NCBI GenBank assembly: GCA_963721715.1
Contig: CAVRKI010000004.1
Location: 1,354,500-1,418,499 of the forward strand
Source of the DNA: an uncultured Acidobacteriota bacterium
GTDB taxonomy: Bacteria > Acidobacteriota > Vicinamibacteria > Vicinamibacterales > UBA2999
Length of the DNA stretch: 64,000 bases
Reading direction: 5' to 3'
The notes under the pieces are model-generated. The model did not search any database and was not told where the DNA came from. It was given only the letters and a program-made list of their open reading frames with translations. The translations under genes were made by a program, and so were the position numbers. Positions 1-64,000 of this stretch are shown here, one piece after another. Position 1 is the stretch's first letter. Each line of letters begins with the position of its first letter.

Positions 1-765
1 GGCATGGTCCGTGTCAACTGCGCGGCGATCCCCAGCGCGCTCATCGAGAGCGAGCTGTTCGGCCGGGAAAAGGGGGCGTTTACCGGCGCCCTGGCGAAAC
101 AGATTGGTCGTTTCGAAGCTGCGGACAACTCGACGATGTTCCTCGATGAGATCGGCGACCTGAGACCGGACGTTCAGGTGAAGCTGCTGAGGGTGCTCGA
201 GGAGCGGCAGCTCGAGCGGCTCGGCAGCCCGAAGCCTGTTTCGGTCAATGTGAGAATCATCGCGGCAACGCACCGCAATCTCGAGGAACGCATCGCGCGC
301 GATGAATTCCGGCAGGACTTGTACTATCGTCTCAACGTCTTTCCAATTCAGATCCCGCCGCTGCGAGAGCGGAGCGAAGACATTCCCTTGCTGGTCTGGC
401 GCTTCGTCGACATGTTCTCGACGATGTTCGGCAAGCGCATCGAGACCATCTCACGGTCGAGCATGGACGCCTTGCAGCAATACCCGTGGCCTGGGAACAT
501 TCGCGAATTGAGGAACGTCGTCGAGCGGGCCATGATCGCGGCGGGCGGGCACCACCTGACGATCGGGCTACCCGCAGAGGCCAGAGCGCGCTGCAGGCGC
601 AGCGACAAGCTCGCGGACGTCGAGAAAGAGCACGTCCTCAGCACCCTTGAACGTTGCGGCTGGCGCATCCGCGGCGCCGGTGGCTCTGCCGAACGGCTCG
701 GGCTCCGGCCATCGACACTCGAAACCCGCATGAAGAAGCTCGGGCTCAGCCGACCGAAGGCCTGA
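1..765 (+). CDS. Sigma-54-dependent transcriptional activator (NtrC/FhlA-type AAA+ plus HTH), 5' end outside window
   Basis: [55 protein letters not shown] and a C-terminal Fis-type HTH. Confidence 0.95.
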
Positions 766-778
766 CCGGGAGAATCAC

Positions 779-1342
779 ATGAGCACCACATCGATCGCAG
801 GCACGCTGATCGTCGCCGCCTTCGTATCGTCGGGGGTTGTGGCCGTTGCACAGGACAAGGGACAGACCGAGGCCGCCGCACTGGCCAGCACGTCGAAGGC
901 GGCCCTGCAGACGCTATACGGCACCGCTGAGCTCGCGAAAGTGCTCGGTCCCAAGGCGCAGGCAATTCTGGTCTTCCCGAAGGTCACGAAAGCCGGCCTC
1001 GGGATTGGCGGCCAGTACGGCGAAGGGTCGCTGCTCAAGAACGGGGCCGCCGTCGCCTACTACAAGACGACCGGCGCCTCGTTCGGGGTACAGGCCGGAG
1101 GCCAGCAGTACGGGTACGCGATGTTCTTCATGAACGCGAAGGCGCTCGAGGACTTCGTCAGCGCGAGCGGCTTCGAGGTCGGCGTTGGCCCGAGCGTCGT
1201 GGTCGTGGACGAGGGCATGGCGAAGACCACGACGACCACCACGCTGAAGGGCGACATCTACGCCTTCGTCTTCGGCCAGAAGGGACTGATGGCGGGCCTC
1301 GGCATACAGGGCAACAAGATCGCGACGATCACGCCAAAGTAG
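779..1342 (+). CDS. YSC84/SYLF lipid-binding domain exported protein
   Basis: Signal peptide; ILVFPKVTKAGLGIGGQYGEG and KGLMAGLGIQGNKI typical of Ysc84-like proteins; GGAG upstream of ATG. Confidence 0.85.
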   Translation: MSTTSIAGTLIVAAFVSSGVVAVAQDKGQTEAAALASTSKAALQTLYGTAELAKVLGPKAQAILVFPKVTKAGLGIGGQYGEGSLLKNGAAVAYYKTTGASFGVQAGGQQYGYAMFFMNAKALEDFVSASGFEVGVGPSVVVVDEGMAKTTTTTTLKGDIYAFVFGQKGLMAGLGIQGNKIATITPK

Positions 1343-1362
1343 CGGCGTTCGTCACCGGCCAG

Positions 1363-2466
1363 ATGCGCCATTGGTGTGAGATGACATTGAGGGGAGCGCT
1401 GCTGTTCGTGATTGCGCTGCGGTTGTCGGCCGGGGTTGCCGCGGCTCAGACGCCAGAGGCGTGGCAGCCGCCTCCGCCGGCGCCCGATGCGTTCGATTGG
1501 ATTCAGCTCACATCGGGCGAGTGGCTCAAGGGCGAGCTCATCGCGCTCTACGACGGATCGCTGGAATTCGACAGCGACGAGCTGGACAAGCTGACCCTCG
1601 ACTGGGAGGACATCCGGCAGGTGAGGACCGGACGCATCGTCCAGGTGCGCTTCCGCGATCGCGACGAAGCCGTGACCGGCACGTTAATCGTCGACGGCGA
1701 CAGCGTCCGTGTGCGCGGTGATACCGATCAGCCGTTCGCACGGGCGGCGCTGATGTCGATCGCGCCGGGAGAGCCGCGCGAGGCGAACTACTGGTCCGGG
1801 AACGCCACCCTCGGCTTCAATCTCCGCCGCGGGAACTCCGAGCAGGTCGAGGCCAACACCATCACGAGCGCCAGGCGGCGCACCGTCGGCACCCGCGTCG
1901 GCGTCGACTACGTCGCCAACTACAACGTCACCGACGATCTGACCGTGACCAACAACCAGCGCGTCAACGCCGGCGTCGACTGGTTCGTCACCGCGCGCCT
2001 GTTCGTGCGGCCGGTGGTCGCCGAGTACTACCGCGATCCGTTCCAGAACTTCGCCCACCGATGGACGCTTGGCGCCGCGGTCGGGTATCAGCTGGTGGAC
2101 ACCCCGCGCGTCAGCTGGGAATTCAACGTCGGCCCCGCCTATCAGCGCACGATCTTCGACAGCGTCGCCGAAGGAGAATCGGACACGGAGAGTACGGCGG
2201 CCTTGTGGGCCGGCACCACGTACACGAACGAGCTGACCGGCGACATCGACTACTCGCTGGATTACCGTTTTCTCCTGGTGAAGCCCGAAGCTGGACGATA
2301 TACGCACCACCTGATTACCGGCCTCTCGGTCGATGCGGTGGGCCCGCTCGATCTCGATGTCTCGTTCGTCTGGGATCGGGTCCAGGACCCGCGACCCGAA
2401 TCATCCGGTCTCGTCCCGAAGAGGGACGACTATCGGTTCATCTTCGGGCTGGGTTTCGATTTCTAG
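1363..2466 (+). CDS. DUF481 (YdiY-like) outer-membrane beta-barrel protein
   Basis: Signal peptide, DWIQLTSGEWLKGEL N-terminal domain, alternating beta strands, C-terminal aromatic GLGFDF. Confidence 0.8.
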   Translation: MRHWCEMTLRGALLFVIALRLSAGVAAAQTPEAWQPPPPAPDAFDWIQLTSGEWLKGELIALYDGSLEFDSDELDKLTLDWEDIRQVRTGRIVQVRFRDRDEAVTGTLIVDGDSVRVRGDTDQPFARAALMSIAPGEPREANYWSGNATLGFNLRRGNSEQVEANTITSARRRTVGTRVGVDYVANYNVTDDLTVTNNQRVNAGVDWFVTARLFVRPVVAEYYRDPFQNFAHRWTLGAAVGYQLVDTPRVSWEFNVGPAYQRTIFDSVAEGESDTESTAALWAGTTYTNELTGDIDYSLDYRFLLVKPEAGRYTHHLITGLSVDAVGPLDLDVSFVWDRVQDPRPESSGLVPKRDDYRFIFGLGFDF

Positions 2467-2485
2467 GTCCAGGGAGGAGAGCGGC

Positions 2486-3130
2486 ATGTCGCATCGGCCG
2501 TCGGTTCGATGGTGGTCGCTGGCGGAAGGACTGTGCTGGACGCTGGCGCTGCTCGCGCTGCCCACGTGGACGGCGATGCAGCTGGCCGGGGCTGCAAGCG
2601 CCCGGCACGAGCTGAACCGCTTCGCCGTGCTCGAGGCTGCCGCCCAGCTCGACGCCGCATCGCCCGATCAGAGCCTGTGGTCCGATGCTCGCGTCAGGGC
2701 GTGGCGCAACGCCGTGAACGATCCGGCGCCGGCGCCTCTCGGCGTGCTTCGCATCCCGCGCCTGCACCTCGAGGCTCCCCTGCTCGCGGGCAGCGACGAC
2801 GCGACACTGGACCGCGGCCTGGGGCACATCGAAGACACCGCGGCCCCAGGGACCGACGGCAACGCCGGCATCGCCGGCCATCGCGACGGGTTCTTCCGGG
2901 TGCTGAAAGACATCACGGAGGGGGACACCATCGAGCTCCAGACCCTTGGAGGACGAGAGATGTATCGGGTCGAGCGAACCTGGATCGTCGACCCGGATGA
3001 CGTCTCGGTCCTCGATCCAACACCGGCGCGCTCGATGACCCTGGTCACCTGCTATCCGTTCTACTTCGTTGGCTCGGCGCCGCAGCGGTTCATCGTGCGA
3101 GCGGTGAGTGTTCGCAGCGCACAACAGTAA
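2486..3130 (+). CDS. Class D-type sortase
   Basis: N-terminal TM; IAGHRDGFFR, catalytic TLVTCYPF and downstream R (QRFIVRA); ATG 2486 follows AGGGAGGAG. Confidence 0.92.
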   Translation: MSHRPSVRWWSLAEGLCWTLALLALPTWTAMQLAGAASARHELNRFAVLEAAAQLDAASPDQSLWSDARVRAWRNAVNDPAPAPLGVLRIPRLHLEAPLLAGSDDATLDRGLGHIEDTAAPGTDGNAGIAGHRDGFFRVLKDITEGDTIELQTLGGREMYRVERTWIVDPDDVSVLDPTPARSMTLVTCYPFYFVGSAPQRFIVRAVSVRSAQQ

Positions 3131-3218
3131 GGAGGGCCGTCACACACCACTCCCGGCTACGTACCAGACCTGGCTCCGAGCGTGACGCTCGTCGCCCCGG
3201 AAGGAAGAGGAGACTCAC

Positions 3219-4007
3219 ATGTCGTTGCCATTTCGCCCCGTCGTGATCGCGGGCGCTCTCACCGCTTTCCTCGTCGCACCCTCGTTCGCACAGCAAACCA
3301 CCACCGTCTCGCAAACGAAGAAGTTCGAGGTCGTCGCCGTTGAAGGCAACACGCTGGTCGTCAGGCTGCCCGAAGGCACCAGAGAAATCACCGTCGCGAA
3401 CGACTTCCGCTTCACCGTGGACGGCCAGCAGCTGTCCGTGCAGCAGCTGAAACCCGGCATGGCCGGGACCGCGACCATCACCACCACCACCAAGTCGACT
3501 CCGGTGACCGTTACCGAGGTGAAGAACGGCACGGTCGTCCAGTCGGGAGGTGCGAGCATCATCGTTCGCACCGATGAGGGGTTCAAGATGTTCACCCAGA
3601 GCGACGTCGACAAGCGTGGCGTCAAGATCTATCGAGCCGGCCGGCCGGCTGGCGTCTCGGACTTCCGCACGGGCGATCAGTTGAGCGCGGTCATTGTCAC
3701 GTCGATGCCGCCGCGCGTCGTCAGCCAGCAGGAAGTGAACGCCACCTTGGCGGCCAGCGGGTCCGGTGCGGGCGCGGGTGCCGCGGCGGCGCGCGCACCG
3801 GCTGGTGCGTCGGCGGGCTCGTCGGCGGGCGCCGCGGGCGCCTCGAGTGCGTCGGCGGGTAGCTCGGGTGCCGCGGCCTCGGGCCGTCGCACGCTGCCGA
3901 AGACCGCCAGCCCGCTACCGCTGTTGGGGTTGTTTGGCGGCCTCTCCCTGTTTGCCGGCGCCGGGCTCACCATTCGTCGGCGTTTGACGCGTCGACAGAG
4001 TCGATAG
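3219..4007 (+). CDS. Exported protein with LPXTG-like sorting signal (LPKTA), putative sortase substrate
   Basis: Signal peptide, A/G/S-rich linker, then LPKTA, hydrophobic stretch and RRRLTRR tail; directly downstream of the sortase. Confidence 0.85.
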   Translation: MSLPFRPVVIAGALTAFLVAPSFAQQTTTVSQTKKFEVVAVEGNTLVVRLPEGTREITVANDFRFTVDGQQLSVQQLKPGMAGTATITTTTKSTPVTVTEVKNGTVVQSGGASIIVRTDEGFKMFTQSDVDKRGVKIYRAGRPAGVSDFRTGDQLSAVIVTSMPPRVVSQQEVNATLAASGSGAGAGAAAARAPAGASAGSSAGAAGASSASAGSSGAAASGRRTLPKTASPLPLLGLFGGLSLFAGAGLTIRRRLTRRQSR

Positions 4008-4083
4008 AATACCGGGTGTCAGGCCGCGTCCACGGGTGCGGCCTGACGCCCCTTTCGTCAACGGCAGGTACGAGTTGATCCCC

Positions 4084-6001
4084 ATGTGCAGCAGTGCTTC
4101 CCGTACGCGTCTCGTGCCAGGGGTCGCCGCATGCCTGCTGGCGGCATCGATGGCGGGAGGCTTCGCACAGGAGCGCCAGGTCGAACAGCCCCAGACGTTC
4201 GGAGCCACCTACGACGAATTGAGCGACGCGCAGCGCGTGCTCCTCGACGGATTCTTTCAGCGCGCGGGGGCCATTCTCGGGGTACCGATGGCTCCGCGTG
4301 AACGTTACGATGCAGCGCCGCTCTCGTCGCGAAGTACGTTCGGTGCCGTCACCCATGCGCTGCTCGGGTCGTCGCTCACGGATCGCCGTTCTGGCCTGCC
4401 GCTCGGCCGCACGCTCGACCTGATCGACTACGTCGAGGGGGTGCGCGGTCAGGTCACCGGCGCCCCCGGCGATCAGCAGTTCCGCGTCTACGTGGCGCTC
4501 GAGCCCGGTGCCAGGGAGATCGTCGACAACGCGAAGGAATTCCGCCGAACCGCAGACAACGCCTTCTTCCATCAGGGCTACCCGATTTCGTACCGGCAGG
4601 ACGGCTACCCGTCCATCCAGATCTCGATGTCGCGTGACGCCGCCAGGGCCGACATCGACATCGATTACCGCTCATCGCGGTTTCCAATCGCGCTCGTCAA
4701 CGGACATCTGTCGGCGTCGAACTCGGATGTCCGCGCCGGCAACCTCGATCGACACAACGGGCGGTGGTCTGGCCTGGTCAACTGGTGGGACGGGATGATC
4801 GGGTCGCTGTTCACCGCCGAGGTCGAAGTCCCCGAGGACGCGCCGCAGGCATTCCCGGCGATGCCGCGTGCCGGGTCGAAGACCATCGATGTGGCGGTCG
4901 ACGATTTCCTGACGTCGTGGCTGGTCGAAGGCCGGCCCAATCTGGCGGTGGCCTACGTCGATCCCGCCGCCTACGACTGCCTTGCCCAGCGGCTCGAGAA
5001 GGATGGCCAGGCCATCGACCGCGGGCTGGCCTCGCTGCAATTGTTCGCGCGGATGAAGCGGATCAACGACGTCGTCGGTGCGCGGACGTCGCTCGCGGGC
5101 ACGACCCGCCCCCGGCGTCTGCCCGACCCCGCGTTGAGGGTTGTCGATCACAAGCGCCAGGATCAGTACGCGATCTACGGCGTGCCTCGCGCACTGGCCG
5201 AGCAGATGTCGTGCGCGAGCCGCACCTCGTTCGGTGTCCTGCCTCCGGCGCCGGTCAATCGCGACCGTCGCGAGGTGTACGAGAACTTCTACTCCACGGT
5301 TGCGATCGACAGGCCGGGTCGTGCCGGGGCGGCGCTGGGCCTGCTCTGGCAGCGTCGTGACGGGATCTGGAAGATCGTGTCCTACCAGGCGATCTGGGAT
5401 GATGCGCCGGCGGCGGCGTTACCCGACCTGATCAAGCCGGTCGCCATGGTCGCCGAGCCCGGCGTGACCGCCGAACCCTCGCTGCTGCAGGCCAATCAAC
5501 GTTTCCTCGACGCGTGGCTGGTTCGTAAGGACTACGACCAGGCAGCGACGGTCATCGCGCCCGATGCGGGCGCGTGCGTCAACCTCTACCTGGATCCAGG
5601 GGAGCCGCCACGGACGAGCGCCGCCGAGCAGTCTGCTCGACTGAGGGCCGGGCTGGAGCGCGTGAGCCGGCTGGCGGGCACCTTCGGCCAGGCTGGAAGA
5701 CGTGATCGAGCCGGTCGCGCCGACCGATCCACGTCTGCGCATCGTCGACCAGCCGCAAATCAAGGCGTTTCACATGCTGGGCGTGCCGGACTGGATGGGG
5801 CCCACCCTGGCGTGCGACGCGCGGTTGGCACGTGGCGACACGGCGGCCACCGACGAAGGCGCCGAGCGAGGCTACGGCCGGTACTACCTTTCCGCGTTTC
5901 GCTTCAAGAACGCGGGCCAACCCGGCGCAGTGCTCGCACTCGGCTGGATCCGCCAAACCGATGCCTGGCGGATCTTCTCGTTCAAGATCATCGAGCCCTG
6001 A
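4084..6001 (+). CDS. Exported hypothetical protein with internal domain duplication; one +1 frameshift near 5689
   Basis: ORF 4036-6153 turns low-complexity after AGTFG, and the protein-like sequence continues in ORF 5702-6001; signal-peptide-like N-terminus. Confidence 0.7.
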
Positions 6002-6080
6002 GGCGCGCCACGGTGGATTCGTCCGATTGCTCCATTGGCGATCTTGCCGAGCGCGCCGCAGTACTGGCGCACGACGTGAC

Positions 6081-6722
6081 TCACCAGGCGCGAGCAGGAG
6101 CTTTTCGGACGGTGTCGACGACGAGCAGCGCCGCACACGCCAGGAGCACGTAGTCGGTGGCGACACCAAGGACCACTGCGGCCGAGCCCCCGATGAGCGC
6201 CCACAGCACGGGCGCAACCACCACGGGGATAGGCGAGCGATTCGCCGTCGTGAGCAAGAGGCCCACCGTGAAGATCCCCGTCGGACACGGCACACCAAAG
6301 GTCGGTGAGGCTGGGTACGCGTGGCCGGCGAAGACGTTCAGCGCCGGATAGGCCAGGGCGTAGAACGCGAGCCCGAAACCAAGCCCTCGCGCATAGCCGG
6401 TCGCCGTCCCGAACGCCAACCGACGCTGAACCAGACCATGCCAGGCGAGCAGGCCAGCCTCGCCAACGAAGAGCGCGGCGAAGCCCCAGGCCGCCGGATT
6501 GATGCTCCTGAAATACATCGCGTGATAGACGACTCCGCCCCACAGCCAGAGCACGGCGAGCACCACAGAGGCGAGTCGGCTCGACCTCTCACCGGGCGCG
6601 CGCACGACGGCTGACACTGCGCCCGCTGCCGCCACCCACAGTGCGACCACGACAGGCCACGTTGCCAGGTTGTAGCGCGCGAAGACCTCGAAGAACGCGT
6701 CCGTCGTGAACGGCAGGTTCAT
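6081..6722 (-). CDS. DUF6064-type membrane protein
   Basis: MNLPFTTDAFFEVFARYN and PTFGVPCPTGIFTVG motifs, multiple TM helices. Confidence 0.75.
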   Translation of the reverse strand: MNLPFTTDAFFEVFARYNLATWPVVVALWVAAAGAVSAVVRAPGERSSRLASVVLAVLWLWGGVVYHAMYFRSINPAAWGFAALFVGEAGLLAWHGLVQRRLAFGTATGYARGLGFGLAFYALAYPALNVFAGHAYPASPTFGVPCPTGIFTVGLLLTTANRSPIPVVVAPVLWALIGGSAAVVLGVATDYVLLACAALLVVDTVRKAPARAW

Positions 6723-6737
6723 CGTGCGGCCAGGTCT

Positions 6738-7115
6738 CTACTTCTTCTTCGTTCGGGTGAACCTCACCTCGGTGGCCTTCAGCGTCTGTCCGCCTCGATC
6801 GTCGTCCTCCCAGTCCACGGACACGATGGCGCGCTGCCCGATCTTGCCGTCGAGCGAGGTCAGCGGCTCCTTGTCGATTCGAAACCGGGCATCAGGCTGC
6901 AGCTGCACGCGGACCCTGGTGAGGCCGCCTGTTCCCGTGTCCAGGACCTCGACCACGATCGCGTCCCGCGTCACCTCTTTGAGCGTGCCCAGAACAACCT
7001 TTGACCCGTGTCCCGGGTGTTCGCGGGCTGTCACGGGCGCCGCCAGACACACGAGGGCCACAACCACAGCGACCCGCGCCGTCAGGACAATCGCAAACCG
7101 GCTATTCATGGGCAC
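6738..7115 (-). CDS. Exported hypothetical protein (HPGH motif after signal peptide, OB-fold-like)
   Basis: Signal peptide, HPGHGSKVVLGT; small exported proteins of this type often follow czc/cus genes. Confidence 0.6.
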   Translation of the reverse strand: MPMNSRFAIVLTARVAVVVALVCLAAPVTAREHPGHGSKVVLGTLKEVTRDAIVVEVLDTGTGGLTRVRVQLQPDARFRIDKEPLTSLDGKIGQRAIVSVDWEDDDRGGQTLKATEVRFTRTKKK

Positions 7116-7135
7116 CTCGCATCCATTCGTAAAGA

Positions 7136-7955
7136 CTAGCTCGAACCGGTAGGTGCAACAGCCTTATCGACGAGCGATGGCCGGCCGAATCGCTCGTAGA
7201 GGATCGGCACCACGATCATGTTGAGTGCCGTCGAGCTCAGCAGCCCGAACATGATGACCATGGCCATCGGTGCCTGAATCTCGCTGCCAGGCTCCCCCGC
7301 GGACAGCGCGATCGGGACCAGGGCAAGGCCGGCGGCGAGCGCCGTCATCAGGATGGGCACCACGCGTTCCGTGGCACCGTGCACCACGGCGGTGCGGAAG
7401 TCTGTCACGCCTTCGTCGGTCTGCAGATGCTTGATGTGCGACACCAGCATGATGCCGTTCCGGGGGCGGCCGCGGCGTCCACCTTCACGCGTAGCGTCGG
7501 AATGTCGGCCTGCGCTTCCGCGGACAGGTCGACAACGCCTGGCACGAGGGCCATCTGGGCCTGCACTTGCTGACCCAGCGCCCGCAGTTGCAGGAGATCG
7601 TCGCCGAAGATCTTCACCGCGATGTTGGCGCGGGTGCCCGACAACATGTGGTCGATGCGGTGCGAGATCGGCTGGCCGACCGTGACGTTCGTGCCCGGAA
7701 GGAGCGACACCTTCTGCGGGATCTCGTCGAGCACCACCTCGCGCGCACGCTCCGATGGCGTCAGGCGCACGTCGATTTCGGCAGACTCAACACCCTGCAC
7801 GTGCTCGTCGAGCTCGGCTCGCCCGGTGCGTCTGGCGGTCGACGACACCTCCGGCACGCTCAGCATCAGCCGCTCGAGCGCATTGCCCAGGGCATTCGAA
7901 TCAGCCAGGCTGGTGCCAGGAATGGTGACCGCACTCACCGTGAGTGCCCCCTCGT
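7136..7955 (-). pseudogene. czcA: CusA/CzcA heavy-metal RND permease remnant (two non-contiguous fragments)
   Basis: EGALTVSAVTIPGTSL..RRTGRAELDEH..GQPISHRIDHMLSG..IAVKIFG joins near 7462 to RNGIMLVSH..ERVVPILMTAL..GSEIQAPMA; N-terminal half missing. Confidence 0.85.
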
Positions 7956-8840
7956 GGTGCGTCGGGTATCAACCTCTGTTTCGGCGAAATCCGTGTTGAC
8001 GGTTGCGGAGGCCAGCACGTTGGCGCGCAGCCGCTTCGTCACGTCCAGGCTCGGCTGGAACTCTCCGTCGAACTCAGCCGCGGGCGCCGGGATTCCGCCG
8101 CCAGTCGTCAGGGCCGGACGCACACTCACACCGCGCCCCAGATCGATCTCCGGCAGATTGGTGAGCAGTCCCGCACGGCTGGTCTGGGTCACCTGGTATT
8201 GGCGGCCCGCGGAGGCCCACCGATCGGTTTCGAGCAACCCTTGAATTCGGCGCTGCACATTGAAGTGCCACGCGCGTAGGTCCGGATTGAAACTCAACGT
8301 CAGAAACGGAATCCAGATTTCGGCGCGCCAGCCGTGCTCGTCTCGGGTGGTCGCAGCGTCCCAGATCCCGTCCCACTCCGGGTTGTCGGACTCACCACCC
8401 GGATTGATGATGCCGTCGTACCGCGCGCCGCTCGGATTGACGGCGAACACGTATCCGGAGCGCCCGTCCATGAAGGGACCGAGCACGAACCGCACGTGGT
8501 CCTCTTGCGCCAACGTGGCGTCTCGCCGCACGTTGAAACTGACGACGCCCGCGCCCGGGGGTTGGTCGCATTCAATTCCCACCACGATGGCCCGTGGCCC
8601 GGCCAGGACCCGCACGGTCGTGCGTGCGGATGCCGGGGCGCCTTCGCGCGGATCAGCCTGCGTGAACACATCGATGACCTGAGCCGTCGTCCAGTCCGGC
8701 TCGTCAAGTCGGCCGTCAATGCTGTGCGCGGGATCCACGGCGCCGGCTCGAAGTTCTGGAGGCTGCGTCGTCTGTGCGCGAGCGGTCAGCGCATGACTGA
8801 GCAGCACGAGGGCGAGCGGCAGAACCCGGGCTACCTCCAT
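7956..8840 (-). pseudogene. CBM9/DUF5916 outer-membrane protein, truncated at the 3' end
   Basis: IDGRLDEPDW, GYVFAVNPSGARYD, GWRAEIWIPF, TVNTDFAETEVDTRRT, then an abrupt join to czcA sequence. Confidence 0.8.
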
Positions 8841-8843
8841 TCC

Positions 8844-8989
8844 TCAGCGCAGCGTGTCGACCAGCGCCCGGACATGGCGCACGGTGGCGTCCCGCATCGG
8901 CCCGTAGCCCTGGTCGTCTGGAACGCCATCCCACGAACTCGCCTTCCCGGACTGTGTAGCACTTGCGGGCAAGGAGCAGTCGCCGTCAT
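8844..8989 (-). pseudogene. C-terminal remnant of an ArsC/LMW-phosphatase-like protein
   Basis: Manual translation DCSLPASATQSGKASSWDGVPDDQGYGPMRDATVRHVRALVDTLR* resembles LMW-PTP/ArsC C-termini; ATG 8989 is out of frame and there is no CX5R loop. Confidence 0.45.
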
Positions 8990-8998
8990 GGTCCGTCT

Positions 8999-9913
8999 CT
9001 ATCGCTTGCCAAGCAAGTCAATGGCCGCCTTGACACTTCTGGCCAACGCGGCTGCCTGTCCCGTCCCGTAGTAGTGCACGAAGATCACGGTGGGCGAGAC
9101 GGCGGTCATGTGGTGATGCAGCGCGACGGCGTTCAGTCCATGGGCGCGCAGCGCCTTCAGGACCGGGGTCACTTCATGGTCGAGCATCGCCACATCGCCC
9201 GCCACCATGGCATCGGCGTCGGACCCCGCGAACGCGGCCCAGGTGTTGAGTCCCATCCGCGCGTTGATCAGCGCGCCGTGCTCGCGCAGGTTGATGTCGG
9301 GCCTTCCGATCGTGATCTTGAAGACCGGGCCGGTCTGCTCGCCGGCCTGCCCGATGATCGCGGCCAACGCCGCGCCGTCGAGCCCAGCCGCCGCGGTGGC
9401 CGGCGTCGGCGCGCCGGCCGGCGCACGCTTGGCCGCCTGGTCGATCAGCGCGATCGCCGGCGCGATCCGCGCTGCGAGATCCGCCGCGGCTCCGGTGCCA
9501 TGCACGTGCATGAAATACATGCGCGGAGAATCCCAGAAGAAGTGATTGTGCAGGGCGGTCACGTCAAGACCGCTGTTCAGCACGGCGGACATCACCGGGT
9601 TCACCTCGTCCTCGGTGAGCACGAGGTCGCCCATCATCACGTCGTGCCCGCCGTCGCCTTTGGTCAGCGCAATCCAGCCACCGAATCCGAAGGGGGTGGG
9701 CGCGGGGCGTCCGCCAATCGTCACGCGCACGTCGTTGCGCGGAATGTTGACCTTGAGCACCCCCTCTTTGTAGTCACCGCCCTTGCCGAGTGTCTTCAGA
9801 ACGGCCTGGTAATCAGCGGGCACGTCCTGCGCTGACACCGCAACGGCGGCACCGCTCATCAGCCACACACACACGGTTCCCGCGATCGCCACGCCTGTCG
9901 ACATGCGTCCCAT
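8999..9913 (-). CDS. DUF1259 (LppY/LpqO-like) two-domain exported protein
   Basis: Repeated GDLVL..EVNPV..TALHNH..FMHVHG and GDVAML..EVTPV..ALHHH..FVHYYG. Confidence 0.88.
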   Translation of the reverse strand: MGRMSTGVAIAGTVCVWLMSGAAVAVSAQDVPADYQAVLKTLGKGGDYKEGVLKVNIPRNDVRVTIGGRPAPTPFGFGGWIALTKGDGGHDVMMGDLVLTEDEVNPVMSAVLNSGLDVTALHNHFFWDSPRMYFMHVHGTGAAADLAARIAPAIALIDQAAKRAPAGAPTPATAAAGLDGAALAAIIGQAGEQTGPVFKITIGRPDINLREHGALINARMGLNTWAAFAGSDADAMVAGDVAMLDHEVTPVLKALRAHGLNAVALHHHMTAVSPTVIFVHYYGTGQAAALARSVKAAIDLLGKR

Positions 9914-9966
9914 CACTCCGCCCCCTCCCGCGTCAGCCATTGATCTATTCGTAACAACGTGACCAT

Positions 9967-9990
9967 ACTCTGAAACTACTGTTACAGAGT
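9967..9990. promoter_or_regulatory. Inverted repeat, candidate ChrB operator in a divergent promoter
   Basis: ACTCTGAAAC-TACT-GTTACAGAGT (9/10 match) in an AT-rich gap between the DUF1259 gene and chrB; related GTAAC at 9951. Confidence 0.5.
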
Positions 9991-9997
9991 CAACTCG

Positions 9998-11110
9998 ATG
10001 CCACCACAGCCTCAACCCGATCCGGGGCCGCGTGCACCTGCCGCGAAGCCCGGTGCCCGTCGCTGGCTCCTGTTCATCCATCAGCTGCCAGCGTCGCCGT
10101 CGAACCTGCGGGTTCGCACGTGGCGCCGCCTGCAGCAGCTCGGAGCCGTGCCGGTGAAGCAGGCGGTCTACGTACTGCCCGACTCTCCGACCGCCCGCGA
10201 GGATTTCGAGTGGCTGAAGACTGAGATCAAGGGGGCCGGCGGTGATGCAACCGTCTTCGCGGCCGACAGCGTTGATACCTGGTCTGGTGATTCCCTCGTC
10301 GAGGAGTTCAGGCGGACCCGGCAGGACGCCTACCTGGCGCTCGCGCGCGACATCGAACAGGTCTTAGGGCGCCTCAACGCCGCGCGCCGTCCACGAGGAA
10401 CACGCAAGCCGGCCGCCGGCCGCCTGCTCGAGGTCTTCCGCAAGCGCCTGGCAGCGCTGGAGCACATCGACTTCTTCGGCAGCGCCGGCCGCGATCGCGT
10501 CGTAACGCTATTGGCACAGCTCGAAGGCCGCATCCGTGACACGCCTGGCGCAGACGCCACTGCGACTACCGGCCCTGTGGACACCACGGCCTACGGCGGT
10601 CGGTTGTGGGTGACTCGGCCTCGTCCGGGCATCGACCGCATGGGCTCGGCGTGGCTGATTCGACGCTTCATCGATGCTGAAGCGCGATTTGGGTTCGCAA
10701 TCGACCGCGAGTCCCTTCCGGCCGCGGACGCGGTTCCGTTCGACATGTTCGGTGTCGAGTTCAGCCACCGGGGTGAGGGCTGCACGTTCGAGACCCTGTG
10801 CACCGTCTTCGGCATCACGGATCCGGCCGTGGCTCGCATCGCCCAGATCGTGCACGACCTCGACCTGAAGGACGGCCGCTTCGGCGCCCCCGACGCAGGC
10901 ACGGTGGGCACGCTGATCGAGGGGCTCCAGCTGACCACGGCCGAGGACGACCTGCTGCTGGAGCGCGGAGTCACGCTGTTCGAGTCGCTCTATCGCGCGT
11001 TTGCGCAGTCAGCGCGAGCCTCTGGCCCACGGCCCATCGCTGAGCCCCGCACACGCGGGCGTGCGACCGGAGCGAGCCGTCGGCCCGCCTCCCGGCGGCG
11101 ACCGCGGTGA
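9998..11110 (+). CDS. chrB: Chromate resistance protein ChrB
   Basis: N-domain WLLFIHQLP..RVRTWRRL..AVYVLP, IDFFG; C-domain WVTRPRPGIDRMGSAWLIRRFID, FSHRGEGCTFE, IVHDLD. Confidence 0.92.
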   Translation: MPPQPQPDPGPRAPAAKPGARRWLLFIHQLPASPSNLRVRTWRRLQQLGAVPVKQAVYVLPDSPTAREDFEWLKTEIKGAGGDATVFAADSVDTWSGDSLVEEFRRTRQDAYLALARDIEQVLGRLNAARRPRGTRKPAAGRLLEVFRKRLAALEHIDFFGSAGRDRVVTLLAQLEGRIRDTPGADATATTGPVDTTAYGGRLWVTRPRPGIDRMGSAWLIRRFIDAEARFGFAIDRESLPAADAVPFDMFGVEFSHRGEGCTFETLCTVFGITDPAVARIAQIVHDLDLKDGRFGAPDAGTVGTLIEGLQLTTAEDDLLLERGVTLFESLYRAFAQSARASGPRPIAEPRTRGRATGASRRPASRRRPR

Positions 11111-11401
11111 CGCTTCCAGAGACGCAAGATGTCTCCCTCCGCGGCCGCGGGCGAACAGTGGCAGCTGCGGGGCCTGGCAGATGGCGTCACTGCAACACAC
11201 ACGCCGCGCAGCTTGTCCTCAACGGCGCGTTAAGCGCCTTCCTTCCGTCTATGGTCGTGACGTCTTCGGACTGCCTACGCCTCAGCTCGGCTGGCTGTTC
11301 GCCGGCCGAACCGTTTACTTGGCCATGCAAGGTGCGGTTCGACCATCGGCCCTGCCTTGTCGCGATGGGGCGATCTGACGCCCCGATGACTCTAGTGGAC
11401 T

Positions 11402-11641
11402 TCAGGCTCGCAGCCAGCCCTCGGGCACGAAGGTGGGGGCGGCGGCCATCTCCCATTCGAGACCGGCCAGGGTGTCCTCGACGGCTTCGGTACGCTGGCG
11501 GAACAGCGCCTCGGACGAGAAGGTCTCGACGGTACGGGTGCCGTTGGCCCGGTGCCAGACCAGTTCGTAGAACCGGCTGGCCGGGTTGAACCGGGTTTCG
11601 ATCCTCAACGTTTCCGAGCCGCGTTCGTAGAACCAGATCAT
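11402..11641 (-). CDS. Small hypothetical protein
   Basis: 79-aa ORF MIWFYERGSETLRIETRF with globular composition. Confidence 0.6.
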   Translation of the reverse strand: MIWFYERGSETLRIETRFNPASRFYELVWHRANGTRTVETFSSEALFRQRTEAVEDTLAGLEWEMAAAPTFVPEGWLRA

Positions 11642-11737
11642 GGGAGGGGGACCTCACCACCTAATAGCGGCAAATGCCGCCGCCGCGCCTCACGGGCTCG
11701 ACGGAGAGGGTGAAGGTCGCCGCCAACGAGGTTCCGA

Positions 11738-11998
11738 CTAGCTGGCCCGGTCGAGGCTCCCCCGCAGGCGGGCCAGGACCTCGTCCTGCACCGGTTCCGG
11801 CGCCCCCAACTGCCGGCGCAGGCTCGAGAGCAGGTGGGCGATGTCGGCGCCGAACTGCTCGCACAACCGGCATTGGCACAGATGCGCCTCGACCTGCCGC
11901 CGGCGATCGTCCGCCAGATCGCCATCGAGGAAATCGCTGAGCGCGGCCATCACCGCCGAGCAGGTCAGGCCGGCGACTTCACGTTCATCGGGTCGCAC
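11738..11998 (-). CDS. Anti-sigma factor, zf-HC2 zinc finger
   Basis: C..LSDFLDGDL..HLCQCRLC; overlaps the ECF sigma stop. Confidence 0.85.
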   Translation of the reverse strand: MRPDEREVAGLTCSAVMAALSDFLDGDLADDRRRQVEAHLCQCRLCEQFGADIAHLLSSLRRQLGAPEPVQDEVLARLRGSLDRAS

Positions 11999-12569
11999 GG
12001 AACACCTCGCTCTTCACCCGCGCTGCCAGGGTCATCCGGGCGCGGTGCAATCGGCTCTTCATCGCCGGCAGGCTGAGGCCGAGCAGGCCTGCCGCATCTT
12101 CACCAGACAGCCCTTCCAGATCGCGGAGGGTGAGGATTTCGCGATCGTCCGCGGTCAGTGCGGCAAACGCCGACGTCAGCAACTCACGGTGTTCAGCGGC
12201 GAGGGCCAGGGCTTCCGGATTCGAGCCACCCCAGCCCGCCTGCATCCCGAGCTCGTCGATCGGCGTGTCGTCCAGGGGCTCGCGCGACGCGCGCTCGCGC
12301 ATCCGGAGCGCCGTGTGCCGCGTGATCGTCAGCAGCCAGGTGCGCGCGCTCGCCTCGCCCCGAAACTGGCTGGCCCCCTTCCAGGCCGCCAGGAACGTGT
12401 GCTGCAGGACGTCCTCCGCCTCTTCAGTTCGCGCCATCAGCAGGCGCGCCAAGCGGAAGACGCTGGCGTGATGCCGCGTCACAATCGCGTCGAACGCCGT
12501 CCGGTCGCCCTCCGCCGAGCGGCGCAGGAGCTGGACGTCGGTCAGGCCCCGGTCTTGCGAATCGGACAC
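11985..12569 (-). CDS. ECF RNA polymerase sigma factor
   Basis: AEDVLQHTFLAAWK..FRGEASARTWL (region 2), LRDLEGLSGEDAA..MKSRLHRAR (region 4); GTG start inferred. Confidence 0.92.
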   Translation of the reverse strand: MSDSQDRGLTDVQLLRRSAEGDRTAFDAIVTRHHASVFRLARLLMARTEEAEDVLQHTFLAAWKGASQFRGEASARTWLLTITRHTALRMRERASREPLDDTPIDELGMQAGWGGSNPEALALAAEHRELLTSAFAALTADDREILTLRDLEGLSGEDAAGLLGLSLPAMKSRLHRARMTLAARVKSEVFRATR

Positions 12570-12754
12570 GTGGAGATCCCCAGGACGGTGTACAGCGGGC
12601 AGCTGCCCACCAGACCGGTCAACACCGGCACCAGACCAACATAGCCCCACGGCCCGATGCTGCCCGCCACGGCCAGACCGATCAGCGCCAGACCGGCGAC
12701 GACCCGCACCACACGTTCGATCGGATGCTCGTTCACGCTCAGAAAGCGGCTCAT
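12542..12754 (-). CDS. DUF2892 (YgaP-like) membrane protein
   Basis: NEHPIERVVRVVAG..TGLVGSCPLYTVLGISTC. Confidence 0.88.
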   Translation of the reverse strand: MSRFLSVNEHPIERVVRVVAGLALIGLAVAGSIGPWGYVGLVPVLTGLVGSCPLYTVLGISTCPIRKTGA

Positions 12755-12765
12755 AATATCCTCCC

Positions 12766-13833
12766 TTGCCCTTCCATGACATAGAGCCGGGCCAGAGGAA
12801 AAGGATTCGCACCCGGCTGGCCGTCACCGCCGCCGTGATGCTCGTGGCGGCGCTCGTGGCCTGCCGCGCCGTACCGCCCGCGCCGGCGCTCGCCGAAGAG
12901 ACGCGGATGGCCATGGGCTCGGAGCTGCGCATCGCGGTCTGGACCGCTGAGCCGGTGGCCGCGCAGACGGCGATCGACGCGGCGTTCGCCGAGTTCGATC
13001 GCCTCGAGAGTGCGCTCAGCGTGTGGCGCGCGGAGAGCGACGTCCAGCGGCTGAATGCCGCGGCCGGGGGCGATGCCGTGGCCGTCGGGCCGGACCTGCT
13101 GGCGGTGCTCGACGCCGCGCAGGATGCCAGCCGAGAGACGAACGGCGCCTTCGACATCACCTTTGGCGCACTGAGCGACATCTGGCGATTCGACCACGAT
13201 CAGGACAACCGCGTGCCCTCACCCGAGGAGATCGCGGCGCGCCTGCCGCTGGTCGACCATGCGGCCGTGATCACCGATCGCGCCGCCGGCACCGCGCGCA
13301 TCACCAGGCCGGGCGTGAAGGTACATCTGGGCGGCATCGGCAAGGGCTATGCGGTGGACCGCGCGGCCGCGATCCTGCGCACCGCCGGGTTCAGCGACTT
13401 CGCGCTGCAGGCGGGAGGCGACCTGTATGCGTCCGGACGGCGGGGCGACCGGCCCTGGCGTGTGGGACTGAACGATCCGCGCGGCGCGGGCGGCGACAGC
13501 TTCGCCACCATCGAGCTCCGCAACGAAACCTTCTCGACTTCCGGCGACTACGAGCGGTTCTTCCTGAAGGACGGCGTGCGTTACCACCACATCCTCGACC
13601 CGCGCACAGGGCAGCCGGCCCGCCTGTGCCGGAGCGTCACCATCGTGGCCTCGAGCGCGTTGCAGGCCGACTGGCTCTCCACGGGCGTGTTCATCATGGG
13701 ACCCGACGAAGGGATGGCGCTCGTGGAGCGCCTGCCTGGGGTCGAGGCCGTGATCGTCACGGCCGGGAATGAGGTGCAGGTCTCGAGCGGACTGCGCGAT
13801 CGCTTGCAGCAGGAGCGCCAGCCGACACCCTAG
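12766..13833 (+). CDS. apbE: FAD:protein FMN transferase (flavin transferase), lipoprotein
   Basis: AMGS, GAFDIT, HLGGIGKGYAVD, STSGDYERF, RYHHILDPRTG; LVAC lipobox; true start may be further downstream. Confidence 0.95.
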   Translation: MPFHDIEPGQRKRIRTRLAVTAAVMLVAALVACRAVPPAPALAEETRMAMGSELRIAVWTAEPVAAQTAIDAAFAEFDRLESALSVWRAESDVQRLNAAAGGDAVAVGPDLLAVLDAAQDASRETNGAFDITFGALSDIWRFDHDQDNRVPSPEEIAARLPLVDHAAVITDRAAGTARITRPGVKVHLGGIGKGYAVDRAAAILRTAGFSDFALQAGGDLYASGRRGDRPWRVGLNDPRGAGGDSFATIELRNETFSTSGDYERFFLKDGVRYHHILDPRTGQPARLCRSVTIVASSALQADWLSTGVFIMGPDEGMALVERLPGVEAVIVTAGNEVQVSSGLRDRLQQERQPTP

Positions 13834-13860
13834 CGGGCTTCCGGCGGGCTGAAGCCCGCC
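13833..13860. repeat. GC hairpin, REP-like palindrome after apbE
   Basis: GCGGGCTTC..GAAGCCCGC and nested GGCGGGCT-GA-AGCCCGCC. Confidence 0.45.
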
Positions 13861-14058
13861 CAGGGGCTTGGGGCGCGGGTTTGGGTCAATCCCCAGATTT
13901 CCCTGCTGCTTCCTAGTTCCCGGCCCCTGGTTCCTGAGCTCCTGGCTCCCGCCACACGCGAAACGGACCGCGTGAGTCCGTCACTATCCGCATGATGACA
14001 GGAACGCCAGATACCCGAATCCCTCTTGCGGCGTTCCCTGGTCCCTGATCCCTGTTCT

Positions 14059-15059
14059 TCAGTGACAGAGCGTCATGCCGCGGTCCACCGCGTTCCCGGC
14101 GACGTCCAGGAACTCCCACTCGTAGAGGGAGGGCTCCAGCTTCAGACGGAGGACACCGTGCGATTGGATGACGAGCTCAGAGCTGGCCGCCGCGCGGCCG
14201 CGCGAATAGAGCGGGGCGCCACCCGTACCGGCGGTGAACTGCCGGATGCCCCGGTTCGGGTCGGGCCGCTGGTTGGCGTCCATTGGCGCGAACCGCTCGT
14301 AGAGGTGATCGTGGCCGGCGAGCATCACGTCCGCGCCGTTGTCGTAGAGCAGTTCCCAGATGTCGCGCAGCCAGGGATTCGGACCGTTCTGCCCGGAGCT
14401 ATCGAAGGGGTGGTGGACGGCCGCCAGGGTGCAGCGGCTCGGTTCGTTGCGGAGTTGATTCTGGACCCAGGTGTACTGCTCCGACCCCCGGCCGAGCGGC
14501 ACGGAGGAATTCAGCATCAGCACCTTCCAGGACGCGGCATTGAACGCGTAGAACCCCCGGCGGCTCGGGCCGGCCCGGTCACCGAAGTAGGAAAAATAGC
14601 CGTCCGCGCTGGGATGACCGTAGTCGTGGTTGCCCGGAAGCGCTTTGATTCGGGCGCCCAGCCGGCCGAAATCGGGATCGAAACACCTCCGGAACTCCTC
14701 GGCGGTACCGTTCATGTAGGCGAGGTCCCCCAGCATCAAGACATCTCCAGGGAGGTTGGCCAGCAACTGGCCCACCTTGGCCATGCCCGTGGAGCCGCAC
14801 CAGCCGGTATCGCCGATCGCGTTGATCGTCGCCGAACCGTGGCCAATGGGTAATGGAGAGGGTGGAGGGAGGATGGGGGGCTGGGAGGCGTCGTCGGGTC
14901 ACCGCTGGGCGAGCCAGCGGACGTACCACCGACAGCCAACTCAGCTGTCGGCTGCGAAGCGACCGAGGGGGCGGTCGGTGACCCCCCGCACCACGCCGAT
15001 GCCAGCGCACACACGACCGACAAGGTCAGACCGAGCTTCCGGGGGGAGCTGGGTGACAA
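14059..15059 (-). CDS. Calcineurin-like metallophosphoesterase, probable lipoprotein; frameshift near 14865
   Basis: GDTG, GDLAY, GNHDY, HHP, GHDHLYER motifs; signal and CGGSPTAPS plus Pro linker lie in another frame (ORF 14736-15116); start approximate. Confidence 0.8.
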
Positions 15060-15129
15060 ATTTCGAACCTCTGTGCCCTGTGGATCGGGGACGATCGACC
15101 GAAGGCTGGTGTACATTGGATTTTAAGCC

Positions 15130-16401
15130 ATGAGACATCTCAGAGCAACGATTGTTCTGCTCCTGACGTTGTCGGTCGTGCCGACAGCGAGTTCGGCACA
15201 GACGCCGGATGACCTGTTCAATGGTCAGGTGCTGCAGCGGGTGGACCTGCTCATGCACTCTGCTGACTGGAGCAAGCTGAAGGAAAACTTCCAGACCAAC
15301 GACTACTATCCCGCCGATCTCACCTGGAATGGGCAGACGGTTCGCAACACCGGGGTTCGGTCCCGGGGCCTCGGGTCACGCAGCGGCACCAAGCCCGGGC
15401 TGCGCGTGGATTTCGATCGCTACTCCACCGACCAGGAATTCCTTGGCCTCAAGTCACTGGTCCTCGACAACCTCACGCAGGATTCGTCCGGCATTCACGA
15501 GACCGTGACGATGGCGCTCTTCGGGCGGCTCGGCATCCCCGCGCCCCGCGAGGCCCACACGCGGCTCTACGTGAACAACGAGTACGTCGGCCTGTACGTC
15601 ATCGTCGAATCGGTCGACAAGGACCTGCTGGCCCGGGTCTTCGGCGTGATCGACGAAGACACCCAGAACGACGGCTACCTCTTCGAGTTCAACTACGAGG
15701 ACGAGTGGCGGCTCGAATACCTCGGCGATGAGCTGCGGCCCTACATGGAACGCTTTGACGCCAAGACGAACGAGTCGAAGAGCGACGAGCAGAAGTACCG
15801 GCCCATCGAGGAACTCGTGCGATTGGTGAACGAGACGCGCGAGGATCGCCTGCCCGAAGCGATCGGCGGCCTGCTCGACCTCTCCGCCTTCGTCCGCTTC
15901 GTCGCCGCCCAGAACTTCCTGGCGGAAGCCGATGGCTTCCTCGGGGCCTGGGGCGTCAACAACTTCTATCTCTATCGCCTGGAGAACCGCGACCAGCACG
16001 TGCTGATCGCGTGGGACGACGACAACACCTTCTGGGGGCCCACCTTCCCCACCAACGAGGGGCACGACGCCAACGTCCTGATGAGCAAGCTGATGCGGCT
16101 GCCCGAGTACCGCACGATGTATGACGCCGAGCTCCAGCGCGCCATGGACAGCGCGGCCGAGCCCGTGGGCGAGAGCACGTGGATGGACACCGAGATCCGG
16201 CGGCAACTGGAGCTGATCGATCGGGCGATGCGCGAGGACCCGGCGCGGCCCTACTCCGAGAACCAGTTCGATGGCGCGCGCGGCGAGATGGCGGCCTTCA
16301 CCCGGGACCGGATCGCGTTTGTCCGCTGCGAGATGGAGCGCGGTCCCCGAAGCGGCTGCGAGTCGGTGGTCGGTGCCGCGGCGGCCGTGCGGCCACACTG
16401 A
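15130..16401 (+). CDS. CotH kinase family exported protein
   Basis: GVRSRGLGSR..KPGLRVDFD, LYVNNEYVGLY..VESVDK, NNFYLY, IAWDDDNTF; signal peptide. Confidence 0.9.
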   Translation: MRHLRATIVLLLTLSVVPTASSAQTPDDLFNGQVLQRVDLLMHSADWSKLKENFQTNDYYPADLTWNGQTVRNTGVRSRGLGSRSGTKPGLRVDFDRYSTDQEFLGLKSLVLDNLTQDSSGIHETVTMALFGRLGIPAPREAHTRLYVNNEYVGLYVIVESVDKDLLARVFGVIDEDTQNDGYLFEFNYEDEWRLEYLGDELRPYMERFDAKTNESKSDEQKYRPIEELVRLVNETREDRLPEAIGGLLDLSAFVRFVAAQNFLAEADGFLGAWGVNNFYLYRLENRDQHVLIAWDDDNTFWGPTFPTNEGHDANVLMSKLMRLPEYRTMYDAELQRAMDSAAEPVGESTWMDTEIRRQLELIDRAMREDPARPYSENQFDGARGEMAAFTRDRIAFVRCEMERGPRSGCESVVGAAAAVRPH

Positions 16402-16464
16402 CCGAGGACGGAGGGCTGCGCCTGGCTCGAGGCGCGCCCCAACGATCCCCAGCCGCGCCCGAGC

Positions 16465-17349
16465 CTAGATCGGCTTGAGCGGCAGGACCTTGAGCTTCTT
16501 CGCCTGGTAATCCAGGATGCGCCAGTGCGGGCACTTCTGCTCGTCCGCATACAGCCGCTCGCAGTCGTCGCAGCGCACGCACTCGGTCACCAGGATCTTC
16601 CCACCCTGGATCGCGCCCCACTCGCAGGTCTTCTGGCACAGCCGGCAGGTGCTGCACTCGGACCAGCGCTTGATCTTGAAGACGGTGAGGTTCGAAATGA
16701 TGCCGAGCGTGGCGCCGACCGGGCACAGGAACCGGCAATAGGCATTCCGCACGAACACGCTGGCCGCGAGCAGCACGCCGACGCCGATCCACATCGGCGT
16801 CGTTCCCACCAGCGTGAACATCCAGAACGGCTCGACGAAGCGATAGATCGTGATGTCCTTGGTGACGAGGAAGTACACCAGCACGCTGCCGAGCAGCCCG
16901 AACTTGATCCACGCCGCGCGCTGTTCGATGGCCCGCGGTACCTCGAAGCGAAGGCGCGCCGGCAGCACCGCGTCCATCAACTGGGTCAGCGCGCCGAAGG
17001 CGCACACCCGCCCGCAGTAGAAGCGCCCGAACAGCACCGTCGTCACGACGGTGACGCCGGCCAGCAGGTACCACGTCAGCGTGGAGCGGAACAGTGGCAG
17101 GTCCGCCTGCATCAGGCGAAACACGTCCGTGATCGAGATCAGGCTGCTCTTGTAGAACCCCATGTACGCCACGGAAGCGACCAGCGTCGCGTACTTGAGG
17201 GGGATGCTCTTGCGGCGGAAGCTGATGTAGGCGAACGTGAAGAAGACGACCAGCGCCACCAGGTCCGGGAGCTGCGGCCGCAGGACGTCGGCGAAGGTCT
17301 CGACCGGGGGCTCGTCGAAGCCCCAGGGATCCACCTCCGGCTGAATCAC
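16465..17349 (-). CDS. Membrane polyferredoxin (NosR/NirI C-terminal or NapH-like, 4Fe-4S binding)
   Basis: FYCGRVCAFGA, VEPF, YCRFLCPVGA, CSTCRLCQKTC, CVRCDDC; TM helices. Confidence 0.9.
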   Translation of the reverse strand: MIQPEVDPWGFDEPPVETFADVLRPQLPDLVALVVFFTFAYISFRRKSIPLKYATLVASVAYMGFYKSSLISITDVFRLMQADLPLFRSTLTWYLLAGVTVVTTVLFGRFYCGRVCAFGALTQLMDAVLPARLRFEVPRAIEQRAAWIKFGLLGSVLVYFLVTKDITIYRFVEPFWMFTLVGTTPMWIGVGVLLAASVFVRNAYCRFLCPVGATLGIISNLTVFKIKRWSECSTCRLCQKTCEWGAIQGGKILVTECVRCDDCERLYADEQKCPHWRILDYQAKKLKVLPLKPI

Positions 17350-17885
17350 TGCTGCTTCACCGATGCCGGGTTCAGGAACTGACGCGCCATGGCGCGCGAG
17401 CTGTCGCGGATGGCGCGCACCGCGCTGTTCATCGTGATGCTCGCCCGCGAGACCATGTCGATGTCCTGCCCGAGACGGAACGGATCGCGCACGCTCTTGC
17501 CCTTGAACTGCGCCACGAACGCCGGCGGTTGCACCGAGAAGTAGCCGTAGGGCTCGGAGTCGTAGTCGAGCACGACGCCGGTGATGATGCCGGTGAGGTC
17601 CAGGCCGATCAGGAAGTGGATGGCGCCGTGATAGCCGCGCTCCTGGGGCACGAGGTCGGTGGACCAGAACGCATAACCGATCGGCTGCGCATCGGGTTTC
17701 GTCTTCGGATCGACGGCGTAGGCCTTGAAGTGGAGCGGCGTGCCCTCGAGCGGCGAGAACGCCACCGCCTGGGGAAAGAGCTTCTTCAGATGCGCGTCCG
17801 GTTTGGGATTGGTGAAGATGCGATCCGCGGCCCAGGCCACCGAAACGGTGGCGACGACGAGCCCGATGGCCAGCAGCGTTCTCAC
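17346..17885 (-). CDS. Exported FMN-binding (FMN_bind) protein, NosR N-terminal-like
   Basis: Signal peptide, RGYHGAIHFLIGLDLTGIITGV, FVAQFKGKS, DIDMVSRASIT flavinylation-site-like motif; overlaps the polyferredoxin start. Confidence 0.82.
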   Translation of the reverse strand: MRTLLAIGLVVATVSVAWAADRIFTNPKPDAHLKKLFPQAVAFSPLEGTPLHFKAYAVDPKTKPDAQPIGYAFWSTDLVPQERGYHGAIHFLIGLDLTGIITGVVLDYDSEPYGYFSVQPPAFVAQFKGKSVRDPFRLGQDIDMVSRASITMNSAVRAIRDSSRAMARQFLNPASVKQQ

Positions 17886-18214
17886 GATACGTCTCCGATT
17901 GCTCCGGACGGGAGCTGCTCGAGCCGAACCCGCAGGTAGGCCACGCCCATGAGCAGCACCATCAGTTTTCCGCCGCCCGTCATGCCGTTGGCGCAACTCA
18001 GGCGGACCTCTTCTCCCGGCGCCGCCTCGAACTCGAGGCTCGTGCCGAACAGCGTGTTGTGAGCTTTTATCACATGCCGCCCCGGAGCGATATCCTGAGC
18101 GAAGGTTTTCCCATAGGCCAGGTTGGCGATCCGCTCGCCGTCCACCCACAACTGAATGGTCCGATCCTGCACATCGTCAGGCTGACCTCGGCTGATGCTC
18201 AGGCGTGCGGTCAT
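17882..18214 (-). CDS. Hypothetical protein (paralog of the upstream neighbour)
   Basis: DVQDRTIQLWVDGE..PGRHVIKAHNTLF..LSCANG; translationally coupled. Confidence 0.7.
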   Translation of the reverse strand: MTARLSISRGQPDDVQDRTIQLWVDGERIANLAYGKTFAQDIAPGRHVIKAHNTLFGTSLEFEAAPGEEVRLSCANGMTGGGKLMVLLMGVAYLRVRLEQLPSGAIGDVS

Positions 18215-18711
18215 GAATCGGCGGGTTCCCGCTCCATGCGCACCAGCAGATAGGTCACATGCAGCCACATCATGAGAAGCCACCCGGCGCGCGGGAAGCC
18301 ATTGCCGCAGCGGACGCGCGCATGCTCGGCGGGTCGCAGGTCGAGCTCGATGGTCCGCGAGAACAGCGTGTTGAAGGCCCGCACTTTGTGCAAGCCCGGC
18401 TTGAGCTCGCGGGTGATCGAATCACCGTAGCGGACCTTCCCCCACGGCTCGTCGTCCACGAACAAGTAGATCTGGCGGTCGGCGAAGATGTCCCCCTCGT
18501 ACCGCGAGACGGTAAGCTGCGCATCCTTGGTGGCGGCGGGCTCGGACGGCGACGGCTGATCCGGGCCGTGGAACGCCCGCATCAGCACCGACAGGTCGGA
18601 GACGTCGATATCCGGCCCGGTGTCGTGCGGCGCGTCGTGCACCGGGGACGACACGGGCGGGTCGTCGAGCGAAATGCGGGGGCGCCGGGGACCCCGGTGG
18701 AAGCGCGCCAT
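18211..18711 (-). CDS. Hypothetical protein (paralog of the downstream neighbour)
   Basis: DIFADRQIYLFVDDE..PGLHKVRAFNTLF..VRCGNG; GGAGG before ATG 18711. Confidence 0.7.
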   Translation of the reverse strand: MARFHRGPRRPRISLDDPPVSSPVHDAPHDTGPDIDVSDLSVLMRAFHGPDQPSPSEPAATKDAQLTVSRYEGDIFADRQIYLFVDDEPWGKVRYGDSITRELKPGLHKVRAFNTLFSRTIELDLRPAEHARVRCGNGFPRAGWLLMMWLHVTYLLVRMEREPADS

Positions 18712-18752
18712 CGGTCCTCCAGCATACGCCGAAGTTCCGCTAGAATGCGCCG

Positions 18753-20333
18753 GTGTCACGACGCCTTTTTGCACTCTCGTTCATGGCTGCGCTGGCCGTG
18801 GCCGCGCACCCCGCGGCGCAGCCTGGCGCCGCTTTCGACATCCTCATCCGAAACGGGCTCCTGGTGGACGGCACTGGTGCGGCGGGTGTGGTCACCAGCG
18901 TCGGCATCCGCGGCGGACGGATCGCCGAGATTGGCGCGCTGGCCGGAGCGGCTGCGCGAGAGACGATCGACGCCAGGGGGCTGGTGATCGCGCCCGGCTT
19001 CATCGACGTGCACACACACGTGGACGAGATTGCCACCCAGCCCGCCATCCCCCACTTCGTCCGCATGGGTGTGACCACCGTGATCGCCGGCAACTGCGGC
19101 GGGTCGGCGGTTGACGTCGCGAAAGGGTTGGCCGAGGTGGGGGCCGCGAAGCCGGCGATCAACTACGCCACGCTGGTCGGCCACAACACCGTTCGCCGCG
19201 AGGTGATGGGCACCGCCAATCGTCAGGCCACGCCGGCGGAGCTGACGAAGATGGAGGCATTGGTGGATCAGGCCATGCGCGACGGCGCGGTCGGCTTCTC
19301 CACCGGCCTGCAGTACGTGCCAGGCACGTATGCCGAAACCGGCGAGATCGTGGCGCTGGCGCGTGCCGCGGCAAAGCGGGGCGGCGTCTACGCCACGCAC
19401 ATGCGCAACGAGGGGACGACGATCGAAGAAGCCGTCGGCGAGGCCATCAACATCGCGGAACAGGCGCAGTGCCCGCTGGAGATTTCACACCTGAAGGTGG
19501 ACGCGCCGAGCCGATGGGGCGCGAGCGCGAAGGCGCTGGCGATGATCGACGCGGCGCGGGCGCGCGGGCTGCGCGTGAACGCCGACCAGTATCTCTACGA
19601 CGCCGCCAGCTCGAATCTCGGCATCCGCTTCCCCTCGTGGGTGCTGGAAGGCGGCCAGGAGCAGATCAACGCGCGGCTGGACGACGACGCGACGTGGGCG
19701 AAGATCCGGGCTGAGATGCGGGAACTGATTCGCGAACGCGGCCTCGAGGACTACAACTTCGCACGGATCGCCGAGTACCGCACCGATCGCTCACTGAACG
19801 GGCTGACGATTCCGCAGGCGTCGCAGAAAGCGCTGGGCGCGGCCGATCTCGCGACGCAGCAGGAGATGATGCGGAAGATGCTGCGCGCCGGCGGGGCGTC
19901 GATGGTCTATCACTTCATGTCGGACGATGACCTCACGCGCATCCTCAAGCACCCGATGGTGTCGATCGCCTCGGACTCGGGGCTGAACACCTTCGGCGAG
20001 GGCGTGCCCCACCCGCGCGGCTATGGCAACGCGGTGCGCGTGCTGGGACGATATGTGCGGGAGCAGAAGGTAATCACGCTGGAGGAGGCGATTCGGAAGA
20101 TGACGTCACTCCCGGCGGATCAGTTCTCGTTCGCGGATCGTGGCAGGGTGGCGGCGGGCACGGCCGCCGACGTCGTGGTGTTCGATGCGGGCACGGTGGG
20201 CGATCGCGCCACCTATGCTGAGCCGCATCAGTATCCGACTGGCATCGTCCACGTGCTGGTGAACGGCGTCCTCGTCGTCCGCGACGGGACGCAGACCGGC
20301 GCCCGCCCCGGCCAGGTCCTGCGCCACCGCTAG
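18753..20333 (+). CDS. N-acyl-D-amino-acid deacylase (D-aminoacylase), exported
   Basis: PGFIDVHTH, GNCG, THMRNEG, ISHLK, IASD, PHPRGYG, EEAIRKMTSLPA. Confidence 0.92.
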   Translation: MSRRLFALSFMAALAVAAHPAAQPGAAFDILIRNGLLVDGTGAAGVVTSVGIRGGRIAEIGALAGAAARETIDARGLVIAPGFIDVHTHVDEIATQPAIPHFVRMGVTTVIAGNCGGSAVDVAKGLAEVGAAKPAINYATLVGHNTVRREVMGTANRQATPAELTKMEALVDQAMRDGAVGFSTGLQYVPGTYAETGEIVALARAAAKRGGVYATHMRNEGTTIEEAVGEAINIAEQAQCPLEISHLKVDAPSRWGASAKALAMIDAARARGLRVNADQYLYDAASSNLGIRFPSWVLEGGQEQINARLDDDATWAKIRAEMRELIRERGLEDYNFARIAEYRTDRSLNGLTIPQASQKALGAADLATQQEMMRKMLRAGGASMVYHFMSDDDLTRILKHPMVSIASDSGLNTFGEGVPHPRGYGNAVRVLGRYVREQKVITLEEAIRKMTSLPADQFSFADRGRVAAGTAADVVVFDAGTVGDRATYAEPHQYPTGIVHVLVNGVLVVRDGTQTGARPGQVLRHR

Positions 20334-20419
20334 GGCCTGGCACGATCGCCCGAAATTTGCGGCGGTTTCTGCCACGGTGGCAGAAACGCCGTCATTTCGG
20401 GAGGTATCGTGCCAGGCCC
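20333..20419. repeat. 87-bp near-perfect palindrome (REP/MITE-like) between convergent genes
   Basis: GGGCCTGGCACGAT..CCCGAAAT..GTTTCTGCCAC-G-GTGGCAGAAAC..ATTTCGGG..ATCGTGCCAGGCCC. Confidence 0.8.
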
Positions 20420-20424
20420 CACCC

Positions 20425-20745
20425 TCAAGCGCCGGGGGCGCGGTACTTGCCGGTCTTCTTCGCCGCGGCATCGACGTCCGCCGCCGAAAGGAGCGGTATC
20501 GTCGTCGCGGTCACCAGACCCGATGCGTTCACGGCCATCACCCCGGCGAGCGCGCTCGGGACGTCCGGGAAGTCGCAGATGACGATGGCATCGGCATCCC
20601 CGTGCGCGAAGTAGAACGCTTCGACCTTGCCACCGAGTGACTTGACGAGCGCGCGGGCCGCGGCCTCGCGCTTGCTGCCGCCTTCCTTCATGACGCCGCG
20701 AACGCCTTCCGCGTTGTAGCTGGCCTTGAGCAGATACTTCGGCAT
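20425..20745 (-). CDS. GYD domain-containing protein
   Basis: MPKYLLKASY..GG..REAAARALVKSLGGKVEAFYFAHGDADA; GGAGG upstream. Confidence 0.88.
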   Translation of the reverse strand: MPKYLLKASYNAEGVRGVMKEGGSKREAAARALVKSLGGKVEAFYFAHGDADAIVICDFPDVPSALAGVMAVNASGLVTATTIPLLSAADVDAAAKKTGKYRAPGA

Positions 20746-20837
20746 GGAACCTCCTGAGGGGTGAGAACGCCGCCGGAACGATCGCGTGAGGCAGAACGGC
20801 CCAACCCGCACGCGGAGCCTCAGCAGTATAGATGTGG

Positions 20838-21698
20838 TCAGCCAGGAGATCGCGGAATTCGCGGGGTTCTCGATTCCAGCCACGCGAAGGCAGGCAGATG
20901 CTGGCCGACCTCGCCGGCCCTGGCAGCATGGTCCAGCACCTGCGCCGGCGTCCACCCCGCCGCCCGCAACTGACAGACGCCGGTCGCGCCATCGGACTTG
21001 CTCAACTTCTCGCCTGGCGACTTCATGACGAGCCGATGGTGTGCGAAACGCGGCGGCTGGCCGCGGCCGAGCGACCGCGCCAGCTGAATCTGCCGTCCCG
21101 TGGACGCCAGCAGGTCCCGGCCGCGGATGATATCGGTGATGCCCTGCTCCATGTCGTCCACCACCACGGCGAACTGATACGTCCAGTTCCCCAGTCGGTC
21201 GCGGATCAGCAGATCCCCGCATTGCGCCGCGGGCTCCTGGGACTGCGGTCCGAGCAGGCGATCATCGAAGTGTTCCACCCTGGACTCCAACCGCATGCGC
21301 CACCCCAGCCCGGGTTCCAGCCCGAGACCCCGATGCCGGCAGGTGTTTGGATACCGCCGCTCGCCGTCGGGCCCCGCTGGCACCTGCAGCAAATCGGCGC
21401 GCGTGCACGCGCAGCCGTACAGCAGGCCCTGCCGCACCAGCGTATCGAGCGCGGCCCGGTACACGGCGTCGCGGTCACTCTGTTTCACCACCGGACCGTC
21501 AGCCTCGAACCCGAGCCAGGCCAGGTCCTCCAGGATCGCGACCTCGAACTCCGGACGGCTACGTTGCCGGTCGTGATCTTCGAGCCGCAGCCGCACTTGA
21601 CCGCCGTCGGCGTCGGCCAGGCCCCAGACATAGAGCGCGTTGACGACGTGGCCCAGATGAAGATGCCCGGTGGGCGCCGGCGCGAACCTGGTGAGCAC
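20838..21698 (-). CDS. gluQ: Glutamyl-Q tRNA(Asp) synthetase
   Basis: TRFAPAPTGHLHLGH, RLEDHD, YGCACTR, YQFAVVVDD, RGRDL, KLSKS; no anticodon domain. Confidence 0.88.
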   Translation of the reverse strand: MLTRFAPAPTGHLHLGHVVNALYVWGLADADGGQVRLRLEDHDRQRSRPEFEVAILEDLAWLGFEADGPVVKQSDRDAVYRAALDTLVRQGLLYGCACTRADLLQVPAGPDGERRYPNTCRHRGLGLEPGLGWRMRLESRVEHFDDRLLGPQSQEPAAQCGDLLIRDRLGNWTYQFAVVVDDMEQGITDIIRGRDLLASTGRQIQLARSLGRGQPPRFAHHRLVMKSPGEKLSKSDGATGVCQLRAAGWTPAQVLDHAARAGEVGQHLPAFAWLESRTPRIPRSPG

Positions 21699-21737
21699 GC
21701 TGCATGGTGCTACCCGACCCCGCACGGAGGCAAGCGC

Positions 21738-21779
21738 GGGGCCTGGCACGATCCCCCGATTTTTGATGCGATTTCTGCG
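21738..21779. repeat. Second, partial copy of the 20333 palindromic element
   Basis: GGGGCCTGGCACGAT-CCCCCGATTTTTGATGCGATTTCTGCG aligns with the left arm at 20333-20373. Confidence 0.65.
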
Positions 21780-21832
21780 ATCTCATGCGAGAACCTGGCG
21801 CCATGGGTCTGCCCGGGACACTCCGCCGCGTC

Positions 21833-21884
21833 CCCGCTCGATCCCGGGCCCCAACCGCTCGACGCCCCGGGACCGCCGGTCGAC
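21833..21884 (+). promoter_or_regulatory. Three LytTR-type direct repeats with 21-bp period upstream of the LytS operon
   Basis: CCGCTCGA at 21834, CCGCTCGA at 21855, CCGGTCGA at 21876; -10-like TAAACT at 21918. Confidence 0.7.
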
Positions 21885-21932
21885 CGGTCCAGCGGACCTC
21901 CGGCACCTCCTCACCCGTAAACTGATGCAGAC

Positions 21933-23849
21933 ATGACCGTCGTGAGCCTGGTCTTTCTCGTCGTCTGCATCTTCGGCGCCTTCGCCTATGGATCGGCGAC
22001 GCTGATGGCGCTGCGGCAAGCCACCTCGGTCTGGGCGGTGGAGCCGGACGGCCGCCCCTGTCCCCACACGTCGGTCGACGGCGTCAGCCTGACGATGTTC
22101 GTGGCCTGCACCATCTGGTTCGCCTTGAACTCGTGGGCGGAATTCACCTTCATCGTCTTCGATGGGCGGCGGATGACCTTCCCCGAAGTGGCGGTCGTCG
22201 CGCTCGCTTTCGTGTTCCCGCCGCTCATCATGCATCTCGTCTACCGCGAGACGCGGACCGCCGACGACGGCGCCGCGGCGACGCGCGCCTGGCGCTGGCC
22301 GCTGGCCGTGATGTACGTCGCCAGCCCGGCGATCGGGACCGTCGTGCTCGGCAGCGTCTTCGGATGGTGGCCGCGTCCCGTGTCGTTCGGTCGCTTCATC
22401 GGATCCACCCTCGGCGTCCTGTTCACGATCTCCAGCGTCTACTGCACCCTGGTCATGGTGCGGCGGCGGCCCAGGAGGAAGACCCCGACCCAGCGGCGCA
22501 TGAGCAATGCCATGCTCGCGCTGTTCTTCATCGTCACCGTGATCTTCATCGGCGTCGCGCTGCTGAACGAGCGCAGCATCCTGGTCGAGATCTTCGATCG
22601 CGTCACGCGAACCACGCCCATCTTCTTCCTGATCGTGGCGGTGTATTTCGAGAACCGCTTCGAGTTCTACGATCTCGTGATCAAGCGCGGGGTCATGCTC
22701 GTCGCGACCATCGCCGCGCTCGGCCTGGTCTTCGCCGTCCTCCAGCCGGTGATGGACCAGCTGCCGCCCGGCGCCGTCCGGCCCTGGCTGGCCGCCATGC
22801 TGCTGGTGCCGGCGGCGATGGCGCTGCCCTGGCTCGCCCGTTCGCTGTCGAACAGCCTGGATCACCTCTGGTTCGGCCGCGAGTTCACGCCGGTGGAAGC
22901 GGTCAAGCACCTGCTCGGAGCGATGCAGCCGGCGACCAGCGAGGAGACGCTCATCGTCGAGGCCGAGCGCCGCCTCGCCGAGATCTTCAGCACGGTCATC
23001 AGCATCCGACTCGACGATGGCCCGCTCGCCTCCGGGGTGATCAGCGCGGACGCCTCCACGCCGTCCGGGGCGCACGTGCGATTCGTGGTGAGCGGCGATC
23101 CCCTGGGGCGGCGGCTGCTGAGCGAGGACCTGCAGATGCTGCGCTCGCTGGCCGGTGTATTCGGCTTCATGCTCGAGACGACGCGGCTGCAGCAGAAGCG
23201 GCAGGAGCAGGAACTCGTCGCACAGGATCTCCGGCTCCAGACCAGTCGATCCGAGTTGAAGGCTCTGCGGGCCCAGATCAACCCGCACTTCCTGTTCAAC
23301 GCGCTCAACGCCATCGCCTCGCTCATCCACACCAACCCGGGACGTGCCGACGAGGCGGTCGAACAGCTGGCCGAGGTCTTCCGCTACACACTGCGACGAT
23401 CGGATTCGGAATGGGCGCCCCTCGATCAGGAGCTGGCGTTTGCCCGGGCCTACCTGGACGTCGAGCGCGCCCGCTTCGGCCCGCGCCTCACCTGCGCCAT
23501 CGATGCGGACCACCTGACGCCGGTACCGCAGGTGCCCTCGATGCTGCTGCAGACGCTGATCGAGAACGCGGTGAAGCACGGCGTCTCGCAGACCCGCGGG
23601 CCGGGACGGATCGACGTCAGGGTGCGGACCGTCGCCGACCAGGTGACCGTGGAGGTGCGCGACAACGGGCCGGGGCCGGGCGCCACGCACGCGCTGCCGC
23701 GCGACGGCGAGGGCTTCGGCCTGCGCAGCGTCCGCGAACGCCTGGCCGGGCACTTCGGCAGCCGCGCCCGGCTCGAGTTGGTTCGCGACGAGGCCGCCGG
23801 GGTGACGATCGCGCGCATCACCATGCCCATGGTGCGGGTGGCCGCATGA
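21933..23849 (+). CDS. LytS/YehU-family membrane sensor histidine kinase
   Basis: Multi-TM N-terminus; ELKALRAQINPHFLFNALN, LLQTLIENAVKHG, DNGPG, GFGLRSVRERL. Confidence 0.93.
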   Translation: MTVVSLVFLVVCIFGAFAYGSATLMALRQATSVWAVEPDGRPCPHTSVDGVSLTMFVACTIWFALNSWAEFTFIVFDGRRMTFPEVAVVALAFVFPPLIMHLVYRETRTADDGAAATRAWRWPLAVMYVASPAIGTVVLGSVFGWWPRPVSFGRFIGSTLGVLFTISSVYCTLVMVRRRPRRKTPTQRRMSNAMLALFFIVTVIFIGVALLNERSILVEIFDRVTRTTPIFFLIVAVYFENRFEFYDLVIKRGVMLVATIAALGLVFAVLQPVMDQLPPGAVRPWLAAMLLVPAAMALPWLARSLSNSLDHLWFGREFTPVEAVKHLLGAMQPATSEETLIVEAERRLAEIFSTVISIRLDDGPLASGVISADASTPSGAHVRFVVSGDPLGRRLLSEDLQMLRSLAGVFGFMLETTRLQQKRQEQELVAQDLRLQTSRSELKALRAQINPHFLFNALNAIASLIHTNPGRADEAVEQLAEVFRYTLRRSDSEWAPLDQELAFARAYLDVERARFGPRLTCAIDADHLTPVPQVPSMLLQTLIENAVKHGVSQTRGPGRIDVRVRTVADQVTVEVRDNGPGPGATHALPRDGEGFGLRSVRERLAGHFGSRARLELVRDEAAGVTIARITMPMVRVAA

Positions 23850-24949
23850 TCCGCGCAGTCATCGTCGACGACGAGCCGCCCGCACGGGCGCGCCTGCGCC
23901 ACCTGCTGAACGAGGCGGGAGGCGTGTCCGTGGTGGGCGAAGCCGGCAATGCCGACGAGGCGAGGGAACTGGTCCGTGAGCAACGGCCGGACGTGCTGTT
24001 CCTCGACATCGAGATGCCCGAGGTGCGCGGCACCACGCTGGCGGCATCACTGCCGCAGCCGCGACCGTTCGTCGTGTTTGCCACCGCCTACGAGCGTTAC
24101 GCGATGGAGGCGTTCGCCTGCGATGCCACCGACTACCTGCTGAAGCCGGTGAGCCGCGCCAGGCTGGCGTCCACGCTCGAGCGCATCCGCGCACGCCTCG
24201 ACCACCGCAGCGACACCGAGCGCGACGTCGCCACGGCATCCGCGCTGCAGGCCGACATGTGGCCCGGCGCGCTGCCGCCGATTCCCGGCTTCGACTGCGC
24301 GGCGGCATCGCTGCCAGCTGCGGGCGTGGGCGGCGACTTCTACGATGCCTTCGCGGTGCAGGACGACACCTGGGGCCTGCTCATCGGCGACGTCTCGGGC
24401 AAGGGCGTGGCCGCAGGACTGGTCGCCACGGCGGTCCAAGGGCGCGTGCAGACCGCCGCCCGGCATGCGAAGCTGGCGCCGATCGAGCTGGCCGGCGTGT
24501 TGAACGCCGACCTCTTCGCCTCGACTCAGGGCCAGCGCTACGCGACGATGATTTACGGCACGCTCGATGCCACGAGCCGGCGGCTGCGCGTCGTCAACGC
24601 CGGGCACCCCGGGGCCCTGCTGTTCTCGCCCGCCAGTCGCGAACAGGTGGAGCTGACGTCCACCGGTCCGGCGCTCGGCCTGATGGACGTGGCTCGTTTC
24701 ACCTGCACCGACATCAGCGTGCCGGCTGGCAGTATCCTCGTGGCATTCACCGACGGCGTGATCGAGGCGCTCGACGGCCGCGACCTCGAGTTCGGCGCCG
24801 AACGGGTCTCGAGGCTGGTCGATGGCCTTCGGCAGGCACCGGCCGCCACGCTGTGCGCGGCGCTCCTCGACGAGGTCCGTCGCCATCGGGGCGCGCGCCA
24901 GCACCAGGACGATGTCACCGTGCTCGTTGTCAAAGGGACCGACACATGA
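23846..24949 (+). CDS. Receiver domain fused to a SpoIIE/PP2C phosphatase
   Basis: VDDE..FLDIEMP..FATAY..DYLLKP, then VGGDFYD, GDVSGKG, NAGHP, FTDGVIE, QDDVT; ATGA overlap. Confidence 0.9.
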   Translation: MIRAVIVDDEPPARARLRHLLNEAGGVSVVGEAGNADEARELVREQRPDVLFLDIEMPEVRGTTLAASLPQPRPFVVFATAYERYAMEAFACDATDYLLKPVSRARLASTLERIRARLDHRSDTERDVATASALQADMWPGALPPIPGFDCAAASLPAAGVGGDFYDAFAVQDDTWGLLIGDVSGKGVAAGLVATAVQGRVQTAARHAKLAPIELAGVLNADLFASTQGQRYATMIYGTLDATSRRLRVVNAGHPGALLFSPASREQVELTSTGPALGLMDVARFTCTDISVPAGSILVAFTDGVIEALDGRDLEFGAERVSRLVDGLRQAPAATLCAALLDEVRRHRGARQHQDDVTVLVVKGTDT

Positions 24950-25686
24950 TTCGAGCGCTACTCGTGGACGATGAGCAGCCGGCGCGAGAGCGATTGCGCC
25001 AGCTGCTGTCGGCGCACCCCGACGTGGAGATCGCCGGCGAGGCCGAGGACGGCGTGCAGGCGGCGGAGCGCATTGCCGAGGTGGCGCCGGACGTCGTCTT
25101 CCTCGACATCCAGATGCCGGGCGCCTCGGGGCTCGACGTCGCCGCCTCGCTCGGGCGGCCGCGCCCCTTCGTGATCTTCTGCACCGCCTTCGAGCAGTAC
25201 GCGGTGGACGCGTTCGAGCTGTCGGCGACCGACTACCTGCTGAAGCCGGTGAACCGCGCCCGCCTGGCGGCGGCGCTCGACCGCGTGCGGCAGAAGCCGT
25301 CGGTGCGCGATCAGGAGCGCGGGCTCGATGCTTCGACGCGACGCGAGGGCCTGACGCCCACGCGCTTTCTCGCACGGCGAGGCTCCCGCTTCCGCGTGGT
25401 GCCACGCGCCGATGTCGTCGCCTTCACCTTCGACGAGGGGGTCACCCGGCTGCTGACGGCGACTGAACAGCTCTCGATGCAGCCGACACTGGCGGCGCTG
25501 GCCCGTCGGCTGGACGAGGAACACTTCTGCCAGATCTCGCGAACGGTGATCGTGCATCTCAATGGCGTGCGCGAAGCGCGGCCGTTTCCGGATGGCACCG
25601 GCGAAGTGCTGCTCGCCAACGGCCAGACGGTGCCAGTCGCCAGACGCCGATGGAAGATCCTCATGGAGAGGCTCGAGCAAGCTTGA
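24946..25686 (+). CDS. LytTR-family response regulator
   Basis: REC (FLDIQMP, DYLLKP) plus LytTR (FCQISRTVIVHL, VPVARRR); ATGA overlap. Confidence 0.92.
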   Translation: MIRALLVDDEQPARERLRQLLSAHPDVEIAGEAEDGVQAAERIAEVAPDVVFLDIQMPGASGLDVAASLGRPRPFVIFCTAFEQYAVDAFELSATDYLLKPVNRARLAAALDRVRQKPSVRDQERGLDASTRREGLTPTRFLARRGSRFRVVPRADVVAFTFDEGVTRLLTATEQLSMQPTLAALARRLDEEHFCQISRTVIVHLNGVREARPFPDGTGEVLLANGQTVPVARRRWKILMERLEQA

Positions 25687-25694
25687 GGCTTGGG

Positions 25695-25724
25695 TCCTGA
25701 TCCCTGATCCCTGATCCCTGATCC
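25695..25724. repeat. Heptamer tandem repeat (TCCCTGA) about x4
   Basis: TCCTGA TCCCTGA TCCCTGA TCCCTGA TCC. Confidence 0.85.
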
Positions 25725-25738
25725 ACTACAATCCTCGG

Positions 25739-26905
25739 ATGACTCGACGAGAGCTGATGGCGCTGGCCAGCCGGATGGGCGCCGCAGCGGCTTTAGCGCC
25801 GATCGCCCGCACGAGGTCCCTCTTCGCGCAAGCGCCGGGTGCCGACCCGTGGGGCAAGAATGCGCTCACCCGTTTGTCCATGCGCCCGCCGGACTACGAA
25901 ACACCGGTGGCGCTGCTCGACAGCTTCATCACCCCGATCGACAAGTTCTACGTGCGGTCGCACCTGCCGGTACCAACCGCGCTGGAGGCGCCGGCATGGA
26001 CGCTGACGGTCGAGGGCGAGGTCGCGACGCCGCTGTCGCTGAGCGTGGCCGACCTGCGTGCGCTGCCGGCGACGACCGTGACGGTGACCCTGGAGTGTGC
26101 CGGCAACGGCCGCGCGTTCTTCACGCCCGCGGTGGCTGGCATCCAGTGGAAGAAGGGCGCGGTCGGCACCGCACGCTGGACCGGCGCCCGGCTCGGCGAC
26201 ATCCTCAAGAAGGCGGGTGCGAAGAGCACCGCGCGCTTCGTCCACATGCAGGGCGCGGACAAGCCGCTTGGCACGATGCCCGCGTTCGTGCGGCAGGTGC
26301 CGATCGAGAAAGCCATGCACCCGGACACCGTGATTGCGTACGAGATGAACGGTCAGCCCATTCCGCCCGTCCACGGCTTCCCACTGCGCGCGATCGTACC
26401 CGGCTGGGAAGGCGCCTACGCGATGAAGTGGCTGACCACGCTTCGCGTCGCCGAGAAGGAGTCCGACAGCTTCTGGGTCGCCACCGGCTACCGCTATCCC
26501 GTCAGGCGCGTGGCGCCGGGCGCCGCCGTGGACGCCAAAGACCTGGCGCCGCTCACGGGACTGGTCGTGAAGTCGCTCATCACGACGCCGCTCGAGGGAG
26601 CTGCCCTCGTCCCTGGGAAGATTCCCGTCGCCGGATTCGCATGGGCGGGTGAGGTCGACATCAAGTCGGTGGACATCTCCACCGACAGCGGCGCCACCTG
26701 GAAGCCGGCCCGGCTGGTTGGCGAGCAGCAGCGCTACACCTGGCGGCGCTTCGAGTACACGTTCGAAGCCACGCGGCCGGAGTCGTATCTCATCCTCTCG
26801 CGCGCGACCGATGCCAATGGCGCGGTGCAGCCGGCGGTGTCGCACTGGAATCCATCGGGTTATCTGTGGAACCAGTACGACAGCGTGCGGGTGGAGGTGA
26901 AGTAG
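25739..26905 (+). CDS. Sulfite-oxidase-family molybdopterin oxidoreductase (SorA/SoxC-like), Tat-exported
   Basis: MTRRELM Tat signal, FYVRSH, LECAGNGR Mo-ligand Cys, HGFPLRAIVPGW, KWL, RATD dimerisation domain. Confidence 0.92.
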   Translation: MTRRELMALASRMGAAAALAPIARTRSLFAQAPGADPWGKNALTRLSMRPPDYETPVALLDSFITPIDKFYVRSHLPVPTALEAPAWTLTVEGEVATPLSLSVADLRALPATTVTVTLECAGNGRAFFTPAVAGIQWKKGAVGTARWTGARLGDILKKAGAKSTARFVHMQGADKPLGTMPAFVRQVPIEKAMHPDTVIAYEMNGQPIPPVHGFPLRAIVPGWEGAYAMKWLTTLRVAEKESDSFWVATGYRYPVRRVAPGAAVDAKDLAPLTGLVVKSLITTPLEGAALVPGKIPVAGFAWAGEVDIKSVDISTDSGATWKPARLVGEQQRYTWRRFEYTFEATRPESYLILSRATDANGAVQPAVSHWNPSGYLWNQYDSVRVEVK

Positions 26906-27468
26906 TGGTGCGACCAGGCTTGCCGCGCCGAGGCCCGCCCACGGGGGCCGGGCCAGCGAAGGCGGGTGCGAGCGTGCTGCTCCTGCTCCTCGCCACCACT
27001 TTCGGCATCTCGATCTCCGCGCAGTCACCCGCGCCGGCCAGCACCGTCTCCGCACTGCCGGAGGGTCCTGGCGCGGACGTGCTGCGGGCGCGCTGCCTGA
27101 GCTGCCACGGCAGCGATCTCATCGCGTCGCAGAAGCTGAGCGAAGCCGGCTGGGGCCGCGAGCTCGACAAGATGGTGCGCTGGGGCGCCACGGTCAGTGA
27201 GGCCGATCGGCCGACCCTGCTCGGATATCTCAGCACGCATTTCGCGCCGGTCCCGGTCGCCTCGCACGACCGGGTGGCGGAAGGCGAAGCGGTGTTCAAG
27301 CGCGCGTGCCTGATGTGCCATGGCGCTGACCTCACCGAGCAGCAGCGGCTGTCGCCGACGGGCTGGACGCGCGAGGTCGAGAAGATGATGCGATGGGGCG
27401 CGGTCGTCAGCGACGCGGAGAAGCCCGCGCTGGTGGACTTTCTCTCGAGCCGCTTTCCCGTGCGCTGA
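26905..27468 (+). CDS. Diheme cytochrome c with two tandem SorB-like domains
   Basis: CLSCH..W..KMVRWGA and CLMCH..W..KMMRWGA; signal peptide; start approximate. Confidence 0.85.
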   Translation: MVRPGLPRRGPPTGAGPAKAGASVLLLLLATTFGISISAQSPAPASTVSALPEGPGADVLRARCLSCHGSDLIASQKLSEAGWGRELDKMVRWGATVSEADRPTLLGYLSTHFAPVPVASHDRVAEGEAVFKRACLMCHGADLTEQQRLSPTGWTREVEKMMRWGAVVSDAEKPALVDFLSSRFPVR

Positions 27469-27495
27469 GGGCGCCCCCCGGTCGCCGGCACCAGC

Positions 27496-28278
27496 ATGAT
27501 CGACGCGCTCATGACGCTTCTCGTGATGTTCACGCTCCTGTGGCTGGCCTCGTTGTGGCTGACCAACGCGAGCATCGTGGATATGTGGTGGGGCCCGGCG
27601 TTCGTCCTCGCCCTGGCGGTCTACTTGCGGTTCGATCTGCCGGCGCATCCGCGGGGGTGGCTGGTCCTCGGCGCCACGACGCTGTGGGCGCTGCGGCTGG
27701 CCTGGTACATCGGGCAACGGAACGTCGGCCACGGCGAGGACCGGCGCTATCGCGCCTGGCGTGATCAGCACGGACCACGGTGGTGGTGGCGCAGCTACTT
27801 CCAGGTCTTCGTCCTGCAGGCGGTCATCGCCTGCCTGGTATCGAGCCCGCTCTATTTCGCCGCCCGCGGCGAGGCGCCGTTCCCCTCCGCGCTGGACGTC
27901 GTTGGCGCCCTGCTCTTCATCGTCGGACTGCTGTTCGAAAGCGTGGCGGATGCGCAGCTCGCCGCGTTCAAACGCGACCCGGGCAGCCGCGGCCAGGTGA
28001 TGGACCGCGGGCTATGGCGCTACTCCCGTCATCCCAACTACTTCGGCGAGGCGCTGCTCTGGTGGGGCCTTGGGCTGATCGGCGCCAGTGCACCAGGTGG
28101 CTGGCTGGGCCTGGCCGGCCCGGCCTTGATGACGTTCCTGTTGCTCCGCGTCTCTGGCGTCTCTCTGCTCGAGCGTGGGCTGGTGAAGACCCGCCCAGGC
28201 TATGCGGACTACGTTGCCCGCACCTCGGCATTCGTGCCGTGGCCGCCGAGAACCAGGCCGGCCATCGGCCAGCGGTGA
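27496..28278 (+). CDS. DUF1295 (steroid 5-alpha-reductase-like) membrane protein
   Basis: SIVDMWWG, GEDRRY, ADAQL, GLWRYSRHPNYFGE. Confidence 0.9.
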   Translation: MIDALMTLLVMFTLLWLASLWLTNASIVDMWWGPAFVLALAVYLRFDLPAHPRGWLVLGATTLWALRLAWYIGQRNVGHGEDRRYRAWRDQHGPRWWWRSYFQVFVLQAVIACLVSSPLYFAARGEAPFPSALDVVGALLFIVGLLFESVADAQLAAFKRDPGSRGQVMDRGLWRYSRHPNYFGEALLWWGLGLIGASAPGGWLGLAGPALMTFLLLRVSGVSLLERGLVKTRPGYADYVARTSAFVPWPPRTRPAIGQR

Positions 28279-28332
28279 ATTTTCTCAAAAGAGATCCAGG
28301 CGCCGGAGCTCGTCTGTTAGGCTAAGGAGCCC

Positions 28333-30675
28333 GTGTCGCCATCGCCGGATCGCCGTTCCCCAGCCTGGTTGCTGCCACTCCTCGCAACCCTGTTCTTCTT
28401 CTCCGGCGCGTGCGCCCTGATCTACCAGGTGATGTGGCTGCGGCTGCTGGCGCTGGTCTTCGGCGTCACCGTCTACGCCGCCAGCACGGTGCTCGCCGGA
28501 TTCATGGGCGGACTCGCCGTCGGCAGCTTCGCGGCAGGGCGGCTGGCCCGGCAGGTCACCCGACCGCTGGCCGCGTTCGGCGCGGCCGAGGTGCTGGTTG
28601 GCCTGACGGCGCTGGGATCACCGCTGGTGCTCGATGCGCTCACCCGTCTGTGGATCACGGTGCACCCGTCGCTGCCCGATTCGCTCGCCGCCATCACCAT
28701 CATCCGCTTCCTCTGCGCGTTCGCGGTGCTGATCGTGCCCACCTCGCTGATGGGGGCGACGCTGCCACTGATCGTCAAGTCCGCGGTGGCTCAGGAAGCA
28801 CGGATCGGCGCCCGCGTCGGCGTGCTCTACGCCATCAACACGACCGGCGCGATCGTCGGCGCGCTGGTCGCCGGGTTCTATTTCATCTCGGAGATCGGCG
28901 TCGAACGCTCGTTCATCCTGGCCGCGGCCACCAACGTCGCCATCGGCGTGGTCGCGATGGCCGCGACGTTCACACTGCCGAAGGCCGGGCCGGCGCTCAC
29001 CGCCAGCACTTCGACGCCGCCGTCGGCCACCGTCGAAGTGCTGACGCTCGGCCAGCGGCGCGCGGTGCTGTGGACGTTCTTCCTCTCCGGCCTGCTGTCG
29101 TTGGCGCTGGAGATCGTCTGGTTCCGGATGCTCGTGGTCTATCTCCGCCCCACCGCGTATGCCTTCACCATCATGCTGGCGATGGTGCTGGCGGGCATCG
29201 CCGTCGGCAGCGCCCTCGCCACGCCGCTGCTTCGGCGCCGCCGCGCCTGGCTGCCGGTGCTGACCGTGATTCAGCTGGGCATCGGCGTGGCCGCGGTGCT
29301 GTCGTTCAACGCCCTGGCTAGCAGTCAGGGGCTGCTCCAATCGACGGCCGGTGTGTACCCGATCCTGGCCGCAATCGGCATCGATGCCTACCTCGCGCCG
29401 ATCGTCATTTCGAGCGCCGCGGCCATGCTGCCGGCGACGTTGCTCCTGGGCCTGGCATTCCCCATGGGGCTGTCGTTGTGGGCCGGGGATGACACCAGCG
29501 AGGACACCAGCCGCCGCATCGGCGCCTTCTACTCGCTCAACGTGCTCGGCGCCATCGCCGGTTCGGTCGCCGCCGGCTTCCTCATGCTGCCGGCGCTGGG
29601 CAGCCGGGGCAGCCTGGTCGCCGCCTCGGCGCTCGCGATGCTGTCGAGCGTGATGCTGGCCGTCACCCAGTGGAAGACGCGGCCCAACTTCGCGGGATTC
29701 ATGGCGCTGGTCGGACCGGTGGTCTTCGCGATGGCCGCGCTCAACACCGTCAACCCGTTCGACGTGGCGTTCGAGCGCTTCCATGGCGGCGAACGGCTGC
29801 TGTGGCGTCAGGAGGGTGTGCAGACCACCGTCGCGGTCCACGAGCGATCGGGCCAGCGCTCGCCGATGCGCGTGATGTACCTCGACGGCATGCACCAGGC
29901 CAACGATTCGGAGGCCACCGCCTTCGTTCATCACCGCATCGGTGCGCTGCCAGTGATGCTGCACCAGGACCCGACCACCGCGCTGGTGGTCGGCATGGGA
30001 GGCGGGGCCACTCCCGGGGCGGTCGCGCGCTTCGACGTCGACGTCGACGTCGTCGAGCTCTCGGGTGCCGTGGTCCAGGGCTCCGACTACTTCGCCAACA
30101 TCAACTTCGATCTGCTCAAGCGGCCCAACGTGCACCTCCGCGTGGACGATGGGCGCAACTTCCTGATGATGACGCGCAAGAAGTACGACGTCATCACGGC
30201 GGACATCATCCTGCCGCGCCACGCCGGCGCCGGCGCGCTCTACTCGCGCGAATACTACCAGCTGGTACGCAGCGCGCTGGCCGAGGGCGGACTCGCACTG
30301 CAGTGGAATGGCGGCGAGACCGAGACCGAATACAAGCTCCTGCTGCGGACGTTCCTGTCCGTGTTCCCGTACACGACGTTGTGGGGCGATGGCACCCTGA
30401 TGCTCGGCAGCCTGAAGCCATTCGAGCTGAGCGAAAGCGCCTACGAGGCGCGGCGGCGCCGGCCGGGCTTCACCGATCTGTTCGACTGGGACATCGCGAC
30501 GATGCGGCGCCTCTACGTCGCCGGCCCGGACGCGCTCCGGGCGTTCGCCGGCGACGGGCCCCTCCTCACCGACGACAAGCCGGTGATCGAGTACTTCCTG
30601 TCGCTGCCCAGGAACGACAGGGCCCCCGACCTCAGCAGCGTGCACGGCCGATTCGAAGACATCGTCAGGCCGTAG
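28333..30675 (+). CDS. Fused MFS-like membrane domain and spermidine-synthase-like domain
   Basis: SGACALIYQVMW, LMGATLP, YAINTTGA repeats; LVVGMGGGAT, VVEL, DDGRNFL, YDVITAD, LTDDKP. Confidence 0.9.
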   Translation: MSPSPDRRSPAWLLPLLATLFFFSGACALIYQVMWLRLLALVFGVTVYAASTVLAGFMGGLAVGSFAAGRLARQVTRPLAAFGAAEVLVGLTALGSPLVLDALTRLWITVHPSLPDSLAAITIIRFLCAFAVLIVPTSLMGATLPLIVKSAVAQEARIGARVGVLYAINTTGAIVGALVAGFYFISEIGVERSFILAAATNVAIGVVAMAATFTLPKAGPALTASTSTPPSATVEVLTLGQRRAVLWTFFLSGLLSLALEIVWFRMLVVYLRPTAYAFTIMLAMVLAGIAVGSALATPLLRRRRAWLPVLTVIQLGIGVAAVLSFNALASSQGLLQSTAGVYPILAAIGIDAYLAPIVISSAAAMLPATLLLGLAFPMGLSLWAGDDTSEDTSRRIGAFYSLNVLGAIAGSVAAGFLMLPALGSRGSLVAASALAMLSSVMLAVTQWKTRPNFAGFMALVGPVVFAMAALNTVNPFDVAFERFHGGERLLWRQEGVQTTVAVHERSGQRSPMRVMYLDGMHQANDSEATAFVHHRIGALPVMLHQDPTTALVVGMGGGATPGAVARFDVDVDVVELSGAVVQGSDYFANINFDLLKRPNVHLRVDDGRNFLMMTRKKYDVITADIILPRHAGAGALYSREYYQLVRSALAEGGLALQWNGGETETEYKLLLRTFLSVFPYTTLWGDGTLMLGSLKPFELSESAYEARRRRPGFTDLFDWDIATMRRLYVAGPDALRAFAGDGPLLTDDKPVIEYFLSLPRNDRAPDLSSVHGRFEDIVRP

Positions 30676-30676
30676 G

Positions 30677-31264
30677 TCAGGTGGTCACCGTGACCACGAG
30701 GGCCTCGGGAGCGCGCGCGCTCAGCCGCCGATAGCCGTGCGGCTGTGAGGAGTCGAAGTACATCGAGTCGCCCGTGGCCAGCACGTGCTCCACGCCCGCA
30801 ACGATGATGGCCAACCTGCCGCTCAGCAGGTGGAGGAACTCCGCGCCCGCATGCTCGTGCAGGCGCGGGCGCGCCGCGGCCTGGCGAAACCGCACGCGAT
30901 AGGCGTTCATCAGGCGCTCGGTAGCGGTGAAGTCGAGGCATTCGAATTCCCAGGCCACGTCCCGGCCGCCCAGTCGCTCGGGGAATCGCCTGCGCTCCGC
31001 CGCGCGGACGATGCCGAGTGCGCGTGGCGGCGTGGCGGTGGCGAAGAAATAGTCGAGCCCCACGCCGTAGACGAGCGCGACGCGCATCAGGGTCGGCAGC
31101 GTCGGCACCATCTTGTTGCGCTCGAGCTTCGACAGGAGCCCCGCCGACAACCCCGTGTGACGGCCGAGCGCCACAAGGCCGAGCTTGCGCTTCAGCCGTA
31201 GCGCGCGAAGCTTCTGGCCGATCCCGAACGACTGCAACCCCTGGGCGAGCACTGGTGACAGCAT
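30677..31264 (-). CDS. XRE-family HTH regulator with cupin domain
   Basis: IGQKLRALR..TGLSAGLLSKLERNKMVPTL; HAGAEF..GDSMYFDSSQPHGY. Confidence 0.9.
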   Translation of the reverse strand: MLSPVLAQGLQSFGIGQKLRALRLKRKLGLVALGRHTGLSAGLLSKLERNKMVPTLPTLMRVALVYGVGLDYFFATATPPRALGIVRAAERRRFPERLGGRDVAWEFECLDFTATERLMNAYRVRFRQAAARPRLHEHAGAEFLHLLSGRLAIIVAGVEHVLATGDSMYFDSSQPHGYRRLSARAPEALVVTVTT

Positions 31265-31445
31265 TTTCGTACCAGGAAAAATATTTACTCCGATCAGGCA
31301 GAACCGTCAAACCACCTTCGCGCCACGCCGATCCGCCTGCACCTCCCGAAGACCAGCGCGCGTCATACCCATAGATTCGGGAATTGCGGGTCCCTTGAGG
31401 TCCCACCGACACACACGGTCCCTCCCGAGGCCAAGGAGACACTGA

Positions 31446-31938
31446 ATGAAGGCACTGAAGACTCTCATGTTCGGCGCGGCGGTTGCGGCTCTCACCCTTT
31501 CCGCCGGCACGGTGACCCGCGCCCAGGGCAGCGACATCGTCGCCACGGCCGTGGCCGCCGGCCAGTTCAAGACCCTCGCGGCGGCGCTGCAGGCGGCCGG
31601 GCTGGTCGAGACGCTGAAGGGCGCTGGCCCGTTCACGGTGTTCGCGCCGACTGACGAGGCGTTCGCCAAGCTGCCGAAGGGCACCGTCGAGGACCTGCTG
31701 AAGCCCGAGAACAAGGCCAAGCTGACCGCCATCCTCACCTACCACGTGGTCCCGGGCAAGGTGATGGCCGCCGACGTCGTCAAGGTGAAGGAAGCCAAGA
31801 CCGTGCAGGGCGGCTCGATCAAGGTGATCGGCCATGGGCGGCAAGGTCATGGTCGACAACGCGAACGTCGTGAAGACCGACATCGCGGCCTCGAATGGCG
31901 TCATTCACGTGATCGACAGCGTCCTCATGCCGAAGTAA
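31446..31938 (+). CDS. Fasciclin (FAS1, MPT70-like) exported protein; +1 frameshift near 31827
   Basis: [22 protein letters not shown]; the C-terminal [16 protein letters not shown] lies in the next frame. Confidence 0.9.
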
Positions 31939-31995
31939 GGGCGACCGGACGCGGGGGACATTCATCCGCATCTCTTTCATCCCTCGCGCCGGCAG

Positions 31996-32040
31996 GCGGG
32001 AGCCGGGCTGGTATACAGCCCCGCTCCCGCTAATTCTTTG
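31996..32040 (+). terminator. Probable intrinsic terminator after the fasciclin gene
   Basis: GCGGGAGC-CGGGCTG-loop-CAGCCCC-GCTCCCGC then TAATTCTTT. Confidence 0.5.
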
Positions 32041-32056
32041 CACTAGAATTCCTGCC

Positions 32057-33148
32057 ATGCCGGTCGCCGCCGCCCCCGTCCTCTACCGAACTCAGCCGCG
32101 CACGCGAGGCGCTGGACCAGTGGGTCCGCGACCTGATGCAGTGGCATTTCAGCCCGGAGACCGGCGCCCCGTTCTGGCTCGAGTGGGCGGCGAAGGCCGG
32201 CTGGGATCCGCGCCGCGAGGTCCTGAGCTACGACGACCTCGACAAGTTCGGCCCGTTCCAGGACGAATGGCTGCGCGGCGGCGATGCCAGGCGCTGGGTG
32301 CCGAAGGGCTATGCCGGCCGCCCGGTGTACGTGTTCGAGACCGGCGGCAGCACCGGCGTGCCCAAGTCGCGCATCAACATCGACGACTTCCGCATCGACT
32401 ACTCCACCTTCAGCGACACGCCTGCCCGAGCAGTTCTTCCCGAAGGGCGCCGACTGGCTCGAGATCGGGCCGAGCGGCCCGCGCCGCCTGCGCCTGGCGA
32501 TCGAGCACCTGGCGCAGCATCGCGGCGGCATCTGTTACATGGTGGACCTCGATCCGCGCTGGGTGATCAAGCTGATCAAGCTGGGCGACATCGAGATGGT
32601 GGAGCTGTACAAGCGCCACGTCATCGACCAGGCGCTGACGCTGCTGAAGGCGCACGACACCATCAAGTGCCTGTTCACCACGCCCAAGCTGCTCGAGGCC
32701 CTGTGCGAGCGCATCTCGCTGAAGAAGGCGGGCATCACCGGCGTCTTCTGCGGCGGCACCGAGATGACGCCCCAGTTCCATCGCTTCGCGGTGGAGGAAC
32801 TGATGGAAGGCGCCTACTTCGCGCCCACCTACGGCAACACGCTGATGGGCCTGGCCGGGCACAAGCCGCCCGAGCCCCGAGGACAACTGGGCGATCATCT
32901 ACTACCCGCCCGCGCCGCGCGCGATGATCGAGGTGGTGGATCCCGACGATGAGACGACGGTGGTCGAGTACGGGGCGACCGGGCGCGTCCGCCTGACCAC
33001 GCTCACGAAGGAGTTCTTCATGCCGCGCTTCCTCGAACGTGACGAGTGCGAGCGCGAGCGCCCGTGCGCGCAGTATCCCTGGGACGGCGTCCGCAACGTC
33101 AGGCCGTTCTCGCGGTTCCAGAAGGCCGTGGTCGAAGGCGTCTACTGA
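32057..33148 (+). CDS. EhpF/GriC-like adenylate-forming enzyme (aryl-carboxylate activation); three +1 frameshifts
   Basis: Stitched from ORFs 32057/32136/32284/32924: LMQWHFSPETGAPFWL, VFETGGSTGVPK, LFTTPKLLE, GGT, PTYGNT, VEYGATGRV, ERD. Confidence 0.78.
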
Positions 33149-34595
33149 TGATCAATCTGCCGATCTTGCGCTGGGGGCGGGCGTACCGCAGCGTCGACGC
33201 CGTGGTGGTGCCGCACTTCCGCACCCGCGAGCCGTTCGTGGCGATGAGCCAGGCCAACGTCGGGCTCATCCGGCGTGACCTGCTGACGCAGCAGGAGGCG
33301 CGCGCGCGGCTGGCGGCGATACCGGTGGCCGAGCTCGTGGCGGCGTCGCATCGCGCCGCCGAGTCGTTCATGCACGACACGCTGCCGCTCGACGAGACCA
33401 GCGGCCACGGCCAGACGCCACAGGACTACGTGGAGCAGGTGACCGCCACCACGGGCATGCCGTGGGCCAGCGTCCGCCGCAACATGGCCAAGGTGCACGG
33501 CGTGCTGAGCCGCGTGGAGGAAGTGCTGGCGGGCCTCACGCGCGGGCTGGATCTCTCGCTGCTCGACGCGGGCATGGGCGAGAACGAGGGCCACCTGCTC
33601 AGCTTCTTCCCGCGCACCGACGCGCTCGGCGTCGTGCTGCCCAGCAACTCGCCCGGCGTCCACTCGCTGTGGGCGCCGGCCATCGTCCTGAAGATGCCGC
33701 TCGTGCTCAAGCCGGGCAGCGCCGAACCGTGGACGCCGTTCCGGATCATCCAGGCCTACATTCGAGGCCGGCGTGCCCGCCGAGGTGTTCAGCTACTACC
33801 CGACCGACCACGCGGGCGGCAACGAGATCCTGCGCTCGTGCGGGCGCGGCATGGTCTTCGGCGACGTCGGCTCGACGAAGCGGTGGGCGCGCGATCCGCG
33901 CGTCGAAGTGCACGGCCCCGGCTACAGCAAGGTCGTGATCGGGCCGGATGCCGCCGACCACTGGCCGGACTACATCGACACCATCGCGGAGTCGATCGCC
34001 AACAACGGCGGCCGCTCGTGCGTGAACGCTTCGGGCGTGTGGGTGACCAGGCACGCGCGACGCGATCGCCGAGGCGCTGGCGGCGCGGCTGGCGGAGGTG
34101 ACGCCACGCGCGTGGGACGATCCGGACGCGGTGCTCGCGCCGTTCGCGGATCCGGCGACCGCGCATCGCATCTCGGCGATGATCGACCAGGACCTGACGC
34201 CGGCCGAGGGCGCCGACGGCCGCCCGGCGCGCGATGTCTCCGCGGCGGTACGCGGAACCAGCCGCGTGGTGAGCGCGCATGGCGGCACCTACCTGCTGCC
34301 CACGGTGGTGCGCTGCGACGCCGACCACGCGCTCGCGAATCGCGAGTTCCTCTTCCCCTTCGCCAGCGTCGTCGAGGTGCCGGCCGAGGCGCTGCCCGCC
34401 GCCCTCGGCTTCTCGCTCGTGGTCACCTGCATCTCGGACGATCCCGCGCTGCGCGCCCGCATGGTGGCCTCGCCTCACGTGGACCGCCTGAACTTCGGCG
34501 CCATCCCCACCACCCGCATCGGCTGGGACCAGCCTCACGAAGGCAACCTGTTCGAGCATCTCTACGCGCGTCGCGCCATCCAAAGACTCGCGTGA
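33148..34595 (+). CDS. Aldehyde-dehydrogenase-fold reductase (EhpG/GriD-like); two +1 frameshifts
   Basis: VLPSNSPGVH, VLKPGSAEP, MVFG, HGPGYSK, catalytic NNGGRSCVNAS, EFLFPFASV; TGATG coupling to the upstream gene. Confidence 0.8.
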
Positions 34596-34602
34596 CGTGA
34601 CT

Positions 34603-34628
34603 CCTTGAACTCTTGAACTGTGAACTCT
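34603..34628. repeat. Short TGAACT tandem repeat
   Basis: CCTTGAACTCTTGAACTGTGAACTCT. Confidence 0.55.
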
Positions 34629-34644
34629 CGCCCCTGACCCCCTG

Positions 34645-35938
34645 ATGCGTCTGCTCCTGCTCTCCGCCGGCGCCGCCTCGATGTATTGCGGCAGCTGCCT
34701 GCGCGACAACGCGCTGGCGGCCGCGCTGATGAAGCGGGGACACGACGTCACCCTGCTGCCGTTCTACACGCCGACCCTGACTCGGACGAAGAGAACGTCA
34801 GCCGCCAGGAGCGCGTGTTCTTCGGCGGCATCAGCGTCTACCTCGAACAGCACCTGTCGCTGTTCCGCCACACACCGGCGATGCTCGATCGGTTGTGGGA
34901 TGCGCCGTGGGTGATCAAGGCGTTCTCGAGCGGTTCCATCGCGGTGGATCCGTCGATGCTGGGCGCGCTCACCGTCTCCACGCTCCAAGGCGAGGACGGC
35001 CGCCAGCGCAAGGAGATCGAGAAGCTGCTGCGACTGGCTGGTCGACGAGCCGCGCCCGGACCTCGTCAATATTCCCTACACCCTGCTGATTTCGCTCGCG
35101 CGGCCGCTGAAGCGCGCCCTGAACGGGGTGCCGGTCGTGGTGACGCTCCAGGGTGAAGACCTGTTCCTCGATGGCCTGCCCGATCCCTTCCGTCGGCAGG
35201 CGCTGGATCTGATTCGCGCCGAAGTGCCGCACGTCGACATGTTCGTGGCGGTCAGCCAGTACTGCGCCGGATCTGATGCAGCGCTACCTGGACATCCCGG
35301 CGGCGAAACTGCGCGTGGTGCCCCTGGGCATCTCGGCGCCGGATGGGCCGGCCGCGCCCCTCGCCCGCGCGCCATTCACCATCGGCTATTTCGCCCGCGT
35401 CGCGCCGGAGAAGGGCCTGCACGTGCTGGCCGAGGCCTATCGCATCCTGCGCCGCGAACGCGGCCTGCCGCCGTCGCGTCTGCGCGCCGCGGGCTTCTGC
35501 GGTCCGGATCAGCAGGCCTACCTGGACGGGGTGCGGCGCGGCCTTCGCGCCGCAGGGCTTGAAGGCGAGTTCGATTACGCGGGGTCGCCGGATCGGCACG
35601 GCAAGTTCGCGTTTCTCCACGAACTGGATGTGTTCTCGGTGCCCAGCCCCTATCGCGAACCAAAGGGGCTCTACCTGCTCGAGGCCATGGCGGCGGGCCT
35701 GCCCGTCGTCGCGCCCGCTCACGGCGCACTGCTGGACGTGGTCCACGCCACTGGGGGCGGACTGCTGGCCGCATCGGCCGAGCCGGCGGCCATCGCCGAT
35801 GCGCTGTTCGAGTTGTGGCTGGACCCGCCGAAGGCCGCGGACCTCGGGCGTCGCGGCCGCGCCAGCGTCACCCGCGACTTCACCGTCACGCGTATGGCCG
35901 AACGGGTGGAAGCGGTTTATCGCGAAGCGATAAGCTGA
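34645..35938 (+). CDS. Glycosyltransferase family 4 (GT-B) with N-terminal CxxC; three frameshifts
   Basis: GAASMYCGSCLRDNALA, TLQGEDLFL, GYFARVAPEKGL, PSPYREPKGLYLLEAMAAGLPVV. Confidence 0.88.
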
Positions 35939-35949
35939 CCCTGACTCCC

Positions 35950-36616
35950 GTGCTCACCCTGTCATCCATCGTCAAGACCTACCCCACGCCCGCGGGACCG
36001 CTGCGCGTGCTCGACCGCGTGGACCTGACGATTGGCACCGGCGAGGCGGCCGTGATTACCGGGCCGTCGGGCTCCGGCAAGAGCACGCTGCTCTACATCG
36101 CCGGCGGCCTCGAGCCGCCGAGTTCCGGCACCGTGGATCTCGACGGGACCAATCCGTATGCGCTGGCTCCCGACGCGCTGGCGAAGTTCCGCAATCATGA
36201 GGTGGGCTTCGTCTTCCAGGATCATTGCCTGCTGCCGCAGCTCACGGTCCTCGACAACGTCCTGGTGCCGACGCTCGTCGGCGAGCCCGATCGCGACGCG
36301 CCCGATCGCGCGCGCGTGCTGCTGACGGCCGTCGGCCTCGAGCCGCGTGCGCATCATCGCCCGGCACAGCTGTCCGGCGGGGAGAAGCAACGCGCCGCCA
36401 TCGCCCGCGCGCTGGTTCGCAGCCCTCGCGCTGCTGCTGTGCGACGAGCCCACCGGCAACCTCGACGCGCAGACGGCGGAGACCGTCGCCGACGTGCTGC
36501 TCCGCCTGCAGGTGCAGCAGCACACCACTCTTCTCGTCGTGACCCACAGTACGGCCCTGGCGGCCCGCTTCGATCGGCGGCTGGCGATGGCCGAAGGCCG
36601 CATCCAGGAGGCGTGA
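35950..36616 (+). CDS. ABC transporter ATP-binding protein (LolD/MacB type); +1 frameshift near 36427
   Basis: GPSGSGKST, GFVFQ, LSGGEKQR; LLCDEPTGNLD and VVTH in the next frame. Confidence 0.92.
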
Positions 36617-36617
36617 C

Positions 36618-39600
36618 GTGTCCATGACGCGCGCGTCGCTGTGGCACTACCGCGCGCTGCACGTGCTGGTCGCGGCCGGCGTCGCGGTGGCGGTGGCCGT
36701 CCTCGCCGGCGCGCTGCTCGTGGGCGTCTCGGTCCGCGCCAGCCTGCGCGATCTGGCCCTGCAGCGCCTTGGCGCCACCGACCTGGCGGTGTCCACGCTC
36801 ACCAGCTTCAGCCAGCGGCTGGGAGGCGGCATGGTCGTGGCCGCGCCGGACACCGTGCGCGCCACCGTGGGCCTGATCGCCGTGCCGGGCACGGTCACGC
36901 ACACCCCTTCCGGCCGCGTCGCCGCGCGCGTGCAGATCTACGGCGTCGACGATGCGTTCTGGGCGTTCCACGGCGCGGCGAACGTGCCGTTGTCGGGACG
37001 CGAGGCGGCGCTCAGCGAGAGCCTGGCCGCCGATCTTGGCGCCGCCGGCGGCGATGCGCCTGGTGCTGCGCGTCAGCGGGCCGTCGGACATCCCGCTCGG
37101 CACGCTGCAGGGGCGCCGGGATGACGGCGGCACCCGCATCCGCGTGACCTTGACCCGGACGCTCGCCGCCGCTCGGCTGGGCGAGTTCTCGCTGGTGCCG
37201 GGACAGGCGCCGGTCCCGGTGGTGTTCGTGCCGCTCAGCCTGCTGCAGCGCGAGCTGACGCTGACCGGTCGCGTCAACACCATCCTCGTGCAACAGACCT
37301 CACGTGAGGGCGCGCCAGACGCCTCGCTCCCACCGGTCGATGCCATCCAGCGCGCGTGGCTGGCCAGTGCCACGCTGCCGGACCACGGCCTGCGGATCCG
37401 CCGCGTGCCGGGCGATCGCGTGATGGCGCTCGAAGGGCTGGGCGGCTACATCAGCCCCGAGATCGGCGAGCGCGTGCTCGAGGCGCTGATTCGCCTGCAA
37501 CGCCCCGGCGTGCCGGCGCTGACCTACGTCGCCAACGGCATCCGGATCGGCGAGCGCGTGACACCCTATTCGACGGTCACCGCCATCGACGTGGACGGCT
37601 ACAGCCGCCTGTCGGTGCCGGCCGGGCCGCCGGCGCCGGGGGCCGACGCGATGAGCGACGGCGACCCGCTGGTCCGTGGCTCGCTGGAGGTCCGCGTCGG
37701 ACGCGGCGGCGTGCGGGTCGGCCGCGTGCAGGTGACGGAAGCCGAACGCCGCGGGCGCGCGCCGGAAAAGGCGCCGACCAAGTCGAGGGCGCCGGATGCG
37801 GACGACCCGCCTCGTGACGGTCCGATCTGGCTGAACGAATGGACCGCCCAGGACCTGGACGCGCGCATTGGCGACACCGTGCACCTGGATTACTTCGTGT
37901 GGACGGACGAGGGCGGCCTGCGAGACGCGCAGCGCGTCGTTCGCGATGCAGGGCGTGCTGCCGATGATGCGCATCGGCGGCGACCGCACGCTCACCCCCG
38001 ACTATCCCGGCATCACCGATGCGCCCGACCTCGGCGCGTGGGACCCGCCCTTCCCGGTCGATCTCTCGAAGGTGCGCCCCCAGGACGAGGCCTACTGGGA
38101 CCAGTGGCGGGGGGCCCCCAAGGCCTTCGTGCCGCTCGACACGGGACAGCGCCTGTGGGGCTCGCGCTTCGGGAACATCTCGTCGATTCGTTTCGCGCTG
38201 CGCGACGCCGACGCGGTGGCCGCGGCCGTGCGGGCGCAGATGAACAGCCAGGTGGTGGTGCGTCCGGTTCGGCAGGAGGCCGTGGCCGCCGCCGAGGGAA
38301 CCACCGATTTCGGCGAGTACTTCCTCTACTTCAGCGCGTTCCTCGTCGCCTCGGCTCTACTGATCGCCTATCTCTTCTTCGCGCTGAGCATCGAGCAACG
38401 CGCTCGCGAGGTCGGATTGCTGGCCGCGGTCGGCTTCACCACACGTCAGGTGCGCCGCGTATTCCTGCGAGAGGCCGTCATCATCACCGCGGCCGGCGTG
38501 GTCGTCGGCGTGGCCGGCGCCGTCGGATACGCGGCGCTGATCATGCACGGCCTGCGCACGTGGTGGGTGGACGCCGTGGGCACGACCGCCCTGACCCTGC
38601 ACGTGGATCCGGCGGCGCTGATCGCGGGAGCGATGGGCGCCAACGCGGCAGCCTTGCTGGCCTTGTGGCTGGGCACGAAGTCGCTGGCGAAGCGCTCGCC
38701 ACGTTCGCTGCTGCTGGGAGCCACGCCAGACCCGCCCACACGCAACACGCGCACCACGGCCGGGCTCGGCATCGCCCTCGCCATCGTCGCCGCGGCGCTG
38801 ATAGCGGCGGCGCGAGGCGGCATGCTCGATGCCACGGGTGGCTTCTTCGGCGCAGGCGGGGCGCTGCTCGTCTCGGGACTGCTGCTCTCGCGCGCGAGGT
38901 TGCTGGCCGGCGCGGATGCCGGCGAGTGTCCGGCGACGCGTCGCCCGCGTGTGGACGCTGGGGCAGAGCCACACGGCGTGGCGTCCGACCCGAACGGTCC
39001 TCACCCTCTCGCTCATCGCGTTCGCCACCTTCGTGCTCGTCAGCGTCGTCGCCTTCCGGCGGGACGGCGCCGGGACGTCGCTCGAGCGAACGGGCGGCAC
39101 CGGCGGGTTCGCCCTGATGGCCGAGGCGGCCGTGCCGTTGATGCACGACCCGAACACGCCCGCAGGCCGCGCGGCGATGGGCCTCGATGCCGGCGGCACA
39201 CTGGACGGCACCCGCGTGACACGGGTGCGACTGCGGCCCGGCGATGAAGCCAGTTGCCTCAGCCTCTATCAGCCGCAGAACCCGCGCATCGTCGGCGTGA
39301 AACCGGCCGACCTGAGCGGGCGCTTCCGGTTCTGCTGATCAGGGCTCCGCACCGGCCGGCACATCACCGTGGACGCTGCTCGAGCAGACGCTGGAGGATG
39401 GCGCCATCCCGGCGATTGCCGACCAGACAACGCTCACCTACGTCTTCCACCTCGCGGTCGGGGACGTGTTCGAGTTCGCACCCGATGGCGTCACGCCCAT
39501 CCGCTTCCGCATCGTCGCGTCGCTGGCCGACAGCGTGCTGCAATCGGAGCTGATCATCGGTGAGTCGCCGTTCGTCCAGCTGTTTCCGCGACAGGAGGGT

Positions 39601-40120
39601 TATCGCGTGTGGTTGGTCGAATCGCCGGAACCGCATGCGGCGGAGGTGGCCGCGTTCCTCGAGGACCGCCTCGCGGACTCTGGTGTCGACGCCGTAGACA
39701 CGCGCGTGCGGCTGGCGTCCTATCATCGCGTGGAGAACACCTATCTCGCGACCTTCCAGGCCCTGGGCGCGCTGGGGCTGCTGCTGGGCACGCTCGGCGT
39801 GGGCGCCGTGCTGGCGCGCAACGTCCTGGAGCGGCAGCGCGAATGGGGCCTGCTGCGGGCGATCGGCTTCGAGCGCCGCCACCTGACGGCGATGGTGCTG
39901 GCCGAGAGCGCGGCGCTGGTCGGCGGGCGGCGTGCTGATCGGCACGATCTCGGCGGCGCTGGCGGTGGCGCCGGCGATTGCCGAACGCGGGCAGGCACTC
40001 CCCTACCTTGCGTTGGCGGGCGTACTCGCGGCGGTCATCATCGCCGGGCTCGCCTCGTCGCTGTTCGCGCTCGCGGTGGCGACGAGGGTGACGGTGGTGG
40101 AGGCGATCAAGAGCGAGTAA
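36618..40120 (+). CDS. Large FtsX/MacB-type ABC permease (about 1160 aa); five +1 frameshifts
   Basis: Stitched from ORFs 36618/36952/37868/38829/39466/39932: GVAVAVAVLAGALLVG, EQRAREVGLLAAVGF, ERQREWGLLRAIGF, VEAIKSE*. Confidence 0.85.
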
Positions 40121-40144
40121 CGGCAACCGGCAGACGGCAGACGG
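40121..40144. repeat. Heptamer repeat CGGCAGA-like
   Basis: CGGCAAC CGGCAGA CGGCAGA CGG. Confidence 0.55.
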
Positions 40145-40198
40145 AAAGGCCTGGTCCGCCGTCGCCGTGGCGAGGGCGGACGAGGGAGGCACGATCGC

Positions 40199-41430
40199 AT
40201 GCGTCGAGCAGTCATCACTACAATCGTGTGCGTCGCGCTCGGAGCCAGCGTTGTGGCGCAGGCGCAGGCACCATCGTGGCCGCAGTGGCGAGGGGCCGCG
40301 CGCGATGGCGTGGCCACGTTCGATGCCCCGCGGACCTGGCCGGCGGCGCTGACGAAGGTGTGGGAGGCGCAGGTCGGCGTCGGCCATTCCTCGCCGGTCA
40401 TCGCCGGCGGCACGGTGGTGGTGCACACGCGCGAGGGCGCCCGCGAGATGGTGCGGGCGTTCGACCTGGTCACCGGTAAACGTCGGTGGCAGGAGGCCTA
40501 CGACGCGCCGTACCAGGTCAACCCCGCGGCTCAGCTCCATGGGCCCGGGCCGAAGTCCACGCCGGCCATCGCCGGCGGCCGCGTCTTCACGCTCGGCATC
40601 AGCGGGGTGCTCTCGGCCTTCGACCTCGAGAGCGGCAAGGTGCTGTGGCGCACGCCGGCCGCGCAGCCGCAGCCGATCTACGGCACCGCCACTTCGCCCA
40701 TCGTCGACGGTGATCGGGTGATCGCGTTCATGGGAGGACACGACAAGGGCGCGTTCACGGCGTTCGAGGCGGCGACGGGCACCGTGCGCTGGCGCTGGAG
40801 CGGCGATGGTCCCGGCTACGCCTCGCCGGTGGTCGCCGAGTTCGGCGGCACCAGGCAGTTCGTCACGCAGTCGCAGAACCGTCTCGTCGGGATCAGCGCC
40901 GCTGACGGCGCGCTGCTGTGGCAGGTGCCGCTGCGCACGAGCTTCGACCAGAACTCGGTGACGCCGCTGGTGGTGAACGGCCTCGTCATCTCGTCCGGCC
41001 TGGAGACGCCGACCATGGCCTATCGGGTGTCGCGCGACCGGCGTCGGGCTGGCAGGCTCAGGAGGCCTGGCGGAACGAGCAGGTGTCGCTGTACATGAGC
41101 TCGCCGGCTGCGACCGGGCAGGCGATCATCGGGCTCTCGCATCGCAATCGCGGGCAGTTCGTGGCGCTCGATCCGGCGACCGGCAAGATGCTGTGGAGCA
41201 CGCGGGGCCGCGAAGGCGACAATGCGTCGATCATCCGCGCCGGCGAGTGGCTGCTGCTCTCGACCACGAACAGCGAGCTCATCATCGCGCGGGCGCTGCC
41301 CGCCCGGCTGGAGGAGGTGAAGCGCTACGCGGTTGCCGACTCCCCCACCTGGGCGCATCCCGCGGTCGCCGGCCGCACGATTGTCGTAAAGGACGCCGAG
41401 CGAGTCATCGTATGGAAGGTGGAGGGCTGA
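40199..41430 (+). CDS. PQQ-binding-like beta-propeller exported protein; frameshift near 41036
   Basis: Signal peptide, WPQWRGAARDG, repeated S/T-P and D..G...W blades; C-terminus in ORF 40918-41430. Confidence 0.88.
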
Positions 41431-41434
41431 CAAC

Positions 41435-42709
41435 GTGCGACGTCTCCTGATGCTGTCACTCGCGGCCGTGATCTCCGGCTCGGCCATGCTGTCTGCGAAC
41501 TGGCCCGCCTGGCGCGGCCCCACCGCCGACGGCGTGAGCCCCGAGACCAACCTGCCGGTTCGCTGGAGCCCCACCGAGAACGTCGCCTGGAAGCTGGCGC
41601 TGCCGCAGTGGAGCGGCGCCACGCCGATCATCTGGGGCGACACCATCTTCCTGAACGTCGCCGAAGCCGATGGCCACAACCTGTCCCTGTGGGCCGTGCG
41701 GCGCACGAGCGGCGAGGTGCTCTGGAAGCGGCACCTCAGCGAGGGCAACCACAAGGAGCGCAAGCAGAACATGTCGTCGCCGTCGCCGGTGACGGACGGC
41801 ACACGGGTCTGGGTCTCGACCGGCACCGGCTTCATCCGCGCCTTCGACTTCGCCGGCAAGGAACTCTGGGTGCGCGACATCCAGAAGGACTACGGGCGCT
41901 TCGGGCTGAACTGGGGCTACGCCAACTCGCCGCTGCTGCTCGAGGGCGACCTGATCGTGCCGGTGCTGCACGGCATGAAGACGGACGACCCGTCCTACCT
42001 GCTGCGCATCGACGGCGCCACCGGGCAGACGAAGTGGAAGGTGGAGCGGCCGAACCGCGCGATTCGCGAGTCGCCCGACGCCTACACCACGCCGGCGCTG
42101 GTGCGCGTGGGCAAGGCCGCCGAGATCGTCATCACCGGCGCGGATGTCGTCACCGGCCACGACCCGGCCACGGGCAAGGAGCTGTGGCGCGCCGACGGGC
42201 TGAATCCGGACAACGATCCCGCCTACCGCATCGTCGCATCGCCGGTGGTGCACGGCGACATCGTGATTGCGCCGAGCCGGGAGCGGCCGATCCTGGCGAT
42301 CCGCGCGGGCGGGCGCGGCGACGTGACCACGTCGCACAAGCTGTGGGAGTTCGGGAACGGGCCCGACGTGCCGACACCGGTCACCGACGGCACCCATCTG
42401 TACGTGATCACCGATCGCGGGGTGGTCTACTGCCTGGATCTGAAGACCGGCAAGACCATCTACGGCCCGCAGCGCCTCGAGCCCGGCACCTACAGCTCGT
42501 CACCGGTGCTGGCCGACGGCAAGATCTACATCGCCAGCGAGGACGGCGTGTTCAGCGTCTTCCGCGCGGGGCCGAAGTTCGAGCTGCTGTCGGCGAACAG
42601 GATGGACGACTACACGCTCAGCTCCGTGGCCATCAAGGACGGACAACTCTTCCTCCGCACCGCCGGCTGGCTGTGGGCGGTGGGCAAGGCTTCAGGCTCC
42701 GGGCTCTAG
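41435..42709 (+). CDS. PQQ-binding-like beta-propeller exported protein
   Basis: Signal peptide, NWPAWRGP, SPSPVTDG, repeated D..TGK..W blades. Confidence 0.92.
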   Translation: MRRLLMLSLAAVISGSAMLSANWPAWRGPTADGVSPETNLPVRWSPTENVAWKLALPQWSGATPIIWGDTIFLNVAEADGHNLSLWAVRRTSGEVLWKRHLSEGNHKERKQNMSSPSPVTDGTRVWVSTGTGFIRAFDFAGKELWVRDIQKDYGRFGLNWGYANSPLLLEGDLIVPVLHGMKTDDPSYLLRIDGATGQTKWKVERPNRAIRESPDAYTTPALVRVGKAAEIVITGADVVTGHDPATGKELWRADGLNPDNDPAYRIVASPVVHGDIVIAPSRERPILAIRAGGRGDVTTSHKLWEFGNGPDVPTPVTDGTHLYVITDRGVVYCLDLKTGKTIYGPQRLEPGTYSSSPVLADGKIYIASEDGVFSVFRAGPKFELLSANRMDDYTLSSVAIKDGQLFLRTAGWLWAVGKASGSGL

Positions 42710-43155
42710 GCTTGCGGCCGGAAGTAGAGCACCATCCCCGCGCCGGCCGCGGCCATCAGCACGCCGGCGAAGAACAGCGGGTTGACCGCGGCCTTCGGCG
42801 GATGCAGGGCCATGGTCGTCAGCACGTTGATCACGGGTGCGCCGCCGAACACGATCGGCATCACGTAAGTGGGCAGCCCGCCGGCACGGAACGCAAAGAT
42901 GATGCAGACGGCGCCGATCGCGCCCAGCGCGCCCGCCATCGTCGCGGTCATGGTGCCGGTCGCATTGAAGTTGCGGAGTTCGCCCTGCGACGACAGGGCG
43001 ATGACGGGGACGACGACGCCGATCAGGAAGTAGGCGACACCGACGCAGAGCAGGGCTCGCAGGGGATTACCCAGCTCGACCTGCCCCTTGTGCAGCGACG
43101 CACCATACAGTCCCCACGACAACGCCGCCCCGAACGCGAGCATGATCCACGACAT
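42706..43155 (-). CDS. Small DMT/EamA-like membrane protein
   Basis: About 5 TM helices, SWGLYG..LHKGQ, VMPIVFGGAPVIN. Confidence 0.65.
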   Translation of the reverse strand: MSWIMLAFGAALSWGLYGASLHKGQVELGNPLRALLCVGVAYFLIGVVVPVIALSSQGELRNFNATGTMTATMAGALGAIGAVCIIFAFRAGGLPTYVMPIVFGGAPVINVLTTMALHPPKAAVNPLFFAGVLMAAAGAGMVLYFRPQA

Positions 43156-43307
43156 GAACAATCCTTTCAGAAGGCCTGGGCCATCCGCGACTCGCGAGTA
43201 GCGCCACGCGGAATACTGCCACGGTGACGGCGTGGCCGTCTTGCGGAAAGTTCAGGCGCCTCCGCTCGTCGCATCGGCTGAGCCGTGCGACGGCTCGCTC
43301 ATCGCCC

Positions 43308-46300
43308 TCAAAACCGGAGCCGCACGCCAATCTGCATCTGCCTCGCCGACGTCACGGTGTTGCGGATGCGTCCGAAGTTGCCCACCACCTGCTCGCCGTC
43401 GGCCGCCCCCGCGAACGCGATCAGGTTCGGGATGCCGAAGTTGGCGCGGTTGAACAGGTTGAACACCTCGATGCGCAGTTCGAGTCGGCTGTCCGAGCCG
43501 GCGATCGGCAGGCGGCTGTCCTTCGAGAACGCGAGGTCCACGGTGCGCAGATCCGGCCCGGTCAGGTCGCCGCGCCCGGTGTTGCCGAAGGTGCCTGCGG
43601 GCTGCAGCGCGAACGCCTGCGGATTGAACCATTGCGCCGGATCGCCGTTCACCGCAGTGTCTGGCCCGAAGCCGGGGGCGTAGCTCGCGCGGTCGCGGCC
43701 GATCCCGGGGCCCAGCGACGGTTGCCACTGTGAGCGCGAGCGGTTGTTCTGCACGAACACCGTCAGCGGGTAGCCGCTCCGCAGCGTCGCGATTCCGGCC
43801 ACGCGCCAGCCGGAGAGCAGCACCCCGCTCACACCGGTCAGGTCGCGTCCCCACGGCAGGTCCCACGTCCCGTTCAGCACCCAGTTGTGCTCGGTGTTGA
43901 AGTCCGATGGCCCGCGGTTGTAGTCGGGGATGTATTCAGGAAAGGCCGAGGTGGTGCCGTTGGTCGCGTCCGAAAAAAACGTGGACGCCTGCGTGGTGTC
44001 TTCGGAGTCGGCCCACGTGTAGGACGACTGGAACGACACGCCGTTCGACCAGCGGCGGCGCAGATCGACGATGAACGCGCGGTACCACGAGTCGCCGTCC
44101 GAGCTCTTCAACTCGATCGTCGTCCACGCCGTGTTCTGACGCGGCGTGCCTACGGGGAAGAACGGCAGGCCATCCGCGCCTGTCACCGGCATGGCGGTAT
44201 TGACGTCGTTGCTGCGCATCAAGTGCATCCCACGCGACCCGGCATAGCCGAGCGTGAGCGCGGTGCTGCCCCAGAACTCCCGCTGCAGATTGACGTTCCA
44301 GACGTGCACGGACGGCGTTTCCACGTCCCATTGCACCGGCCGGATCGACAGCCCCGAGGCACGTTCGAACGGCGGGTTCGGAAACGTCGGCGCCTGGTAG
44401 ACCACGCGAGGCGTCTGCGGGGGGTTGGTCACCGTGACGATCAGGTTCTGCGAGCTGTTGGTGGCGTAGTAGAGACCGTACCCGCCGCGGATCGAAGTGC
44501 TGCCATCACCCAGCACATCCCACGCCGCCCCTACCCGCGGAGAAAAATTGTTGTAATCGGCACCCTCGTACAACCGACCGGTGGTGGCGGTGCGATCCGT
44601 CAGGTTGACGAGCGCGGAATCACGGCCCTCCTGATCGATGGGCATCGTCATGAACTCCCACCGAAGGCCGGCATTCAGCGTCACCCGTGGATGGACGCGA
44701 AACTCGTCCTGCACGTACATCCCCGCCAGCCAGAACGGCCAGTCGCGCACGAAGGTCGCCTCCGGCGTCAGCCCGATGAAGCTGGTGGCGCGGTTCTCCA
44801 TGAACGCCCGCAGGTTCGCGAAGGCGTAGGTGCCCAGACTGAACGTCGGGTTCACCATGTCCTGCTGGTAGTGCTCGGCCAGCCCGCCGAACTTGACGAG
44901 GTGCCGCCCCCGGTTCCAGGCGGAATCGGCCTGCAGGCTGAACACCTGCTGCAGGAAGCGCACATCGGCGGAGCTCTGGGTGCCGAAGCGCTGGAGGCCG
45001 CCGACATCGATGTTGCCGATGTACTCGCGGCCGGGCACGAACGGCGGCAGCGCGGTGTTGGCTTCGACGGCCTGCCCCACGCGCGTCCGGCTGTAGCCGA
45101 CGCGGAACGTGCTGAACAGATTCGATGACAGCGCCTGCCGGTACTCGCCGGTGAAGAACTGGTTGCGCGACACGAAGTCGCGCGGGAACTGCGGGTAGTC
45201 CAGCGGCAGCCGCTGGCTCGCATCGTCGAAGGTGTAGCGCGCGAACAGCTGCGCGCCGGGCGCCACGTTGTAGTCGATGCGGCCCTGCAGGAAATCCTGA
45301 TCGAGCGTCTGGTCCACCTGGAAGCTGTAGAGCGCGGTGCCGTCGCCGAGGTTGGCGCCGTTCGGCATCGGGTACTCGTTCAGGTATGGCGCGACCGCGG
45401 GATTGACACCCACGTTGAGGAACGTCCCTGGCACGGCGGGGTTGGGCAGCAGCCCCTGACGCGCGTTGGCGTCGGGCACGCTGGAGGTGATGGTCCGTCC
45501 CAGGTTCTCGCGCAGGCCTTCGTAGCCAAGGAAGTAGAACAGTTTGTCCTGCCGCACCGGCCCGCCGACCGTGCCACCGAACTGGTTGCGGGTGAACGGC
45601 GGCTGATCCCCGACGTCGAAGTAGTTCTTCGCATCGAGCGCGTCATTGCGGTGGTACTCGAACGCGGTGCCGCGGACGGCGTTGGTCCCGGCTTTCGTCA
45701 ACACGTTGACCTGGCCGCCGGCCATGCGGCCGAACTCCGCGCTGTAGGCGTTGGTCTCGACCCGGAACTCCTGCACGGTATCCATCCCCAGCGCCGTCCC
45801 GGCCGCGCTCCCCGCCGGCCCGTTCGTCATGTCGTTCAGCAGCGTGCCGTCCAGCAGGTAGACGTTGGCGCGCGGGTCCTGGCCATTGACGCTCATCCCG
45901 AGCCCGTGCGCCACCACCGAGCCGCCATCGCGATGCGGGAACGGCACCACACCGGGCTGGAGATAGGCCAGGTCGGTGTAGTTGCGGCCGTTCAGCGGCA
46001 GTTGCTCGATCGCCCGAGCGTCCACGAGGTAGCTGAGCTCCCCGGCGCGCGTGTTCACCGTCGGTGTGTCCGCGGTGACGGTCAGCGCTTCGCTGAGGCC
46101 ACCCACTTCCATCGTGATGTCCACCGCCACGTTCTCGGCGATGGTCAGCGTGATGCCGCGGCGCACGAGCGGGCGAAATCCGGACAGCTCCGCGCGCAGT
46201 TCGTAATCGCCAGCCGGCAGCGACGGCAGCGCGTAGCGCCCCGCCGTATCCGACGTGGTCTGGCGCTCGAACCCGGTGTCGACCCGCCGGGCAGTGACCA

Positions 46301-46433
46301 CCACGCCGGGCAGCACGGCCCCGCTGGCGTCCTGCACCCTCCCGGAAAGATTGGCCGTGGTCTGGGCCGCCGCGGTCAACGGGGCGGCGATCAGGAGCGT
46401 AAGAAGGAGGAACCGGATTCGCGACGTCATCAT
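43308..46433 (-). CDS. TonB-dependent receptor with carboxypeptidase-regulatory-like N-domain (Oar-like)
   Basis: SGRVQDASGAVLPG, LPLNGRNY, QEFRVETNAYSAEFG, RNQFGG, NNFSPRVG, RQMQIGVRLRF. Confidence 0.95.
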   Translation of the reverse strand: MMTSRIRFLLLTLLIAAPLTAAAQTTANLSGRVQDASGAVLPGVVVTARRVDTGFERQTTSDTAGRYALPSLPAGDYELRAELSGFRPLVRRGITLTIAENVAVDITMEVGGLSEALTVTADTPTVNTRAGELSYLVDARAIEQLPLNGRNYTDLAYLQPGVVPFPHRDGGSVVAHGLGMSVNGQDPRANVYLLDGTLLNDMTNGPAGSAAGTALGMDTVQEFRVETNAYSAEFGRMAGGQVNVLTKAGTNAVRGTAFEYHRNDALDAKNYFDVGDQPPFTRNQFGGTVGGPVRQDKLFYFLGYEGLRENLGRTITSSVPDANARQGLLPNPAVPGTFLNVGVNPAVAPYLNEYPMPNGANLGDGTALYSFQVDQTLDQDFLQGRIDYNVAPGAQLFARYTFDDASQRLPLDYPQFPRDFVSRNQFFTGEYRQALSSNLFSTFRVGYSRTRVGQAVEANTALPPFVPGREYIGNIDVGGLQRFGTQSSADVRFLQQVFSLQADSAWNRGRHLVKFGGLAEHYQQDMVNPTFSLGTYAFANLRAFMENRATSFIGLTPEATFVRDWPFWLAGMYVQDEFRVHPRVTLNAGLRWEFMTMPIDQEGRDSALVNLTDRTATTGRLYEGADYNNFSPRVGAAWDVLGDGSTSIRGGYGLYYATNSSQNLIVTVTNPPQTPRVVYQAPTFPNPPFERASGLSIRPVQWDVETPSVHVWNVNLQREFWGSTALTLGYAGSRGMHLMRSNDVNTAMPVTGADGLPFFPVGTPRQNTAWTTIELKSSDGDSWYRAFIVDLRRRWSNGVSFQSSYTWADSEDTTQASTFFSDATNGTTSAFPEYIPDYNRGPSDFNTEHNWVLNGTWDLPWGRDLTGVSGVLLSGWRVAGIATLRSGYPLTVFVQNNRSRSQWQPSLGPGIGRDRASYAPGFGPDTAVNGDPAQWFNPQAFALQPAGTFGNTGRGDLTGPDLRTVDLAFSKDSRLPIAGSDSRLELRIEVFNLFNRANFGIPNLIAFAGAADGEQVVGNFGRIRNTVTSARQMQIGVRLRF

Positions 46434-46517
46434 GATGGGTCCTCGGTATACTACGCGCGACTCGCGGGGGTTGTTGCCTCCTGCCCTCAAGGTTTCTGCC
46501 ATTTGTCATCAACCGTG

Positions 46518-46552
46518 TCTGCCGGTTGCCGCCTGCCGGTTACCGTCTGCCC
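46518..46552. repeat. Heptamer repeat TCTGCCG-like (reverse complement of the 40121 family)
   Basis: TCTGCCG GTTGCCG CCTGCCG GTTACCG TCTGCCC. Confidence 0.55.
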
Positions 46553-46566
46553 TTCCCTGAGGTGAC

Positions 46567-47883
46567 ATGCCCCGCCTGACTCCCTTGCAGTGGCTCATCT
46601 GCGCCATCGCGGCGCTCGGCTTCGCGTTCGACATCTACGAAGTGCTGATGGCGCCGCTCGTTGTCGGCCCGGCCATCGGCGAGCTCACCGGCTTCAAGCC
46701 GGGAACGCCCGATTTCAACTTCTGGGTCGGCATGTTCTTCTGGGTGCCGGCCCTGGTCGGCGGTGCCTTCGGCCTGCTGGGCGGCTATCTGACGGACCGC
46801 TTCGGGCGCAGGCGCGTGCTGGTCTGGAGCATCCTGCTCTACGCGTTCTCGGCGATGGCGGCCGGCTACTCGACCAGCATCACCATGCTGCTCGTGCTGC
46901 GCTCCACCACCTACATCGGCGTCTTCGTCGAGTTCGTGGCGGCGGTCGCCTGGGTGGCGGAAATCTTCGACGACCCCAGGCAGCGTGAAGCCGCGCTCGG
47001 CTACACGCAGGCGTTCTCGTCGATCGGCGGCCTGATGGTCACCGGTGCCTACGCCATCGCGGTCACCTACTCACAGAGCTTCCCGGAAATTGCCGGCGGC
47101 CACTCACCCTGGCGCTACACGCTGATTTCGGGCGTCATCCCCGCGCTGCCGCTGATCATCATCCGTCCGTTCCTGCCGGAGTCGCCCGCCTGGCAGGCGA
47201 AGAAGGCTGCGGGCACGCTCAAGCGGCCGTCGCTGGCCGCGATCTTCACGCCGGAACTGCGGCGCACGACCATCGTCACCACCATCATGTTCGCGTGTGC
47301 CTACGGCGCCGCCTTCGGCGCCATCCAGCAGATGCCCCGCATCGTGCCCGGGCTCCCGGAGGTGCGGACGATGGCCCCGCCGCAGCAACAGCAGACGGCG
47401 GCGGGTGTGCAGGCCTATCAGGAAGTCGGCGGGCTGGTCGGACGTTTCGCGCTCGCCTACCTGGCGCTGCGCATCGTCTCGCGCCGGAAGCTGGTTCGCC
47501 TGTTCCAGGTGCCGGGCCTGGTGATCGTGCCGCTGGTGTTCGCCTACGCCGCCAACACCAGCCTGGACCTCACCCGATGGGGCATGTTCCTGGCGGGCTT
47601 TTTCACCGTGGCGCAATTCAGCTTCTGGGGGAACTACCTGCCGCGGGTCTATCCGACGCACCTCCGCGGCACCGGCGAAGGCTTCGCCGCCAACATCGGC
47701 GGCCGCATGCTCGGCACCGGCTTCGCCTTCATCACCACACAGCTGGTGAACGTGATGCCCGGGGCCACCCCCCAGATGAAGCTGGCCTACTCGGCGGCCG
47801 GGGTGGCCGCCTTCGTTTACGCCGCCGGGTTGGTCTGCTCGTACTTTCTGCCCGAGCCTCAAAGCGCTGAGTTGCCCGAGTAG
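46567..47883 (+). CDS. MFS transporter
   Basis: GFAFDIYE, GGYLTDRFGRRRVL, PESP, YPTHLRGTG; about 12 TM. Confidence 0.92.
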   Translation: MPRLTPLQWLICAIAALGFAFDIYEVLMAPLVVGPAIGELTGFKPGTPDFNFWVGMFFWVPALVGGAFGLLGGYLTDRFGRRRVLVWSILLYAFSAMAAGYSTSITMLLVLRSTTYIGVFVEFVAAVAWVAEIFDDPRQREAALGYTQAFSSIGGLMVTGAYAIAVTYSQSFPEIAGGHSPWRYTLISGVIPALPLIIIRPFLPESPAWQAKKAAGTLKRPSLAAIFTPELRRTTIVTTIMFACAYGAAFGAIQQMPRIVPGLPEVRTMAPPQQQQTAAGVQAYQEVGGLVGRFALAYLALRIVSRRKLVRLFQVPGLVIVPLVFAYAANTSLDLTRWGMFLAGFFTVAQFSFWGNYLPRVYPTHLRGTGEGFAANIGGRMLGTGFAFITTQLVNVMPGATPQMKLAYSAAGVAAFVYAAGLVCSYFLPEPQSAELPE

Positions 47884-47893
47884 AATCCGCGGA

Positions 47894-48553
47894 TCAATCC
47901 TGTGCGGCGCCGGTGAAGCGATCGTCTTCGTCGGCGAAGAGCACGTTGAAGCTGGTGAGCGATCCGTAGCAGCCAGTGATGTAGCTCTGGATCTTCACCT
48001 TCTGGTCGTCCGGCAGGTCCGACGCGTTCACCTGCTGTTCCAGCGTGCGCAGGCGGTTGCGCAGCATCACGACCTTGTGGAAGAAGGTCTCGATCGGCCA
48101 GCTCTTCTCCTGCAGGCCGGGTTTGCCGGGGCGCAGCACCAGCTCGCCACCTCTCCACTTCTCGGCCGGGGCGGCGGGCGTCAGGCCGGTCTCCTCGCGG
48201 ATGACGCGCCGGAGCAGGCTCTCGAGATCGCCGGTGCTGGTGTCGTGACTCATGGATGGATAGCGCCTTTCGCGCTCGCTGACGAGGGGCCAGACCTCCG
48301 AACGGGTCGGCTCGGAACGTGGCGACGATGGCCGATCGTCTCCGACGCTCGCCCGAAGACCGGACACCGGGGACCGGACACCGGAGACCGTGTTCCGCGG
48401 CCCCCCTCGATAGTTGTGTTCACTGCCGCAGTAATCGCAGCGCGCCCGGATGGGCTGGGCCTGGCCGTCGACTACGATCACCGTGTGCATGCGGTCTTCA
48501 TGACATTGCCGGCAATGATCTTCCACTGCCTGTCCGGCACGATACGCGCGCAT
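47894..48553 (-). CDS. Hypothetical protein: N-terminal zinc ribbon plus conserved-looking helical domain
   Basis: CRQC..CDYCGSEH; KWRGGELVL..FFHKVVMLR..YITGCYGSLTSFNVLF; TACAAT 6 nt before ATG. Confidence 0.75.
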   Translation of the reverse strand: MRAYRAGQAVEDHCRQCHEDRMHTVIVVDGQAQPIRARCDYCGSEHNYRGGPRNTVSGVRSPVSGLRASVGDDRPSSPRSEPTRSEVWPLVSERERRYPSMSHDTSTGDLESLLRRVIREETGLTPAAPAEKWRGGELVLRPGKPGLQEKSWPIETFFHKVVMLRNRLRTLEQQVNASDLPDDQKVKIQSYITGCYGSLTSFNVLFADEDDRFTGAAQD

Positions 48554-48614
48554 GGCGAAATTGTACATCCCGGGTGATTCCACGCCGGCTGCAATCGCGC
48601 TTACCATGGTCGTC

Positions 48615-49595
48615 ATGAGCTCGTACCTGCTGACCACCGCCGGCCTCGGCCTGGCGTTGACGATGGCCCTGCACGCGCAGGCGCCGGCCACGCCGGAGTC
48701 CAGGGCCGTGGCATTCCTGGCCAAGGCAGTGTCGGCGACGCAGATCGCCAACGGCTGTGCCTCATGTCATCACAACGGCGACGCCGCGCGCGCTCTGTTC
48801 ATGGCCGGTGCTCGAGGCCACGACTCGGGTGATGCACTGAAGAGCACGCTGACCTTCCTCAACACCCCTGCTGGCTGGAACGCAAACAAGACGCATCACG
48901 GCGAGGCCGACCTCGGCCTCGCCCGCCTGCAGTTTGCGGCGGCCCTGGCGGCGGCCGGCGAGAAGGACCTCAACCCGAGCCCCGCGCTGATTGCGGCCGC
49001 GACGCTGCTGATCGCGGACCAGAAACCGGACGGATCGTGGGCGCCGGTCGAGGCCACCGGCCTGGGCACGCCGCTCACCTACGGCACCACTGTCGCCACC
49101 TGGGTGGCTCGCTGGACGCTGATCGCATCCGGACGTCAGCCCGACGACTTCGCGGTGGCGCAGACCGATCGCTGGCTGCGCACCGTCGAAATCACCAACG
49201 TGTTCGACGCCGCCGGGGTGCTGCTGGGACTCGGCGTCACCTCGGACGTGATGGCGGACAAGCAGCGGGCGGCATCCCTGGGCACCATTCGCCGGGCGCA
49301 GCAGGAGGGCGGCGGCTGGGGGCCCGATGCGGACTCGCCCGCCACCGTGTTCGACACCGCGCTGGTGATGATCGCGCTGCATCAGCTCGAAAGCGACCCG
49401 CGGCTGGCGCGCTCCACCTACCGGGTCGAGGAACTGCGCGACGCGCTCGCCAAGGGCCGCGCCTATCTCGCCGCCCAGCAGGCGCCCGACGGCAGCTGGC
49501 CCGAGACCGTGCGGCCCGGGGCCAGGCCGAACGCCGCGCTTCGCGTATCGACGACAGGTTGGGCGCTGGTGGCGCTGCTTGGAGGCCCGAAATGA
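48615..49595 (+). CDS. Exported prenyltransferase/squalene-cyclase-repeat protein with CxxCH motif
   Basis: Signal peptide, CASCHH, QW-like repeats QKPDGSW, QQEGGGW, QAPDGSW; TACCAT 7 nt before ATG 48615. Confidence 0.72.
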   Translation: MSSYLLTTAGLGLALTMALHAQAPATPESRAVAFLAKAVSATQIANGCASCHHNGDAARALFMAGARGHDSGDALKSTLTFLNTPAGWNANKTHHGEADLGLARLQFAAALAAAGEKDLNPSPALIAAATLLIADQKPDGSWAPVEATGLGTPLTYGTTVATWVARWTLIASGRQPDDFAVAQTDRWLRTVEITNVFDAAGVLLGLGVTSDVMADKQRAASLGTIRRAQQEGGGWGPDADSPATVFDTALVMIALHQLESDPRLARSTYRVEELRDALAKGRAYLAAQQAPDGSWPETVRPGARPNAALRVSTTGWALVALLGGPK

Positions 49596-51187
49596 TGAAC
49601 CGACGTGATGTCCTGCAACTCCTCGGGGTGGCTCCCCTCGCCTCGGGACTCGCCGCACTCGGCGACATCGCCGAAGCTGCCAGCGGCGGGCAGCCGGCGC
49701 GGGCCTTCACTGGGGAGCCCGATGTGGAACTCGCGCTCACCGCATCTCGCGGTGAAATGAACCTCCTGCCCGGCGCCCCCACACGCGTGTGGCGCTTCAC
49801 GGGCAAGGTGCAGCGCGGTCCCGAGACGTCGCTTCAGGTGATACCGGGTTCGTATCTCGGTCCCACCATCCGGCTGCGGCGCGGCCAGAAGGTGCGGATT
49901 CGCTTCAAGAACAACCTCGGCGAACCGTCGATCGTGCACTGGCACGGGCTCGATGTGCCGGAGTCGGCCGACGGGCATCCCCGGCTGGCTGTGGCCGATG
50001 GCCGCGACTACGTCTACGAGTTCGAGGTCCTGAACCGCGCAGGTACCTACTGGTATCACCCGCATCCCCACATGCGAACCGGCGCCCAGGTCTATCAGGG
50101 ACTGGCCGGGCTGCTCGTGGTGTCGGACGAGGAAGAGGACGCGCTGGGACTGCCCTCGGGCGGTGCCGAGCTGACCTACGTGCTGCAGGATCGCCGCTTC
50201 GATGCGAGCAACCAGTTCGTCTACGCCAGCCGGGTCGGTGGCGGGATGGGGATGGGCGGCGGCCGGGGACGTGGCATGGGCATGGGCGGCGGCATGGCCG
50301 AGATGATGCAGACCATGAACGGCTGGCTGGGCGATCGCGTGCTCGTGAACGGCCAGTTGCAGCCGACCGTCACCGTGGATCGGCGCAGCTATCGCCTGCG
50401 GCTGATCAACGGCTCGAACGCGCGCATCTACAAACTCGCGTGGAGCGACAACGCGCCGATCACGGTGATCGGCGGGCAGGGCGGGTTGCTGGAACGGGCG
50501 CGGACGATGCCGGCCTTGACGCTTGCGACAGGTCAGCGTGCGGACGTGCTGCTCGACCTGTCGGAGCGGCCGGCCGGCACCGAGTTCCAGCTGCGCAGCA
50601 TCGCGTTCCCCGCGGAAGCCGTGGGTCGCGTCGGCATGATGGGCGAAAGCGGCCCGCTGCCGCAGGGAGCACCGATTCCGCTGATGACACTGCGGGTCTC
50701 GAGTGCCACCGGACCGCGCGTCCGGCTGCCAGAGCGGCTCTGCGCTCCGCCCGACACCTGGCGCGTGCAGGCCGACGCTCCCGTGCGTCGCGTGCCGCTG
50801 ACGTTCATGCAGATGAACTGGCTGCTCGGCGGACGCACCTTCGAGACGGAGACCGTGGCACCCGACGAAACGGTCGCACCCGGCTCCACACAGATCTGGG
50901 AGATCCACAACCAGCCGAACCCCATGGGGATGAGCATGGCGCATCCCCTTCACCTGCACGGGCCACAGTTCCGCGTGCTCTCGCGTTCGGGCGCGGAAAC
51001 CAACGCCCTGCTCGGCGGCATCGCCGATTCAGCCGCGGACGACACGGTGCTGGTGCTCCCGGGCGAAACCGTGCGCATCCAGGTGACATACTCACGCTTC
51101 CCGGGGCTGTACCTCTATCACTGCCACATCCTCGAGCACGAGGACATGGGCATGATGCGCAACTTCAGGATTACCGCGCCGGCGTGA
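49592..51187 (+). CDS. Multicopper oxidase (CueO/CotA-like), Tat-exported, with Met/Gly-rich insert
   Basis: MNRRDVL; HWHG, WYHPH, HPLHLHG, HCHILEHEDMGMM. Confidence 0.95.
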   Translation: MMNRRDVLQLLGVAPLASGLAALGDIAEAASGGQPARAFTGEPDVELALTASRGEMNLLPGAPTRVWRFTGKVQRGPETSLQVIPGSYLGPTIRLRRGQKVRIRFKNNLGEPSIVHWHGLDVPESADGHPRLAVADGRDYVYEFEVLNRAGTYWYHPHPHMRTGAQVYQGLAGLLVVSDEEEDALGLPSGGAELTYVLQDRRFDASNQFVYASRVGGGMGMGGGRGRGMGMGGGMAEMMQTMNGWLGDRVLVNGQLQPTVTVDRRSYRLRLINGSNARIYKLAWSDNAPITVIGGQGGLLERARTMPALTLATGQRADVLLDLSERPAGTEFQLRSIAFPAEAVGRVGMMGESGPLPQGAPIPLMTLRVSSATGPRVRLPERLCAPPDTWRVQADAPVRRVPLTFMQMNWLLGGRTFETETVAPDETVAPGSTQIWEIHNQPNPMGMSMAHPLHLHGPQFRVLSRSGAETNALLGGIADSAADDTVLVLPGETVRIQVTYSRFPGLYLYHCHILEHEDMGMMRNFRITAPA

Positions 51188-51530
51188 TCGCCCGCTGCGT
51201 GGCCTTGGGGAGCCGGGCCAGCACGTGCGTGTAGGCGTCCTCGATCAACGGCGTCAGTTCGGCCACCGGCAGCGTGTCGAAGCGGTCGAGCGCCACCCAC
51301 TTTGCGCGGGCCAGGTACGGCGCGGGCCGCACGCCATCGCGTTCAACCAGCTCGGCAAACCGCTCGGCGTCGCACTTGAACGATAACGCCGGCCCGTCCG
51401 GCCGGGTCTCGGTGCACGCCACGCAGAACATCTTGCCGCCCACCTTGAAGACGAGATCGGCCCCCCATTGGATCTGCTCAGTGGCACCGGGCAGCGAGAG
51501 GCAGATTTCACGAAGCCGTTCGAGCGTCAT
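51171..51530 (-). CDS. MmcQ/YjbR family protein
   Basis: CLSLPGATE..WG..VFKVGGKMF..PAPYLARAKWV. Confidence 0.9.
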   Translation of the reverse strand: MTLERLREICLSLPGATEQIQWGADLVFKVGGKMFCVACTETRPDGPALSFKCDAERFAELVERDGVRPAPYLARAKWVALDRFDTLPVAELTPLIEDAYTHVLARLPKATQRAITPAR

Positions 51531-51541
51531 GGGAAGCCTTC

Positions 51542-51566
51542 GGGGCTTGGGGCTTGGGGCTTGGGG
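51542..51566. repeat. Heptamer tandem repeat (GGGGCTT) x3.5
   Basis: GGGGCTT GGGGCTT GGGGCTT GGGG. Confidence 0.85.
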
Positions 51567-51589
51567 TGCCTGGGTCCTGACCGCGCCGC

Positions 51590-52546
51590 TCACCAGCGAC
51601 CGCTCGCGCCGCCACCACCCGAGCTGCCGCCGCCGAAGCTGGAGCCGGAGGACCCCGACCCTCCGCTCGACCCCGACGATCCTCCGCTCGAGCCACTGCT
51701 GCCCCAGACCCAGCCGCTGGTCGAGGCGCCGCCCGAGGACTGGCGCAGGCTCTTCCGGGAAGACGGCCGTCGTCCGATCAGGATGCCAATGACCGTCGCG
51801 ACCAGGGCGACCGCCGAGAGGATGCGCGCGCCCGTCCCCGGCATCAGCAGGAACGAGGTCAGCAACGGCACCCCGCCGAACACGAGCCCGAAGAAGATCG
51901 GGCCCAGCGCACGCGCGCCGAGCCCCGAGCCCCCCATCCCGAAACCGATGCCGACGAACAGCCCGAAGAACGGCACGAGCACCCACTCGATGGGGAGATC
52001 GGGGTTCGATCCCGGCGCGGCCCGGTCCAGCGCCGCCCGCTGCTCGGCCGTGACCGGCTGGTTCCGCCGGACGATGGCGGCCACGCGATTGGTGCCCTCG
52101 ACGATGCCGAGACCGTAGTCGCCGGTGCGAAACGGTGGCAGGAATGTCTCCTGGACGATCTGACCGGCGAGTCCGTCGGGCAGGATCTCCTCGAGGCCGT
52201 AGCCGACCTCGATGCGCATCTCGCGTTCATTGGGTGCGACGAGGATCAGGACGCCGTTGTCCTGATCCCGTTGGCCGATGCCCCAGTCGGCGAACAGCCG
52301 GTTCGCGTATTCCTCCACCGTCATGCCGTCCAGCGCGGATACGGTGGCCACGGCAATCTCGGCGGTCGTGGCGTCCTCGACGCCCTGGAGCAGATCCGTC
52401 AGGGTCTGCTCCTGCGCGGCGGTCAGGACATTGGCGAAGTCGTTCACGGTTCCGACCGGCTTCGGCAGGTCGGCGGCCACCACGCTCGCCCCCACGAGAG
52501 ACAGGGCGACGATCACAAGATTCAAATGACTGGTCGTCGCGCGCAT
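51590..52546 (-). CDS. TPM (YgcG) domain membrane protein
   Basis: VNDFANVL, WGIG..DNGVLILVA, RIEVGYGLE, FGGGSSGGGGASGRW tail. Confidence 0.92.
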   Translation of the reverse strand: MRATTSHLNLVIVALSLVGASVVAADLPKPVGTVNDFANVLTAAQEQTLTDLLQGVEDATTAEIAVATVSALDGMTVEEYANRLFADWGIGQRDQDNGVLILVAPNEREMRIEVGYGLEEILPDGLAGQIVQETFLPPFRTGDYGLGIVEGTNRVAAIVRRNQPVTAEQRAALDRAAPGSNPDLPIEWVLVPFFGLFVGIGFGMGGSGLGARALGPIFFGLVFGGVPLLTSFLLMPGTGARILSAVALVATVIGILIGRRPSSRKSLRQSSGGASTSGWVWGSSGSSGGSSGSSGGSGSSGSSFGGGSSGGGGASGRW

Positions 52547-52599
52547 GAATCCTTCTCCGCCTCCCTGATCCCTGTTTTCGCAATGCTACACTTCGCCGC

Positions 52600-53979
52600 A
52601 TGAAGCGCACGGACGGATCGACGCGGAAGACGAGCCGCCGCGAGTTCCTGGGTGATGGCGCCGCGGGCGCGGCGGGGGTCGTGGCCGGCCTGTCGCTGTC
52701 GGCGCCTGCCCCTGCCCGTGGACAGGCACGCGCGCCGGGGCAGCGTCTGGACGCGATGCGCGCGCTGGCCCTGGCCAGGGCGCGCCGGGACGAGCTCGTC
52801 GATCTGCTGTCGCGGCTGGTAGCCGTGTCGAGCCCGCTCGGAGAGTCGGCCGAGTCCGGTCAGCGGGTCGTCGCCGACTACTTGCGCCCGCGCGGCTACG
52901 GCGCGGAGCTGGTCGTCGACGATCCCGCGAAGTACGTGTCGCATCCCGACTACATGGCGCCGGCGACGCCGTATCCGGCGCTGGCCACCAACGTGATTGG
53001 CCGCCCGTCGCGGCTGCCCTCTCGCGTCGGGCTGTTCGCGCACATCGACACCGAGCGGGCAGGCGCCGGATGGACCGGCGATCCGCTGAAGGCGCGGGTC
53101 ACCGACGGACGTCTCTACGGCCTCGGCGCCGCCGACGACAAGGGCGGCGTGGCCGCCATGCTGGTGGCCGCCACAATCCTCCAGGCCGAGAGCCGCCCCA
53201 GCCCCGTCGTCCTGAGCCTGCACGGCAAGGGCGGCGGCAGCCGCGGCAGCCTACCCACCTTCGAGCGGCTTCGCGATTTCTCGCAGGTGCTCTACGTGCA
53301 TCCCGCCGAGACCGGGCGCGGTCTCGTCGACATCAAGCACATCGTGCGCGGGGTGGTGGACCTCCGGCTCGACGTCACCGGCTGGCGCGGCCAACCGAAA
53401 GAGATCGGCAGCCCGGACAGCGCGCCATTCGCCGACGGCGGCAACGCGCTCGCGGCGACGCTGGCCATGGTCGAGCGGCTGCGCGCCACGGTCTTCAAGG
53501 GCTGCGACGTGAACGTTGGTGAGCTCGTTTCCGGCGATCGCGTCGGCTCGGTGGCACACCAGGCTCGGGCGCGCATCCGCGTGCTGTACGACGACCAGCG
53601 CGCCTTTGGCGAACTGGTGGCCGGGGCGCGCCGCGAATGCGAAGCGGAGGCCGCCGCGCGGGCCGCCGGCGGCCGCTCGTTCACGGTGCGTCTGGAACGC
53701 GAGGGCCTGGGCGCGAACTACGCGGCCGTCGACTGGAACAGCCCGGCCTCGATGGCGCTGCGCGAGGCGATCATGGACGTCACCGGCACGGCGCCGGCGT
53801 CGTACACCGGTCACTATGCCGGTGACATCCGCTATCCCATTCGACTGGCGGGGGTGCCGGCGTTCGGCATCGGCTCCCTCGCCGGCGGGTTCTACGGCCC
53901 AGACGAGTGGGTGGACATCGACGATCTCGTCCGCCTCGTGGCCGTGGTCATCCTCGTGTCCGAGCGCTGGGCCGCGTAG
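52600..53979 (+). CDS. M20 (ArgE/DapE-fold) metallohydrolase-like protein, Tat-exported, with divergent metal ligands
   Basis: SRREFL, FAHIDT, GRLYGLGAADDKGG, YGPDEWVDIDDL. Confidence 0.82.
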   Translation: MKRTDGSTRKTSRREFLGDGAAGAAGVVAGLSLSAPAPARGQARAPGQRLDAMRALALARARRDELVDLLSRLVAVSSPLGESAESGQRVVADYLRPRGYGAELVVDDPAKYVSHPDYMAPATPYPALATNVIGRPSRLPSRVGLFAHIDTERAGAGWTGDPLKARVTDGRLYGLGAADDKGGVAAMLVAATILQAESRPSPVVLSLHGKGGGSRGSLPTFERLRDFSQVLYVHPAETGRGLVDIKHIVRGVVDLRLDVTGWRGQPKEIGSPDSAPFADGGNALAATLAMVERLRATVFKGCDVNVGELVSGDRVGSVAHQARARIRVLYDDQRAFGELVAGARRECEAEAAARAAGGRSFTVRLEREGLGANYAAVDWNSPASMALREAIMDVTGTAPASYTGHYAGDIRYPIRLAGVPAFGIGSLAGGFYGPDEWVDIDDLVRLVAVVILVSERWAA

Positions 53980-53995
53980 GTCGCGCCGCGCCGAA

Positions 53996-55039
53996 CTACC
54001 GCGTGATGAACACATCCACCCGCAACCCGACCGGAAGCGTCGTGCCTGGGTCGAGTTCCACCAGCGTCTCCAGTACCTTGGTGTCCATTTTCTCTGCGGG
54101 CTCGTCGGTCCGGAGGTTCTTGCGGCCCAGCATCCCGCCGATGCGCACCACGCGTCCCGGAAAACGTGTGTCGCCGTAAGCCCCGGCGGTGGCCCAGGCG
54201 GCCTGTCCCACCTTGAGCGCCGCCACGTCACGCTCGTCCACATCCACTCGCACGCGGAGCGTACGCGTGTCCGCGACCGTGACCACCGCGGACGCCGGGC
54301 CGTCGAGCGAGACGCTTTCGCCGGACTGTTTGTGGCGCCTCAGCACCACGCCCGAGATCGGTGATCGCACGACCGTCTTGTTCACCAGTGCCCGGGCTTC
54401 GGCCACGCTGGCACGCGCCATGGCCACGGCGGCATCCGCTCGGGCGAGCTCGTCGGCCCGGGCCACGCTGTCGACGGTCGCCAGGCGTTCGGCGGTCTCG
54501 TTCTTCCGCGCCTGTGCGACGCGCCAGTCGCGCTCGGCGCGGTCCAGATCGTCCCGTGCGATGACGCCGGACTCGAACAGGCGCCGCCGCCGCTCGATCT
54601 CGATGCGGGCGTGTTCGAGGCTGGCGTCGGCCTGCGCTGCGACGGCGCCGGCCTCGCGGCGTTCCTCGGGGCGGGCGCCGTTCGTCAGGCGGAGGCGCTC
54701 GGCTTCCGCCATCGAGAGCCGCGCCTCGGCCGAGAGCAGCCGCGCCTCGTAATCGTCACGCACGAGCCGAGCCATGACCTGCCCTTCAGAGACGACGTCA
54801 CCATCGTCGACCAGCACGGCGGCGAGCTTCCCGGAAAGTTCCGGCGAGACGTCAATCTCCTCGGAGATCGGCTCCACCCGTCCAGGCCCCGCGATCAGCG
54901 CGGCCGCGGCACTCGCGGGCGGCGCTGGAGCCCCGAGCCCGGGGGGCGACACACCCAGTCCACCGGCCGCGCGTACGACCACGACGCTGACCAGCCCCAT
55001 CGCCACCAAACCTGTCATCGTCCACTGTATGCGGGACAT
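53996..55039 (-). CDS. HlyD/DevB-like membrane fusion protein
   Basis: GPGRVEP, SGKLAAVLVDDGDVV, long helical hairpin, VRSPISGVVL. Confidence 0.9.
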   Translation of the reverse strand: MSRIQWTMTGLVAMGLVSVVVVRAAGGLGVSPPGLGAPAPPASAAAALIAGPGRVEPISEEIDVSPELSGKLAAVLVDDGDVVSEGQVMARLVRDDYEARLLSAEARLSMAEAERLRLTNGARPEERREAGAVAAQADASLEHARIEIERRRRLFESGVIARDDLDRAERDWRVAQARKNETAERLATVDSVARADELARADAAVAMARASVAEARALVNKTVVRSPISGVVLRRHKQSGESVSLDGPASAVVTVADTRTLRVRVDVDERDVAALKVGQAAWATAGAYGDTRFPGRVVRIGGMLGRKNLRTDEPAEKMDTKVLETLVELDPGTTLPVGLRVDVFITR

Positions 55040-55058
55040 TCGGGATCCCTTTCGTGAG

Positions 55059-55117
55059 AAGTTCAAAGTTCAAAGTTCCAGCCCAAGACTCAAGACCCAG
55101 GCCCCAGGACCCAAGAC
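55059..55117. repeat. Composite heptamer repeats (AAGTTCA) x3 plus CCCAAGA-like units
   Basis: AAGTTCA AAGTTCA AAGTTCC, then CCCAAGA CTCAAGA CCCAGGC CCCAGGA CCCAAGA. Confidence 0.7.
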
Positions 55118-55124
55118 GCACGTC

Positions 55125-55820
55125 TCAAGACGCTTGCTCCAGTCGTCCGTCCGCAATGTGCACCACGCGGTCGGCGTATGCCGCGGCGCGGTGGTCGTGC
55201 GTGACCATCACGACGGCGCGATTGCGGCGTTCGGCGAGGTGTCGCAGCAGGTCCAGCACGATGGCGCCGGACTGCGAGTCGAGCGCGGCGGTGGGCTCAT
55301 CGGCGAGCACGATGGACGGATCGCCGACGAGGGCGCGGGCGATGGCAACGCGCTGCTTCTGCCCGCCGCTGAGATCCGCCGGGTAGCTCTCGGCCTTGTG
55401 GCTCATCTCGACGGACTCCAGCGCCGCGATGGCGCGGGTGCGGGCCTCCCGGCCGCTGATGCCGCGTACGTCCAGCGCAAGCGCCACGTTTTCGGACGCG
55501 TTGAGCGCCGGGAACAGGTTGAAGCCCTGGAACACGAAGCCGATGTGCGCCAGGCGAATGCGCGGCAGCTCCCGCTCGGGACGGCCGACCACTTCCTCGC
55601 CGTTCAGGCGGACGCTGCCGGATGACGCCGTGAGGATGGCGCCCATGATCGAGAGCAGCGTGGTCTTGCCGCTGCCCGAGGGCCCCATCATCAGCAGCAC
55701 CTCACCTCGCGTCACCGCGAGGTCCACCGCGTGCAGCGCACGAACGGCGGTGGCCCCCGTGCCGTAGGTCTTGCTCACGCCCTTGACCGAGATCGCGACG
55801 TCGGTGGCTGTGGTCGTCAT
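55125..55820 (-). CDS. ABC transporter ATP-binding protein (DevA/LolD type)
   Basis: GPSGSGKTT, LSGGQKQR, LADEPTAALD, VTHD. Confidence 0.93.
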   Translation of the reverse strand: MTTTATDVAISVKGVSKTYGTGATAVRALHAVDLAVTRGEVLLMMGPSGSGKTTLLSIMGAILTASSGSVRLNGEEVVGRPERELPRIRLAHIGFVFQGFNLFPALNASENVALALDVRGISGREARTRAIAALESVEMSHKAESYPADLSGGQKQRVAIARALVGDPSIVLADEPTAALDSQSGAIVLDLLRHLAERRNRAVVMVTHDHRAAAYADRVVHIADGRLEQAS

Positions 55821-55822
55821 CG

Positions 55823-56947
55823 TTACCCCTTGAACACCATGGCCGGATCGATCCGGGTGACCTTGTTGATCGAGACCATCGATGCGCCCAGGCACATCGT
55901 CAGCGTCAGCGCGAAGAGCGCGGCGGCCAACGGCACGTCGAGGATGATGGCGGTGGTGCCGGCAAGGCTGGCGCGCGCGGCGAAGAGGGCGATGGAGATA
56001 CCCACGCCGTAGCCGGCAACGGCGCTGAGCGCTGCCTGTTGCAGGATCACGCGATACAGATAGGCGTTGGTCGCGCCCATCGCCTTCAGCGTGCCGTACT
56101 CCTTGATGTGGTCGACGGTGGCGGCGTAGATGGTCTGCGCCACGACCACCACGCCGACCAGCAGCCCAAGCCCCGCCGCAATCAACACCGTGATCCCGGC
56201 GCCGGTGCCGAACATCCAGTACGCCTCCTGCCCCCGGCGCCAGGCCTCGGCCGTCACCACTTCCACGCCCGTCAGCCGCGCCTGCAACCGGCTCGCTACC
56301 GTCTCTGGAGACTCGCCGGGCAGCGTCCTCGCCAGCAGGAACATCGTCTGGTCCTCGGCGACGAGCGCGTAGTCCTGCGCCCGCTTGAAGGACGCGAACA
56401 CCGGCGGCGCGGTGGTGAAGGTGCGGATGCCGCGGGTGAGCCCGGCCACGCGCGCGCGATGCCCGCCGATCTCGACGACGTCGCCGATGCCCTTGATGCC
56501 GAGCTTCGACAGATAGAGTTCGTCCACGATGACGGCGTCGGGTTCGGCGAGGACGGCCGCTGACCCGGCGACCAGGTTCCATGGCTGCCCCATGGCACCG
56601 GCCGGATCAACACCGATCACCATCACCGACTCCTGACCACCGTCCGGCTTCTTCCACTGACCGAACCGCACGATGTGCTTCTGGGCCGCCGCAATCCCAG
56701 GCGTGGCCAGCACTTCATACAGCTTCCGCTCCGAGAACGGCACGCCCGTCTCGAGATGCGTGACACCGGTGGAGGTGACCCACAGGTCCGCATCCGCGCG
56801 GCGGATGACGTCGGAGGTGGCGTGCTGAAAGCCGACGAAGAGCCCCAGTTGTATCGCCGACAGCACCACGGCGAAGACGATGCCGGTGAGGGTGACGACG
56901 AGGCGGACACGGTCGTGCAGCAGGTTGCGGCGGGCAAGAGAAGGCAT
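55823..56947 (-). CDS. ABC permease (DevC/FtsX type)
   Basis: LARRNL..GIVFAVVL..QLG, KEYGTLKAMG, DPAMVF. Confidence 0.9.
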   Translation of the reverse strand: MPSLARRNLLHDRVRLVVTLTGIVFAVVLSAIQLGLFVGFQHATSDVIRRADADLWVTSTGVTHLETGVPFSERKLYEVLATPGIAAAQKHIVRFGQWKKPDGGQESVMVIGVDPAGAMGQPWNLVAGSAAVLAEPDAVIVDELYLSKLGIKGIGDVVEIGGHRARVAGLTRGIRTFTTAPPVFASFKRAQDYALVAEDQTMFLLARTLPGESPETVASRLQARLTGVEVVTAEAWRRGQEAYWMFGTGAGITVLIAAGLGLLVGVVVVAQTIYAATVDHIKEYGTLKAMGATNAYLYRVILQQAALSAVAGYGVGISIALFAARASLAGTTAIILDVPLAAALFALTLTMCLGASMVSINKVTRIDPAMVFKG

Positions 56948-56969
56948 GGCGTTTACACAGCTAATAGAC

Positions 56970-56983
56970 GTAACACTGTTAAG
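56970..56983. promoter_or_regulatory. TetR-type operator upstream of the ABC exporter
   Basis: TAACACTGTTAA, matching the reverse strand of the palindrome at 57658. Confidence 0.75.
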
Positions 56984-56994
56984 TTCGGTTCCTG

Positions 56995-57017
56995 AAAAAA
57001 GGCGGCTGGGGCCGCCT
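56995..57017 (-). terminator. Intrinsic terminator downstream of tetR
   Basis: Minus strand AGGCGGC-CCCA-GCCGCC-TTTTTT. Confidence 0.8.
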
Positions 57018-57041
57018 CGTCCGTGTGCGCGGGTCCGGCCG

Positions 57042-57650
57042 CTAGGCCTTCGCCACGCCGCGCAGCAACGTCTCCAGCAGTTCCTCCATCAGCACCGCTC
57101 GCGGCGCGAACGGAAACTCCTTCTTCGCGACGAGCAGCGACACCAGCCCGTGAATGCCCACCCACAACACCTGCGACGCGAGGTCGGTGTGAATGGGACG
57201 CAGCAGGTTCGCGTCGGCACATTCCTGCACCGCCTGCCGCAGCACGCCGAACGCCCGCTCGCCGGCCGAGCCGTCGAACTGCACCTCGGCGGCCGCCGCC
57301 GGCCGTTTCATGAACGTGACGATGTAGTGCTCGGGATGCTTGAGGCCGAAGTCGATGTACTCACGCAGGCCGGCCCTGAGGGCGCCCAGCGGGTCGCCCG
57401 GATGCCGCTGCTTCTGCTTCTCGAGCCGCTGCACGAGGCGCGCAAACGTCTCGTCGCAGATCGCCTGGAAAAGCGCGTCCTTGTCCTTGAAGTAGAGATA
57501 AATAGTCGTCGGCGAATACTCGATGCGCTCGGCCAGCCGGCGCATGCTCAGCTGGTCGTAGCCCTCCTCGGCGAAGATCCGCCGGGCGTGATCGAGGATT
57601 TCGGTGCGCAGCGAACTCTTGTGCCGCGCCTTGCGCTCGGCGATGCCCAT
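57042..57650 (-). CDS. TetR/AcrR-family transcriptional regulator
   Basis: ILDHARRIFAEEGY..SMRRLAERIEYSPTTIYLYFKDKD; WVGIHGL (WHG-type C-domain). Confidence 0.95.
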   Translation of the reverse strand: MGIAERKARHKSSLRTEILDHARRIFAEEGYDQLSMRRLAERIEYSPTTIYLYFKDKDALFQAICDETFARLVQRLEKQKQRHPGDPLGALRAGLREYIDFGLKHPEHYIVTFMKRPAAAAEVQFDGSAGERAFGVLRQAVQECADANLLRPIHTDLASQVLWVGIHGLVSLLVAKKEFPFAPRAVLMEELLETLLRGVAKA

Positions 57651-57657
57651 GGCTCTG

Positions 57658-57700
57658 GTTAACAGTGTTAACTTGACACGACCGCCCGGGCGCTGTCAAG
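57658..57700. promoter_or_regulatory. TetR autoregulatory operator and promoter
   Basis: Palindrome GTTAAC-AGT-GTTAAC 7 nt from the tetR ATG; CTTGACA/TGTCAAG inverted pair gives TTGACA on both strands. Confidence 0.75.
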
Positions 57701-57720
57701 CCTCGTAGTACCATGCGCCC

Positions 57721-58512
57721 ATGGTCACTCTGCTCCTGCTGACGTGGCTGCAGGTCGCCCCCGCGCAGCCTGCTCCGTCCACTCCGCCACCGGCACCAGC
57801 GCGCACCCAGCCCGCGCGTCCGCGGGCACCGGCCCCGGCGCCAGCGGCCGGCACGACCATCACCTTCACCGTCACCGACGCCGTCGGCGCGGTGCTCGAG
57901 GGCGTCACGGTCACCCTGGTCGGCGCCGCCGATCGGCAGGGACAGACCACGGCCGAGGGCCGCCTGCGGCTGCTGAACGTGCCCGCCGGCACCTACCGCG
58001 CCCGCTTCGAGCACGAGGGCTTCTACACTTTCGAGAAGGAGGTCATCTGGCGCAGCGGCATGACCGCGCCGGCGATGGTCGTGACGCTGAACGCCGCGCC
58101 TCCACCGCCGCCCCCACCGCCTCCGCCGCCGGCAGAGCCGGCGAAGACCGAGTTCGGCCTGCCGCCGCCCTCGGCGCCCAAGTCGATGGCGCTGCTCGAC
58201 TACATCGAGCGGAACTTCATCTCCAGCAAGGAGCCCCACAAGGAAAATCTCGTCGGCTGCAGCGGCGTCGGGCAGTCGGTGCTGTGGCAGGTGCGCGAGC
58301 CGTGGACCGACCGTGAGCACCCGTCCGCGGATGCCATGATGTACGTCATCGGCGGTGAAGGCACGCTCCGCATGGACGGGCGCGACATCAACCTCGCCGC
58401 GGGCAGCTTCGCGGTGGTGCCGCGCGGCACGAGCTACGGGTTCTCGCGGCGCGGCAGGAACCCGCTCATCGTCCTCGCGTTCCTGGCGGGAGCGCCGTGC
58501 GCGGGCAACTGA
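57721..58512 (+). CDS. Exported protein: carboxypeptidase-regulatory-like domain, Pro linker, cupin
   Basis: VTDAVGAVLEGVTVTL..T..EGR..VPAGTY; poly-Pro; EHPSADAMMYVIGGEG..VVPRG. Confidence 0.75.
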   Translation: MVTLLLLTWLQVAPAQPAPSTPPPAPARTQPARPRAPAPAPAAGTTITFTVTDAVGAVLEGVTVTLVGAADRQGQTTAEGRLRLLNVPAGTYRARFEHEGFYTFEKEVIWRSGMTAPAMVVTLNAAPPPPPPPPPPPAEPAKTEFGLPPPSAPKSMALLDYIERNFISSKEPHKENLVGCSGVGQSVLWQVREPWTDREHPSADAMMYVIGGEGTLRMDGRDINLAAGSFAVVPRGTSYGFSRRGRNPLIVLAFLAGAPCAGN

Positions 58513-58602
58513 CCCCGCGATTCGCTTGACTTGAGGGCCCATCCGCTCGAACGCCGGCACCTCAGCGGTCGCGTTTTGCGATACGCTGAAGAGCTCCCAA
58601 GT

Positions 58603-60312
58603 ATGTCAGACGCGAGTATCAAGGTGGACGCCACCCCGCAGGACTTCATCAGAGACATCGTCAGCGCCGATGTCGCCGCCGGAAAGAACGGCGGCCGCGT
58701 GGTCACCCGCTTCCCGCCCGAGCCGAACGGCTATCTCCACATCGGTCACGCCAAGGCCATCTGCGTAGACTTCGGCGTCGCCGCCGAGTTCGGCGGGGTC
58801 TGCAACCTGCGGTTCGACGACACCAACCCGGTGAAGGAAGACGTCGAGTACGTCGATTCCATCAAGGACGACGTGCGGTGGCTGGGGTTCGACTGGGCGG
58901 ACCGCGAGTTCTATGCGTCCGACTACTACGAGCAGCTCTACCAATTCGCCGAGCGCCTGATCCAGAAGGGCGCCGCCTACGTCGACTCGCTGACCGCCGA
59001 CCAAATCCGCGAGCACCGGGGCACGCTGACCGAACCGGGCACGGACTCGCCCTATCGCAGCCGCGGCGTGGACGAGAACCTGGACCTGTTCCGGCGGATG
59101 CGCGCGGGCGAGTTCGCCGATGGCGCCCACGTGCTGCGGGCCAGGACCGACATGGCCGCGACCAACATCACGATGCGCGACCCGGTGCTCTACCGCATCC
59201 GCCATGCGCATCATCACCGCACCGGCGATGCGTGGTGCATCTACCCGATGTACGACTACGCGCATCCGCTCTCGGATGCGATCGAAGGCGTCACCCACTC
59301 GCTCTGCACCCTCGAGTACGTGGATCACCGCCCGCTCTACGACTGGTGCATCGAGCAGGCGGAGACGGAGCACCAGCCGAAACAGTACGAGTTCGCGCGG
59401 CTCAACCTGAACTACACGGTGATGAGCAAGCGCAAGCTCCTGCAGCTGGTGGCCCAGAAGCACGTCAGCGGCTGGGACGATCCGCGCATGCCGACCATCT
59501 CGGGGCTGCGCCGCCGCGGCTTCACCCCGGAATCGATCCGCGACTTCTGCGCCCGCGTCGGCGTGGCGAAGAAGGAGAACGTGATCGACATGGGCCTGCT
59601 CGAGCACTGCGTGCGCGAGGATCTCAACCGGCGGGCTCCGCGCGCGATGGCGGTGTTGCGTCCGCTGAAGCTGGTGCTCACCAACTACCCCGAGGGGCAG
59701 GTGGAGCACATGGACGTCGTCAACCACCCCGACGACCCGGGAGCCGGGACCCGCCAGGTGGCCTTCGCACGCGAGATCTTCGTCGAACGCGACGACTTCA
59801 TGGAAGACCCGCCGAAGAAGTTCTTCCGGCTGGCGCCGGGCCGCGAGGTGCGGCTGCGCAACGCCTACCTGATCACCTGCACCGAGGTCGTGAAGAACGC
59901 CGCCGGCGAGATCGTCGAGCTGCGGGGCACCTACGACCCGGCCACCCGCGGCGGCGATGCCCCCGACGGCCGCAAGGTGAAGGCCACGCTCCACTGGGTG
60001 TCGGCGGCGCACGCCGCCACCGCCACGGTGCGGCTCTACGATCGGCTGTTCACGGTGGAGGATCCGGACGGCACCGCGTCGAAGACCGGAGTCGACTTCA
60101 CCAGTCTGATCAACCCCGCCTCGTTCGAGGCGCTGACCGACTGCCGGCTGGAGCCGATGCTCGCCGCCGCCGCGCCGGGCACACGCTTCCAGTTCGAGCG
60201 CCTCGGCTACTTCTGCGCCGACCTGGACTCCCGGCCTGACGCACCGGTCTTCAACCGCACCGCGTCGCTGAAGGACGCCTGGGCCCGGGCCACGGCCCGC
60301 GACAGCGCGTAA
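58603..60312 (+). CDS. glnS: Glutamine--tRNA ligase
   Basis: [54 protein letters not shown]. Confidence 0.97.
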
Positions 60313-60347
60313 CGGCGGGACGATACTCACAGAGGCCCAGTCTCCCC

Positions 60348-60956
60348 ATGCGCGTTGCGATTGTCGGCGGCCCCGCGGTGGGCAAGAGCACCCTCGTGCG
60401 CCAGCTCGCCGACCTCTACCACAATGGATCGTATGGCGAGGGCGAGAAGGGGGTGTGGCATCCCCGCGTCCTCGAAGATATCGCCGCCGGCCGCAACCCG
60501 ATCGGCGTCACCGAATACTTCGCCCGCCTCTACGACGCCAACTACCGCGACGCCGCCGCTCACGACACCGCTCGCCGCGTCATCTTCTTCGAAGGCGCCC
60601 GCATCACGCTCGAGGCCCATATCGCCGAGTATCCGGCCTCGTATCACGACGCCTTGCGGCAGGTGGCCGCGATTGGCGACACCTGGAATCCGGACCGAAT
60701 CATCGTCCTCACCTCCAGCCGCGCGACCATCGAGCGCCAGATCCTGATGCGCGGCCGCTCGCACGAGGACGTGGCGCACATGGTCCGCCGCTTCCAGCTG
60801 ATCGACGACGAGTTCCGGCGCCTCGCGCCGCTCTACCCCAACGCCGTGGTCATCGACCGCGATGGACGCGAGTTCCACGAACGCTTCGATCTGCTGGAGA
60901 TTATCCGCATGGCCAGCCTGCCGATGTTCACCGAGGTCCCGTACGTGCAGCGTTAG
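60348..60956 (+). CDS. Deoxynucleoside/nucleotide kinase-like P-loop protein
   Basis: GGPAVGKST P-loop, PDRIIVL, lid RGRSHE. Confidence 0.7.
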   Translation: MRVAIVGGPAVGKSTLVRQLADLYHNGSYGEGEKGVWHPRVLEDIAAGRNPIGVTEYFARLYDANYRDAAAHDTARRVIFFEGARITLEAHIAEYPASYHDALRQVAAIGDTWNPDRIIVLTSSRATIERQILMRGRSHEDVAHMVRRFQLIDDEFRRLAPLYPNAVVIDRDGREFHERFDLLEIIRMASLPMFTEVPYVQR

Positions 60957-61837
60957 CGCAGGGGAAACGGCGTCCGGGCGATGAAGGTATTCACCGCCTC
61001 GAGCAGCCCGCTCCGATCCCGAACCACGAACACCGACTCCTCACGCTGACCCTCCGTCAGATCGTGCAGGTCGATCAGCACCACCTCCGGTCCATGCGAG
61101 GAGATGATCCGGCCGTCGAGCCCGTAGTACTCGGCCTCGGCGATGGCGTCCACCTCGCCGCGATCGAACAACGCGTAGAGCTCGGCAAACGTCGTCGCGG
61201 TCACGATGTTGACGCCGCTCGGCGCGCGTCGCCGCACATCGCGCTCGGCCGCCATGCCCGCGACCACGCCGATGCGCTTGCCGATGAAGTCGTCGATGTG
61301 TGCGTACCGCCCCGCGTCGGTCGGGTGGATGCGCAAGGCGCGCCGCTCGTAGAGAAACGGCGCCGAAAAGGTGCCGCCCGGGCTGACGCGATCGGGAAAG
61401 CTGGCGACGTTGGTCGCCACCAGGTCCACTTCATCGCGGCCGGCGCGGGTCCACGATTCGTTGAAGGGAACGACGACCCAGGCGATGGCCAGACCGTGCT
61501 CGCTGGCGAAGCGCTCGACGTAGCGCCGGATCCAGAGCTGCGAATCGTAGGGGTTGCTGGGAGCGTCGGTGGTCACGGCCACGGCGAGGACGCCGGGCCG
61601 CAGTGTGCGAATGGGGTCCGCCCCGCATGCGACGGCGAGGGCGCCAACCAGCAGCGCCCACCCCCATCGCCCCGAACGCCGCCGCCGCCCCGGGCCAGGC
61701 CGCGGCATCACGCGGCGAGACCGGTGACCGGGCGCAGCGCCGCCATGTTCGATGTGGTCATGGGTGTTGATGATCCGCTCCCTTCGCTGGGAGCCTACCA
61801 TGCCGCTCCCCTCGTCCCGAGGGCGGCCGTGGGCCAC
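60953..61837 (-). CDS. Amino-acid-type substrate-binding lipoprotein (SBP family 3)
   Basis: LAVAC lipobox, EVDL, FSAPFL, GKRIGV, GEVDA; start uncertain. Confidence 0.78.
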   Translation of the reverse strand: MAHGRPRDEGSGMVGSQRRERIINTHDHIEHGGAAPGHRSRRVMPRPGPGRRRRSGRWGWALLVGALAVACGADPIRTLRPGVLAVAVTTDAPSNPYDSQLWIRRYVERFASEHGLAIAWVVVPFNESWTRAGRDEVDLVATNVASFPDRVSPGGTFSAPFLYERRALRIHPTDAGRYAHIDDFIGKRIGVVAGMAAERDVRRRAPSGVNIVTATTFAELYALFDRGEVDAIAEAEYYGLDGRIISSHGPEVVLIDLHDLTEGQREESVFVVRDRSGLLEAVNTFIARTPFPLR

Positions 61838-61861
61838 GTGGTGCCGATATAATGCGCCGAC

Positions 61862-63193
61862 TTGCCGCGCCCCGCCCTCCGCCGCACGCTCACGCTACGC
61901 GACCTCATCGTCTACGGGCTGCTCTTCATCGGGCCGCTGGCGCCGGTGGGCGTGTTCGGCGTGCTGGACGCCCGCACCAACGGCGCCGTCGCGTTGGTCT
62001 ACCTGCTGGCGACCATCGCCATGGCGTTCACCGCCTGGTCGTACGCCGAGATGTCGAGGGTCGTGCCTCACGCCGGTTCAGTGTTCGCCTACGCCTCCGA
62101 GGGGCTCGGCCGACCCGCGGGGTTCCTCGCCGGCTGGATGGCGATGCTGGACTACCTGCTGATTCCTTCCGTCGCCTATCTGTTCTCCGGGATCGCGCTT
62201 CATGCCCTGATGCCCGCGGTGCCGGCCTGGATCTTCACCGTGATCGCGTTCGCCGCCACGACGGCGCTCAACCTGGTCGGCGTGCGCGTGGCGGCTCGCG
62301 TTGGCACGCTCGTGCTGATCGTCGAGATCGCGGTCTTCGTCGTCTTCATCGTCATGGCGCTCGCGGCCCTGGCCTCGACCGGCGCAACACGTCCCGTGCT
62401 GTCCCCGCTCGTCGGGCTCGGGGCCTTCGATGCGTCGGTGGTAGTGGGCGCCATCTCGGTCGCGGTGCTCTCGTATCTCGGCTTCGATGCGATCGCGGGC
62501 TTCGCCGAAGAGAACACCGGTGATCGGCGCGAAGTGGGGCGCGCCATCCTGTTCTGCCTGGCCGTGGCCGGCGTCCTGTTCGTGACGCAGACCTATCTCG
62601 CCAGCTTGCTGAGTCAGATGGTTCCCGCGGATCTCGCCGCCCATCCGGAGCGGCAGGGCACCGTGTTCTACGACATCACCCGCGCGGCACTGGCGCCGTG
62701 GCTGGCCACCGTGATCGCCGCGACCAAGGCGATCGGTCCCGCGTTCGCGGCGATGACCGGACAGGCCGCGGCGGCCCGCCTGCTGTTCGGCATGGCGCGC
62801 GATGGCCGTCTGCCGCGGGCGCTCGCGTCAGTCGATGCGAAGCACGGCGTTCCACGGGCCTCGCTGATGACGGCCGCGCTGCTGACGCTGGCGGTCTCGG
62901 TGTGGGCGGCGCGGCGGCCCGACGGCCTGGACGTGCTGGTGTCGATCGTCGACGTCGGGGCGCTCGCCGCCTTCACGCTGCTCCACGCCTCCGTGGTGGG
63001 ATACTTCGTGCGACAGCGGCGTGGCGTGGTGCGCGCGGCACACTACGTCGTGCCCGCGCTCGGCGCTGCGGTCACGCTGTGGGTGATCGCCGAAGCGGGC
63101 GAGCTGGCGCAGATCGTCGGTGGCCTGTGGACCGTCGCCGCGCTGGTGATCCTCGCCCTGAGGCGAGGACGGCCGTCCGAGGAATCGTCATGA
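61862..63193 (+). CDS. APC-family permease (PuuP/PlaP-like)
   Basis: LRRTLTL..YGL, GSVFAY, GWMAMLDYL, SYLGFDAI..AEE, RLLFGMARDG; TATAAT 8 nt before TTG. Confidence 0.92.
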   Translation: MPRPALRRTLTLRDLIVYGLLFIGPLAPVGVFGVLDARTNGAVALVYLLATIAMAFTAWSYAEMSRVVPHAGSVFAYASEGLGRPAGFLAGWMAMLDYLLIPSVAYLFSGIALHALMPAVPAWIFTVIAFAATTALNLVGVRVAARVGTLVLIVEIAVFVVFIVMALAALASTGATRPVLSPLVGLGAFDASVVVGAISVAVLSYLGFDAIAGFAEENTGDRREVGRAILFCLAVAGVLFVTQTYLASLLSQMVPADLAAHPERQGTVFYDITRAALAPWLATVIAATKAIGPAFAAMTGQAAAARLLFGMARDGRLPRALASVDAKHGVPRASLMTAALLTLAVSVWAARRPDGLDVLVSIVDVGALAAFTLLHASVVGYFVRQRRGVVRAAHYVVPALGAAVTLWVIAEAGELAQIVGGLWTVAALVILALRRGRPSEESS

Positions 63194-63669
63194 CTCATGT
63201 GATTCGGCCGGCCACCGTCGACGATGTGCCCCACATCGTCCACCACCGCGAGCAGATGTTTCGCGAGATGGGCACCCAGTGCGACTACGTCCGGATGGCC
63301 GAGGCCTGCACGGCGTGGTACCTGGACGCGGTGCCGGCCGGCACCTATCACGGCTGGATGATCGAGGATCACGCCGGCGGCGCAGGCGTCGAGACGCACG
63401 TGGTCGGCGGCGGCGGGCTCATCGTCATGCCGTGGTCGCCGGGGCCGCTGCGCTTCGACCCGCGGATGGCGTTCGTCTACAACGTCTACGTGCACCCCGC
63501 CCATCGCGGCAGGGAACTGGCCAGGCGCCTGATGGAGGCGATGCACGCGTGGTGCCGATCCGAGGGAATCGAGCGGCTGGCGCTGAACGCCACGGCCGCG
63601 GGTGAGCGCGTCTATACCAGCCTCGGCTACGCCGCGACCCTGGAACCGATGATGCGCCTGGACCTGTGA
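63190..63669 (+). CDS. GNAT N-acetyltransferase
   Basis: NVYVHPAHRGRELA, LNATAAGERVYTSLGY; ATGA overlap. Confidence 0.88.
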   Translation: MTHVIRPATVDDVPHIVHHREQMFREMGTQCDYVRMAEACTAWYLDAVPAGTYHGWMIEDHAGGAGVETHVVGGGGLIVMPWSPGPLRFDPRMAFVYNVYVHPAHRGRELARRLMEAMHAWCRSEGIERLALNATAAGERVYTSLGYAATLEPMMRLDL

Positions 63670-63773
63670 CAGCGCGCCGAACGGCTGGCTGAAGCGCAGT
63701 TGATTCGACGCACTGGTTCCTGTAGCGCGTCACCAATCGGCGGCAGGCGCCAGGCACACCGGCGAAGCCGCCC

Positions 63774-64000
63774 TCACCAGGCCTCGAACAACGTGTCGAC
63801 CGCCAGCGTGAAGCCCGGGAGTAGTGGAGTGGCGAGGATTGCCTCCGTGTCGCAGCGCAGGACGTCCGCTTCCTTCAGCGCGCCATCTTCGGACCGCCGG
63901 AACACCACGACCCGGCGTGCCGTCGGATCGACCATCCAGTACTCGCGCACGCCGACACGATCGAATAGTTGCCGCTTGATGCCCTCGTCCCGACGACGAG
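63774..64000 (-). CDS. Uma2-family PD-(D/E)XK nuclease-fold protein, 5' end outside window
   Basis: Manual translation RRDEGIKRQLFDRVGVREYWMVDP..TPLLPGFTLAVDTLFEAW*. Confidence 0.85.
   Translation of the reverse strand, partial: RRRDEGIKRQLFDRVGVREYWMVDPTARRVVVFRRSEDGALKEADVLRCDTEAILATPLLPGFTLAVDTLFEAW

Follow-up and report, generated by a model that had tools for sequence, protein, structure and literature searches.

Within a 64,000-nt stretch of the genome of a soil-type Acidobacterium (Acidobacteriota), referred to here as the window, we found seven genes that belong to a widespread and uncharacterised system built around what is, by homology, a carboxylic acid reductase of a known two-protein type. 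Our favored reading, held with a little more confidence than doubt, is that they form a functional operon of a co-inherited Acidobacteriota envelope system with a proposed reduce-glycosylate-envelope mechanism, and that their reading frames are broken only by assembly errors. Judging from gene content, a carboxylic acid is probably reduced to an aldehyde, a sugar is added and the product is passed to the cell envelope. A description of this operon system was not found in the literature searched.

A sequence-only reading of the window had described seven co-directional, closely spaced genes preceded by a terminator-like hairpin and a -10 box, and all of the sequence features it named were present at 32057-42709 on the forward strand and just upstream (Table 1). 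The hairpin held up on folding (-35.1 kcal/mol, z -3.7; 2 of 200 shuffles folded equally well) and is followed by UAAUUCUUU; it was not among the matches of a simple terminator scan. The TAGAAT hexamer ahead of the gene 1 ATG (32057) is there as claimed, but since a promoter scan of 31300-43400 returned 0 two-hexamer sites, the -10 designation is a hexamer match only. Genes 1 and 2 are joined by the TGATG proposed to couple them (33146-33150), in which the stop of gene 1 overlaps the start of gene 2, and the remaining intergenic gaps, taken from ORF ends, are 49, ~11, ~1, 78, and 4 nt. Pfam searches likewise agreed with the earlier calls of a GT4 glycosyltransferase, an FtsX-type permease with its ATPase, and two propellers, recovering GT4, ABC_tran, two FtsX, and PQQ_2 domains. 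An MFS transporter lies close to the cluster in the window genome and in G034.

Table 1. Features of the operon region, with the insertions placed in each gene and the number of genomes with a match in a 301-genome Acidobacteriota sample
Feature	Position	Strand	Evidence	Insertions	Genomes
Terminator-like hairpin	31995..32031	+	3' of upstream fasciclin-domain gene; TAATTCTTT after hairpin		
TAGAAT hexamer, possible -10 box	32044..32049	+	read directly from sequence		
Gene 1, EhpF-type stand-alone adenylating enzyme, ~363 aa	32057..33148	+	tblastn frames 3>1>2	32078, 32420, 32875	81/301
Gene 2, ALDH-fold reductase partner, ~472 aa	33148..34595	+	tblastn frames 1>2>3	about 33763, 34058	
Gene 3, GT4 glycosyltransferase, N-terminal CxxC (MYCGSC)	34645..35938	+	Pfam Glycos_transf_1 5e-22, Glyco_transf_4	34783 (2 nt), 35030, 35269	86/301
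Gene 4, ABC ATPase	35950..36616 (start approximate)	+	Pfam ABC_tran 1.4e-27; frames 1>2	36429	
Gene 5, duplicated FtsX/MacB-type permease, ~1140 aa	36618..40120	+	two FtsX hits; frames 3>1>2>3>1>2	37059, 37921, 38926, 39332, 39925	86/301
Gene 6, exported PQQ_2/BamB-like beta-propeller	40199..41430	+	Pfam PQQ_2 1.6e-27; frames 2>1	41037 (2 nt)	
Gene 7, exported BamB-like eight-blade propeller	41435..42709	+	Pfam PQQ_2 4e-24; unbroken frame		66/301

When the window was searched by tblastn with intact orthologues, the frames were split in six of the seven genes, gene 7 alone being unbroken; the same genes are whole in high-quality relatives. In a three-way alignment with two close relatives, the insertions specific to the window numbered 15 (13 single-nucleotide and two of 2 nt), and there were no window-specific deletions. 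Logan short-read contigs lack the letter at, or no more than 3 nt from, eight insertion sites (32078, 32420, 32875, 33765, 34782/34784, 37057, and 38923); the pieces covering 37057 and 38923 have only 0-2 other differing letters, and a piece that spans 37921 contains one gap and differs in one further letter. Because the two close relatives do not have the insertions and the short-read contigs omit the letters, we treat the insertions as assembly errors: the genes are real, and the frame breaks are assembly or sequencing artefacts rather than marks of pseudogenes. True decay of the operon in this organism, with the breaks as real mutations, would be suggested by 15 frame-breaking insertions within 10.6 kb and by an insertion density above that elsewhere in the window (from a rough frame map), yet we judge it very improbable, as all 15 events are insertions, the matched segments have no in-frame stops, amino-acid identity to the orthologues is 34-78% in the main matched segments, and the extra base is missing from the short-read pieces at 37057 and 38923. 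The genome, moreover, is in 7 contigs yet only 86% complete, and other genes in the window are also broken, e.g., the AcrB-like pieces at 7139-7968.

Gene 1 had been called EhpF-like from its motifs (WHFSPETGAPFWL and ETGGSTGVPK), and both have matching stretches in the EhpF alignment. In a PDB sequence search a gene 1 orthologue matched EhpF entries (3hgu/3l2k) and no others, with an E-value of 7e-44 and residues 33-376 aligned to 20-366, so that gene 1 is EhpF-like over its full length. The Acidobacteriota gene 1 proteins form one tight group (62-79% identity in full-length matches across the phylum). The ALDH-fold partner predicted beside it was also recovered: a gene 2 orthologue matched Pfam Aldedh (41.8 bits), and residue alignment set Cys288 against the ALDH nucleophile, so that the catalytic cysteine is kept, while the Glu of 'ELGG', the general base in hydrolytic ALDHs, is replaced by a His that is invariant in 20 of 20 orthologues. 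Pfam LuxE and LuxC, which are fatty-acid reductase families, gave no match to the orthologues at an E-value of 0.01. The two proteins are predicted to bind each other, the modeled complex having an ipSAE (model confidence) of 0.74 versus 0.01 for the best of three controls; in the benchmark, 116 of the 157 solved complexes reached the ipSAE mark, as did 2 of the 215 mismatched pairs, counts that apply only roughly here because custom alignments were used. Model runs had at least 88% of contacts in common with a partner pLDDT of at least 89, and the predicted interface involves gene 2 residues 15-17 and 35-46, which are among its invariant N-terminal residues.

The CxxC of the GT4 is invariant in 11 of 11 aligned orthologues, and a GT4 orthologue matched the BshA (2.8e-16) and MshA (1.5e-11) models, far under their cut-offs. 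A permease orthologue, with ~10 hydrophobic segments and a pair of large loops (~480 and ~245 aa), scores 25.8 bits against MacB_PCD (under the cut-off of 27) and weakly matches NCBIfam DevC (1.9e-7). The families conserved across 25 clustered loci include neither adaptor nor outer-membrane channel genes, and no adaptor or TolC gene adjoins the permease, which is not necessarily an exporter. Gene 6 has a hydrophobic, signal-like N-terminal segment. For the gene 7 model (pLDDT 80, pTM 0.82) the best PDB folds were BamB structures (E-value 4e-19, TM 0.65-0.78, 16-18% identity); unlike BamB, however, gene 7 has a signal-like N-terminus with no lipobox Cys, and in the 301-genome sample its orthologues are confined to genomes carrying the operon system. 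Gene 7 is not the housekeeping BamB. The BamB-like propeller fold, BamB being a scaffold, gives no hint of a ligand. The idea that the propellers receive a cofactor should be read with the gene 7 model in mind, which appears nearer to BamB than to a PQQ enzyme.

The seven-gene operon is inherited as a set across Acidobacteriota. Among the 301 genomes (counts include the unpublished genomes G086 and G189), gene 1 and the GT4 occurred together in 79, the permease joined both in 77, and any one of the three was present in 90, numbers that overstate the support because kin are not independent; all 66 gene 7 matches fell within those 90 genomes. The co-occurrence persists where the parts are separated by hundreds of kb of the same chromosome (G125, G224, G268, and G173). 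Together with it, the conserved synteny expected of such an operon was found, as the order gene 1-gene 2-GT4-ATPase-permease was kept in 28 of the 42 named loci for which 9 kb or more of downstream sequence was available; the exact order was absent in 14, and the permease was absent within 10 kb in 12 of the 42. G033 and G110 have gene 1-gene 2-ATPase-permease with the GT4 elsewhere, and GT4, ATPase and permease remain together where genes 1 and 2 are located elsewhere.

Other families have a long form of the cluster, in which an Fe-ADH adjoins gene 2 and further genes encode a HemN-like radical SAM enzyme and a flavoenzyme resembling halogenases. The flavoenzyme carries GxGxxG and WxWxIP motifs in 4 of 4 members and scored 139 bits against the geranylgeranyl reductase family (cut-off 158.8). 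The long form also has a TonB-dependent receptor (236 bits, above the siderophore-receptor cut-off of 223.5), a sodium/solute symporter (SSF), and a YbgC-type acyl-CoA thioesterase; in locus L030 a mevalonate diphosphate decarboxylase-like gene lies downstream of the cluster. By tblastn of the window genome, five of the long-form genes had matches of 30% identity or less only and the thioesterase had none. Across the 25 clustered loci, no gene for synthesis of an acid core and none for lipid synthesis is conserved.

In the mechanism we propose, gene 1, an ANL enzyme that like EhpF has no C-terminal subdomain, would adenylate a free carboxylic acid; the conserved Cys of gene 2 would receive the acyl group, with gene 2 docked on gene 1 by a family-specific region at its N terminus, and gene 2 with NAD(P)H would reduce the acyl group to an aldehyde, which in other families the adjacent Fe-ADH may carry on to the alcohol. 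The CxxC-GT4 would then add a sugar, the ABC machine (one ATPase gene and the fused double-FtsX permease) would move or present the product at the periplasmic face, and the dedicated BamB-like propellers would act there. We infer this direction of reaction and order of steps, the roles of transporter and propellers, and the class of substrate. By analogy an aromatic acid is a more probable substrate than a fatty acid, because the two studied relatives use aromatic acids and the long form has aromatic-type tailoring enzymes; the window genome has no orthologues of those tailoring genes, so the argument is borrowed from other families.

Heterocyst glycolipid export by DevBCA offers an analogue for a different pathway, in which a thioesterase-freed fatty acid would become a fatty alcohol and then an alkyl glycoside, with the MacB/DevC-like ABC machine placing it in the outer leaflet or the outer membrane. 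The weak DevC match, the thioesterase and the geranylgeranyl reductase-like score of the flavoenzyme, and the L030 gene would all suit such an envelope glycolipid, but we consider it unlikely: the sole characterised gene 1 relatives use aromatic acids (EhpF comes from a phenazine cluster), Pfam LuxE and LuxC are unmatched, the WxWxIP motifs and HemN-like enzyme fit aromatic tailoring better, and the conserved families include no lipid-synthesis gene.

The genes could also share a regulon and form no linear pathway, with a cytoplasmic GT4 product and an ABC machine that would not export the glycoside but would be a mechanotransducer for the propellers or for some other partner in the periplasm; BshA and MshA are small-molecule GT4 enzymes, and FtsEX and LolCDE are models for such a machine. 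We give this a low probability, since gene 1, GT4 and permease have almost the same phyletic distribution and are often packed tightly into one operon, which a single pathway would explain more simply, even with the BshA and MshA matches, the missing adaptor and channel families, the scaffold-like propeller fold, and the GT4-ATPase-permease unit that stays intact apart from genes 1 and 2. Uptake and conversion of an environmental acid, for instance an aromatic acid from plants or humus that the cell would import, reduce and glycosylate in order to detoxify or salvage it, seems quite unlikely: a GT4, an ABC machine and dedicated propellers would be unusual in catabolism, and the window genome has no receptor or symporter orthologues while keeping the rest. 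It would account for the lack of a conserved acid-core gene and for the nearby MFS transporter, and the long-form TonB receptor and SSF symporter are import parts, as compatible with uptake or recycling as with export.

Compared with known systems, the operon resembles the MacB-type (type VII) machines (MacAB-TolC, DevBCA, LolCDE, FtsEX) in its FtsX domains, large periplasmic loops and separate ATPase, with weak NCBIfam matches to DevC, ADOP, MacB and LolCE, all far below curated cut-offs; it differs in combining two FtsX units within a single fused protein, and its cluster families, unlike the classical HlyD-ABC-FtsX-TetR set in this window (53999-57695), include no HlyD-type adaptor. In luminous bacteria LuxE, a ~370-aa synthetase with no carrier domain, passes the acyl group to LuxC, a ~480-aa ALDH-related reductase, and genes 1 and 2 would follow the same logic, although they match neither Pfam family and there is no luciferase or LuxD here. 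EhpF of Pantoea/Enterobacter agglomerans (D-alanylgriseoluteic acid), the sole solved structure matching gene 1, is similar in size (366-369 aa versus 363 aa) and has the WHFS..TG.PFWL and GG(S/T)TG.PK motifs in common with it. According to an operon table in PMC11278526, a Proteus phenazine operon has ehpF and then ehpG, the latter with the annotation of an aldehyde dehydrogenase family protein. Those genes lie inside a phz-type operon, whereas PhzA/B had no match in the window genome, a search in which the PhzA/B control was also silent; the PhzF family has three genes in this genome, away from the operon, and also matches 10 of 14 control genomes, including E. coli and B. subtilis. In the grixazone pathway of Streptomyces griseus, GriC/GriD use 3-amino-4-hydroxybenzoate made by GriI/GriH; the sequence-only reading saw no grixazone core gene in the window, and a GriH-type gene (PF01959) was not found genome-wide. 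As far as the passage in PMC10179220 shows, the GT4, ABC and propeller neighbors have no counterpart beside GriC/GriD. Compared by description, however, GriC and GriD are likewise a two-protein carboxylic acid reductase with the same gene pair and order, in which, according to that passage (citing Suzuki et al. 2007), GriC forms an acyl-AMP that GriD reduces to the aldehyde.

The features that the sequence-only reading had listed for the seven-gene operon (an upstream hairpin, a TAGAAT hexamer, a TGATG junction and seven co-directional genes) were all found in the sequence and are collected in the table below. The window has a G+C content of about 69%; the genome it comes from (here on contig 4) measures 5.97 Mb and is assembled in 7 contigs at 86% completeness. 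Since our promoter scan of the operon region gave no two-hexamer promoter, the -10 is to be read as a hexamer match only. The gene directly upstream of the cluster encodes a fasciclin-domain protein, and its reading frame continues into an Arg/Gly-rich tail.

Features of the operon and its surroundings, with reading frames in order and matches in the 301-genome sample of the phylum
Feature	Position in window (strand)	Reading frames	Genomes with a match (threshold)	Detail
AcrB/AcrD-type transporter	6741-8843 (-)	adjacent frames		frame map changes at 7156, 7462, 7968
Fasciclin-domain gene	31446-32030 (+)			frame change at about 31830
Hairpin	31995-32031			-35.1 kcal/mol, z -3.7
TAGAAT hexamer	32044			start codon ATG at 32057
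Gene 1 (EhpF-type adenylating enzyme)		3, 1, 2	81/301 (E 1e-20)	
TGATG, gene 1/gene 2 junction	33146			
Gene 2 (ALDH-fold partner)		1, 2, 3		
Gene 3 (GT4)		1, 2	86/301 (1e-60)	further breaks in three-way alignment
Gene 4 (ABC ATPase)		1, 2		
Gene 5 (double-FtsX permease)		3, 1, 2, 3, 1, 2	86/301 (1e-80)	count leaves out the window's own fragmented permease (under threshold)
Gene 6 (propeller)		2, 1		
Gene 7 (propeller)		whole, single frame	66/301 (1e-90)	
Last of the seven co-directional genes	ends 42709			
CarboxypepD_reg + OMP_b-brl_4 TonB-type outer-membrane protein	43311-46505 (-)			large, convergent with cluster
MFS transporter	46561-47880 (+)			
HlyD adaptor, ABC ATPase, MacB_PCD/FtsX permease, TetR regulator	53999-57695 (-)			frame change at about 55825
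Three propeller orthologues	contig 4, 1502657-1507461 (-)	each split between frames		about 84 kb past window end

A GC3 frame plot together with tblastn searches using intact orthologues revealed frame changes in six of the seven genes. When the operon was aligned with its two closest relatives, whose DNA is 89% and 86% identical to the window, the window alone had insertions at 15 places, 13 of them single-base and 2 two-base, and this three-way alignment contained no deletion specific to it. The genes are intact in four high-quality relatives (G038, G032, G033 and G034); one further genome, G012, has two breaks at places other than the window's, and another, G008, has many breaks of its own. 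Logan short-read contigs omitted a letter at 32078, 32420, 32875, 33765, 34782/34784, 37057 and 38923, and the pieces covering 37057 and 38923 differed by 0-2 other letters over 150-330 nt, stretches uncovered by these contigs being uninformative. Among the sequencing runs the highest share of sampled words was 0.12, and none reached half; the search turned up no RNA run. Programmed frameshifting was rejected as an explanation, as the extra bases are absent from the two closest relatives and the short-read contigs omit a letter at or beside 8 of the 15 places. We concluded that the operon is not decayed and that the assembly carries insertion errors. A rough frame map of the window contained more same-strand changes outside the cluster, and Pfam ACR_tran matched two overlapping stop-to-stop frames of the AcrB/AcrD-type transporter, with AcrB-like pieces in two frames at 7139-7968, so that frame-breaking errors occur beyond the cluster too. 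Care is needed with this window, as genes broken by an assembly artefact could be mistaken for decayed ones.

For the broken genes we used as stand-ins the intact orthologues of G034, a genome with the same gene order; identity between its gene 1 and the three pieces in the window was 63-77% by HMMER and 66-78% by tblastn. Gene 1 had been likened to EhpF from its motifs, and a structure-database search bore this out: the intact orthologue aligned over the whole length of the EhpF structures (3l2k/3hgu; phmmer against the PDB, E 7e-44, query residues 33-376 on 20-366), followed only by two marginal matches (E about 0.5). The ANL phosphate-binding loop, (S/T)GG(S/T)TGxPK, is present in the window as ETGGSTGVPK, with G97, G98, G101 and P103 invariant among 29 sequences. 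The 363-residue gene 1 product has neither a C-terminal ANL subdomain nor a carrier domain, the alignment stopping at the last residue of EhpF, and its orthologue scored 24.7 bits against Pfam AMP-binding, under the cut-off of 29.9. The proposed ALDH-fold partner was likewise recovered in the adjoining gene 2 (472 residues), whose intact orthologue scored 41.8 bits against Pfam Aldedh (cut-off 23). Cys288 of gene 2 is invariant in 20/20 orthologues and aligns with the ALDH nucleophile Cys, and in the profile of these 20 orthologues the ELGG Glu, which serves hydrolytic (acid-forming) ALDHs as general base, is replaced by an invariant His252. From the established ALDH mechanism, a His in place of this Glu presumably fits a non-hydrolysing, reductase-type enzyme in which the thioester is kept. 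Pfam LuxE (PF04443) and LuxC (PF05893) matched neither intact orthologue at E 0.01.

The first 117-180 residues of gene 2 fell outside the best-scoring stretch of each PDB match listed, and this N-terminal region is rich in invariant residues. It also carries the predicted interface with gene 1 (residues 15-17 and 35-46). The predicted complex of the two proteins scored 0.74, against 0.01 for the best of three controls; of 157 solved complexes 116 attained the score mark, as did 2 of 215 mismatches, counts that are only approximate because the alignments were self-made. The runs had at least 88% of contacts in common, with a partner pLDDT of at least 89, and a PDB sequence search with gene 1 of the modelled pair returned EhpF entries only, marginal matches aside. 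The modelling supports the gene 1 and gene 2 products as putative binding partners.

Gene 3 has the Pfam Glyco_transf_4 and Glycos_transf_1 domains of a GT4, and its CxxC is invariant in 11/11 orthologues; no NCBIfam equivalog for GT4 attained its cut-off. Gene 4 encodes an ABC ATPase, and gene 5 a permease of about 1140 residues in which two FtsX units are fused and which has two large loops. Of the MacB-type exporter proposed earlier, the double-FtsX permease with its ATPase was found, but MacB_PCD scored only 25.8 bits on the permease orthologue (cut-off 27), and export is inferred. In a tripartite MacAB-TolC-type efflux pump an adaptor accompanies the ABC genes, whereas here no HlyD-family periplasmic adaptor gene was among the families common to at least 3 of 25 loci. 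A classical set that includes HlyD lies elsewhere in the window (see table) and contrasts with the operon's own double-FtsX machine, which lacks an adaptor. Genes 6 and 7 encode propellers that kept their description as exported and PQQ-like insofar as both are of the PQQ_2 family and have signal-like N-termini, but gene 7 did not resemble a PQQ dehydrogenase. Pfam PQQ (PF01011) scored 21.7 bits on gene 7, under its cut-off of 26.7, and the nearest fold to the gene 7 model (pLDDT 80) was BamB and not the PQQ dehydrogenases, so we rejected a PQQ enzyme for this gene. The same family scored 37.4 bits on the longer of the gene 6 frame pieces, against the last 100 model positions only.

Genes 1 and 2 were adjacent in 23 of 25 loci from the sampled genomes, and six of the fetched loci (L009-L012, L014 and L016) repeat the compact order of the window. 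Two loci, L013 and L021, have the cluster without the GT4, and L015 has gene 1 in two copies (identity to the query 78% and 63%); its variant order, gene1-GT4-gene1-gene2, recurs in L051 and L102. Among the best 80 named loci, 42 extended 9 kb or more beyond gene 1 on its downstream side, and in these gene 2, adjoining gene 1, and the GT4 were each present in 41/42 and the permease in 30/42. Synteny was kept in this neighbourhood survey, the exact five-gene order occurring in 28/42 of these long loci and a propeller lying directly 3' of the permease in 23/42. Opposite window position 35939, the relative loci L002/L003 have CCCTGAT-like tandem repeats between GT4 and ATPase, and opposite 40119 L003 has GGCAGAA tandem units after the permease; the window has neither. 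The MFS transporter downstream of the operon is 68.5% identical to the MFS gene directly 3' of the G034 cluster and may be an accessory part of the system, seen in these two genomes only. In L034, L038 and L042, relatives of the TonB-type outer-membrane protein, about 30% identical to it, adjoin the GT4-ATPase-permease module, a proximity that may be due to chance because the family is abundant.

Other families carry a long form of the cluster, which begins with two long propellers, genes 1 and 2, an Fe-ADH and an ACSF4-like propeller, continues with a HemN-like radical SAM enzyme, a TonB-dependent receptor, a flavoenzyme and an SSF symporter, and ends with the GT4, a YbgC-type thioesterase, the ATPase and the permease. 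Some genomes have the set divided between two loci. The best models for the radical SAM enzyme were ChuW/HutW (196 bits) and HemN (187 bits), both under cut-offs. The motifs GxGxxG and WxWxIP occur in 4/4 flavoenzyme members, and the best model for this enzyme was the CmlS halogenase (197 bits, far under cut-off). In the window's genome, tblastn matches to the Fe-ADH, radical SAM enzyme, receptor, flavoenzyme and symporter did not exceed 30% identity, and the thioesterase had no match. Orthologues of the three extra long-form propellers are grouped on the same contig, with no gene 1 or 2 between them. Where genes 1 and 2 stand apart from the other parts, the gene directly upstream encodes a thiamine-diphosphate enzyme in L028 and L029 and, in L031, a true PQQ alcohol dehydrogenase (PF01011, 287 bits), both tied to aldehyde chemistry.

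A word-indexed search returned at least 8000 gene-1-related proteins, of which the best 120 were 77-100% identical and bore the names 'hypothetical' or 'PaaK-like'; the taxa stated among those listed were Acidobacteriota, Pyrinomonadaceae or Bryobacteraceae. The whole family formed 1547 clusters (50% clustering, E 0.001), ten distant homologues were 35-46% identical, and Protein Atlas cluster names were just the generic 'AMP-binding'. A single-protein locus scan gave close relatives only, all labelled Acidobacteriota bar one Gemmatimonadota, one Clostridia and one plain 'bacterium'; one locus, L050, has a gene 1 identical to the window's. Within the 301 genomes, which include the unpublished G086 and G189, full-length gene 1 matches were 62-79% identical. 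Gene 1 and the GT4 occurred together in 79 genomes, gene 1 and the permease in 78, all three in 77 and any of them in 90, and all 66 genomes with gene 7 were among these 90. The mismatches were mostly incomplete genomes or contig edges, and co-occurrence was kept in complete genomes with the parts far apart (G125, G224, G268 and G173). As kin are not independent, this co-occurrence is strong descriptive evidence and not a test statistic. The gene set, which about one in four of the sampled genomes carries, is co-inherited even where it is split over the chromosome, and this pattern of conservation and co-inheritance points to one conserved cell-envelope product.

Genes 1 and 2 are best modelled as a carboxylic acid reductase made of two proteins, like GriC/GriD, that would work together with the sugar transferase, the ABC machine and periplasmic propellers of its own. 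The Fe-ADH that adjoins the pair in the long form suggests that the aldehyde could be reduced further to an alcohol. For the substrate we favour an aromatic acid on borrowed evidence, taken from the two relatives already known and from the tailoring enzymes that the long form carries; a fatty acid is less likely. Export of the product would follow from the type of transporter, although the long form also has import parts. Rather improbable as a whole is the fuller picture, in which a small glycosylated aldehyde or alcohol would be passed by the adaptor-less MacB-type machine to its own BamB-like periplasmic propellers, as a new Acidobacteriota ligand/cofactor system or an envelope glycoconjugate, with the long form adding methylation, halogenation and TonB-dependent recapture.

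Acidobacteriota count among the most abundant bacteria in soil, and to our knowledge very little is established of biochemistry specific to them. Our literature searches, with most subscription journals outside their coverage, found nothing on this cluster; papers naming EhpF yielded nothing on Acidobacteria, and those joining GriC, GriD and carboxylic acid reductase concerned Streptomyces only. In one published account, GriC makes the acyl-AMP and GriD reduces it to the aldehyde (PMC10179220). The ehp and gri pathways have core genes for their acid substrates, whereas the window's 86% complete genome has no match to GriH-type PF01959 or to PhzA/B (PF03284). The earlier statement that grixazone and phenazine core genes are absent thus holds genome-wide for GriH, where the control was positive in 3 genomes; for PhzA/B the control search was silent too, so that the blank result has no weight by itself. 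The genome's three PhzF-family genes are all far from the cluster, and this family also matched in 10 of 14 control genomes, E. coli and B. subtilis among them. The enzyme pair is of a known kind, set in a surrounding system that is not known to have a characterised counterpart. With this system, carboxylic acid reductases of the two-protein type, which are little studied and come from two antibiotic pathways, gain a widespread and probably physiological role.
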